From the NCBI GenBank assembly GCA_964016885.1, contig OZ024746.1, positions 75,826,001-75,890,000 on the forward strand: a stretch of DNA of 64,000 nucleotides, read 5' to 3'. Positions 1 to 64,000 of this stretch are shown piece by piece. Position 1 is the first letter of the stretch. Each line of letters begins with the position of its first letter. The stretch is from Eledone cirrhosa (lineage: Eukaryota). A program made the translations under genes and the position numbers. A model generated the notes under the pieces. That model saw only the letters and a program-made list of their open reading frames with translations. It was not told the origin of the DNA and did no database searches.

Positions 1-880
1 GACTTTACTGATGCTTCTACACCTAACCAGCCTTCCATTAGCTGCCCTTATACTGCTCATCTAATTTGTGAAGTCACTAGAGTAGTTGTGCAGCTTGTAT
101 CCAGGAAGGCTTTCATGCCCTCTTCCTCTCTAGAACCTCAATGCTGAGCATCAGATGCAGGAACGTCTACTCGTTTGTAAGAGTAGCTACCAGCATAAAA
201 GCCTTATTTGGTTGATTTCCTTGACTTGTACTAAATGGCAATATGACCTGCCTGGTTACATCAGTTGCATATAACCCCAGGCTTCAGTTCTTTATGGTCC
301 CTAACCAGGTGTGGACCTCAACATCTGAAGCATTGTTCATGGTTGCTCCTTCCCTGATCCCCAGTCTTTGTTATTAACCAATTGCTGCTTCATTCTGTTA
401 AACACTCTGCCATACAGTTCTGCTCATTTAACATGAACTCTTTAGTTCTAGCCACTAATTCATCCATAGTTGTAAGATACCCAGCAACTTCACTGATATA
501 TGATTGACTAAGATGTTCACAAACTCCAACTTCACTGCTTATTCCAGAGTACCTAGCTAACCCAGCTGTGAAAATGTCCACCTGCACTCCCATTCATTTT
601 TCACTTCCTAGCACATAAAAACAATGAACGCTTCCTTCAATCGACATTTGATTTTTCTCTGTATCTAGCTGGTTGTTCTTGTTGATTCCTAATAAAAGAG
701 CCAGTATGCTTCCCTCTAAGTATAGAGCCATGAGACCTGCCATCCTTGCTATTATCACCAGCTTAATTTTCCTAATCCAAACAGCCATATCTCCCTTGCC
801 AAAGAACAATCTGAGAACATCATTGGTCTTATTTTCGCCAATATATTTGAATGCTCTAAAGATAATACATATCACCTTGG
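1..880 (-). mobile_element. Degenerate LTR retrotransposon (Ty3/Gypsy-like) gag-protease fragment
   Basis: The minus strand gives gag-like text (F..KGDMAVWIRKIKLV..LYLEGS.LAL; QVDIFTA). It then gives two decayed CCHC knuckles (QCFRC*GPHLVRD, CN*CNQAGHIA, about 235-340) and an aspartic-protease-like motif MKAFLDTSCTTTLV (about 75-117). Many stops and frameshifts. Confidence 0.7.
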
Positions 881-3475
881 TATTATCAGATTACTTCAGT
901 TACTGAAGAGGTCTTGTGTTATAAACATGTTGATCTAGAAATTATTGGCTGGTTTCAAAAGGGAATAAGCAACAAACAAGTATTGAAATTGTGATTGACA
1001 TCATCAAGTTTCATCTGGAATAACCCTGAAAAGAATTTCTAGATATTTCTTTCAAAACTTAAGAAATCACCATTTGAATAATTTAGACAAATAACTATTG
1101 GAAATATTTTGTTTTTATTAATTAAGCAAAATATTTAATTCAAATTGGTAATATAGACTTCGCATTTTTCTTTTTCTTTTTTTTTTTTGTACATCAAAAC
1201 TAATTGTGAATCAGCTTTTAAATTGACAGACAGTACCAAGGTTCTTTTCCAGAATTAAACTTTGGTTAAAGAAAAATGTTGATGATGTTTATAATTAATG
1301 TGATTGATAATGATAATTTTTAAAAGTGAGAATATTAATTTTCAAGTGATAAAACTTTAAAGTTAAGACTTCTAATATTGAAGAATAAGAAGAAAGGCCT
1401 ACAACACTCTAAGGGTTTCAGTGAGTTTCCATTGAAAAGCTAAAGATTTTCATAGCCAAGACTTAGCCTTCAATGGCCTGCCAGTTCTCCTATTCATACA
1501 TTCCATACGATGGTACATTTTCATCATATGTTAATAGAAGTTTCATTTGCTTGCAGTGTAGAATTGTCTGAAGACATCATAAAGCCATTTTAGTCTATCT
1601 TTCTTAGAAGATGGGACATTTCCACCCTTGAAATCAATTAGCAGAGATAAACACATATCTGATCAGAGATGGATTAAGGTTGTATGGGGCTTTTGGCTGA
1701 AAATTTTATCAGGAATATTATGGTAGCATAACCAAAATTAATTAGAGGCCCTATAAATGTCTTTGATTAGGCAAAGTCAAGCAATTGATCCTATTTATCA
1801 CGTGTGAGATAAATAAAATATTCATTTTTTTAGTGATTCAAGAATATAAAGTTAAAAAGGAATCAAACAAAGTGTAGTCTCCCTCTACACTTATTTACAT
1901 TTTTTTTTTGTTGGTTTATTTCTACCATTATCAGAAGCAGATAGGGTATAATTGAATGAATTGATCCCAGTATACCACTGGTGCTAACTTTATCAGCATC
2001 AGTCTAGGGAGGATGGAAGCCAAAGCTAATCAAGTTCTAAACTTTAAAACTACGAGGCATTGAACTAGACACCAGGTGGAATCTGATTTGGCCTGCTACC
2101 CTCTGCATTCAATCTATATTGCTATTCTTCAGAAGTAAAATGTAAAAAAAAAATAGATTCAGTTTACTTTTCCGTACAGAAATTCAATATAATTTTTCTT
2201 TCATTAAAAAAATAAACGATAAAGACAGTAATAGATAAGAAATGAAATGATCACCAATAAATAGATGTACAATATTAACAACAGACGCAAGGTGAAGTAG
2301 TGAAATATTCTCTGTAAGATTTCATCAACAAAATAGTTCAAATAGCAGAAATTTTTCTTTTAAAATCTTTTGGGTGAGGGAGAGAAAAACTTAAGAATCT
2401 ACTAATGACTGATGATAAAACCGAAAAATGAAATGAAAAATGACATTTATAGTAAACACCTATGCAGGTTTTGCTGGTCTCCTATGAGGTTTCTTAGGTG
2501 TTTTAATGATAGGGGTCCCAGTCCTATCAAGCAAAATAACATGAAATTAAGCACCTTGCTCAAGAACACAACACAGCCTGATGCAGGAACTGAACCCACA
2601 AATATAAGATCACAAGTCCAATATCCTAACTATTAGGCCATGTGCCTTGATATTGATAATTTGGATTAAATAGGATAAATCTGGGTTGATTAATGTCCAA
2701 ATAGAGATTCGAGCACTATGTTGTTGGCCATTTGAATAATGCTAAATTTGGAAATGTATAAGTAATAGTTGTTGGAGAGTGAGAATGATGATGATGAAGG
2801 GATCTGAACTTTAGCTGGTTTAAATAGGATGACGATGTAAAACAATTTGTATAATTGGACTAATCACTTCTTAAAACTGAAGAGGGAATACATACATGTG
2901 GAATATGAAAATACATATGAAACGTTAAAAAGATAATGATTCAGAGAATGTATGTATGAACCCGTAACTCCTGATGGAGTTGTGGGGGTGCCATTGTGAC
3001 ATGGCATGTCTTAGGTACTTTAAACTTGGTGGAGCCCATCACTTCTATAGGTCTGAACACAGCCGATTTCTTCCAGAGAAAGCGAGAGAGTGAGAGAAAG
3101 GAAGTGAGAAAAAAATATAGAGGAATAATCAACTCCAGTACTGGACTAGTACTTTTTAAAATCTATCTCGAAAGGATGAAAGGCAAAGCTGACCATGGCA
3201 AGATTTGAACTCAGAGAGCTGGAACAAATACTGCAAAGCATTCTATCTCATGTTCTTATGACTGCCAATTTGCCACCTTCAGAACAAATATATCTGTATA
3301 TAAAAAGAAAAGTGTTCCAATATTAATACAACAATGGGAATGGTTTAAAAAAAAAAATTATGATAAACTGTGGTGGAGTACTGAATAGGGAATTAAAAAT
3401 GAATATTTTGTTTTTATATTCGTTTATATTGTTTTGTCACCTTTCTTAAAAATTAACATATATAATTCAGACTAC

Positions 3476-3748
3476 TTAAAGAGCAGTATTCTGATCTAAA
3501 CCAACTTTGATATCTTTTGGTGACTGACTGGGCTTCAACAAGGAACCCTGTTCAAGAAATTCATTAAGTTCTTGCTCTATGTCCATTGGTAAAACAGACT
3601 CTTCTTGTCCAACAGCAGCATTCAACAAAGCTTGACCATTGTCATCATCATCTAGATTGTAAGGATCTAGGAGATCATCAATTGGGTTGTTTGAAATGCC
3701 CATTGCATTACGGAGAGCTTTAACACTGACAACAGCACCTGGATTAGC
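3476..3748 (-). CDS. BRD7: BRD7/9 exon 16 (terminal coding exon)
   Basis: ANPGAVVSVKALRNAMGI..DIEQELNEFL..TAL*; TAA at 3478-3476. Confidence 0.9.
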   Translation of the reverse strand, partial: ANPGAVVSVKALRNAMGISNNPIDDLLDPYNLDDDDNGQALLNAAVGQEESVLPMDIEQELNEFLEQGSLLKPSQSPKDIKVGLDQNTAL

Positions 3749-6700
3749 CTGAAAAATATATCAGATTTAAGAATAATACTAAACCCAATACTCAAGCTGT
3801 CACATAACCCTTTTTTAACCATATTTCTAATGGAATACACACTATTTCAATGAATTAATGAAAAATTTTGAGGGATTTAATAAAATAATTATTTCATTAC
3901 CAAGATAGAAATTTTATATATGGTTCTTATATAAAATTATGTTGAAAGATTTTAATTTAAAAAGGAACCTTCTGAAATGGGTGGTTTTGTTTCACAGAAA
4001 CAGCCAGTTTTGACTAGGTTGGTACCAAAAGGGTTCAAAATTGAATGTTTAACCTTTTTGATATGAAATTGCCTGAAACCATCCCTGGTTCTGTGAAATA
4101 AATCTGTTTGTGTTAATGTGTTTATATTTATCTAAAAACTGCCCATCATAATTTTATGTAAGAATCTTTAAGTTATGTTGTAAACATCATATAAATAACG
4201 AGAAAGATACTTTACTTAATCCTTTCTAATTCTTGATCATTTTCAATATAATTTGAAAATCATAGGCAGTGTCTTTTATTAGAAATATAATAATGAAAGG
4301 GTTAAAAGTAAATTTTTCTTAGAGGAAATTTAAATAGTAAAAATTAAATTACATGTAGTTAGGGAGAAAGATAATCGAGATAACGGTGGATATATAACAA
4401 TTTACCTGTTTGGCTAATTCTCGCAGTTCTTGAGTTACTTTATTGGCTGAAAATTGAGAAAAAAATGGCCTCATTAAAGATTAATTAAACACTGAATGCT
4501 ATTGCTATTACACAACAGAAGGGTTCTCCTTCAACTTTGACAACAAACTATGTACATAGAAATATTTTATTTCTACTTAATTAGCAAGTAAAAAAATATT
4601 TCAGATGATATGTGGGCACAAGCATGGCTTATGCAAAAGGCATGGTTGTGTGGTTAAGAAGTTCACTTTGCAGCCACAAGGATTTGGGTTTGATTCCACC
4701 ACATGGAACTTTGGGCCAGTGTATTCTACTGTAGCCTCAGACTGACCAATGCCATGTCAGTGAATTTCGTAGATGGAAACCTGACATGGAGAGACAAGAA
4801 TCCTAATGTTTTTGAACATTGCACTTGATTGGAGGAAGACAAATTACAATGTACAAACATACCTAAATTTGTGACTGGCTAATGTAAACCACGTGTTTTA
4901 ATATACAATATATATAACTAGCAGAGTAACCCACTGTTTGTTGCCAGGCAATCTTCACCATATAATGCCTTTCTTTCAATTTTTTTTATTCCATGTCAGA
5001 CCATGTCTTCTCCATGCCTCATCTCCCTTTACTTATTCCCCGTGAATTGTTAATCATCCCCAAGGTGGTTTCTATGGAAATTTACTCAGTGGAGCTACAT
5101 GTTGAAGTGGTATCAGTGGCTTTTAGTGTACTTTAGTGAGTGTCTTCATGTAAACATAGATGGAATAAGGTCACGTTGAAGGAATGCATGAAATGATCAA
5201 GAAAAACCAAACTATTTAAATTGTCACAGTGATTGATAGTATCACTATTTTCTATTTTGTCTTTCTTTTATTCTTTTCAGAATTAAGAAACTCCATGTTT
5301 CCAAAAACCTTCTTGAGATACGGATTTCGAAAATCTAGGACACACTGTTTTAGAGCCTTTTGGTGACATACACATGTACATACATACACTCTAAAATATA
5401 TAGTAGATAGTGTGAGCACAGTATGGTTAAGTTAAGAAGTTCACTTTGCATCATTAGGTCATGGGTTCGATCCCACCATGTGGCTTCTCAGGCAAATTTC
5501 ATTTGCCATAGCCTAGGCTCCATCCTTGCAAGTTAAATTGTGTAGTTGGAAACTGTTTGGAAGCTTGTTGGATGGACAGTACCTGTAATTGAAAGAGTCA
5601 GCCTTGTCACACTGATTCATGCTGAATCTCCCTGAGAGTTACATTATGGGTACACGTGTCTGTGAAATGCCCAGTCACTTACATGTTAATTTCATGAGCA
5701 GGCTGTTACATTGATTGAACACCTGGAACACTTGTCAAAACTGATGGAGGTCCATTCCATATATATTAGTTATATGTCAGTGTTGGACAGGATGCCTTGT
5801 GGTATCTGTTTTGGCTTTTTGTGATCTGGTGGCAAAAGCTGTGATGACACTGGTGCCAAGCTGTATCAGCTTTGCCTTTCCCTTGGACAGCATTAGTTGC
5901 CCAAGCATGAACAGGAACTTTCTAGATGCAGATGCTCAGATCATCTATAACAGACAACCAAGGCTATTGATATATATTAGTTTACTCACCAAGTTGTGCT
6001 TCCTTTTGTGAAGGCCCAGGAACAAAAGCCAGATGAACTGGTGGTTTAGCACTGAGACGATCATGTTGTGTGGAATGTAGATCTTGAATAAGACCTGCAG
6101 TGTAGTCTAACTTTTGCTGTAATTCTTTCTCTTTGCTGATTTCCTTTTCTGTAAAAGATTAATTCAAAGATTTGTGTGCCATTTATTTTTTAACCTTTTT
6201 GTGAACATATTTCGAATGAAATACACATATTTCAATTAATGAACATTTTTTAAGGAGATGACGTCACGCATTAGAGAATACCTAGCTGAAATGCTATCAT
6301 GAAAAGTAATGTAAAATGAAGTGTGTTGCTTAAGAACACAACAGGCTGTTTAGTCAAGAATTGAACCCATGGTCAATATAACTATGATCTCAACAGCCTA
6401 TAACTAAATCATACACCTTCACAATTGTTTAACAGATAAACTTGTATGAAAACTTACCAAAATGATCCAGGAATGATAGATCCATTCCAAGGTCACTTGA
6501 CAAAGTTTTTAGAGATTCAAAGTCAACATCATATGGGTCCTAGTGGAAATAAGAAAAACACAGCATTACATATAATAATAATGACATTAGAAGAACAAAT
6601 TGGAGTTAACAACACCGCTGCCACTGCCACTGCCACCACCTCCACATCTCTTTGCCAGACACTTAGTATAGGCCTTATCGAGCAGATTTGCCATTGCTTA

Positions 6701-9700
6701 GGTGCCTTTCCAGAGATCCAGGCCACCCAGCACACGAGTCTGCCAGAGAATACCTCCTCTATTTAAGGCTTTTAACATTTCGGGCCGGATTTTATTTCCC
6801 CCAGTGGACTTGCCACATTTGAGCTCTTCAACTGTTCTTGTGACCTTAGCCTCCAAGATGCACCTTATGTACATCAGAAGATGCTGTTGTGATTGGGTTT
6901 AGGAGATCAGCAAAGTATTCTTTGGGTGAAGAAGTAGAAATAGACACACACAGCCAACAAAGTGAGTGAACAATAACAATAAAAATGAATCAGATCTTTC
7001 ATTAATTTGGTTTCAGTCATTCAATTGGTCTGCGGTCATACAGGGGCGATGTCTTAAAAAGTTTTGGTGATCAAATCAAAGCCAGCACTTATTACAGTCT
7101 ATTACATTTTATCGATCTCTATTTGCCAAACTACTACATTAAGGGTAGAAAGCAAGAAATTAGAAATTACACATACACTGAATATAAACGTGTTTCAAAT
7201 AATATATTTATGCACAGTTGCAATTGTCATTTACCAAGAAGTTGTCCATTAACTGAGTCAACTCTTTCTTGAGCATTGTTGGTTACTACTAGTAATAATT
7301 CTTTCTAAAATTGGCACAAGGCCTGGAGAAAGGGGAAAGTCGATTACATTGACCCCTATTACTTAACTGGTACTTTATTTTATTAACTATGGAAAGATGA
7401 AAGGCAAAACTGACTTCGGTGGGATTTGAACTCAGAATGTAAAAAGTCATAATTAAATGCCACAAAGCATTTTGTCAGACATTTTATCAATACTGCAAAT
7501 CCACCACCCTACTACTGCAAATAATAATTGATGATGATAATTAAAGTGAAGTAATTATATATCAGTTACCTGTGAGCTTGTATCTGCACTAGCAGCAGCC
7601 ATTGCTTGGTCAAGTTCAGCGGCAGCCTGGGCTTGCTTCTTACTTTCTTCTTTCTTCCGCTGCAACAAATTAAATATTTATATATATACACACATATACA
7701 AAATATGACAGAGAGCAAGAGAGAAAGAGTGTACAGAGAAAATAGTTCTTTATATTTATTCTAGAAGAGTCATCTCTTATTCATATATTTACTGTTGTAA
7801 AACTACACCCCCACACCAACACACACACCACCACCACCACCATACAACTAGACCAGGGTTTCCCAAACTTTTTCAATCACAGAACCCTTTTTGGTTCAGA
7901 AACTTTTAGGGGAACCCCAAAATCTAATACTGTTATATGGTTGTAATATAAATATACTCTTCTATCATTTTTCACGGAACCCCATACACTCCTTTGCAGA
8001 ACCCACTTTGGGAACCATTGTTCTAGACTAATTAAACTGTAGTAGCGCTAAAATATCTTAATTTTTAACTCTAACCCTAGCATTACTACTACTACTGTGA
8101 TTTTGGTGGATTGTATGGCAACTAGCCTGCAAGGTTTGAGAATTCCTTCTTGGCATGAACCCATCACTTCACTACAGATAACCTCATGAACCTTCTTTAT
8201 TTCAGGCATGGAAAGATTGCACCAATTTCAATATAAATTCCGCCTCCTTTCTCAAGAATCCATCCATCTTTTCCAATAGATTTCCAAAACTTCAGAGCTC
8301 TGACCATTAATGTATGCATGATGAGAGCAAGATCAGGTGAGATTGTAGATAAGAGAGAGTGAAAGAGAGCGGACCTGTGTTGTGTACAAGAGACTAGGTG
8401 GAGAGGAGGATTAGCTAGATTCCTTGTTGGCAAAGAATGATTCTACAAATTTTTCTGGGTGGGCAACAATTACAAGCTAAGTAGAGTAGGTATTCTGTTA
8501 ACAAAAAAATGGGTAGATAATCCAATTGCAGTAAACAGAGTGAATGACAGAATTATTAAACTCAGGATAATCCTAGATAGAACAACTGTAACTATTATAT
8601 CTGCATATGCACTACAATTGGAATTATCAGATGAACTAAAAGACAACTTTTATGAATCCCTAATACATACTACTTCTCTAGTGGATAGCAAGGAACTCTT
8701 AATTATAGCAGGAGACTTTAATGGATATGTTGGGCAACACTATGATGGCTTCTACAGGATCCACTGAGATTTTGGGTTTGGTGCAAGACATGGGAAGGAT
8801 CCAGGTTCCTGGAATTCTGTGACACCAATGAAATAATGATCTGAAACACTAACTTAAAAGAACTAAACAACCACTCGATCACCTTTAGATCAGGTGAGCA
8901 CACTAGACCAGTGGCCCCCAACCACTGGGTCACTCAAAAAGAATAAAACCTTTTTTTTACATTTTATTGACTATCACGGTCTACCTTATGTTGAGTCACA
9001 TTTACAGAATAAATGTAATAATTAAATTAATAATAAAAATATATAATATGCACTTTATTGTTTACTGTGTTTTGGTATGCACGTGACCTCCCCACCCTCG
9101 GTCTGTGTTGCAAAAAGGTTGGGATTGCTGCACTAGACAAATAGATTTTATCCTCACCAGAAGGCGAGATAGAGAGTGATGGTTGTAAATACAAAATCAC
9201 TTCCTGGTGAGGAGTGCACCTCCCAACAAAACCTAGTAGTTAGCAATTTTATAGTTAGGGCTAGAGGAACTCGGAGACAGAGGGCAACCTGAAACAGAAG
9301 GATATAGAAGTTGAAGGAGCCCTTAGCGCCAGTAACATTTTAGGAACATCTTGGTCGACGCTTTTGACAATAAGGAAGAAGAAATAGTGACATACAATAA
9401 AGAGGAGCAGTGGGAATTCTTGAGAGATAATCTGAAGGATTTACTAAAATTATCAATTACTTCCTTAAGATAATTACAAACTTAACATGAATTTAATATA
9501 AAATTATCTAGGAAGATTTTAATTTAAATAGGAACCCTTTAAAATGGATGGTTTTGGCAGGGTTGGTATCAAAAGAGTTAAAAGAAGAGAAAATGTATGA
9601 AATATATTAAACAAGAATACAAATATACTCCTCCCTTACTTGATCAATTTGTCCTTGCACACGGCTGTGTTCTCCATTTGTCAGGACATCTAAAAGATTG

Positions 9701-12700
9701 TCAACCATTTTGATGGTGTAATCCCCAGTGGAATCAGCAAAGGCCATTATACTTAACAAAAGAAAAAAAATGGTTCAGTATGTTACGTGAATATTACTGT
9801 TCAATAGAGGAGAATCAATTATTATTTTAATTGTAAATGTGGTTGGTGTTAGGAAGGGTAACCAGCCGTAGAAACAAAGTCAGAAACAGTTTTGTGTGAG
9901 CAAGACACAGTCACTTGACCCAACTTGCCTCAAACGGGACAACCCGTCTAACCCATGCTAGTGTGGAAAAATGAACGTTAAACGATGATGATGAGTGTAA
10001 AATAGAGGTTGAAAAAAAAACATCCTCTAATTAACATAATTACATTGCATATAAGTTCATTGTGTATATCTAAACAGGGTTTTATAGGTTTACAAACTTT
10101 TTTTCAAAAGAACATAATGCAACACTTAACAATCAATATTAGATTCAGCACTTTATGCATTCAGTTATATTTTATTCTAGTAATTCAATTATTTTCTTTT
10201 GTTAATTTTTTTTCTATTTAATTTTATACATTACATACTGAAATATTTGCAACTAATAAAAAAACAATAACAAAACAACAACAAAAAGTAAACTAAGAAA
10301 AATTTACCTTTTGGCATACTGTACTCCTGTTTCATCCCCATAAGTTGTCATAAGCATATCAGATTCTTCTTTAGTGATGTTGGCAAAGGAGGAGTCAAAT
10401 GATGGAGCATAGCTACTGAATGGACCGTAGTTAAGATATGTCACTAAAATAGAAAACACAGATTATAAATAACAGCAGTAGCAAGTATTTTGAGACCATT
10501 TTAGACTTGCTGGCCCCATAAAAGGCTTCATGTTCATCATGGGGTTCTCTTTGAAGTAATGTTTTACGATCAGATGTCCTTACTGGCACTAATTCTGTTA
10601 GTTGCCTTATATGACATGCAGGGACATAGTATACCAAATCTTCAAGTGTTAAAGTAGTTCTTTCTATAAAAGTACAACAATGATGCTGGTGACATCTCTG
10701 CCACCACTACCCCTACTAACAATAACTACAATTAATGTGAGACATAATTGAAAACAACATTCAATGCAGTTACATTAAATGACAATGTCTATAAGACTCA
10801 ACAGATTACAGAGGATTATACAGAAACAAACAGAATAAGACTTATGATGGTCCTTAACCTTTTTTATGACTATATTTTTAATGAAATATATTATTTCAAT
10901 TAATTAATTAAGAATTTTGAGGGATTTACATTGGTGGCATTAGCTGTAACAGGCCTAGTAAGCCGATAATGGAAAATAAACCTGCTAACAAAAACTTCTG
11001 GACTGACGGGTCATAGGCTTCCCTGGTGTTCTATGAAGATGAAGTCTAAAACAGTATGTTAACATATAGTTCTTATATAAAATTATGTTGGAACACTTTA
11101 AACCCTTTAAAATAAGTGGTTTTGTTTCATAGAACCAGAGTTGTTTTTTGTTTGGAATGGTATCAAAATGGTTAAAAAGAGAAACTATCTATTAAAATCT
11201 ATTTGGTTCAGTAATGGATATGTTAAAGTTTTTAAAATTACAAAGTCATTTATGAAAAATGAAAAATACCAGGAGAGATCTTGTTGCGTTTATCCTCCTT
11301 AAAACCTGTGAGAACTCCTGTGCCATTTGTTAATTTTGATGCCAAGGCTCCAAGGTTCACAACTTTCTCATTATCACCCACTGAAATTGAATAAATAAAT
11401 GATGCTTGATATATTGTGAATTATGATAGAAAATAGAATGAAAAATTAAAGGAAAGAACAATATACAGTACAATAAACATTATAAGGACATTCTTACCAG
11501 ACAAAGTAGGTAAAAGACAAGTTTTATATCTATCATGAGGTAATGTTTTAAGGCAATATGCCCTTCCTGGTACCAACCCTTTTAGTTGCCTCATATAACA
11601 TGCAGGGATGTGGTGTACCTATTCTAAACACAAGTATCATTTCACACGAACCTTTGTTGTTCATGTGGATACTAGCCTCATCTCTCTGTAAGTATATAAA
11701 TGCTTGCATATATTTTTGAAATGGGGATATTTACCATGCATTAATCCACAGCAAAATATATAGTTTGTAACCCAACAGTCATATATTGCATCAATATATA
11801 TGAATCAACAAAATAATACCAATGATGAAATACAAGTTCAAATATAGTTGGGTTGTTTACATATGTTCTGGTTTTGGCATGAATTCTACAGTTAGATGCC
11901 CATCTCGTCACCAAACACTTTAAAGAGTGTACTGGGAGCAACTGAAGAGCCTTTTCAACCCTTTATTTGGCATGGTTTCTGCAGATGGATGTCCTTCCTA
12001 ACACAAACTACTTTACTGAGTGTACTGGGTATATTTTATCATGGCACTAGCACTAGGGAAGTTGTCATGTCCTTGATACAATTGAAGAGTCCTCTCAATT
12101 CTTTGTTTGACATGGTTGCTACAGCTGGATGTTCTTCCTAACATCAACCATTTTACAAAGTGCATCGGGTGAATTTTTCATGGTGCTAGCACTAAAGAGG
12201 TTGTCCAGTCCATGATGTGACCGAAAAGATCTCTGAATTGAAAATCACAAGAGCTAGGTCGACCTTTTAGCTCTACATTGAAGTAAGTCAGTATTGAACA
12301 CTGACCTAAGTGGAAACTTATGAGTAAATAGGTGGCTCAATGTGCAGAAACTGAACTCTTAAACATGAGGATAATTTTATTTGAAGATAATTTGTTAAAT
12401 AAAAGTAATAATAACAATAAAATTAATCCTTACCTTTTCCCTCATTTTCTGGGTTCAAAATAGTCAAAGATGTACTACCATCTTTCCTTCGTCTTAAGAA
12501 ACCATACTTAAAAGAATAAGAAAACAAACAATACATAACTGTACAATGTAAGTTATTAGATTTAAATGTAGGATTTCTCATTATTTATAGATTAATTCAT
12601 TTCTATGATTTTTATTTAGATTTATTTTAGACTGTGATGAACTGGAAAAGCATAGTGATAGTGGAATGAAGCGAGATGTAAGCCCCTAGCCCTACAGAGA

Positions 12701-15700
12701 GGTCAGTAGCTTCATTTGACTACTGACTTGTCTTCTCTTCACATGAGAAATACGGTAAAGAAGGGGTTAAGTAATGAATATTAATCTTTTACCTGTGCTT
12801 TTGGTTGTCTCAATGTTAGCAGATCAGCTGCTTCTTTTGCTGCCGCACGAGCTTGTGCTAAAATTTCTTCAGGGGTCATATTATCAGGAATTGCTTCAAA
12901 TCGACTCAAGCTGGTATGGAAATGTGTTAAAAAAATAAATAGAAGGATTAACTCTTTTGGTACCAACTTGCCTCAGACCCCCTTGGTTTTATGATATAAT
13001 CATTCTTGTTTTAAAATGTTCATATTCAAATTAAAACCTCCATATCACAATTTTATGTAAGAACCTTTTAAGTTATGCTCTAAATATATTAGAATGAAAA
13101 AAAAAATTATTTTATTAAACCTCTCAAAAGTCATAATTATTTAAAACATTAAATAAAACACATAAGGGGTGCATTTCCTTAGAAATATATTCCTAAAGAC
13201 ATTTAAACATGCAAATATTTAAACTTCCTTAATGAGACTGAAAAATATGTAATAGTTAAACTAGAAAAGAATTGTTACAAGAGATTTAAACAGTTACACT
13301 TTTACCTTGCTTTTTGCTTCTTGTGTTTCTTTTCTTTGGAATGCTGATCATCTGTGACTGAATCAAAATTATCATCATTGACACCAATAATGTTATCTTC
13401 ATTTTCATCTTCTAGGCCAAGTTCCTCCATTGTCAATTCAGTCATAAAATTGAGGTTACGCTTCATACCGAGAAGGTTCTCCTGAACAATGGAAATATTT
13501 TATAGATGACAAAACAATGAAGTTAAATATATTTCTGTTCAAAACAATAGAACAAGTATATGTATAATAATATAGATGTGGCTTGTTCATGTGTTCTATA
13601 TTTTTGCATGGTACCATGTCAAAATATGGTACATATGATCAAGATGTGATTCTCCAACCTGTGTAATCTCAGACTATAACAACCATTCCAACCCATAGTA
13701 GCATGGAAAGCAGGCATAAATAATGATTGTTTCTACTTTAGGCACAAGGCTAGCAATTACCCAGTGCATTACTGGTACTTTATTTTATCGACCCCGTAAG
13801 GATGAAAGGCAAAGTCAACCTCGGCGGGATTTGAACTCAGATCGTAAAGGGACGTAACTATGCTGGAAAGCATGGCGTCCGACCCTCTACCGATACTGCC
13901 AATCCACCGCCTTTGTTCATAAATAAATAATGATGATGGTGATGTAGCTTCTTCAAATAAAGCGAATCTAACTATTTTTATGAGGATAGTCACTCCACAA
14001 TCTAATCCCCAGAAAATAGCATCAAGTGTTAATATAATGAATGGTAATTTTATGAAACTCAACTTTCCAATTAAGAGAATGAGTTAACTCTTAATGTCTT
14101 TTACCACATGAAACCACATTAGCAAGACATTCTTGAAAAAATGAAATGGCACTAAACTGAACTGAATCACATTAATACTGCAGATTTTCATACTGATCTG
14201 TCCACTATTAATTGAGATAATATTAGCATTTGAATTAACAAACCCACATTTAGATATTTTCTACTTAATTATTACAGAATGTTAAGAGTTAAAGAACAAA
14301 ATACAGTAAAGCTAGTGAAGAAGTTACTTGAACCAGTGAGAGAACTTGTATAAAGTTGCTTGACTGACTCACTGATGTAGCCAAACCACTCAGAATTCCT
14401 GTAAGACAGAATGATGGAGCTACTTGAAAACCTCTCTCAACACCCTGTACGAGAATGAGGGAGCTACTAGAAAACCTCACACAACTCCTGTAAGATAGAA
14501 TGAGGGAACTACTTGAAAACCTCTAACAATTATTGTAAGACAGACATTTAGGTATAAACTCTTCTCAAAGACACACAGTTATTGCACTTCTCTAACAAAA
14601 TGGTTTTATCTTTTCATAGGAAAGAAATATGTGTAGACCAAAATTTCAATTTAGTTCTTTGCAGTTATTGAATGGAATGTAATCAGACTCCTACCTTGCT
14701 CAATTGTTTTACTCCCATGTGAAGTAAACGTCTTGCTTCTTTATAATAAATAGTCTCAGGTCTGTTGTAGATCATAGCGTTCTGACACATAAGAATAAAA
14801 TCTTTCTGCAAAAAGAAACAGAAATAAATTGATTTAAAGGTAGATAAATAAGAACATCATACATATATATATATATTAAAAGTGAACACATTGTCTAAAA
14901 ATAGTCTAATTTTCCCAATCAGTGGTAGAGCTAAATTAATTTTGGTTACTCGATGAGCCAGAATTTGCAGTAAGCATGGACAAGTGGATGTAAAATGGTG
15001 ATAATAATATAAGTAATGAAGAAATGCAACAATGAACAAGTTATAACTTACTTTGAATTCTTTTGTGCTAGCATACTCTTCGTCATCTACTTTAGAAAGA
15101 ATTGTGCTGAAATCCATGGGCTTTTGAATGATACTTGAATAACCGGGAGCAATGACATCATTGACAGGAAAGGCAAAGAAACCATGGGTATCTTTCCTAT
15201 GAAAGAAAGAAGAAAAAAAGAAAAAATATAAGCATGGGAATAAAAACACGAAATTGAATTGTTTAGCCTTAGATCAACATTTGAGCAGACCTATGATCAA
15301 AAGCATTTCAGATATGTCAACTTTTTCCCTAGAAATTGTGTATCAAGGACTACTTGAGTGAGATTTGGTTGTTATTTCTAGCAGGTCAAACAGCTGCACA
15401 GAAAAAAGTGAGACAATTCTGGCCAGGTATGGCTGGTTTAAATGCTAAAGGGTTAAAGTATCAGCTAATCAAATATTCTGTTTTGATTGGCAGCAGGACT
15501 CTTCCAAAATACAACAATATCTGTTCCAACACACAATTTCACATGTTAAAATAATAATTACCTTTGAAATTGCTTTGTCATATACTTAAGGAACGTCTTC
15601 ATGTTGTTGGGTTCCTCTTCTTGGTTAGACAGTTTCATCCGTTTTTCAATTGGCTCATCATCTTCAGCTTTGTCTGGAGGAATTGGTGTGGAGGTAGGAG

Positions 15701-18700
15701 GTGACAAAAATAATTGTTTTGCAGCAGGGGAGGAGTATGGTGGAGAATGTGAATGTAATTCCGATTCATATTCATCACGCTCCCTTTTATGTGGCCGTCC
15801 CTGAAAATTTATTTTTCACTGATTAATATCCATAAAATTTATTTAACTATTTAATTTTTATAATAATGACTTTACAAGAACTTGTATTCAGTTTCTTTGA
15901 AAAAAACCAAAACAAAACAAAAACCCCAATGGAAGGAAATTGCAGTAGAGTAAGACTGAGAAAGACCTGGGCAGAAGTGGTGAGAATTGATCTCAAAACC
16001 TTTAAGAAGAAATGACAAAAGAACACAATAATTAGAGGCAGGTTGTGCTGGAAACAACCCATCCAAGCATAGAAAAGTGGACATAAAAAGATGATGATGA
16101 TGATGATGATGAAACAAATACACATATTTATATTCAGAATATTCATAACAAAAACAAAGGAGCCAATTTTCAGATTGGACCAAAAAAATTGTTTCCATTG
16201 CTAATACTCTTTGTCGGTTGCAATTGCCGACAAAAGGAGGCAGGATTTGAACTTAAAATGCAGAGCTGGATCAGATACCACAAAGTATTCCACCTAACTC
16301 TTTAACAATTCTGCCAATCCACTGCCATCGAATGGACGAAAGATAATGTTAATCTCGACAGGATTTGAACTCTGAGCACAGAGAGTCAGAACACATTTAA
16401 TCTGATGTCCCACCGACTCTGCCATTTTGCATCTTTGGAAATTCTATTCATTATGAAATATATAAGGGAGGAACAAATTTGTGACACAAAAGACCAAAAT
16501 TATTACTGCAAAATGAATTCTCACAAATGCATACTTCTTTTTAAGATATTTACTGTTTAGGATATGTAAGGTGGGACTTTGATGGTAGGTGTTACACATG
16601 AAAAATTACAAGAAAATCAGTTATATCATTAGATAGCTAAAACAGCTGTATCATTATATAGTTAAATGGGTCAGGGGATTATACCCTAATCCACATTCCT
16701 TAAGAAAATAACTGACAAGAAAGACAGATATATAAATCATGTATTTATACATACATCTTCATGGTGTCTGTGTTTCTCCTTTTCACTGGATTTTTTCTTT
16801 TTCTTCTTCTTATGTTTGTGCCTCCGTTCTTCAGTGTCCCCAGTATAAACTTCGGGTACTGGCTCAGTAACTTTTAATACCAATTTTAGTGGTTTCTCAG
16901 ATGGTTTCTCTGAAAAAACAGAAACAGATTTTGATAGAATGAAATTTTTTTTCATGAAAAAATGAGCAAATGGTTCATATTAGTGATATACTGATAAGGA
17001 AATTGATGAACTACTAATTAATCAACCTTGCCTTATTGATTGAGAGACTGATTATTCATCTGCTGTTTATCTATCATATAATGTAATTATGTGTTATGAT
17101 ATGAAAATTCATATTATAATTATTTGTAGGTAATCATCATCATCAATATTTCATAATTAATCACAAATTGAGTGCATATGATGGCAATATGAGGTTGATT
17201 TTGCCCAAACGAGCCTGCAAGCAATTGGCTATGCTCTGAGAATGAAGAAATTTTAATGTTTTTCCATTGTAATTTATGAGTTCTTAAATTTGATTATAAA
17301 ATTTTATTTTTTGTTTGAGTAAATTAAGATAACAGGAATTGTTGTTATTGGAAAATGTTTGAACGTCTTAAAATAAATAAGTAATGGGAATTTTTATCAT
17401 TTTAAAATTAATTCCTTTTTAAAAGATCTATTATACACATATCCTCTTAAGTAGGTAGGAGAGTCATTCTACTTTCACACCCTTTAACATACAGGGAGTT
17501 AGGTCCCCTGGGCAGTCCCAAGTAATTCCCTATTGTGTAAATTAGAGTGTTTGAGCACTAGGAACAGAGTTGTATTACACTGGTGGGCCTTGATTCTGTG
17601 TCCTTCTCAAATACTAATTTTATACTTCTAAACTATCTATATTTTAACCCTTTTGATACTAACTCAGCCAAAACCAGCTCTGGTTCATTTTAAAGGATAC
17701 CTACTTAAATTGAAATTTAGTGACACGACAAAAAGCATCCAATCTATCGGGTACTACAAAGAAAAAGCATCAAGACCACCCTGTCTGATGGTCCCTTTGG
17801 TGCCACGATAAAAAGCACCCAGACCATACTGTAATGCAGTTGGCGTTATGAAGGGCTCTGAATGTTTCAGTCCCCAGGTATTTCAACATAATAATACATG
17901 GGTCTTATATAAAATTATGTTGGAAAATTTAAATTTAAAATAGAAACCCTTTGACCATATTTCTCATGAAACATACACTATTTAAACTAATTAACAAAGA
18001 ATTCTGAGGGATTTACTAAAATTATCAATTAAATATTAGTTTACAAATGAAATAATTAAAGATTTTAGTAAATTCCTCAAAATTCTTCATCAACTAAATT
18101 AAATGGAGTTAGAGTCAAAAGGATTTAAAATTAACCTGGCTAAGACCAAAGTTCTAGTTTGTAGGAAAGAAAACAAGGCGGCGGTCCCTTCTGGGAAATG
18201 GTCGTGCTCGGTGTGTAGGAAAGGCGTAGGTAGAAACTCCATTTTATGTCCTAAATGCAAAGTATGGGTGCATAAAAGATGTAGTGGGATCACAGGTAAG
18301 CTAACTAAGAACATAGATTTTACATGTGGCCGGTGTTCTGGTGCAATAAGTAGCAGCAAGTGCCCACAAAATACTAGCTCTTTCAATTGCGCAGAGGGTT
18401 CTATAGAAATAGTGGACAGCTTCCGTTACCTGGGCGATAAAATCAGCAGTGGGGGAGGGTGCTCTGAAAGTACTGTAGCTAGAGTCAGAACTGGTTGGAA
18501 AAAGTTCAGAGAGCTTATACCACTATTAGCTGCCAAAGGGTTCTCCCTAAAAATGAAAGGCAGGTTGTACGATGCCTGCATACGAACAGCAATGTTGCAT
18601 GGTAGTGAGACCTGGGCATTGTGTGCAGAGGATATACGCAGACTAGAGAGGAACGAAGCTTGCATGCTCCGCTGGATGTGTAACAGTAATATACGTGAAC

Positions 18701-21700
18701 GGCAAAGCATAAACGAACTAAGGAAAAAATTAGAGATAAGAGGGATCAGATGTTGTTTACTCGAGAGAAGGCTGCGTTGGTATGGACACGTGATGCGCAT
18801 GAAAGTCGATAGCTGTATAACAAAGTGCAGGGCAATAAAGATAGACGGTAGCCACGGAATAGGCAGACCTAGAAAAACATGGGTTGAGCTGATAAACTCC
18901 GACCTCACACACTTACACCTCTCCAAGACAATGTCACTGGACCGAGACCTTTGGCGGTACTCAGTAACAGAGAAGACCCGCCTTGCCAGTAGGCATCTCT
19001 AACAAAATACACCCCGTCCCGCCACCACCCCCACCCCATCCACACCACCCCGTTCTATGTAAAGTTATGTTGGTGCCGCGCCATCCAGGCCGAAACAAAT
19101 GAGATCGTGTAGGTGTCACGACAAAAAAAACACACAGTCCACGCTGTAATGTGGCCGTGTAGGCAACACGGTAAAAACCTCCCAGACCCACACTTTAAAT
19201 GTGGTTGGTGTTAGGAAGGGCATCCAACTGTAGAAAACCTGCCAGACAGTCCTATGCGAACAAGACAATCACTCTTGCCTCAAGTGGGACTACCCCCGTC
19301 CAAACCCATGCAAGCGTGGAACACGGACGTTAAACGTTGATGATGATGATGATGATGATGATATTTCATTAGAAATGCAGTCTAGAATGTTGACTGCTAT
19401 TTATTTGATGAAATGTGAAGTTGACTTTAGTGGATTTGAAGTTAGAACATAAAGGGATGTAAATAGATATTGATGTTTAAAATTGATGCAATGACACACA
19501 TTTTGAGAGAGGATATGGTTGATTAAATTTATTCAGTACTTGACTGATACTGTATTTTCTTGACTCCAGAAAGATGAAAGGCAAACTTGACCTAGACAGG
19601 ATTTGAACTCAGAACATAAAGGGCTGTAACAATTTATTGCAAGGCATTTAACCATCTCTGGTATTCAATCACCCTTAATTTGAAAATAATAAAATTCTAA
19701 AGATTAACTAATGATTCTCACCAAACTGTCTACAAACCCTACTGAAAACAAGACATCGACACCATGCACACCCTTGTGCTTTTGCTCTTTTCCTCCCCTC
19801 ACCACTCTTGCATAATTTCCCTTCCATTTTGCCTATTGCGCACAACATATGTCCACTCTTCTCTTGATAACCCTATCATCAGTCTTACTTTCCATATCCC
19901 AATCTCCAAAAGAGACATCAGGTACTTGGCCATCATAAATGGGTTGAACTCTTCACTTGTTTCACCCAGGTTCCCCATGTTGAATTTTAAAAGGAGTGTC
20001 CTTTTATGCATGGGATACTTTATGCTGTGCCCTGTTCATATGTAATCATACTCAACATGCGTTCCTTTTTTTAGGCAGTGTCAGATGCCTTTCCTGGTAG
20101 CAACTTCCTAGGAAGTTTCTTGGGTGTTTTTTATGATAGAAACCTCAGTTTTATTATGCTGCCATTTTTATGAGTGCCGGAATAGATACCATACGGTATC
20201 CTGTCTGATGCTCTAACACCTCTACTAATTTACTGCCCTAGACTAGTACTTTATTTATCAAAATCTGAATGAACCAAAGACAAAATTGACCTTGGTTTGA
20301 TTTGAACTCAATGCAGAGCAAATATTGGAAGGCATTTAATACATTTGGTACCAACCAAATAAAAACCACCTTGGATTTATTATACTGAACCACTAATTTT
20401 AAGAAGTTTATCATCATCATCATTTTAATGTCTGCTTTCCCTGCTATCAGGGGTTGAATGGGTTTACATAAACCAAATCAGTACTGAAATGGGGCTATTG
20501 ACATCCCAGACAAGCTAGGGACCTGTTCATCTCATGTATGGTCCCATGTTTTACCAAGTGCACAGGAGAGGTTGTCATGTCTTTATCCTTATATTAAAAT
20601 CGTCCATCATAATTTTATTTTAGATATTTTTGTTAAGTAATGAAAAACAGTTATTTTATTGAATTTCCAAATTTTGGGTTATTTTCAAAATTAATTGAAA
20701 GCCATAGGCAGTGTATTTTATTAGAAATATGGTAATGGAAGGGTTAATCATATAACATTAAGACAAGTATAATACTTTAGATAACGGGAGTTTACATAGA
20801 TTCCATACCTGTTTAAGAATCAATTATTTATTTCCCATAAATAATTAATGAATATTATACAATCAAAAGTATCTAATAATTGTATATAATGTAAATACAG
20901 TGTTTTCATGTGAAGGCACATGGCCATATGGTCACTACACCAATTTTTAAATATATTTAAGCAACAACACCGAAATTCTTGAAAATTCAATAAATACGTT
21001 TCTTTTCTCTCGTAACATTACTCTATAAATTGCTATTTTAAAGTCACACATTAGGTCACATTCATCACAGTACTTTAGGCACAAGGTAGGCATTTTGGGA
21101 GGAGGGAAAATTTGATTACATCAACTTCAGCATGTGTGCTTTATTATTATTGTTATAAGGAAAGCTCATATTTTTTGTTACCAAATTGCAATGCATAGGA
21201 TTAATGCATCGTTCTATAAACAGTAGACAACGAAGAATTTAGAAATATTTTCAGAATTTTATCGAAAATACAACAAAATATGAGTGCATCAAAGATTTTA
21301 GTTAATAATAAACAACTGCTAATCAAATAAGTTTAATGGTAAGCATAATTTAGTATCATTTTCATTTCTCAAGTCTTTAAAAAAATAGGTCGGAAATCGC
21401 ATTCTTAAACAAAGCAACGTATTTTTTTTAATGTTTTTTTTCTCTTTCTCTAAAGAACTCAGTTTTTACAAAGCACTGCTAGAAATAATTATTCTTAACT
21501 CTCAATTAAAAACAAACTTAATTTGCTAATAACAGAAAAATAATTTGATATTTTAAAATAAGAGATAGGACATAACAGATGTATCCATTGTTTTGCGGAA
21601 TAGTTAAAGATCTCCACAAGCTTTAAAGAATCGGAGCATTTTGATAAGATCTGATAAACTTTTAGATGCAAATATATGAATTTTTAGATATACTTACCTT

Positions 21701-21755
21701 CGAGCTCGAGTATTTTCTTATCAGATTTATGATGCTTCTTGTGTTTTTTCCCCAT
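3476..21755 (-). CDS. BRD7: Bromodomain-containing protein 7/9 (BRD7/BRD9 family, SWI/SNF subunit), 16 coding exons, 692 aa
   Basis: Joined exons: 21755-21698, 16909-16755, 15800-15562, 15196-15052, 14805-14695, 13481-13306, 12910-12793, 12506-12434, 11380-11270, 10443-10308, 9751-9640, 7659-7570, 6539-6458, 6148-5990, 4446-4406, 3748-3476 (2079 nt). All introns are GT-AG with consistent phases. N-terminus MGKKHKKH..EKPLKLVLKV; bromodomain RKDTHGFFAFPVND..APGY..II..PMDF..MCQNAMIYNRPETIYYK; DUF3512-type YLNYGPFSSYAP.FDS.FAN. Invertebrates typically have one BRD7/9 co-ortholog, so 7 versus 9 is nominal. Confidence 0.95.
3805..4305. mobile_element. Two inverted copies of an abundant ~230-250 bp piggyBac-like MITE
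   Basis: Ends TTAA-CCCTTT..AAAGGG-TTAA. Further copies at about 10855, 12947, 20590, 43950, 44776, 45816, 50445, 50609, 57230, 59980 and 62000. Confidence 0.7.
4406..4446 (-). CDS. BRD7: BRD7/9 exon 15
   Basis: ANKVTQELRELAKQ; TTTCAG/GTAAAT. Confidence 0.88.
5990..6148 (-). CDS. BRD7: BRD7/9 exon 14
   Basis: LQQKLDYTAGLIQDLHSTQHDRLSAKPPVHL..GPS; GTGAGT donor. Confidence 0.92.
6458..6539 (-). CDS. BRD7: BRD7/9 exon 13
   Basis: DVDFESLKTLSSDLGMDLSFLD; GTAAGT donor. Confidence 0.9.
6690..6930 (-). mobile_element. Old RTE-clade LINE fragment (RT N-terminus), second family
   Basis: LKCGKSTGGNKIRPEMLKALNRGGILW.TRV..VAWISGKAPKQWQ. Confidence 0.7.
7570..7659 (-). CDS. BRD7: BRD7/9 exon 12
   Basis: RKKEESKKQAQAAAELDQ..; GCAG/GTAACT, phase 0-0. 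Confidence 0.8.
7854..8020. mobile_element. hAT (Charlie/Buster-type) MITE
   Basis: CAGGGTTTCCCAAA..TTTGGGAACCATTG imperfect TIRs; TSD aaCTAGAC/ttCTAGAC. Confidence 0.75.
8290..9440 (+). mobile_element. Degenerate RTE LINE AP-endonuclease region
   Basis: DLCCVQETRWRG, GVGILL-like, RVNDRIIKL, IISAYA.Q, IIAGDFNG.VG, QIDFIL; interrupted by a MITE. Confidence 0.85.
8909..9130. mobile_element. hAT MITE with perfect 8-bp TSD
   Basis: CAGTGGCCCCCAACC..GGTTGGGATTGCTG; TSD CACTAGAC at 8901-8908 and 9131-9138. Confidence 0.85.
9640..9751 (-). CDS. BRD7: BRD7/9 exon 11
   Basis: MVDNLLDVLTNGEHSR; TAAG acceptor, GTAAGG donor. Confidence 0.93.
10308..10443 (-). CDS. BRD7: BRD7/9 exon 10 (DUF3512 core)
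   Basis: VTYLNYGPFSSYAPSFDSSFANITKEESDMLMTTYGDETGVQYAKS. Confidence 0.95.
11270..11380 (-). CDS. BRD7: BRD7/9 exon 9
   Basis: VNLGALASKLTNGTGVLTGFKEDKRNKISP. Confidence 0.92.
12434..12506 (-). CDS. BRD7: BRD7/9 exon 8
   Basis: YGFLRRRKDGSTSLTILNP; TAAG acceptor, GTAAGG donor. Confidence 0.9.
12793..12910 (-). CDS. BRD7: BRD7/9 exon 7
   Basis: FEAIPDNMTPEEILAQARAAAKEAAD; CAG/GTAAAA. Confidence 0.9.
13306..13481 (-). CDS. BRD7: BRD7/9 exon 6
   Basis: ENLLGMKRNLNFMTEL..; CAG/GT sites, phase-consistent. Confidence 0.88.
13726..13911 (-). mobile_element. tRNA-derived SINE, well-preserved copy (related copy at 33822-34012 +; many decayed copies)
   Basis: A-box-like TGGCAGTATCGG, B-box GAGTTCAAATC, central GCCTTTCATCCTTACGGGGTCGATAAAATAAAGTACCAG. 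Confidence 0.75.
14084..14292. mobile_element. TTAA-flanked MITE, second family (related copy about 60462-60679)
   Basis: TTAACTCTTAA..TTAAGAGTTAA termini; shared internal CATTAGCAAGACATTCTTG. Confidence 0.6.
14388..14545. repeat. Degenerate ~45-bp tandem repeat, 3-4 units
   Basis: Recurrent CTGTAAGAYAGAATGAKGGARCTACTWGAAAACCTC. Confidence 0.7.
14695..14805 (-). CDS. BRD7: BRD7/9 exon 5 (bromodomain, conserved Asn)
   Basis: KDFILMCQNAMIYNRPETIYYKEARRLLHMG. Confidence 0.95.
15052..15196 (-). CDS. BRD7: BRD7/9 exon 4 (bromodomain ZA loop)
   Basis: RKDTHGFFAFPVNDVIAPGYSSIIQKPMDFSTI; GTAAGT donor. Confidence 0.95.
15562..15800 (-). CDS. BRD7: BRD7/9 exon 3
   Basis: CAG acceptor, AG|GTAATT donor, open frame GRPHKRERD..TFLKYMTKQFQR. 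Confidence 0.88.
16755..16909 (-). CDS. BRD7: BRD7/9 exon 2 (EKPSEKPLKLVLKV..KHKKKKKKK, NLS-like)
   Basis: TTTCAG acceptor, GTATGT donor, conserved KPLKLVLKV. Confidence 0.93.
18110..19362 (+). mobile_element. Young 5'-truncated RTE-clade LINE (copy 1): RT C-terminus with PHD-type finger, 3'UTR, (GAT)n tail
   Basis: Uninterrupted ORF KINLAKTKV..C4HC3..FRYLG..MLHGSETW..RRLRWYGHVMR..GRPRKTW; nearly identical to copies 2 and 3. Confidence 0.93.
21698..21755 (-). CDS. BRD7: BRD7/9 coding exon 1 (MGKKHKKHHKSDKKILELE)
   Basis: ATG at 21755; donor G|GTAAGT; matches the BRD7/9 N-terminus. Confidence 0.93.
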
Positions 21756-22450
21756 TCTTCCCAACTTGAATTATTATATCAAGAAAAACAAGCCGGGGTC
21801 CCTATTAAAATCAGACCTGCGTACAATGAACTTGATTACTTGTCGCCTAAAAAAAATAGTTCCATGTAACCTTGAAGATTATTCATTACTGTATTTTTTC
21901 TTCTTATTTTCTCCATAAGGTAAATAAATAAAAGTTTCAAAATATTTATTTTATAAAATAAAATACTTATTTCATATTTTACTTATTTTCTCCTTCTGAA
22001 GTTATATATGTATGTATAGAATTATATTTACAATGAAAAGTTTACACCGGTTATAGTTTTGCAGCAGTCTAATTTTGGTTCCTTTCGAAAGCAAAAATAA
22101 TCTTTTGCTGCTTATATCATTATTTATCACAATATTACATTACAATTAATTTCAAAATGTGTTACTTTTATTTAAATTTCGAAACAAATTCTCATCTTAT
22201 AGTTTTGCGATAGACCATAAAATGCCAGGTAAATTGTACTGAAATGGTTTAAATTTGTTTTGAAAATGAGGAATATAACTACAATGTAAGTTTTACATTT
22301 TAAAACAAGGATAATAATGAAAATATTTCGTCTTATTAACTCTGTTTCTTCATAACCAATATTCACTATTCAAATATCGTTAATACATTTGAAGGTCGTA
22401 TCTAAACTTGTACTATACCGCACGTTGGCTGAATGTAAACATTATGAAAT
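21756..22450. promoter_or_regulatory. Probable bidirectional promoter shared by BRD7/9 (-) and COX11 (+)
   Basis: The genes diverge from here. CpG density is visibly raised over about 21.4-23.2 kb relative to the CpG-poor introns, and recognisable repeats are scarce. TSS positions cannot be determined. Confidence 0.55.
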
Positions 22451-23879
22451 TGAAGTATTTTATTTATTACTATTTTTAAATTATTGTTATTTTATGCAAT
22501 TAATTATATTTATCTGCGTGGTTGTTATATAAATTATATATTTTCAATCGAATTAGTTGGTATATTTATTTTGTCATTCATGGATTTATCGGATAAACGG
22601 TGCTTTTTCTTGCGCAAACTAAAGACGTGTCACTCATTGTGTAAACTAAACATCTCGTTCTTCGTTGTAGTAAAGTATTTATTTACTTCTAATAAAGTTT
22701 TCTCTTTTTATTTAGCGCACTCGTGGAATTCTATGTTTGTTATTCTTTGAACTTTCTCGATATTTTTGGCTCCAAAGTCTATCACTTATCAGTTATAAGA
22801 TCTTAAATGGAGCTTTGCAATTACAATTTGATTCTTGGATAAATAGATATAATATATACTCAAGCGGTTAAATTTACTAAAAACAACGATGTCATCAATC
22901 AGAAAATAATGTTAGTGTTGAAAATTGAATTAATTCTTCACAACTGATTTATATCTGTTTCTTTCGAAATGACTTTTTGAAATCGTATCTCGGTTTTACA
23001 ACGAACACGTGTTTGTTATGATGTTAAACGATGTATAAGATATTGTCCGTGTGTTTTACTTTTTACCAGGGTCGTATTATTCTTAAGGTTGACTAGGCTT
23101 CAGCCTAGGAGCCCATCAAATATTTCCCCCTGTAGTAAGGTGAAAGACTGAAGTGTCAGTGAGGGTCCGACATACATTATAGCCCAGGTGCCGGACCATG
23201 GGTTAAGAGTACTTTTAACAGTATTTAACAAAACTGTTTATGTGATTTTTATTTATATTTGTTACTTTTACTCATCGTGTATGATTTATTATTTATCTGA
23301 AATGCTTTGTCATATACAAAAAAAAAAAAAAATGTTTTTACTTTGTAACTCCAAATACTTAAAATATGCTGCTAGTGCACGGAATCCTCAATTTAGTTTC
23401 AATTCTAATACCTTATGTCACTAATATCATTGGTAATGTCCCACTAACACGTTTTCGTTCTAACACATAGGAGAAAGGTTCAAACAAGTCAAATAAATCT
23501 GATGTCATGAGGAAGAACAGACATCTAACGTTTCTAATCCTTCCTTGGAGTCCCACTCCACACACCTTAGTGAAATATCCAATAGATGTAACTGATGCAA
23601 AATAAGGTGGTTTGTTCTTAGCTAATAACTTCTCTTGTAGTTATCACATTAACAAAATTATATCTGTGGTTCCATATCTTTTGCACAATCCAAAAATACA
23701 TAAATCATCCAGGGTCGCTTGTTCAGCAAGAAATAGTCATAAATTTCCCTCACAAACAACAATCTTTAAAAAATGGAGGACATATAAACGAATGGGGGGT
23801 TATTGTCGGAACACTTCTGGTTCTACGCCTGTTTGATCAGAACTGACCCCCCCCCCCCCCAAAAAAAAAAACCCAACCC

Positions 23880-24140
23880 CAAACGCTTCTTATCCAAGTT
23901 GATCCTATCTGAAACTAACTTAGCTGAAATTCTTTCTGACACTTTTAATACTGAATCTATCATTTCAAGATCTTTGTAATTGCTTCTATCCAATGCCTCT
24001 CCATTGCTCTTGTAACAGTTTACAATGATACTGTTATAGTTATGCCTGCCATTTGGGATAACCCCTTTCTGTCTTACACAATTATTTAAACAAATGACTA
24101 GCATAATTGTTGCTTTCATCATCTCAGCAACTATCCGTGA
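23880..24140 (-). mobile_element. Old RTE LINE RT fragment
   Basis: SIIVNCYKSNGEALDRSNY aligns to SIIVNCYKGKGDALDRSNY in copy 2. Confidence 0.75.
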
Positions 24141-25719
24141 TAAATCTAATATTTTCTGTTTTCTTAAAAGCCTTTCTTACCACGCTGAAGTTAATCTCAA
24201 TAACTGGTCCTCTTTATGTTGTGATTGTCACAGCTTGAATGCTGTTGATCATAAGTTGGTTTATTTTATATTGTAATTGATAACATTTTATTGGTTATAA
24301 ATTTTCAAGGGATCAGTTACTGGTTCACTACATTTCTGATGGAGAGGGTAACAAGGAAATATTTGTAACACAGTGCAGAACAAATATCACACAGAACTTA
24401 ATTCAAATTTTACACACACACACATATGATAGGCTTTTGCACAGTTTCTGCCTCCTAAATTCCCCTCTCAAAATATTAGTCAACTGAATGCTATAGTAGA
24501 AACACTTGCCCAAGAAGCTGTGCAGTGGGGTTGAGCCTAGAGCTACATGGCTGCAAAGCAAACTTCTTAACTGCATTGAAATACCTGCACCCAAGCATAC
24601 ATATTTCCCCCTCAGTTTGTTTGTAACCCTTAAAGAGAAATGTGGTTTGTCAAGTAACCGTTATAGAAGAATATGGTTTGCCATAAAAACAAGCTTTGAA
24701 GATTGATAGGCAAAACTTTCAAGGGACATAACTTTGCTTTGACGAGAGTATTATGATGCAAAGTTGGTTAATTACTTAAAAAATCTTTCACCCTTTTCAA
24801 GATGGTAGGTCAGTGGTTCTAGAAAGGTCTTCTGTGACATACTGATTTGCAGTAAAATGTTGCTTGGTGCACTCCAAAAATAATTTTTAGAACATGTGAA
24901 AAATACAAACTGAAATGTTATGGTTCATTTAGTGAATGAAAAAGTAATACCTACTGTAGTTTAAATTATTTATATTTAAAAGATAAAATATATAAATATA
25001 TAAGAGTAGTAACTTCAAGTAAATGTTCATCCATATTGTGACAACCTGTACAACCTATGGCAGCAAAGAAAAGCAGAAATATAATGATGGTGACTTTATG
25101 TACAAATTCGCAAAAATATTTTTATTTGCTCTAAAGTGTGCCATAATTAAAAATAGTTTGGAACCACTGTGATAGGGTTTATTTAACCACTGTGATAGGG
25201 TGTATTTAACCACTATCTCTATCATGTTGAGTGACTCCATATAGGCTCTGTAGTTGACTCATGGTTATGTGGTGCTAGTAAAAATTCCATGATTTACCAT
25301 TTATGTTAATAGCTTCCTTTTTACTCTCTTACTGGTTTCAGTCATCTGACTGCACCCATGCTGGGGTACCACTTTAAAGTGATTTTGTTGATCATATTGC
25401 CTCCAATACTTATTTATATTTTTAGGACTGGTACTTATTTTACTAATTTCTTTTTTTTTTAGCAGTTATGGGACATAAACACAGACATGGAGGTAAATGT
25501 GGACACACACACACCCTCATATACATACATACCATATGTGTGTGTATATATATATATTTATTCCATTTAAGTTATTTTAATTACCTGAAGGTAGAACTGG
25601 TGGTTCTGGTAGGCAAATCATGATGTAACAAAGCACTCAACATTATGCAATCTTCCAGTCCGGCCTTCTGTTGTCGTTATATATATATATAAGAAACTCA
25701 CTCAGATGGCGAAAGGGTG

Positions 25720-26077
25720 CTACACGAGAATGCTGAGGATGGTTCTGAACATTAATTAGTATACACTGAGGATGAAAAACTCAGAGCTGTATGGGAGCCT
25801 CCCAAAAATCAGCTCAAAAGTGACACAGAGGAGACTGAGGTTAGCTGGACATGCTCACCGACATCCAGAGTTGACACTGCACTGTGTTCCTGTGGGAGCC
25901 TCTGCATGGACACACTGGAAGAGGAAAACCAAGGTTAACGTATGTTGATGTCCTAAGGACAGACACTGGTCTCTTGGAGACACAGGACATGGCAGTGATA
26001 ATGAGGGACAGAAACCGCTGGAGAGAACTCGTTCATGGATCTCGTGAATTTTACCCGCCCTAGATAGATAGATAGAT
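25720..26077 (+). mobile_element. RTE-like LINE 3' end with (TAGA)n tail
   Basis: RRLRLAGHAHRHPE..WEP.HG..GRGKPRLTYVD.L..DTG..MRDRNRWR, then TAGA repeats. Confidence 0.7.
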
Positions 26078-26317
26078 ATTATAGATAATGAGAAATCAGT
26101 GATGCATCAAAACACAATTTATTAACATATTACACGTTTCTCCGACAATCAGTTCAAGGCAGGACCTATTATAGATCGAACCTGACTCTGCATTCGCAAG
26201 GTCCTCAGATATTTTATTGTTTTCAAGGCATTTCTTCCAGCTGATCATCGGAGAAACATATGTAATATGTTAATAAATTGTGTTTTGATGCATCCCTGAT
26301 TCCTCGTTATCTATAAT
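26078..26317. repeat. ~75-bp inverted repeat (hairpin) with 88-nt loop
   Basis: 26078-26152 is the reverse complement of 26241-26317 at about 90% identity. Confidence 0.9.
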
Positions 26318-26552
26318 GATATACTCTGCTCCGCGTAAGCATCGAGTGCGCAAACGATATACCGCCTACAGACGCATTTATTGCAACCTTACAACAACTA
26401 TATATATATATATATCTATATATATATATGTGTGTGTAAAGCTAACCCTGCTTCAGCAGAAAAAGGACCTTCAAATGCTTGTTGTGTTGTAATTAACATT
26501 GCTGGCATATATGCAATACTAATTATACTCTTTCTTCCATTTTTTTTTTTAG

Positions 26553-26949
26553 ATTTCCTTGTATTCGAATTATAAGCAGAACTAGCAATAGTTTCTGCTG
26601 GAGAGCTGGCTGCTATAAGAATTTGTCTAACTACCATCATGACTATATTAATAAGCAATTACTATTACCTAATGTCTACAGTACTACTGGGAAAAAATAT
26701 TTTTCATCATTTCTCAATGGCCAGCATAATAAACATGTATCTCAACCTGTTGGTTTGTACTCTTTGTGGTTTCAAAGAACATTTTTCAAAAGAAGCCATA
26801 AACCTGTTCTATTTCGCTCAATAACCACTAGACAAAAGACAAAGGAAGCCCATCGTAAACGGACTATACTAATCTATATTTGTTCTGTGGGGATTATCAT
26901 GGTTGGAATGAGTTATGCTGGTGTTCCACTCTATCGACTATTTTGTCAG
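26553..26949 (+). CDS. COX11: COX11 exon (presequence-like region + TM helix)
   Basis: T-rich TTTAG acceptor, CAG|GTAAAT donor; YAGVPLYRLFCQ. The 5' boundary needs a phase-2 upstream exon. Confidence 0.85.
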
Positions 26950-29900
26950 GTAAATATTGTATTCCTGTTCTTTTTCCTTCTTTTATTCTACTCCTAGAAT
27001 GTCAGATAAATGCTACAATGTATTCATTTCAGCTCTCTGCACTCTGAGTTCAAATCCCACCAAGGTCAACTTTGCCTTTCATCTTTTTGAGATTGATAAA
27101 TAAATTACCAATCTAGTATTAGACACAGTCGTTTATCTCTCTCTCTTTCCTCGTTTTCTGGAAGTAATCAGCTGCACTCAGACATGGAACAGATGGGCTC
27201 AACCAGGTTTAAAATGCTCAAAACAACGACAGACCTACTACTGCAGGAGTTCAGCAGCACAGATGGACTTCAGTCATAAGACTACTACAGCCATGCTGGG
27301 CCGCTGCTTTCAAGAGTTTAGTTAATTATTTATATCGCCCCGCTCTTTCAGTACTTTCTGTGGTACACAACTTTGAGTTAGCCCATTTTAGAGTTACTTA
27401 CCCTTAGTAATGTAAATAGCTTTAACGTTTTCGTTACCATAAGTGTTTATATTTATCTAAAAACCTTCCACCATATTATTATACTAGAAACTGTTATATG
27501 AGGTGCAAAGTTTGTTATTGCAGCAAACTCTGAACTTTAATGTCTCTGCCATGATCACTTCTAAATAGCCACACATATCTAAAATGCTCCAGAATACTTC
27601 TAAATACCCACACATATCTATAATGCTCCAGAATACTTCTAAATACCCACACTATAATGCTCCAGAATACTTCTAAATACCCACACATATCTATAATGCT
27701 CCAGAATACTTCTAAATACCCACACATATCTATAATGCTCCAGAATACTTTTAAATACCTACACATATCTATAATGCTCCAGAATACTTCTAAATACCCA
27801 CACATATCTAAAATGCTCCAGAATACTTCTAAATACCCACACTATCTATAATGCTCCAGAATACTTCTAAATACCCACACATATCTACAATGCTCCAGAA
27901 TACTTCTAAATACCCACACATATCTAAAATGCTCCAGAATACTTCTAAATACCCACACATATCTATAATGCTCCTGAATACTTCTAAATACCCACACATA
28001 TCTATAATGCTCCAGAATACTTCTAAATACCCACACATATCTAAAATGCTCCAGAATACTTCTAAATACCCACACATATCTATAATGCTCCAGAATACTT
28101 CTAAATACCCACACATATCTAAAATGCTCCAGAATACTTCTAAATACCCACACATATCTATAATGCTCCAGAATACTTCTAAATACCCACACACATCTAT
28201 AATGCTCCAGAATACTTCTAAATACCCACACATATCTACAATGCTCCAGAATACTTCTAAATACCCACACATATCTATAATGCTCCAGAATACTTCTAAA
28301 TACCCACACATATCTATAATGCTCCAGAATACTTCTAAATACCCACACATATCTATAATGCTCCAGAATACTTCTAAATACCCACACATATCTACAATGC
28401 TCTAGAATACTACTAAAATACGATTCTAAAAAAACTCATGTTGTTATGGCCCATGTTTCCATAGTTACAGTCAGCCTCTCACGAGGTTACATTTCATGGG
28501 TATTTTAATAATAGGGGTCCAATTTTATCATGTTACCATTTCTCTGGTGACAGGAGATGGGATTTGAATGCAACTCCCAGAGCCAGGACAAGAATTGTAA
28601 AGTCTAACAACACTCTCAAATTCACTGTAGCAATAACTAAATACTTATTTAGAGCTGGGTGGATTGGGCCATTTTGAGAGTTAACTGCCATAGCCTCTCA
28701 CATTATGTTACATTGTAGCAGGTCATACATGACATACCATTATTTAGGGTCGATAAAATAAAGTACCAGTAATGAACTGGGTAATTGCTGGCCTTGTGCC
28801 TAAAGTAGAAACAATTATTTAAGAGTTTAGAGTTATCCTTCTTTTTTATACATTGTAAATATTTTCCTATTTAAGGCCACTGGACTAGGAGGTCAAGCAG
28901 TTGCAGGACATGATAAAAATCGAGTGGAAAATATGAATAAAGTCACCGACAGAAGTATTTTAATACGGTTTAATGCCGATGTATCTTCAAGTATGCAATG
29001 GAATTTTCGTCCCCATCAGCCATCTGTAAGAGTAAGTGATCTTTAATTCTAAATTTCCTCTCTCTAACACTTCTGAATATTATCTTTATTTTATTCCACT
29101 CTGCCTCTCACACACGCATATATAAATCTTATGAATTATTGAAGCTCTGTGAGTGTTTGAAATTTGAAATTGTGTGAGTCCAAACAGAAAATAACTCTAA
29201 TAATAATTGGTCATTATAGATAACAGTTGATAAAATTGGGTAAATTACTCTTAGAGATGGAAAAAATAAGACACCTACAAGGTGCCTCAGTCCACATCCA
29301 TTGGAGCATGTTTGCCTGATTTCTTTCCAGTCTTTGCAAGTTCTTTGCTTTCAAGGCTCCACTCTCACTTCCATGTAGCATCACAGTTCATGCACTGTAA
29401 CCATACAAGCTGCCTTTCACTCTGAGAGAGAACCCTTTTGTAGCCAGCAGATGTAGAAGGTGCCTGTCTACTTTTTTCCATCTCTAAGTACAATTTACTT
29501 ATTTTTCTCAACTATTATCTATAGCGATTGATTGTTATTACATTTATTTCTGCATTTGGAACTCTCACATTTTCCAATTTTCAAACAAACACACACATAT
29601 TATACACACTGAAACTAAGTATACTCTAAAGTTAGTGTTATATATAAGCTAATCAGAGAAACCGTTTTGTGTTAAGTAAGGTATCACAGAGAAATGAAAC
29701 ATGGACAGTAACTGTAAAAGATCAGCATCAATAATGGAGAAGTTATTTGTGTATAACCTGGGATATATAACCTGGGGGGAGTGATACCATTAAGGCTAAT
29801 TAGGCTGCTTTCTTGGGTACAGATCTCAGGAGGACGCATTACTGAACCTTATTGGATCACAGAATTATATGAATTTATATCATTAAATTCAATAATATAT

Positions 29901-32900
29901 TTCCTGTGATCAATAATTAATTGGTAAATACCTTTGCCAGGTAGCAGCATTGTGGAAATATCCAAAGTGGTGAAGTGGATCATATGGTATTATCATCTGT
30001 CACATCTATAGCTCACAATTATATTAATAGTAATGCATATGTATTTATATATTTTTATGTTTATTTTTAACCTTTTTTTTAGGTTTTACCTGGAGAAACA
30101 GCTTTGGCTTTCTATTCAGCAAAGAATCCGACTGAGAAACCTATTATTGGTATCTCTACATATAATATTATCCCATTTGAAGCTGCAATGTATTTTAATA
30201 AGATTCAGGTAAGCCCACATGAAACTAGATATACATTTTACATTTTATATATTCAAAAGAATTTTTAATACTCTCATATTTCCTGAGTTTTTAAAAAAAT
30301 AGTGTGATGTGCTTCTAGTTTTGAAAATGTCAAGCAGTGTCAATGCAAAGTGAAGACACATTTGTTCACAATCACACATTCACATGTTCTTACATGTGTG
30401 CAAACATACACACACACTGATGCCCCCCCCCCCCCCCCACACACACACACATGCACAGTCACACTCACCCATAGAGTTAAAATTGTTTTAGGAAAACCTG
30501 TAAAATGTTAGTTAAAAATAAAGGGATGAAAATAGGAGTAAAATAAGACAATAAAAGGGTTTACACTTTTACCTTAAATTTCATGATATTTTGGGGTTAG
30601 CCCACCTTTTCATAAGAAATTGTAGTGTGATGGTGGTGGCAAGCTGGATTCAGATATATGGGTCTGGAAGAGTGGTGATATCTGTAGACTGTTATAGTTA
30701 CAATAGCTAACCAGCTTTATGCAATTCATGCCTACTGTTAATAGGTATTAATCTATTGATGAGAATTGCCTCTTTCATTCTCAATTTCTGATGGTTAATT
30801 TGGTGGCTTTGGTAGTGACTTTGATATCTTCGGCATGACACTTCTGTGGGTGATTTTTAATAGAAGAAGCACTTGTGTGGATGTGTTCTTTAATCTGAAT
30901 GAGAAACTTGTAGACAGTCCTTCCAATGTATGAGCCACCACTTTTGTACATCACATAAGACCTCTGGTGCATGCACCACATATTTACACACAGAGCAGCA
31001 GCTGTAACAGCTTTTCTAAGCTCTACTTTTCCATGCTGACGTGGGTTGGATGAAATGTTTTGAAACAGTGTTTTACAGCCAAATGCCCTTCCTGATGCCA
31101 ACCCTTTTAGTCACTTCTTACAACATGCAGGGAAATGGTGCACCTATTCAAAAGCGGAAGCACATGGTTAAATATACATGTTAGATAGAATCTGAAACCA
31201 TGTGGTTGTGAAGCAAACATCTTAACTATCTAGCCTTCCTTTCTACTGCTAAGGTCGATTTTGCTTTTAATCCTTCTAGGTGCGGCTTGATCAAATAAGT
31301 ACCAGTCTTGTCTAAGTCTAAAGTCTGTCTCAAGCCAGGAGTCTCATCATGGTAGTGCTTATCCTGGTTTCCGTGGTGTGAAGTAACTGAGAGTACAAGA
31401 CTTCCCCTGGACAGGATGCCAGTCTATCATAGAGTTAAACCCCTAGCTACTGCTGGTACTCATTTTCAGCTGAGTATACTGGAGCAATGTGAAATGAAGT
31501 GTTTTGCTCAAGAGCACAACACACAACCCAGTCTAGGCATTGAACTCATGACATTATGATCGTAAGTCCAACCACTAGGCCACATACCTCCAGTACCACC
31601 CTCATCTTGTGGTTAATTTAATCCTTCTGTTACCATATATATAATGAAGATACTGCCTATGGTTTTCAAATCATTTTGAAAATAATCAAACATTTGGAGT
31701 GATTTAGTAATAGAATTAATTTCCCCATTATTAAGCGGGTGATTGATTGGCAGAGTCGATAGAATGTCAGACAAATAGTTAGCACAACTTGTTTTGGCTC
31801 TTTAGGTTCTGAGTCCAAATCTCACTGAGATCAGTAAGGTGTTCTGGAAGTATGTTCACGCAAAGCAGAGGCCTCACTCTCCAGTTGGTCCTCTTCGCAA
31901 TCCCCACACAAGCCAAGTTGCTGACGACCCCAAGGAATGCGCAGAGCTCATTGCTGAATGCTATGCAGGCATTTTCACTGTTGAAGACCAGAGTGTACCG
32001 TCTCCACCACCTATGACACCGGATTCTATTACAACTATGGAATTTACACCTGCAATGCTGCGACGTCACCTTAAAAATAAACGCAACCATGCCTCTCCTG
32101 GTCTTGATGGTGTTACGTACCTGCTTCTCAAACGTGGTTGGTACTTCCTTCTGCACCAGCTATCACGCTTCTTCCAATTCTGTCTGAACAACGGTGCTAC
32201 TCCAGAACAGTGGAAAACTGCCAGTATCATTCCTCTGTTCAAAAAGGGTGACCGCACATCACCTGTGAACTATCATCCAGTCAGTCTTACTAGCTGCATT
32301 GCCAAACTGATGGAACTTCTGGAACACTCACAGTCTTATCCGGCCCTCGCAATTTGGATTTATCTCTAACTCCAGCTGCTGTGATCAACTTATCGAGTTT
32401 CTTGAAGACATCACCCGGATCACTGATGGCGGCTCATGGGTGGATATTGTTTACCTTGACTTTGCTAAGGCTTCTGGCAAAACTCTCTGCAATGGGTGTG
32501 AAGGCTGATCTTTTTAACTGGTTGAAGTCCTTCCTTCTCAGTCGAAGAGAGGTAGTCACGGTTCTAGGACACCATTCCTCACCATATGAGATGTCATCTG
32601 GTGTACCACAGGGATCTGTTCTTGGCCCCCTTTTGTTTGTGGCATATATTAATGACATAGATGCCAACTTAAAGAATGCCACAGTACTGCAATATGCAGA
32701 TGACATCAAGCTGTACCTTGAAATAAAAAGGACAGACCCTGAACACTATAGATCTTGCCTGCAATCTGACCTGGACACAATGCAACAATGGATCACCGAC
32801 TGGCAACTCAAGCTAGCTGTGGACAAGTGCACACCTTCATTTTGGGAGTAAAAACCCAGCGTCCACATACTCCCTCCACAGCACTAATATCAAGAAGTCT

Positions 32901-35900
32901 TCTTGTGAACGTGACCTAGGCATTACAGTCAGCAGCGATTTGCGTTGGACGAAGCACGTCTCTAAAATTGTCAAGAAGGCCGAGGGTGTTTTAGCATCAC
33001 TCAGCAAGACCTTTGTCAGCCGCTCTATTTAAAGCTGTACATAGCTATGGTGCGACTACACTTAGAATTTGCATCACCAGTCTGGAACCCCTATCTTGCT
33101 CAGAACATTGACCGCCTGGAAACAGTTCAGAGACGTGCAACCAAGCGAATACCCTCCATCAGGCTTCTACCATACTCTGAATGCCTTGCTTCCCTGGGCA
33201 TGGATACATTGAAGCTCCGACATCTGGCAACTGACTTGGTAAACACCCACAAAATTATTAACCATCTTGCCAACAACAACCCTGAGTACCTTTTTGATTT
33301 CCATGTGTCTAACACACATGGACATGCCCACAAAGTCAGAAAACAGCACAGTTCCCATGACTTTTAGAAACATTTTTTCACGCTCAGAGTTGCTGAAGCA
33401 TGGAACAAACTACCTGCATCAGTTGTTAGCTGTCGAGACACTGCATCCTTTAAAACCTCAATGCTTCCTGAGATTCGCCAACACTACACCTAATATTCCC
33501 CCTCTATACACATGCACACATGTATATCATGACTCATACACTATTCACTTCCCGACATTTGTATATTATTCTATGTACTATACATGCACCTTTGACGAGT
33601 TGTAGTGCACCTGAACACTTTACACAATAATTTCATTATTATTATTATCAACTTTTCCTTTCATCCTCCTGGGGTCGATGAAATACAGTATCAATAAAGT
33701 TCTGGACTTGATATAATCGATTTTCCCCTCCGTTCAAATTGCTGTCATTATTAAGCTAATAAAGTACCAGTAATGTACTGGGTAATTGCCGGCCTTGTGC
33801 CAATAGTAGAAACAATTATTAAGCTGTAGATTGGCAGTATCGGTAGGGCGTCAGGCACCATGCTTTGCCGCATAGAGTTATGGCCCTTTATGATCTGAGT
33901 TTAAATGCCGCCGAGGTTAACTTTACCTTTCGTCCTTACGGGGTCGATAATAAAGTACCAGTAATGCACTGAGATAATTGCTGGCCTTGTACCAAAAGTA
34001 GAAACAATTATTAAACTGGTGTTTGGTACATAATATTATAGCGGAAAGTTTTTAGATAAATATAAACATTTAAAAACAAACATTTTTGGAATTATAGAAC
34101 CAAAATGCATCTAGAAAAAAAATGCATCTTTATGACTGTTAGATATAATTAATTCTGCTTTTATTTCTATACTGTCGAATATTTTTCAACAAAGTTAATA
34201 AACCATCATCATCATCATCATCATCATCAACGTTTAACGTCCGTGTTCCACGCTTGCATGGGTTTGGACGGGGGTAGTCCCACTTGAGGCAAGAGTGATT
34301 GTCTTGCTCGCATAGGACTGTCTGGCAGGTTTTCTACAGTTGGATGCCCTTCCTAACACCAACCACATTTACAGTGTGGGTCTGGGAGGTTTTTACCGTG
34401 TTGCCTACACGGCCACATTACAGCGTGGACTGTGTGTTTTTTTGTCGTGACACCTACACGATCTCATTTGTTTCGGCCTCGATGGCGCGGCACCAACATA
34501 ACTTTACATAGAACGGGGTGGTGTGGATGGGGTGGGGGCGGGGGTGGTGGGACGGGGTGTATTTTGTTAGAGATGCCTACTGGCTGGAGTAGGTTTTACT
34601 ATATATTTAGGTAAGGCGGGTCTTCTCTGTTACTGAGTACCGCCAAAGGTCTCGGTCCAGTGACATTGTCTTGGAGAGGTGTAAGTGTGTGATGTCGGAG
34701 TTTATCAGCTCGTCCCAGGTTTTTCTAGGTCTGCCTATTCCGTGACTACCGTCTATCTTTATTGCCCTGCACTTTGTTATACAGCTATCGACTTTCATGC
34801 GCATCACGTGTCCATACCAACGTAGCCTTCTCTCGAGTAAACAACATCTGATCCCTCTTATCTCTAATTTTTTCCTTAGTTCGTTTATGCTTTGCCGTTC
34901 ACGTATATTACTGTTACACATCCAGCGGAGCATGCAAGCTTCGTTCCTCTCTAGTCTGCGTATATCCTCTGCACACAATGCCCAGGTCTCACTGCCATGC
35001 AGCATTGCTGTTCGTATGCAGGCATCGTACAACCTGCCTTTCATTTTTAGTGAGAACCCTTTAGCAGCTAATAGTGGTATAAGCTCTCTGAACTTTTTCC
35101 AACCAGTTCTGACTCTAGCTACAGTACTTTCAGAGCACCCTCCCCCACTGCTGATTTTATCGCCCAGGTAACGGAAGCTGTCCACTATTTCTATAGAACC
35201 CTCTGCGCAATTGAAAGAGCTAGTAGTTTGTGGGCACTTGCTGCTACTTATTGCACCAGAGCACCGGCCACATGTAAAATCTATGTTCTTAGTTAGCTTA
35301 CCTGTGATCCCACTACATCTTTTATGCACCCATACTTTGCATTTAGGACATAAAATGGAGTTTCTACCTACGCCTTTCCTACACACTGAGCACGACCATT
35401 TCCCAGAAGGGACCGCCGCCTTGTTTTCTTTCCTACAAACTAGTACTTTGGTCTTAGCCAGGTTAATTTTAAGTCCTTTTGACTCTAGGCCGTGCTTCCA
35501 TGTTTGGAATTTCTTCTCTAGCTCGGCCATTGATTCCGCTATGAGTGTCAGGTCGTCTGCGTATAGGAGTTCCCATGGGCAGCCTGTCTTGAACTCCTCT
35601 GTTATAGCCTGAAGGGCAATAATAAATAGTAGTGGGCTGAGAACAGAGCCCTGATGGACGCCAACTTTTACGCTAAACTCTTCACTATATTCGTTGTTAA
35701 TTCTAACCTTGCTGACTGTTTCTTTATACATGGCTTGTATAGCCCTCACAAGCCATTCGTCAACGCCTAGTTTTCTAAGAGCCCACCAGATAATGGAGCG
35801 GGGGACTCTGTCGAAGGCTTTCTCCAAGTCGACAAAAGCTAAGTAGAGGGGTTTACCTTTAGCTAGGTACTTCTCCTGTAGTTGTCGTACTATGAAAAGA

Positions 35901-38900
35901 GCGTCTGTGGTACTTTTGCCTGACACAAACCCGAACTGCATTTCATCTAGGTCAATTCTCTCTCTGATTAGTTGCGCTATTACTTTTTCCGTGACCTTCA
36001 TGACCTGGTCGATTAATTTAATGCCTCTATAGTTACTCCTATCTAGGGCGTCTCCTTTACCCTTATAACAGTTAACGATGATGCTGCTATGCCAGTCCTT
36101 CGGAACAACCCCATTCTGTACGACTTGGTTAACTATGCGGGTGACCATGGTGTGTCCCACCGTGCCAGATGCCTTCAGCATCTCAGCAACTATTTCCGAA
36201 GGCCCAGCCGCCTTACCCGTCTTCATATCCTTGATTGCCTTACTTATTATACTCCCCTCGACTAACACTGCTGGTCCCTCTATTGGGTCGATATGGGGGA
36301 GACTGCCTTTCTCCCAATTATTCTCCTCATTTAGTAGCCTTTCATAGTGACACTTCCAAGCTACCTTCTTATCAGCGTCGGTGATGGCAAGTGTGCCATC
36401 GTCGTTTAACTTATTAAAACCTTTTTATTGTTGAAATTTTATTTTAGTAATTAATCAGATCAGATAGCAAGTCGATAAAATGTTCGAAGGTGGTAAAAAC
36501 ATAAAACGAAGTGAAAAGGTGACAAAAAAAAAAGAAAAAAAAACAAACATTTGTTAGTGAAAGTAAGAGTTATCACCCTTATATCACTCAAACGTATAAG
36601 CTGAAATATTCGTAAAACTAAAAGGTGTGAAGATGATTACAGATATTCTTTTATTAGTTTTAGTTATTAGACTGACGCCATCCTAGGGTCGCTCCTTGCA
36701 GGGATTGGCTCCAGTATTATTTTTTTCAAGTCTAGTACCTGTTTTATCGATCTTTTTTGTTGAGCCACTAAGTTATGGGACATATATACAGACACATATA
36801 TATATATACACATATCATCATCGTTTTATGCATGTTTTTCATGCTAGCATGGGTTGGACGAGTTGTCATGTTCTGTGACTATGACAGGTCAGATGACTAC
36901 GTCTTGCTCATATGTTCCATTTTGGCAAGTCAGATGCATAGTTAATCAAGTAGGCCACTGTATCTAGCATTTGTAGATCTGGAGAAGGCCTTTGACAAGG
37001 TCCCATGCTCTCTAATCTGGTGGGCACTTAGGAAGCTAGGTGGAGATGAATAGCTTGTGAGGGCTGTGCAAGCCTTGTATAGAGGAACAACCAGCAGAGT
37101 GAGAGTTGGCAATGAGTACAGTGATGAATTTGAAGTGCAGGTGGGAATCCCCCCAAGGATCAGTCCACTCCTATTAATTATTGCGTTCCAAGGGAGCTCC
37201 TATATGCTGATGACCTAGTCCTCATAGCTGAATCTGTAGGAGAGTTAGAGGCAAAATTTTAAGCATGGAAGAAGAACCTAGAGTTCAAAGGCCTAAATGT
37301 AAATTTAGCGAAGATGTACATCTTAATAAATAGGAAGAAGACAGGGAGGTGATACTCTCAGGAAAGTGTCCAGAAATGCCATAAGGTGTATACAATGTAA
37401 ATTATGGACACACAAGAGATGTAGAGGGATTACAGGTAGGCTAACAGAAAAGTTAGACTTTATATGCAGCAGATGCACAGGGGAAGTGAGCACAAAGAGC
37501 ACATATGAAATAGATTCATTCCCTCAGCTGCCAGGTGGGCTCCCTAGAAGTTGTTGAGCTTTCACTACCTAAGCAATCAAATTAGCAGTGGGGGAGAATG
37601 CACTGAAAGTGGGATAGCTAGGATAAGAACAGGCTGGAAGAAGTTTAGAGATCTATTACCACTGCTAACAATGAAATACTTTTCCCTCAGAGTGAAGGTA
37701 GACTGTATGATGCTTGTATGTAAACTGCAATGCAACATGGCAGTAAAACATGTTCCTTGAGTACAGAAGATCTGCAGAGGCTAGAAAAAACGAAGCGAGT
37801 ATACTCTGATGGATGTGTAATATTAGTGTGCATAAGTGATATAGCATAAGCAAACTAAGAGAAAAACTTGGCAGAAGAGGAATTTGATGTAGTGTGCAAG
37901 AGAGAAGACAGCGTTTGTATGTACATGTGATGCACACAGAAGATAACAGCTGTACAAAGAAATGCAGAGAAACCCCAGTGGCTGGGACCCGTGGAAGAGG
38001 CAGATTCAGGAAGATATGGGATGAGGTTGTGAAGTGATTGGTGATGAGAAGGGTATCCAGCCATGGAGGGCTTCTCAAACATAGGGTTGCGAGGACCCTT
38101 CAATCATGTCAAGGACATGACAGCTTCCCTAGTGTTTGGTGATCTTTACATTGAATGCACCCAGTACACGCTGTAAAGTAGTTGGTGATAGGAAGGTCAT
38201 CCAGCCATAGAAAGCTTGCCAAACAAAGAGTCAGGAGGACCCTCAGTTGTGTGAAAGACATGACAACCTCTTTTGTGCACTCGGTAGAATGTGAATTTGT
38301 TATGGTTCATGCATTAACACTTTATAAAATCTGCTGAGTGCAGTTTCTTGTATTGCTAGTACTAGAGCAGGGGTCGGCAACCTTTTGGAGAGAGAGGGCC
38401 AAACAGCTATGCAATGTCATGGAGGAGGGCCATGTTATTAAATATGTAAATAAATTTTCTGGAGGTTTAAAGCAAAACAAGGAATTTAATATAATTTTAT
38501 TTTAACAAATCCCCCTTATTTTACTGCAGGAATAACAGAAAAACAACTACTATCACAATCAAGAAAAAAAAAAAAAGCATATTCTTTGCTACAAACGAAA
38601 TACATTTAGAAATGGTAAATGATTTAATGAGACACTTGTTTCTGCTTATTGTGCAATAACTTCTCCACATCAGGTGAAATATTTGTCGATGACAGGAGCA
38701 AAACATCATCCAGGTGGTCGTTACGCAACCCTGTTCTTAAATGACTTTTAGTATATTTCATTTTGGAAAAAAGTTGTTCACAAGCATATGTACTCCCAAA
38801 TAATGATATCATCAGTTTCGCATTAGTCAAGATGTTTTTATATTTTCCTCTTGGCAATATATATATCTTGTAGAAGTCAGCAGTGGATTCGAACTGAAAT

Positions 38901-41900
38901 TTCGATAACAAAGATTCGTCGCACTGTAAGTCAATTAACTCCAACTGATATTCTTCTGCCACTTGCTCCACATCTGTTTCGTAAGGAGTACCAAATAACT
39001 TAAATAGAGTTCTATATTGCCGGAAGTCAGTAAAACGAGAAGAAAATTTGCTTCTCAAATCCTTAATAGAGCTCACAAAGATGTCTGGTATTATATCTCT
39101 CTTGTGATTTTGGAAACTTGGGAAATGAGAGTAGTTTCCTTTTTGAAGTTGTGATTCCCACAGTCGAAGTTTTTTCTCAAAAGCAGTAATTTGACCAAAC
39201 ATCTCAAATACAACCTTGTTCTTTCCTTGAAGCTCAAGATTCAAAGTGTTCATGTGGGTCGTGATGTCCACTAAAAAAGCTAACTTGACAACCCACTGTG
39301 GATCCTGAAAGTAAGAATTATCTTGGTCTTTGCTCTCTAAAAATATGTAAGGTTGCCATACTCTGCTTCAATTTGTTTTAGAAATTCTTGAAACTGGCAG
39401 TGATTTAGTCCTCTTGACAGTATAAAATTCACTGTTTTCATGACCACTGCCATGATGTCCTTAAAATTCAGTGACTTTGCACATAATGCTTCTTGATGAA
39501 TAATGCAATGAAGTTTGATTAGTTTTTGATCAATACTGATGTGGTTTTGGAGCAATGCAACAAACCCCTTTTTCTCGCTAACCATTGCTGGTGCTCCATC
39601 TGTGATTACTCCAGAAAGCTTTGATAAATCCAGATTCATTTCGGTAATCCATTTTATTTTGCTTTCCAAAATATCTGCTCCAGTGCTACAATTCTTCCAC
39701 AATATCAAATTCTTCCACAATATCAAATGTTGGTGTTACACCCCTCACAAACACTGCAAGTTGACAAGTATCCTTCATATCTGTGGTTTCATTGATAGCA
39801 ATGGAATAATATTCCAGATTATTTAAAATGCCCTCCAAGCCACTTCTAACATTTGCTGCCAGCTCTTCAATTCGCCTTGTTACTGTTCTTGCCGATAAGC
39901 TGATCGCAGAAAATAATTCCCTTTTTTCTGGACAAACAACATCTGCTACCTTCAACAGTAATTCTTTGAAGAAATCTCCATCAGTAAAAGGTTTCATCCT
40001 TTTTGCAATTAGTTTTGACACCTCGTAGCTAGCACAAGTGTTTCGGTCACTTTCTTCAACTTTTCTAGTGAAAAAGGATGATTGCTTTTTTACATTATTT
40101 CTCAGCCGTGCAACTTCGTTTACTCGTGCTTTTCCAGTAAAAGTGTTGTAATGATTATGAGTTTCATAGTGCCGTTTAATATTTGAAACTTTCTTCACGG
40201 CAATGGTTTATTGACAAATTAAGCAAACACATTTTCTGAAGTGCTCAATGAAAAAATAGCTAAGTATCCAGCCATCGTTAAAAGTTCGGCACTCCAAATC
40301 CACTTTTCTTTTCTTAGCTTCCATGGGCTTGTTTTTGTTCAAACAAAAAAGATTTATGGAAAGGAAAAAGAACAAAATGTATAATAATCAAAATGAAGAA
40401 ATAAGAAACAATAAAAACAAATGTAAATGCAAATACAGTAATGTGATAAAATATGATAATTGTGAATAAATTATATAAAACCAGGTTTCTAACGACGTTG
40501 TTAGATCAGGATTGCCATTTGTTTTTTTAAATCACTTTTGGCCTAATTCTAATAATAATAATTCACACAATTTATCACAAATAATTAAATAAACGTTATT
40601 ATCGAATAAAGATACCTACTGTATAGTTGTTATACCGCCAGACAACAAACTCAGATGAAAATACTCTGGGGAGGAGGGAACGAAGTAATTTTTCCAAGGA
40701 CAGCTTTACCTTGTGCCGGGGAACACAGGTAAGGTCAGGCAAACGGAGACGACAATAATTTACGAGTGATTTTATTGAATGACAATATGGGTATAAAAGC
40801 GAGTTATGCGAACCGTAAGGTAGTATACCTTCCAGTCGCTGACAAAAATGCATTCCTCCAGCCAACATTTGTGTTTGTTGACTGGAACAAAAACACATAC
40901 AGGAAATCACAGGAAATAATAATACAGGTGATATATTGCTTGGCGGAAAGCCCAGAAAAAGATGGATAAGAGGAAATAATAATAAATGGAAAATATAATA
41001 AGGTTACAAAGGTATCTGTAAATATATACGGTATGAGCAGCGATTTGTGATGGGCATCAGGTCGGCACAACCTTGAAGTGAACTACTGTATCTGTATTCA
41101 ATACTAATTAGATAATTAGTGTAAGATGGCGGGCCAGACAAAGATCACTCGAGGGCCGGATGTGGCCCGCGGGCCGGGGGTTGCCGACCCCTGTACTAGA
41201 GAGATTGTCATTTACTCGACAAGATTGAAGAGTCTTCTGTAGCTTATATTGTCTTCATGTGATTTGTCTCAGATGACAGTAAATCCAGATAAGAAATGAC
41301 TTGGATCATGATGACCTATTCAAACTATGCCATCATGGAAAGCTAACATGATGATGAAAGTACGTCAATGAAAGTGATAGCTGGTTTCCTAATGAACTGG
41401 GTTGGTGAGGAATTGGCAACAATGAGTAATATTAAATCTGTGCTATGCACCTACTCTGGCTCCTGAAAACTATTAGGCCCTTGTCCCTTTACAGTTCCAC
41501 TACTAATGTAGTTTATCTGTTCTAGTTCACTCAGAATAAATAGGTCTCTAAGTTAATCTACTCCTGTATCATTGTAGCTGCCCATGGAAACGTTGAATAC
41601 TTCTCTATGTTTTTATACTCATTATTTATGTTAAATTAATGTTAATATTGAGAATGTGCTATAGTTTCAAGGTCTTCTGATGTTATGTTGGCTTGTTTGA
41701 ATGTAAATTGTATGACTTTATTGGAACATATCTTTGGTGTGTGGCCTAGTTGTTAAGATGATAGATTTTCTGGACTGGGTGGTGTGTTGTGTTCTTGTTG
41801 AGCAAGATCCCTCATTTCATATTGCTTCTCATAATAGGACTAGGGATGTTATAAGTAAAACATCTTAGAAAACCCTATGGGAGAAGACTTCATAGGAGAT

Positions 41901-44900
41901 CAGCATAGGTATAAGCTGTAAATTTCGAATTCATATCAAATTTTTTTTAGGATTGATTCAAGTGTTTTTATTTATTTTTTTTCTGCTGACCATGCATCTC
42001 TCTTGCAGCGTTAAGGTTGCAGTTGTATTTGTGGTCTTTGAGTGTAATGTATAAGTTTGTTTATTTTGTCTGTGTATTTGACTTTGTTGTGTATCCAGAG
42101 TTTGGTTGCTATTTGCTTTGGTTGTGTATTGATGTCTGTGTGAGACTTTTTATAGAGTTTTGTTTTATTGTTCCTAGTAATATATCTCTTCTTACTCACT
42201 TTGTATAAATTGTTTGTTTTCTCTGCAAATACAAACATGCTGGAGTTTGCTGGTTTTTCCGAATCTTAAAATTATGTTTAGTCCAGTGGTTCTCAGAGAC
42301 CCAGGTCTCATTCCTCTCCTTGCATTCCTAGGTTTACTTAATTCCTCCTCCAATTTGAATTGATATCTAGTAATTTTTCACCTGAGCACTATATTAACAT
42401 GAGCCAACTTTTCAAACCACAATAACTGTACAGTTCCAAACAGGATTAAACTTGAAGCAACAATGTTCTGTGAATTGTTAATTTGTGATCACCCTTATAG
42501 TTTGGGTATATTAGTATTTCATTAAATATCGAGGAGGCACATGGCTTAGTGGTTAGAGCATTGGCCTTGCAATCGAAAGGTTGCGAGTTCAATTCTCAGA
42601 CTGGGTGATGTGTTGTTTCCTTGAGCAAGACACTTTATTTCACATTGCTCCAGTTTACTCAGCTGTAGAAATGAGATGATAGGGACTGGGGTCCCTATCA
42701 TTACACTGCAAAGTGGTCGTGGATGTGCCACGGCAAAAAAGCACCCAGCACTCACTGTAAATGAGGTTGGTGTTAGAAAGGGCATCCAGCTGTAGAAATC
42801 AAGCCAGAATCAGTTCCCGTCCCACCCTTGCAAGCAGGGAAAAAGCGGACATAAAATGGAATGATGATGATGATGATCGAGTAGAGAGGACTCTGCAGTT
42901 CAGTTAATGACTGACAACCTCCCTAGTGCTGGTGCCATGATAAAACACACCTTGTACACCGTCTAATGTTGTGGCTGATTGGAAGGGCATCCGGCTGTAG
43001 AAACCATGCCAATAAGGGTGTTGGTGACACAATAAAATGTACCCATTACATTCTGTAGGAAGAGCATCCAACCATAGAAAACTTGCCAAACAATGAGTAG
43101 AGAGAACTGTTCAGTTGTGTCAAAGACATAATGACCTCCTTGGAGCTGGTGCTATAATTGTACAGCCTCCCTCATTCTATAGAGTGCAAGAACATAAGTG
43201 AGGTGACTCCTAGCTCATCTGACAGATTAGTGCCTTCAATTAAATACTGACCTTGTTTGTGAAAATCCATCCAACCCTTGCTAGCAGGATAAATCGAGGT
43301 TAAATTATGATGATGATGGTGATATACTATTTTTCCCCAGCTTGGATTGCTCTTCTGGGATTTAAAATTCTTCCCATGGGAACCAAGTTCCTCTTGTTTA
43401 CTGTGGTGAATATTTCCTAGATTTCAATGCTGTAGTTACATTGTCATGAAAGATGGCTTTCAGCTGCATGCATTTTATTATACAGTCATACATATGCACA
43501 TATATACATACACATACAAACACAAAAATGTGTGTACACACAGAAGATAATAAATTTAAAAAAAGGGATTATAGTATTAATAAGAAAATAAATAAAGAAA
43601 ATATACAAACAGTAAAAAATTGAATAAATAAATTATAATAATTAATTAAAAGCATTAAGCTGGAACTAAGAAGTTAATTATGATGAATCCTTTTAATAAG
43701 TGTTCCTAGTAGTGCCAAGTAGTTTTGAAAGATTGTCAGATTTACAAGACTAATCCATGAAGGATAATATTGGAATGTTAATAAAGTAAAAATAGACTTT
43801 ATATTTACTTCCGTATTCACATGAAGCCAGCGAGGGAAGCTCTATGAGGTCACTCGATATGCTACAAATAGCAGTACAATTTCCTTCAAATCACTCCTTA
43901 CCATATCTGTTTATTTTTATTGGCTAGATCTGGAGGAATGGATTAATGACAACCCCACTGAAACTGCCCTGGTTCTATGATACAAAACTTTATTTTAAAA
44001 TGTTTATATTTATCTAAAAGCCTTCCATCATAATTTTATGTAAGAACCTTAAGTTATGCTTCAAACACTAGCTTAATAATTAGAAAGTTAGTTGTATTAT
44101 TAATGAATGCCTGTACATTCTTGATTATTTTCAAAATGATTTGAAAATAATAAGCAGTGTCTTTCAATAAAACTATGGTAATGAAAAGGTTATGCCAGTG
44201 AGGGAAACTCTATGTGTTTGCTTAAAGTGCTGAAAATATCAGTAAAATGTCCCTCAAATCACTCCTTCTCTTAGCCTTTGTGATACTAAACTGCCTAAAA
44301 CTGACCCTAGGACTATGATATAACACTGTTTCCTTTAAAGTGTTTATTTTTATCTAAAATCTTCCATCATAATTTTATGTAAGAATCTTTGTAAAGTTAC
44401 ATATCCGGAGCTGGATATCCACAAGAACGAGCCTCACGAGCTTGAGTGGCTGTACCTGACTGTCACCTTCGCCATCCTCCAGGACAACATCTTCTCCATT
44501 CTATCCACTGGGACCATGAGGTGGACTAACCATTAAATGAGAGTAACATTGATTGTCAACTTGTGTACATAAGAGTGAAAACTAGAGTTGAGTAAGAAAA
44601 TTAAAACAAAACAATGGTTTACACTCTGACTATGATGCTTAATTAATTTTGAAAATAATAAAAAATCTTGGAAACAACCTGATAAAATGTTTTTACATAA
44701 ATTATGATAGAATGTAACAAACTGCTTTGTATCAAAGAGCGTAAGGCACTTTCAGGCGTTTTGGTATCAGAAAGGTTAACTCATTCGTTATCATATTTCT
44801 AATGGAATACATTGCCTATGATTTTCAAAGAGTTTGAATGGATTTAGTAATATCAAAAACTTTCTCATTATAAAGTTGGTATTTAGAACATAACTTAACA

Positions 44901-47629
44901 AAAGTTCTTACATAAAAAAGGAAGGGAGGTTTTTAGATAAATATAAATACTTTAAGATAAACAGTTTTGTATTGTAGAACCAGATGTGGTTTCAGGTAAT
45001 TTGATATTCAAAGGGTTAAGGGAAATTTGGCTGCTATTTCTAGCATGTCGAACGTACAGGGTCCCTTGTTAGATCTGAGTTTTCTTTTGCATGTACTTTC
45101 TAGAAAATGTAATAATGTACTGTGACAATGTAATGTTCCTTGTGACCCACCCCCTTCTTATAGTAGAAAGAGAGTGAGTTTCTGAATCTCTTTGAACCTG
45201 TATTTTATGTGTGTCCCAGTTGGTGAATCTATAGCAGACTGCTATTTATATGGAATTTTTATACATTTTTTTCTCTTTGATGCATATCCACACATACAAC
45301 ACGTGCATGCACACACATACAGTTAAACCTATGCAAATACATGAACACATGCGTAAACACACATAAACAGACACACACATGCACACACATACACACACAC
45401 CCAAATGCATACATACACATCCACACATTCACAAACACATGTATACATAAACATACATGTATGCATATACACATCCTTTCATTCAATATGATTTTATTTT
45501 GTATATGTCTGTTTGCTAATATATTATTATTATTTTTTTTCTTTTCTGACTTCTCATCTTTCTAAAAATCCCCTTGCCTTTACTTTCATATATACTAGTA
45601 TTTTTTATTTCAACAGCTTCATAAAGTTCTTTAACCCTCTAGCCATATCCGGCCAGAATTCTATCACCTCTTTCTGTTCAAACCGGCCATAACCAGCTGC
45701 TCATACTGATGTGAATGTATTGTTCTCAAAATAGATAATATCAAAATCTCATAGATTCGGTATTATGTGAGGTAAAATATAATAGTATATACAGATTAAT
45801 GTAAATGCTAAAGGGTTAAGTCTTTTGATACCAAACTGCTTGAAATCACCCTCAGTTTACAATACAAAACTTTGCTTGAAAGCGTTTATGTTTATTAAAT
45901 AACCTTCCAATATAATTTCATATAAGAACCGTTTACCATTTTGTTTCCATATTTGTACTCACTGTAAATGGGGTTGACGTTAGGAAGGGCATCCAGCTGT
46001 AGAAACCAAGCCTAAATCAGTTCTGTATGAGCAAGACATGGTCACCTGACCTAGCATTGCCCACAACAGGACAACTCGTCTAACCCATGCTATCGTGGAA
46101 GAATGGACGTAAAACTGATGATGATAGTTTCTAATAAAAGACACTATCTATGATTTTCGAATTATTTTGAAAACAACTGAGAATTTGAAGAGATTTAGTA
46201 ATATATATACTTTTCTCATTATTAAGTTTGGTGTTTGATTATTTTCAAAATTATTTGAAAATCATAGGCAGTGTTTTTCATTAGAAATATAGTAATGTAA
46301 GGGTTAAATTGTTTGTTTAGTAATTGATGGAGGGGAACTGGCAGAATCATTATTGCATTGGATTAAGAGCTCTGAGTTCAAATCCTGCTGAGGTTAGCTT
46401 TGCCTTTTGTTTTCTTGGAGGTCAATAAATAAAGTACCAGTCCAGGGCTAGTGGACTAGCTGGATTGTTAAAGAGTTGGAAAGGATGCTTTGTGGTATCT
46501 AATCCATTTCTGTGCATTCTGAGTCCAAATACTGTCTCCTTTTGCCAGAAGTTGCAATTGGCAGATAGTATTAATAATGGAAAGACCAATAGAAATGTAG
46601 TTTTCTTAGTCTGATTTCAAGATCAGCTCTTTTCCTTTCTTGTTTATATACAGTTAGACCTCAATTATCTGAGTAAAATAAATGACTGATCTTAAACAAA
46701 GGAAATCACACTGAACATAATTATGTAAGAATAATACACAGTTTTTATTAGTTTTCTAATGTTATACACTTTTGTAATATTTTCATCACAATATCAAAAG
46801 AGTTAATATACCAACACACTTCTGATATTATCATCATTGTTTAATGTCTATTTTTCATGTTTGCATGGGTTAAACAGGTTGTCACGTTCTGAGGGCAAAC
46901 AGGTTGGGGGGGTCATCTCACAGTGGGAGAGCAGGCATTGTCATTATTTTGTCTGCCCTGCTTTCTATGCAGGTATGTGTAGAAGTAGCAATCCTGCATC
47001 CACCTTCAACCATTGATACTATATTCTATCACTAATTTTATTTAAGAACTCTATTAACCTTTTCATTATCATATTTCTAATAAAATACACTACCTAAGAT
47101 TTTCAAATAAGCTTGAAATAATCAAGAATTTGTGAGGGGGCCTACATCTTGTTTACTTATATTTTAGTTTTGGAATGGTTTCTATAGCTTAATGCCCTTC
47201 CTAGCATTAACCACTTTACAGAGTGTACTAGGTGCATTTTGTTGTGGCACCAGCACAAGTGAAGTTGTCATGACATTGAAGAGGAATCCTCTCAGCCCTT
47301 TGTTTGGGATGGTATCTACAGCTGCATGCCCTTTCTATTACGAATTTACAGAGTGTACTAGGTGCATCTTACCATGGAACCAGCAGTAGGAAAATTGTCA
47401 TGTCATTTACACAACTAAAGACTCCTCACAGTCTTTTGTTCAGATTGGTTTCTATAGCTAGATCGTCTTTCTATCATCAACCACAGCATTGTGTTATTTA
47501 TGTAGTTTTTGATTATTTGTTTCAACAACATTTTTTTTTTTACTGATTTTAATTATCAATTTTTATCCTTTTCTTTCTGTTTTCCAGTGTTTCTGTTTTG
47601 AAGAACAACGATTGAATCCCCATGAACAG
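26553..47629 (+). CDS. COX11: Cytochrome c oxidase assembly protein COX11, mitochondrial (partial: start exon uncertain, last exon outside window)
   Basis: Exons 26553-26949, 28876-29031, 30083-30208 and 47588-47629 join in frame: presequence-like N-terminus, TM..GMSYAGVPLYRLFCQ|ATGLGG..IRFNADV.SSMQWNFRP|VLPGETALAFY.AKNPT..PIIGISTYNI.PFEA..YFNKIQ|CFCFEEQRLNPHEQ. Confidence 0.95.
27557..28416. repeat. 39-bp minisatellite, ~22 copies
   Basis: Unit CTATAATGCTCCAGAATACTTCTAAATACCCACACATAT with few variants. Confidence 0.97.
28876..29031 (+). CDS. COX11: COX11 exon
   Basis: ATGLGGQAVAGHD..IRFNADVSSSMQWNFRPHQ; GTAAGT donor. Confidence 0.95.
30083..30208 (+). CDS. COX11: COX11 exon
   Basis: VLPGETALAFYSAKNPTEKPIIGISTYNIIPFEAAMYFNKIQ. 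Confidence 0.95.
30770..30960 (-). mobile_element. Penelope-like element GIY-YIG endonuclease fragment
   Basis: YVMYKSGGSYIGRT..F..QIKEH...SSIKNH. Confidence 0.6.
31834..33648 (+). mobile_element. 5'-truncated CR1/L2-group LINE, RT pseudogene with (ATT)n tail, inserted in a SINE
   Basis: ASPGLDG, WKTASIIPLFKKGD..NY.PVSLTS, YLDFAKA, SGVPQGSVLGPLLF..YIND, QYADDIK, HLEFASPVWNP..LETVQRRATK; frameshifts and deletions. Confidence 0.9.
34204..36407 (-). mobile_element. Young 5'-truncated RTE-clade LINE (copy 2) with intact RT ORF and PHD-type finger
   Basis: 553+ aa open frame: NYRGIKL, QFGF, AFVDLEKAFDRV, GVHQGSVLSPLLF, LLYADD, C4HC3, FRYLG; (GAT)n tail at 34204. Confidence 0.95.
36950..38060 (+). 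mobile_element. Older degenerate RTE LINE of the same family (RT region)
   Basis: AFVDLEKAFDKVP, LLYADD, CIQCKLWTHKRC..FICSRC, ARIRTGWKKFR; frameshifts. Confidence 0.88.
38368..41193 (-). mobile_element. hAT DNA transposon (SPIN/OC1/Buster-type), 2826 bp, defective transposase
   Basis: Perfect 15-bp TIRs CAGGGGTCGGCAACC / GGTTGCCGACCCCTG; perfect 8-bp TSD TACTAGAG (38360-38367, 41194-41201). Confidence 0.96.
38624..40324 (-). pseudogene. hAT transposase pseudogene (GTF2IRD2/SPIN-like)
   Basis: MEAKKRKVDLECRTFN..CLICQ* (BED finger, stop), YSIAINETTD..QLAVFVRG, TDGAPAM, HCIIHQEAL, FGSTYACEQLFSKMK. In-frame stop, 18-nt duplication and internal deletions. Confidence 0.92.
41900..42270 (-). mobile_element. 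Penelope-like element RT N-terminal fragment
   Basis: FVFAEKTNNLYKVSK..Y..TKLYKK resembles the VFADKT.NLY..motif of Penelope-type ORFs. Confidence 0.55.
42535..42877 (+). mobile_element. tRNA-derived SINE with RTE-like 3' tail and (GAT)n end
   Basis: A box TGGCTTAGTGG, B box GAGTTCAATTC, core CCTTGAGCAAGACACTTTATTTCAC; tail GTTGGTGTTAGAAAGGGCATCCAGCTGTAGAAA..GGAC.TAAA..GATGAT similar to the RTE 3'UTR. Confidence 0.8.
45285..45475. repeat. Degenerate (CA)/(CATA) microsatellite
   Basis: Direct inspection. Confidence 0.85.
47588..47629 (+). CDS. COX11: COX11 42-nt exon encoding the CFCF Cu-binding motif
   Basis: Long pyrimidine tract + CCAG; CFCFEEQRLNPHEQ; CAG|GTTAGT. Confidence 0.93.
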
Positions 47630-49899
47630 GTTAGTTAAATGACGATTTAAAAAATGTTTCTGCTATTAAATTAAATTAACAATTTGTTGAAGTTTCTCCT
47701 TTCCAGGTCCCTTTTAAAAAAACCCACATATATTTGTAAAACATTGTGGATTGTTATATTGAGTTAGACAGGAATAGGTGAAGGCATATGACTTGCCTTG
47801 GAAAACATCATATATAGTGTATATATATGTTGCAACATATATATATAACTGGTACTTAGCTGCATCAGCATTAGTCTTTCCTTTGGACTACATCATATAT
47901 AATATATATGTGTTGCAACATTACTAGTACCAAGCTGTGTTGGTCTTAGTCTTTTCCTTGGACAACATCAGTATTGTACACTTGTATGCATGGGCAACTG
48001 TTGGTCTTTCACAAAACACCATGATCAGGTTGGAGCCTTGGAGATAAAACCCATGGTTAGTCATGATCGAAAGGGAATCTTTCTTTTAGATATAAATATA
48101 TTTCAACAACCACATTTGTATAATATATAATGTTTGAACTGGCAATAACAAAGGTCTTCTTGGTTCATTTATAATTACCATTGTCACATTGCCAAGATTA
48201 TGTTTGTGGATATTCTTGAACCACCTCCTGGCAATGACATCTATTAATTTCCTTAAATGTATTTAAGCCTCATACAGTATCATCATCATCTTCATTCACC
48301 CCAACCACCATTAGTATCATCATAATCATCATCATCATAAACAACATCATGATCATTTAATGTTTGTTCTTCCATGCTGGTATGGGTGGGATGAGTCATC
48401 ACAGACCAAATCAGTACTTAATTGAAGCCAGTAACTCCTCAGACAGTCTGGGGGCATGCATCTCACTTACATATGTTCCAACACTTTACAGAGTGTATTG
48501 AGTTCATTTTATCATGACACCAGCTCTAGCACTTGTCATGTCCTTGGGTACAACAGAAGAGTCCTATCCAACCCATGTTTATAAATAATAAAATATGAGA
48601 CAATTATCAGTGAGTGAGTGAGTTATATTATTCACACCATTTCAGCCAAACATTATATTGATTGATTCAAGTTCCAGTGTATTACATTCAGGATTGATCC
48701 AAATATTTCTTATTTATTGACTTTCTATTTACAGGTAGATACATGTTGATGATATATTGTCCTAAGTCAATAACCTCCACTATCACCATCACCACCACCC
48801 TATCATCTACAACTACTAAGGTAGATACAGGTTGATTTTGTACTTAGTCAATACCTTCACTACCACGACAATCACCAGCTCCACCACCACTGCCACTTAC
48901 ACTGACACTCCACTGACACTGCCACTGACACTACCACCACCACAACCAAACTATATTCTTCAACTACTAAATTTATATTCTATAACAGTATAAAGAAGTA
49001 CATGTATTTTTAAAATGACCATTTTGACCTGTAATACTATTAATATTATTAATATTTTAACTAGCTCTTTATTCCACAAACTCTTTCCAATTCTCAATAA
49101 TTGTTTCAGTATTTGGTTGTTTTTGTTATTTTTGTTTAATTTTTTAAAGGAATTTTTTAAATATTTTTATTATCTTTAATCAGTGCTGTCTAAGTAGAGG
49201 AACTATGATGTAAAGGTATCTTGATTATAGAATTGATCTGTCAGTGTTTTAGCTCTACTTGTCCTGTCAATATTGTAGCTATGTTGTTAAGGCAGTCAAG
49301 CTGTTATAGCATTGGATATTTGTTCTGGGTCCCAGCATTCTGAGTTCAAATGCCATAAATGTCCACTTTGCTGTTCATCTTTTTGGAGTTGATAAAGAAA
49401 TTACCAACTCAGTGTTGGTGCCACCTTCTTTACTCTCAGCTATCATACGATGGATGTTCCACTGGATCAAAGAAGGAGGGTTTAGAGGGTGTCTGTATCT
49501 ACTTGTAACTGCACAGGCACTTTAAACTCTTAGTGAAAGCATGGTACACACTACCATGTTGTAAACACTACCAAGTCATCCTTGGTTGCAAGTGACAGCT
49601 GTAGTTATTATCATCATCAACAGCAACCACCACCACTGCATGTTTTATGTCTATATTTTCTCTATACTAGATATGGTATTTTATGGTGTATAAGTAGAGC
49701 TGAATTTTAACTTTTTTCCAAAACATATTTACTTCAAAATAAAGTTATGTTGTATATTCTGAAAAATTGGATAATTAATATCTTGTTTCAGCTGTAGTGC
49801 AAACAAGTTTTCTTAGTGGAAAAAGGATCTTAAATATTGTGACAAAGTTCACAATATTTTGAATAGGAACTAATAAACATCTCCACACTGTTTCAACAT

Positions 49900-50450
49900 T
49901 TTCAGTTTGCTCAGGGAGTTCTCCGAATTTGGATGCAATAGTATCTATATACCTAGTCCTGACTTTCTTATCCACCAATACTTCCCACTTTATCCTGTAG
50001 GTCAGTGGGCTTCTTTGGCTTTAGTTAGTCTCAAGTTGCAGATAACTAGATGGTGATCAGTTGACAGCTCAGCTCCTCCCTTAACATGAACATCCAGCAC
50101 AGAATCAATTATTGATCTCTGTCCCTGATTCCCCTTATACCATGTATATTTATGGATGTCTCCATGCTGGAATAAGTTGTTTATAATAGAGAGCCTATAG
50201 CTAGAACAGAAATCTAGTAAGACGCCTACACCCATATTTAGATCAGGATCCCCGTTCCTTTCACTCCTTTCCATGTTAGGTGGTCAGTGTTAACATGTGC
50301 ATTGAAGTCTCCCATTAGGATATATAACTCAAGTTTTAACTACATCTAACACTGCAGTGACTTCATCAAGGAAGGATCTGTATTCGGACTCCTTGTTTGG
50401 TGCATAAACTTGCACCACCCACAGAGACTTATCATCCAACATAAGCTTCA
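49900..50450 (-). mobile_element. Old RTE LINE endonuclease fragment (second family)
   Basis: VYAPN, LMGDFNAHV, LLDFC...LSI.N..FQH...HKYTWY, SIID, AELSTDHHLV. Confidence 0.8.
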
Positions 50451-51016
50451 AGTTTTTATTTGAGTGATTTACTAAATTATTAATTATTTCCTTACTAAGA
50501 TTGTAATTTATATAAAATTATGTTTTAATTTAAATAAGAACCCTTTAACATGGATGGTTTTGTTTCATAGAACCAGAGCCAGTTTTGGCTGGGCTGGTAT
50601 CAAAAGGGTTAACCCTTTTGTCCCTATATTTCTAATGAAATATACTCTATTTTAATTAATTAATGGGGGATTTTGAAAGATTTACTAAAATTTCTATGAT
50701 AGTAACTTAACATATGGTTCTTATAAAAAATTATGTTTTAACTTAAAAAGGAACCTTTTAACATTGGTGATTTTGTTTTATAGAACCAGAGCTGGCTTTT
50801 GCTGGGCTGGTAGCAAATTATTAATTTAAATGTTCACTAGATTGACTTCGACTGTCACCTACTTTATTATCCCTAAATTAATCTTAGAGGATGGATCAGG
50901 CTGGAGTATTTAACTGACTGGATATTTGACATAACTGTTGGATGGCTCATTTATTGAAAATCAAGGTCATTTAGAGCAGTCTCTGAAATCATTGCTAAAC
51001 TTCCTTTATATGACTC

Positions 51017-51655
51017 ATGTTGTTTACTCGAGAGAAGGCTACGTTGGTATGGACACGTGATGCGCATGAAAGTCGATAGCTGTATAACAAAGTGCAGGGC
51101 AATAAAGATAGACGGTAGTCACGGAATAGGCAGACCTAGAAAAACCTGGGACGAGCTGATAAACTCCGACATCACACACTTACACCTCTCCAAGACAATG
51201 TCACTGGACCGAGACCTTTGGCGGTACTCAGTAACAGAGAAGACCCGCCTTACCTAAATATATAGTAAAACCTACTCCAGCCAGTAGGCATCTCTAACAA
51301 AATACACCCCGTCCCACCACCCCCACCCCCACCCGATCCACACCACCCCGTTCTATGTAAAGTTATGTTGGTGCCGCGCCATCGAGGCCGAAACAAATGA
51401 GATCGTGTAGGTGTCACGACAAAAAAACACACAGTCCACGCTGTAATGTGGCCGTGTAGGCAACACGGTAAAAACCTCCCAGACCCACACTGTAAATGTG
51501 GTTGGTGTTAGGAAGGGCATCCAACTGTAGAAAACCTGCCAGACAGTCCTATGCGAGCAAGACAATCACTCTTGCCTCAAGTGGGACTACCCCCGTCCAA
51601 ACCCATGCAAGCGTGGAACACGGACGTTAAACGTTGATGATGATGATGATGATGA
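51017..51655 (+). mobile_element. Young RTE LINE 3' end (copy 3)
   Basis: Almost identical to the reverse complement of 34204-34847; (GAT)n tail. Confidence 0.95.
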
Positions 51656-54366
51656 ATATATAAACTTAAGATTAAATAAATAATAAAAATGGTATGCAAA
51701 ACATGTGATAGAGTATGTTTTCACAATTTTGTTTCTTGATAAAAGAAAAAAAAACAAAAAAATTTTAATTCTAGATTCTTTTTCATGTAGAAAATTTTCT
51801 TATATTTTTTAGAATTCAATCCTTCATCATTTTACGTTTGCCGTCCATGTTGGTATGGGATGGACTGGTTGTCACAGTCCATGGCTAGATGGATTTCTGA
51901 GACCTCACTTTGCTCATATGTTCCATATTTGACTTAGTTTCTATAGGTGGATGCCCTTCCTAGTGTCAACCTTCTCACAGAGTATATTGGCTGCATTTTA
52001 TCATGGTACCAGCTCTAACACTTTACAAAGTACCAATTGCATTTTATTGTGGAATCAGCACTGTTACTTTATAGAGAATATTAGATACATTTTATAATGG
52101 TACCAGCATTACTACTGTATAAAGTGCACTCAGTATATTTTGTCTTAGCACCAGCATTACCAGTTTACAGAGTGTACTTGCTGTATTTTATCATGGCACC
52201 AGCACTAACAATGTTAGTGCCAACACAGTTATGCCAAGAATCAAAGCTGACTCGCTTGGGTAAAAAAAAAGAAAACATTCTAATTCTAGATTCTTTTCTT
52301 ATAGAAATCTGTTTCTTGCTCATTTAGGTTCCAGTCCATTTCTCGTGTAAACAATAATCCCTGTAAAAGAAAATATTACTTTTTTCTTATAAAAGTCAAG
52401 TTGACTGAAGTAAGTTTTAGATATTCTTTTACTATTGTACTGTTTTAAGTCATTTGACTGCAGCCGTGTTAGGCTGCCTCTTTGGTTTAGTCAATTATAT
52501 CAGTCCCAGTACTTATATTTTTTTCAAGTCAAGTACTTAGTTACTGTTCTCTTATTGTTGAACTACTAAGTCACATTTCATAAACACAGACACAGACTGT
52601 AATACATGCACACAGACACACACACACAGACACACACATTTTCTGTCAACCAAATTTCACTCACAAAGTATTGATCAGCCCAAGGCTGACACCTGCACAG
52701 TGTGACTGAACCTGAAACAATATAGTTAGGAAGCAAGCTCCTTAATCACACAGTTATGCCTGCACATATGTCAAACTCTATTAGAGTAAATGGAGGCAAA
52801 TATAAAATCTAATGGGTGTAAAATATTTTAAAGGACAGACTTAATTCTAGTAAGTTCAAAACTTTAAAAAAAAATTAAACATAATCTTTTGTTGCACATG
52901 GCTAGTTCATGAATCATGACCTTATCTGTTACAAATATTTGTTGCTGCTGGTGAATTGGCACTCTGATTTCAAATCCCACCAAGGTCAACTTAGACTTCA
53001 TCCTTTTGGAGTTGATAAATGAAGTACTAGTTCAAGGGTGGGTAGATTGGCAGAATTATAAAACGTTGGATGGGATGCTTTGCAGTATCTAATCTGGATC
53101 TATGAGTTCTAAGTTCAAATCCCAACTGATTCTCCCAGGTGTTGCAACTAGCAGATAGTATCAGCTTGTACAGAAGTGGCAACTCATTGCAGTAAAACTA
53201 GCCATTAGAAAAAGTTATGGTGAAGTCAAGGGTGTCTCAATGCTTTACTTTCTCAAGGGAAGGATGAAACATAAGGCTGTTTATTTTAACCACTCTTTTT
53301 TATTGTATAGATTTTGTTCATAAGAGGATTTGGTCTTTGCACTGCAAGCCAGTGACACACTGATCAGTTATATGGTATATTGTAAAACAACAAGCATTTT
53401 AAGGCCATTTTCTCTGCTAAAGCAGGGGCTAGCCATGCAGGCTTCATGATAGACTTTATACTTACCATGGGATCTTTTCTGATGTAATGTTTTACAACCA
53501 GATGCCCTTTCTGGTGCTAAGCTGTTTAGTTACTTCAAAGAACTTAATCTGTATATTACTAGTATATATATGTTATAGTTTACAAAATAAAATAAAGGTT
53601 GATATAATGGCATATGTGTATTTTAAATGGCTATCACAATCTATGGTACAATTGTCAGTATTATTATCAGTGGTTATTATAGATAATTATTTGTTTATTC
53701 ATAAACTATTGTGCTTTATAAGAAAAGATTTATGATGTTGATTAATTATTTAATTAAGACTATTCAGCACAAAATGTTAATGTGTGAGACTAGAAAGAGA
53801 GAAAAAGAAAGTATGAGGTTGTCATTGTTTAGTCGTAGATCTGTTCTGACTGGGAAGACTTATGTACAAAAGCATTCCAACAATGATAATGTATCTTATA
53901 TATAATACTACATTATCCAATATGGAGGTGTATGATTCAGTGGTTAGGGTATTCAGCTTACGATTGTAAGGCTATGAGATTGGTTCTTGATATTGTGTTG
54001 TGTCCTGAATAAGACACTTTATTTTATGTTGCTTCAGTTCACTCAATTGGAAAAAAATGAATTGTACCTGTAATTCAAATGACCAGCTTGTCACTCAATG
54101 TGTCACCTTGAATCTCTCTGAGAATTATGTCAAGGATACACATGTGGAATGTTCAGAGGTCCAACACATTATTCAGTGCAGTCATGGGTTTAAGTTATAA
54201 GACAATAGGGTATGATTTAAGCAGAATTTGGCTGCTATTTCTAGCATATGAAGAGATCACATGCAAAGTCTTTGATGTTTGTTTCTTTTATGAATTCCCA
54301 TCAAGTGACATTAATTACTTGTTCTCAACATGTTCTTTGTCTTTGGTACATAGATATGTAAGTATG

Positions 54367-54448
54367 ATTAATTATATAATGATGTAACATGCTAATGTAT
54401 GTATATATATACATACTTATTAGCATGTTACATTGTTATATAATTAAT
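54367..54448. repeat. Near-perfect palindrome/hairpin centred on a (TA)n run
   Basis: ATTAATTATATAATGATGTAACATGCTAAT ... ATTAGCATGTTACATTGTTATATAATTAAT. Confidence 0.9.
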
Positions 54449-55624
54449 TATATGAACGTATGTACATACACGTAGACAGAAGACAAAAGTCATGACAAGA
54501 ATAAGTAAAGCAATATTATTTAATGTGGAAACTAACATCAAAGCCATATACCACCTTTACATGGTTGCTTGACCTGCTAGAAATAGCATGTCTTAAAAAT
54601 TATATCTAAATTAGAGTGATATAAGGGTGAGATAGAAATAAAGAGTGAGCTTTGATACAGATAGAATTGATGCCCCCTCTATGGCAGAAGATGATAGGTC
54701 GGTGGGTAGCACATAGGGCACTATATGGATATTCAAAAGTGTTTGTAGAAGGGTAGAGACCCAATATGTTTAGCTTCCATCTCCACTTTTATTTTTTATA
54801 AGCATTACACCATACATGTGATTGAGAAGCTCGATACATCCAACTTTCATCTACAACTACCTTTATATAACAATCATTTCGCTATGTTTGCACCAGTTGA
54901 CAGGTTTTCTCCTGCACATGTTGCCAATCACCACAATATTCATTCACTATATTCCTCAGTCACCACCATCCTCAGCCATCTTCTTTGTCAGGTTCAGCTT
55001 CTTGGGGAGGTCACTCTTCACCATTTTGTCTTCCTTAGTCTAACTTCTTCCACCAGTTCGTTCTACTTCAAGCACACCGCCTTTCTTAACTCTTAATATC
55101 TTATAATGATTTAGCAGATAATATATAAAAATGGGTTTGTTAATTCAAATGTTTTTATAATAAATCTTTACTAGTAGACAATTTAATTTTTAATTTTTAA
55201 GCATGCAAAACCAGACTTAAAATGATGATGATATAGTCATGGTGCTGTTTTTCACTCTTCAAGAATGTCTTGTTAATGTAGGGTTTCATGCTGTACAGGA
55301 CATTAAGAGTTAATTCAACTGTCATCTTCCATATGCATCACCTGTCCATTACATCTGATTTTTCCTTTTATATCCAACTTTTCTCACAACTCATTTATAC
55401 TCATTCTTGCATACTAACGTTACACATTCAGCAGAGCATGCATGCTTCATTTCTTTTGAGGCATTGCAAATCCTTTGCAAGGTCCACATCTTGCTGTCAT
55501 GCAACATTTGGAAAAACGTTTTGCACAGGAGAAAAGCATGTGTGTATTTAGTATAAGCCATTTTGGACACACACACACACAGACACATACATACATACAT
55601 GTATATATATATATATATGTGTGG

Positions 55625-55950
55625 GAGTGTCTTCATCATATTTCTCCTGGCCATAACAGAGGAGTTTAAAACTGGCTGTCCATGGGAACTTCTCTCTGCA
55701 GATGATTTGGCCCTTATAGTCGAATCCATAAAAGAACTAGATAAGTTCTGACTATGGAAACAAAATTTGGAATCAAAGGAACTGAGAGTAAACTTAGTCA
55801 AAACTAAAGTACTAGTAAGTAGGAAAGAAGATAGAACCCTGATCCCTTCAGGGAAGTGGCCCTGCTCCATATGTAGAAAAGAAGTTGGCATAAACTCAAT
55901 ATGGTTTACTCAATGTAAATCTTGGGTTTTTAAGAGATGTAGTGGGATAA
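55625..55950 (+). mobile_element. Old RTE LINE RT fragment (PHD-bearing family)
   Basis: AITEEFKTGCPWELL.ADD..VNLVKTKV..WPCSICRK.VG.NSI..QCKSWV.KRCSG. Confidence 0.85.
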
Positions 55951-56675
55951 TGGTCCAGGGCCTATGCATAACTTCCAAAAATCCCTGGCCTCGCAGTGCT
56001 ACCGGGGAGCATTGCTGGTCCGAGATAAACTCTACTGGTATGGAAGTGCCGTCAGCTGGCCAAGTCCGAGATGAGTGCAGAGTGATGAAACTGTCGTGCA
56101 CACACTCATCTAGCGTCTGAGTATTGCTGGCTTGTGGGTTTATTTCGAGCACCTGCTGTCATGTGTGGGATGGATCCAACTGTCAGCTGAGTCCATTGTC
56201 AAAATCGCCCTGCCACCCTTCCTTAGCCAGGAAGGGCAGGCTGTTTTTATGTCTGGTGGACGCTTCTAAAAGGGCTGAAGATGGGCACTTTCCTTTTTGG
56301 TGACCCCCCCCTTATTAACTTCTTCAGGTTTCACTTGAAGAGGAAAATCAGTGTGGAGAAGGAAGTGCTGCCTTCAAAGCAATTTGTTGAAAGGTGGATG
56401 AAAGAAGCAAGAATGGCCCTAGTGAATGGGTCTGCTCTGAGTGTGTGCCTGTAGATTGAGGGAGGTCACCTGGGAGAGGGCACTTGACCTGGCATGAATA
56501 ACCCTCGGAAGTCTCCTCCCTATTGGAGAATATTCTTTTGTTTCTATTTTCTTTTTATTACATCCATTGTTTTTGTTTTATACTCATTTCTACATTGTAC
56601 TGTCCTGTGCTGTTCTTAATGTATTTTTTATGTAAACCTTTTGTGGTTAATAAAGAAATCATTATTATTATTATT
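55951..56675 (+). mobile_element. Tx1/L1-clade LINE 3' fragment with (ATT)n tail
   Basis: GC-richer block: NFQKSLASQCYRGALLVRDKL..DETVVHTL (decayed CCHC); AATAAA then ATT repeats. Confidence 0.65.
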
Positions 56676-59175
56676 TAAATCTCAAACAGGTTTATGTTTA
56701 TTGTTTTCAGTTTAGTGTAGGTTGAGTAACTCTGCAAATTTAGACATTTGCATAATTTATTTTTATTATTCACAATACTCACTACTTTTTGCACAGCTAT
56801 AACATGAAATTTGCACTAAACTTTGATTAGGTAGACTGGGCGATGTGACCTAGTGGTTAGAGTGTTGGGCTTACTATTACAATGGCATGTGGTCAATTTC
56901 ACTTCATGTTGTTCCAGTCTATTTAGCTAAAAATAAGTATCAGCAGCATCTGGGCGTTCTACCTGCAATAGACTGGATTCCCATCCAGGGAAGAAGCTTT
57001 TACTCTCAGTAACTTAACTAGACCGATGAGCCTCCAGACTTGAGACAGACTTTAGCCATTTAAAGTTTGGACTGGGGTATGTTTTATATATAAAGCAAAG
57101 TAAATAATGCAACACCTGAGATGATTTTTTAACTCTTGTTGTTGCTATGTGTTGGATAATACTTTCTTCATGTTGTATATAATAAAATTCTTTTTCTATA
57201 ATTTATTCCAATCCTTGAAAAAAGCTTTTTGAAATATTTATATTTATTTAAAAACCTTCCATCATAATTTTATGTAAGAACTTTTATTAAGCTTAATAAT
57301 GAGAAAGTTAGTTACAGTACTAAATCCCTTCAAATTCTTGATAATTTTCAAAATTATTTGAAAATTATATACAGTGCCTTTTATTAGAAATATGGTAACA
57401 AAAGAGTTAATGTTCTAAGAGGTCCTGAGAAAGGTTCTTGCTACTGATCTTTTCTCACTAAGTCATAATTTTAAAAAATATTTCAAAAAGCTTTGTATCG
57501 AAGAACCAGAGGTGGTTTCAGGCATTTTGGAAACAAACAGATTAATTTATTTGGAAAATTTCAAAATATATTTTTCTCTGAAAAATTTCTTTTCTAGCAG
57601 TATGGTTCTTTTGATTTTATGAGTTGTGTTGCCACTCTGTAAGTGGTAGGGCTAATGCCATTATAAAATGTGACCAGTACACACTGTTAAGTGGTTTGCA
57701 TTAGGAAGGACATATAACTGTAGACATGGTTTCATCTCACCTTATAACTTGCCTAGTCACAGACTGTTACAGCCTGTCTAACCCATGCCAACATGGAAAT
57801 GATGATGCTTGGCTGTAACATATTTTACTCATCAGAAACAATACACGGGTTAGTGATGGGATCACTCTCTTTTTTTATTTTATTTTGAGTAATGTCTAAA
57901 AATGTTGCCCTGCATCATTTCTAGCACTTGAAATAAAATGATAAATTAGATTTTAAATAAACAAATAAAAAATGTAGGGATGGAATTCTAATTTTTATTT
58001 TTTTTTATTTTTGCTAAATTTAAAAAAAAAATCCCAATTTTTAGAATCTTGATTCAACAGACCATAACCCAATTGCTAAGACATCATCAAATCTTGGAAC
58101 TGAAAATGTAGATTCTGTATCAGCTTGCAGTCAATGTTTCATCTCAGCAGTTTTATGGAATGAGGTAATGAGGTGTAACAAAGATGTTTTTTAAAATATT
58201 TCCTAGAATCAGTGAAATTATTATTCACCATAAAGATTACTGGAATACTGAAATTAACTCATTTCCTCTGAAATAGTAACTGAAATCAACTAAATTAAAT
58301 GTTGAAATTTAATCTGCTCCCAGAAGGAGAAAAGGTCTAATATTATCTTTTACTTTCTTTTACTGGTTTCAGTTATAAGACTGGCCATATTGGGGCACTG
58401 CCTTGATTTAGTCGATCACATTGACAATAGTACTTATTTTATCAATCTAATTTTGATTGAACCATTTACTTACAGGTCATAAACACACATACACACGTGT
58501 GTGTATATATGACGCACTTCTGCAGTTTCCTTCTACCAAATTTCACACTAGTCATTTGACAGCCCAAGACTATAGAAGACATTTGCCCAATGTGCTGTAC
58601 AGTGGGACTGAACCTTGAACCACATGGTTGTAGAGTGAATCTCTTAACCACACAACCATGCCAGTGCCTTTTCTTTTTATTACTAACCTACAAAAGCTTG
58701 AAACACTCAACTTCTTTTATCTTAATGCACTGCTAGAATAGCTCTGAAACGCAATGGTTAAACAGCAAAATTTAATAAGAATAAAAAGAATATTGGTAAC
58801 TAATTTTTCTGTTTTCTAAGATAACATCGTGTGTGTTTGTGTGATTATTGTTAATTGAATTTTACACTGTCTCTGTAAATATATATACATACATATATAT
58901 AAGTTGTGTGCAGGAGAGAAGGCTGAGACATGTGATGCGCATGGAGGATGCCAAGAAATCCCAGTAGAAGGAAGACACAGTAGAGGTAGATGACAAAGGA
59001 CCATGACAAGAGGAGAGATGCTGTGCTGAATAGGAACCATCCAACCCTTGCAAGCAGGGAAAAGCGGACGTAAAATGATGATGATGATGATACATACACA
59101 CTGAGTCATTATGAAATCCAATACATATGTCATCATCATTTAACATTTGCTTTTATTGCCAGTAAGGGTTGGACT

Positions 59176-59182
59176 AATATAT

Positions 59183-59233
<51 letters not shown>

Positions 59234-59280
59234 GTAGTTAGTTGAATGTCCTTCATATAGTGAAAGAAAGTCTCCTAATT

Positions 59281-59311
<31 letters not shown>
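59176..59311. repeat. (TA)n microsatellites
   Basis: Two TA runs, 59176-59230 and about 59278-59311. Confidence 0.9.
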
Positions 59312-61284
59312 GGTAAAAACTGAACATTTGCTCTAGTTGAGCTGTAATATAATAAATGTCCTAAGTATGTATGGTTTGACTCTACTAGAAGCTACTTATT
59401 TTAATAACAACCTTCTTAAAAGTATATACTTTCATTGGCTCTGATTACAAATCTCTTCTCATATATTTTTCTTTTAAATGCGAAGAGCTTCTGGCTTCAT
59501 CAAGTATGGTCAGCTTCTGTCGACAATGCATTGGATTTCTGGTTGAGGCCATTCCAATTGAATTTTTAAAATTTTTATTAAGAATGGGATAGGCTCCACC
59601 AAATTTAATATAGATATCCTGTACCACATGAAATTGCATTAGCAAGACATTCTTGTAATGTACTCAACTTCATCAAATTAAAAATCTTCCAACGTAGTTT
59701 TATGTAAGAATCTTTATCAAGTTATATTCCAAACATTCCAAATTCTTGATTATTTGCTTTGAAGACTTTAGGTTGTGTTTTTTATTACAAGTATTGTAAT
59801 GAAAGGCTTAATAGAGGATTTGATAGCAATCAAATGCTATTTTCTTGCTATTGTCAAACTACAATATCATCTTTCAAGCAGCAATGAAGAATGTTCTCAA
59901 AATTGATAGGTTGATGATAAAACTGTGACTGATGTTTTCATAGATCCATACTGACATGGAAAGCTGCAGCATTGCTCTTAACCCTTTTGTTACTGTATTT
60001 CTAATGAAATACACTATCAACATATTTCAATTAATTTTGAAAATTACAGAGTTGGAGGATTTATTGAAATAACTAACCTTTTCATTAGTAAGTTCATTAC
60101 TTAACAAAAATTTTTAAAATAAAATTATGATAGAATGTTTTAATATTGGTATGGGCATTTTAAAACCACAGACTGTTTAGATGGCTTGATAACAAAGTTT
60201 TAAAAGCAGGATAAATTCATGATATTCAATTATATTCTTGCATGCATATTTCAAACCATTTTTCCTTATTAATTCTTATCACCCTGTAATAATTTAGCAG
60301 GAAATATATAAAAACAGATTTGTTAATTCAAATATTTATATTTAATTAATGGGCAAATTGTTGTGAAAACTTGCAGTGTGGAGTAAATACTTCGATTTTT
60401 AATGTGATGCAATCATTGTATTATTTTGTACTTTTCAACAATACCTTGCTAAAGCTGTTTCACCCTTAATGTCATGTACTGCATGAAACTACATTAGCAA
60501 GACATTCTTGGAAAGTACAAAACAACACCATGACTGCATCACATTAAAAACTGAAGTCTTTGGTTTACTGCAATTTTTTAATATGATCTGGCTACTTATA
60601 AAGATGCTATAAACATTTGAATTAACAAATCTCTTTTTAAATATTTTCTGGTAAATTATTACAGGATGTTAAGAGTTAATGGACATTTTGATGGCAATCA
60701 AATGTTATTGTTAGAATATAAATACTGTCTTTGAAACTACATTGAAGAATGATCTCAAAACTGATAGACTAATAACAATGGCCGATGTTTAGATAGATCC
60801 ATTCTGGACATGAAAAGCTATGGCATTGCTTTTAAATATCTTAACGACTGTGAAAGAGTAGTTGTTCTTTTATACAGCAGACATTTATTGCATTGAATGC
60901 AGAAATGTTGTTTTTATTCATCTTGCCTTTATTATTCAGAATCTATTATAAAAAATGATGATATATACTGCTGCTGCTGCTGCTGCTACTACTACTACTA
61001 TTACTACTACTATTTTGTAGTAGTAGTAGATTATATAAATAAGGCTTTCATACTTTCATGCCAGTATGGAAAACAAACAAAATGATGATGAGGATGATGG
61101 GTACTTCCTAGGAGCATTATTTTTCTGGACTTCAGTTCAAATCCCACCGAGGTTAGCTTTGTCTTTCATGCTTATAGGGTTGATAAAATAAAGAACCAGT
61201 AAGGCACTGAAATTAAATTAATCGACTTTCTCCTCCACCAAAATTGTTGGCCTTGTGTCTAAATCAGAAAAAATTATTTTTCTG

Positions 61285-61560
61285 AACTTCACTCATGAAG
61301 GTTTCCCAGGGAATTCTTTGATTTTAAAAAAAAAATTTTTTTTTCTGTATCCTGCTTCACAACTTTGATCACTTCTATAACAACTGGGACTATTCTTGCT
61401 ATTTCAATCTCTAGCTCTTTGTATTTGGAGGAGAGTTTTTCAACCTCCTTTACCAAGATGATATTATCATTTGAGCAAACCACATCAATTAGTGTACAAG
61501 AACCAAGTTCTTTTTTCTTTTTATAATGATGTCTGGTTGGTTTTCTCTTATCTCCTCTGT
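61285..61560 (-). mobile_element. RLE-type (R2/R4/NeSL-group) non-LTR retrotransposon C-terminal fragment
   Basis: PDIII..CTLIDVVCSND..KE.EKL.KYKELEIEIARI..VPVVI (PD-D-K endonuclease signature). Confidence 0.6.
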
Positions 61561-63063
61561 ATTTACTTGTATATCTCTAGTATTAATGTTCTTTTATGCT
61601 GTTAAACAAATCATTATTCTAGTGTTTCCTTTTTGCCTTTTTAATGCCATAGAAATTTTAAATCACTTGTGTAATAAGTGAAACTAATTAATGTAAATGT
61701 AAATCCTTCAATAGTATTATATATTGAAAAGTCTAACCAAGAGTAGTGGTATGTGTGTCTTAATATGACATTGACATGTTTCAGTGTGACAATTATATAA
61801 ATTGTTCTAACATATTTCCTACATTAGAAACTCAAATGATTAATTAAAATCTGTGTCAGTTTCTTAAATTGCTTTTTGCTGGTTAAGGAAATGGTATTGA
61901 GTTGCTGTCATTGGTGTTGTTTTAGTTGATTAACCCTGCTAGGAATTGTCCTTGGTTCTATGATAGAAAATTGTTTATTTTAATCATTTTCCTATCATGT
62001 TTCTAATGAAAAGCACTGTTGCTAATTTTTAGATGATTTTGTAAGTAATCAAGAGTTTATCTTTATCTAAAAAAAACCCAAAAAACTTCCATTATTATGT
62101 TGTGTAAGAACCTTTGTTGTGTTATGTTCCAAAACACAAAACACCAACTCATTTTTGAGAAAGTTAAATTTTTGATTATTTTCAAAATTATTTGAAAATC
62201 ATAAACTGTGTCTTCCATTAGAAATATGATAATGGAAATGTTAAAAACAAATGGGTTTTTATCATAGAACCAGGGTCAGTTTCAGGCAGGTTGGTATTAA
62301 ACAGGTTAACTAATCAAAGTTACTAGTCAAAGGATGGTTAAAATGGAAAAAAGCCCCTTATATATATGTGAAAAGGTGTAGAAGTGGGTTGTTTGGATTT
62401 TTTTTCAAAATATCTGCAGGAATGTTTCTTTTGTAATATGTCATTACATGACTGTCATGACTCAGATGTTAAATCTATGGCCTGAGGTCAACAGCAGCTA
62501 CTTGAGAGCTTCAGTTGATGTGACATATGTGATGTGTGTGTGTTGTTGTTGTTGTTCTTCTTCTTCTTTTTCTTTTTCTTTTTCTTTTTCTTTTTCTTCT
62601 ATGTTGTTGTTATTGCTGTTACAAATATTATCAGTAAAACTGAATAGAGATCCAATCTCATTGGAATCAACTTAAGTAGCATCCGGACATGTCAATAATA
62701 ATAGTAATAATAATGTCAAGTTGTTAATATATATATTATGATGATGATATTATTAAAATCTTGGAATCTATTTTACATTACTAGCTATAATATTTTTTTC
62801 TTGAATTCAATTTAATTTAAACTTGATAAAAAGCACTACAGAAAAAAAAAACATTCCTCACCATCAAAATTATAATCATGATAAGTTTAATTTGTACTAA
62901 TAGTTAATAGGACAGTTTCCTGTTGAATTTCTGTAACATACTTGATCTCTTCCTTTATTAACCCTCTCCATTTAAATAGTTCAAGGTTAGCCTTTAAAAA
63001 ATGAAAATAAAAGATATATATATATATATATATTAGGGTAAATATAAAAGTATGTACTCTTTG

Positions 63064-63510
63064 TTTATATACAATAAACATGAAAACCTCACTATCAAAG
63101 AAAAAATATTTTTTCATTATGAAAAAATAATTTTTTATTTTTTGCTCTGTGAATATCTCAGGAGCTGTTGAGAATGTCAGACAGCTGTTTCAAGATTTGT
63201 TAATCTCAACCAGTACAGAGATAAAAATAGACTACAGCCTATATAGATTTTAAGGAATGAACATTTGCTGGCCATGCTCATTTGCATAGAGCAAATAGAA
63301 AACACTGGCTGGAAATGCTGATTTGCATATAGTGCAAACTTGGCTGGTTATAAATAATTAATGTATCTAGAAAGAACTGTCTGGCATTTTCAACAGCTAC
63401 TGAAATATGTGTGACTTGATCAAAGAACAAAAGATAGAAAAATAATTTTTTCATAACAAAAAAATATTTTTTTCTCTGATTGTGAAGCTCTCATGTTTAT
63501 TATATATAAT
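63064..63510. mobile_element. Foldback MITE with ~125-bp imperfect TIRs
   Basis: About 63064-63188 is the reverse complement of about 63375-63510 (e.g. AGCTGTTGAGAATGTCAGACAG / CTGTCTGGCATTTTCAACAGCT). Confidence 0.75.
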
Positions 63511-64000
63511 GTTTTCATATGCACCCCTATTATGCTTAACACTATCTTAGTGCTACTGCCAATATATATATATATATATACACGGTACATGTATACATGC
63601 ATACACACATATATCTGTGTCTATCCATCCTACTCCCCCATGCTATCCCTTTATCTGGTAAAGAGGATTCTTCAGTTGAGCCAATGACTGACAACCTCTC
63701 TAGTGTTGACAACACAATAAAATGCAGCTTGTACATTCTCTAGGGGTGTTGATGATAGGAAGGACATCCAGCTGGTGTTGATGATAAGGACATGGAAAAC
63801 TTGTCAAACAAATGGTATCAAGGACTCTTCAGTTGTATCAAGGACATGACAGTCTCTCTACTGTGGTAGTGTTGGGGCCATGAAGAATGCATGATGCACT
63901 CTAGTGCAGGAATGTAAGTAAGCAAAATGAAGTCCTGGTCAATCTGAGAGAACAGTGGGGCTTATTAAGTACTGATTAATCTTAAAAATATGCTTTTTTA

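Follow-up and report, generated by a model that had tools for sequence, protein, structure and literature searches.

A LINE of RTE type in the octopod Eledone cirrhosa carries a C4HC3 PHD finger inside its reverse transcriptase (RT) domain, encoded on the reverse strand of the window (the whole stretch of 64,000 nucleotides of contig OZ024746.1 that was analysed; Table 1). By sequence comparison, the finger is the mark of a whole old and widespread lineage (octopus, clam, hydroid and catfish) and not a local oddity. PHD fingers are already known in LINEs, and Pfam-based labels already show the co-occurrence of PHD and RT; it is the position within the RT that appears to be new.

The finger and its position in the reverse transcriptase

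The reverse-strand frame at 34607-36424 runs for 605 residues without a stop and lacks the endonuclease because of the 5' truncation of this copy. Translation of 35392-35261 gives the zinc ligands C345-x2-C348-x10-C359-x2-C362-x4-H367-x2-C370-x14-C385-x2-C388, with W365 two residues before the His and F383 two residues before Cys7. The Pfam PHD model (PF00628) was covered in full by residues 345-388, with 24.4 bits for the whole ORF and 32.9 bits for the finger alone (curated cut-off 24 bits), and RVT_1 matched residues 129-329 of the same ORF. C1 and RING identities were rejected, as their Pfam models scored under their cut-offs. NLAKTK is found at ORF residues 321-326, and the finger sits between YADD/NLAKTK and FRYLG, i.e., between RT motifs 6 and 7. 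The first-pass annotation, made from the sequence alone, had named a PHD finger with this Trp and aromatic placement, had put it between YADD/INLAKTKV and FRYLG and had proposed an HMM check of PHD against RING; the translation agrees exactly with the first two statements and the Pfam scores decide the third in favour of PHD.

The AlphaFold model of the ORF (pLDDT 92.5, pTM 0.88) places the finger after the motif 6 strand (320-330) and before the strands running to motif 7; the finger region itself has a pLDDT of 88-94 and the two short strands expected for a PHD, and the finger alone, modelled from single-sequence input, gave a poor pLDDT of 51. Fold searches with the whole model matched RTs only, including the L1 and R2 RTs. 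Query residue 328 was aligned to R2Bm 666 (one of the two alignments was weak in score), and therefore R2 loop 6a (672-677) corresponds to the linker before the finger. According to the available text of PMC10499050, it is this loop that reads upstream target DNA, and deleting it prevents the nick. The first-pass annotation had noted neither this positional match nor the (TA)n target preference described below.

Table 1. Features of the window (positions within the 64,000 nucleotides)
Feature	Position	Strand	Remarks
Older fragments of the PHD-bearing LINE family	8378-9434, 23664-24167, 29293-29476		
BRD7/9-like exons	12784-15273	-	DUF3512, bromodomain
Young 5'-truncated copy no. 2	18110..19361	+	identical finger at 18205-18336
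COX11 exons	26497-30265	+	
Tandem array, 30-base unit	27829-28435		in COX11 intron; open in three frames
CR1/L2-like LINE	31806-33650	+	short motif 6-7 linker; (ATT)n tail; genomic copies 95-97% identical
Young 5'-truncated copy of PHD-bearing RTE-type LINE	34204..36408	-	(GAT)n tail; 99.8% identical to full-length genomic copy
Open frame	34607..36408	-	RT fingers and palm, PHD insert, motif 7, thumb, C-terminus
FRYLG, RT motif 7	35162..35176	-	ORF residues 417-421
PHD finger, C4HC3, Pygopus-like	35261..35392	-	ORF residues C345-C388; net charge +10
Variable linker behind motif 6 strand	35393..35440	-	positional equivalent of R2Bm loop 6a (residues 672-677)
YADD catalytic motif, RT motif 5	35552..35563	-	ORF residue 288
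Old decayed copy	36965..37967	+	finger Cys3-Cys8 recognisable
Broken hAT-type transposase	38624-40207	-	weak Spin-doc zinc finger match
Young short 3' fragment	51018..51653	+	stops short of finger
Old fragment	55649..55948	+	finger Cys1-Cys4 recognisable

The element, its copies and their surroundings in the window

The element is a young, abundant single-ORF APE-RT LINE in the octopod genome, of probable RTE type by its layout and by its motifs (the tree given below includes no named Repbase RTE). The octopod nature of the host agrees with a BRPF exon of this genome, 100% identical to that of Octopus vulgaris and 99% to that of Argonauta. Full-length copies have one ORF of 1056 residues (APE endonuclease, RT and PHD) and apparently no ORF1, as judged by viewing their upstream sequence. 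A (GAT)n tail was present at 75 of 79 and 39 of 40 genomic loci in two samples. From 63,565 candidates in its own genome, all 150 scored matches were 100% identical over 117 aa, so that the finger is not a chance feature. In 40 evenly spaced regions with a total of 398,000 bases, 22,474 bases belong to coding parts of the family (at least 5.6%). Among viral contigs, no relative was found.

Both young copies that span the finger have it intact, as previously annotated. The same annotation had called it recognisable in two older copies, and this stands for partial fingers only, neither being complete: near 37.4 kb the first Cys pair is gone and Cys3-Cys8 are kept, and near 55.9 kb Cys1-Cys4 are kept, the His is replaced by Phe and the copy ends after Cys6. 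Its further statement that all copies lie in introns of housekeeping genes holds in part. COX11 exons were identified at 30080-30208 and at about 170 kb in window coordinates, presumably belonging to one gene, and the copies at 34-56 kb fall between them; the 18 kb copy lies between a BRD7/9-like exon and COX11. With at least 5.6% of regularly sampled DNA taken up by the family, one window makes a weak argument for active-gene targeting. The window is mostly CpG-poor, which agrees with the genome-wide bias reported below and proves nothing alone. The BRD7/9-like exons diverge from the COX11 exons, and the next COX11 match, about 140 kb downstream, implies a very long intron.

Distribution and phylogeny of the finger

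Of the 116 rows that could be parsed from a search with the finger region, 113, the query among them, had an intact finger (5 further rows were unparsed). When only the RT core was searched, the best 120 of 3135 matches comprised 91 intact fingers, 5 mutated ones and 24 truncated or unparsed sequences, and none of these 120 had a short linker. Among 79 metagenome loci, found with a search pattern that favours the finger lineage, 29 intact, 20 partial and 30 broken fingers and no short linkers were counted. Named carriers are Hydractinia (hydroid), Neoarius (catfish) and Mercenaria (clam), and the ESM Atlas holds clusters automatically named PHD/RT in Mollusca and Cnidaria; the finger was also found on one short contig of a nematode assembly, where contamination is possible. 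Copies of the present animal LINE (P0002 and P0137) had been deposited as bacterial MAG proteins, likely through host contamination.

Clustering at 50% left 150 RT-core representatives, 12 of them with the finger, 5 with a partial one, 83 with a short linker (for the most part very similar copies from a single fish family) and 50 uninformative. The distance from YADD to motif 7 is about 132 residues with the finger and 69 in the short-linker relatives, i.e., about 63 extra residues, and the RTs of the two kinds are 40-48% identical. The short linkers agree with the earlier claim that a PHD is not a standard part of an RTE-type RT; the sharing of the finger by octopus, clam, hydroid and catfish, together with its invariant ligands (see below), likewise upholds the claim that it is ancestral and retained.

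In an RT-only tree of 48 rows, 29 finger rows and 4 short-linker rows formed a clade (99/94), outside of which, as sister elements, were placed the short-linker elements of a plant (Orobanche) and a fish (Hemibagrus), both of which we take to be RTE by their motifs. A constraint keeping the 29 finger rows together was not rejected (p-AU 0.35). A single gain fits the sequences, whether a single loss is added or not. Because four short-linker elements (P0242, P0246, P0251 and P0362) fall in or beside the PHD clade, the finger is dispensable for some close relatives; these four represent natural finger-less controls.

Conservation, pocket and charge

All eight zinc ligands were invariant in 110/110 aligned relatives (kept from 121 sequences; of the 11 left out, four nearly duplicated others and seven were broken or could not be parsed, and three of the 11 have a mutated ligand). 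Identity to the query was 66% in the N-terminal half of the finger and 61-63% in the RT core, 39% in the more variable C-terminal half of the finger, and 15% and 9% in the two flanking linkers. Between octopus subfamilies, the pN/pS values of the finger were 0.11/0.65, 0.24/0.96 and 0.06/0.18. Judged from these comparisons, the finger is conserved like the RT core and kept by purifying selection.

The solved fingers closest to the family profile are Pygopus PHDs, and PF27108, which was found on many relatives, is PHD_Pygo. In the Pygo pocket, as described in the available text of PMC2726290, W366, Y341 and D352 form the walls, with V350 and A356 as its base, and mutation of E360 abolishes H3 binding. 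Aromatic-343, V/T-352, S/A-356 and W-365, the equivalents of Y341, V350, A356 and W366 in that description, were all kept in 106/110 relatives and in 13/15 divergent representatives (V, S and W in 15/15), so that four of the five Pygopus pocket positions, and in addition I357, are kept in the family. Unlike the Pygopus PHD of the same source, the family finger has no equivalents of D352 and E360 (an acid follows Cys3 in 1/110 and occurs in the D352-equivalent loop in 2/110), its loops are shorter and it is strongly basic. The net charge was +3 to +12 in 110/110 relatives and +1 to +9 in the 15 divergent representatives; in eight host PHD fingers it ranged from -10 to +5, with 5/8 negative. The pocket thus looks intact, yet the predicted electrostatics would favour DNA over a free H3 tail. 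A conserved histone-like N-terminus as internal ligand was rejected, the N-termini of the elements being variable.

A second non-LTR family of the genome (L244-L249, e.g., G000:C25:20009680-20009817, with many C25 neighbours) has a basic C4HC3 PHD upstream of the RT, without a Trp two residues before the His; its RT motifs are presumably those of the CRE clade.

Insertion sites

The insertion-site matches were drawn from two contigs only (C1 and C2), and several measures were tried. A purine-pyrimidine microsatellite, mostly (TA)n, was present in the 30 bases directly downstream of 39/75 and 21/39 young copies, compared with 5.9% and 5.2% of control positions, and an upstream one was found at 33/64 young copies; the three young copies of the window are not within (TA)n-type arrays. 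A T-rich target signature of RTE elements, tied to the 3' repeat, has already been published (PMC6007223, from the available text). One PHD-less element (a single case) also ends in (TA)n, and the preference need therefore not depend on the finger.

Methylation depletes CpG over time, and the observed/expected ratio of CpG (o/e) was used as a proxy, from sequence alone, for methylated gene bodies. With unmasked flanks, a first test gave no significant difference (o/e 0.48 vs 0.64, n = 37, p = 0.15). The masked tests, which followed this null result, lost between 17 and 38 of the 76 flanks: with the family and microsatellites masked and the sample doubled, o/e was 0.43 in 59/76 flanks and 0.67 in 78/80 controls (p = 0.009), and with all repeats masked it was 0.28 (48/76) and 0.59 (75/80; p = 7e-4). 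Another family copy is present in 45/76 flanks; flanks without one, repeats masked, had an o/e of 0.29 (21) vs 0.66 (57). Microsatellites are not the source of the bias, because their density rises with CpG o/e in the controls. Evenly spaced regions with the family had a lower o/e than the others (0.25, n = 16, vs 0.66, n = 59; p = 0.002), and those with PHD-less LINEs showed no bias (0.58, n = 17, vs 0.60, n = 58; p = 0.71); family-only and PHD-less-only regions differed (p = 0.039), the PHD-less control consisting of 17 of 80 evenly spaced regions with LINEs of other clades and not of finger-less RTE. CpG-island-like windows were not enriched (16/59 flanks vs 35/78 controls), nor was there any excess of them in the unmasked test.

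In octopus, according to the available text of PMC9476566, 5mC lies on the bodies of highly or broadly expressed genes and not on transposons. For E. cirrhosa we infer that low CpG is likewise a sign of the methylated bodies of genes with broad expression, and the CpG-poor sites of the copies are likely the bodies of active genes. The steering toward active genes proposed in the first-pass annotation hence survives as a correlation, the copies lying in CpG-depleted DNA and PHD-less LINEs not; a promoter or H3K4me3 version is disfavoured.

Possible functions of the finger

We tentatively prefer, at a little short of an even chance, to regard the finger as a chromatin tether that biases insertion to CpG-depleted methylated gene bodies. 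Its basic surface would likely grip target DNA, by analogy with R2 loop 6a, and its conserved pocket of Pygopus type would likely hold a methylated histone lysine; the two grips together may then bias insertion to CpG-depleted gene bodies, with the finger as the putative cause. A mark of gene bodies, e.g., H3K4me1/2 or H3K36me3, would be a better fit than H3K4me3 at promoters. The final step, in which AT-rich or (TA)n DNA is nicked and priming uses the (GAT)n tail, would likely be determined by the endonuclease together with the end of the RNA. The tether is supported because the Pygo pocket is kept, the charge is basic, the position is that of R2 loop 6a and the low-CpG bias is absent from PHD-less LINEs, and it is weakened because the finger lacks the acidic H3 contacts, most host PHDs are acidic, the second PHD-bearing element of the genome is also basic, and selection after insertion or local clustering could mimic the low-CpG bias.

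The same basic charge, lack of acidic H3 contacts and loop position (that of 6a, DNA-reading in the available text on R2) would also suit a pure nucleic-acid binder, holding target DNA upstream of the nick or its own RNA, with the Trp and the aromatic residue stacking on bases; the gene-body bias would then come from chromatin openness, transcription or selection. The strong (TA)n preference (60/114 copies vs 5-6%) and the single ORF without an ORF1 RNA-binding protein speak for such a binder, which we nevertheless consider possible but somewhat doubtful: V352 and S356, on the floor of the pocket, are conserved no less strictly than in Pygopus (as far as described in the available text), PHD-less LINEs have no low-CpG bias, and one PHD-less element also ends in (TA)n, so that (TA)n need not depend on the finger. 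It is less probable still that the finger binds a non-histone partner, a host factor or some other part of the protein of the element, and so helps the RNP to assemble or to enter the nucleus, or the RT to be processive. Pygo PHDs do have a second, protein-binding face (PMC2726290, available text), and the confident model shows the finger suspended by variable linkers from the tip of a hairpin; yet the BCL9-binding C-terminal half of Pygo in that text is the variable half here, and the N-termini of the elements are not conserved. A classical H3K4me3 reader steering to promoters, to which the conserved Trp two before the His and the aromatic residue before Cys1 would point, is very improbable, being disfavoured because there is no excess of CpG-island-like windows and the finger has none of the acidic H3 contacts, such as an acid after Cys3, in nearly all relatives. 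That the finger is a neutral passenger in a tolerant surface loop hardly deserves belief: one related branch does without it, but in RTs that are just 45% alike it is as conserved as the catalytic core, flanked by linkers free of constraint, and pN is below pS, a conservation by which this explanation is largely refuted.

Comparison with known systems and implications

A chromatin-reading module biases integration in chromodomain LTR retrotransposons and in LEDGF-tethered retroviral integration; those systems are integrase-based, whereas here the module is placed on a target-primed RT. With RTE-clade LINEs the element shares a single ORF with APE and RT, a short microsatellite 3' tail and 5' truncation, and it differs from them by the extra residues with the PHD between motifs 6 and 7. 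For RTE-2_OV of Octopus vulgaris, compared by description only, the available text of PMC9115989 reports a C2H2 finger but not a PHD. The PHD-bearing CR1/L2 LINEs, a plausible donor of the finger (Pygopus being another candidate), also have a LINE-borne PHD with best structural matches to Pygopus (2vpb, 3zpv), but theirs is in ORF1 or at the ORF start and not inside the RT domain, as far as the available text of PMC4120745 describes them; host targeting was suggested there, with no functional study of any LINE PHD as of 2014 (Metcalfe and Casane 2014). R2Bm shares an insertion between RT motifs 6 and 7; its loop 6a has six residues, belongs to a site-specific RLE element and is called unique to R2 (PMC10499050, available text), whereas here a whole zinc domain is inserted in a non-site-specific APE element. 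A PHD between RT motifs 6 and 7 was not described in the literature that we searched (a scope outside which lay Repbase Reports and most subscription journals), and the available text of PMC11203168 and PMC3849965 holds nothing on a PHD inside the RT.

It is an open question by what means chromatin is chosen by APE-type LINEs, and this choice is directly testable in the present lineage because it has many near-identical intact copies, finger-less relatives and a measurable bias. The motif 6-7 loop, called R2-specific, here serves for a second time as the site of a bolt-on module, which bears on the retargeting of RT-based gene insertion tools. It is possible, if somewhat doubtful, that an old animal RTE lineage built a nucleosome reader into its RT and inserts into the methylated bodies of broadly expressed genes; if true, it would be the first LINE with its own module for targeting a chromatin mark, and it would drive the introns of housekeeping genes in octopus to grow.
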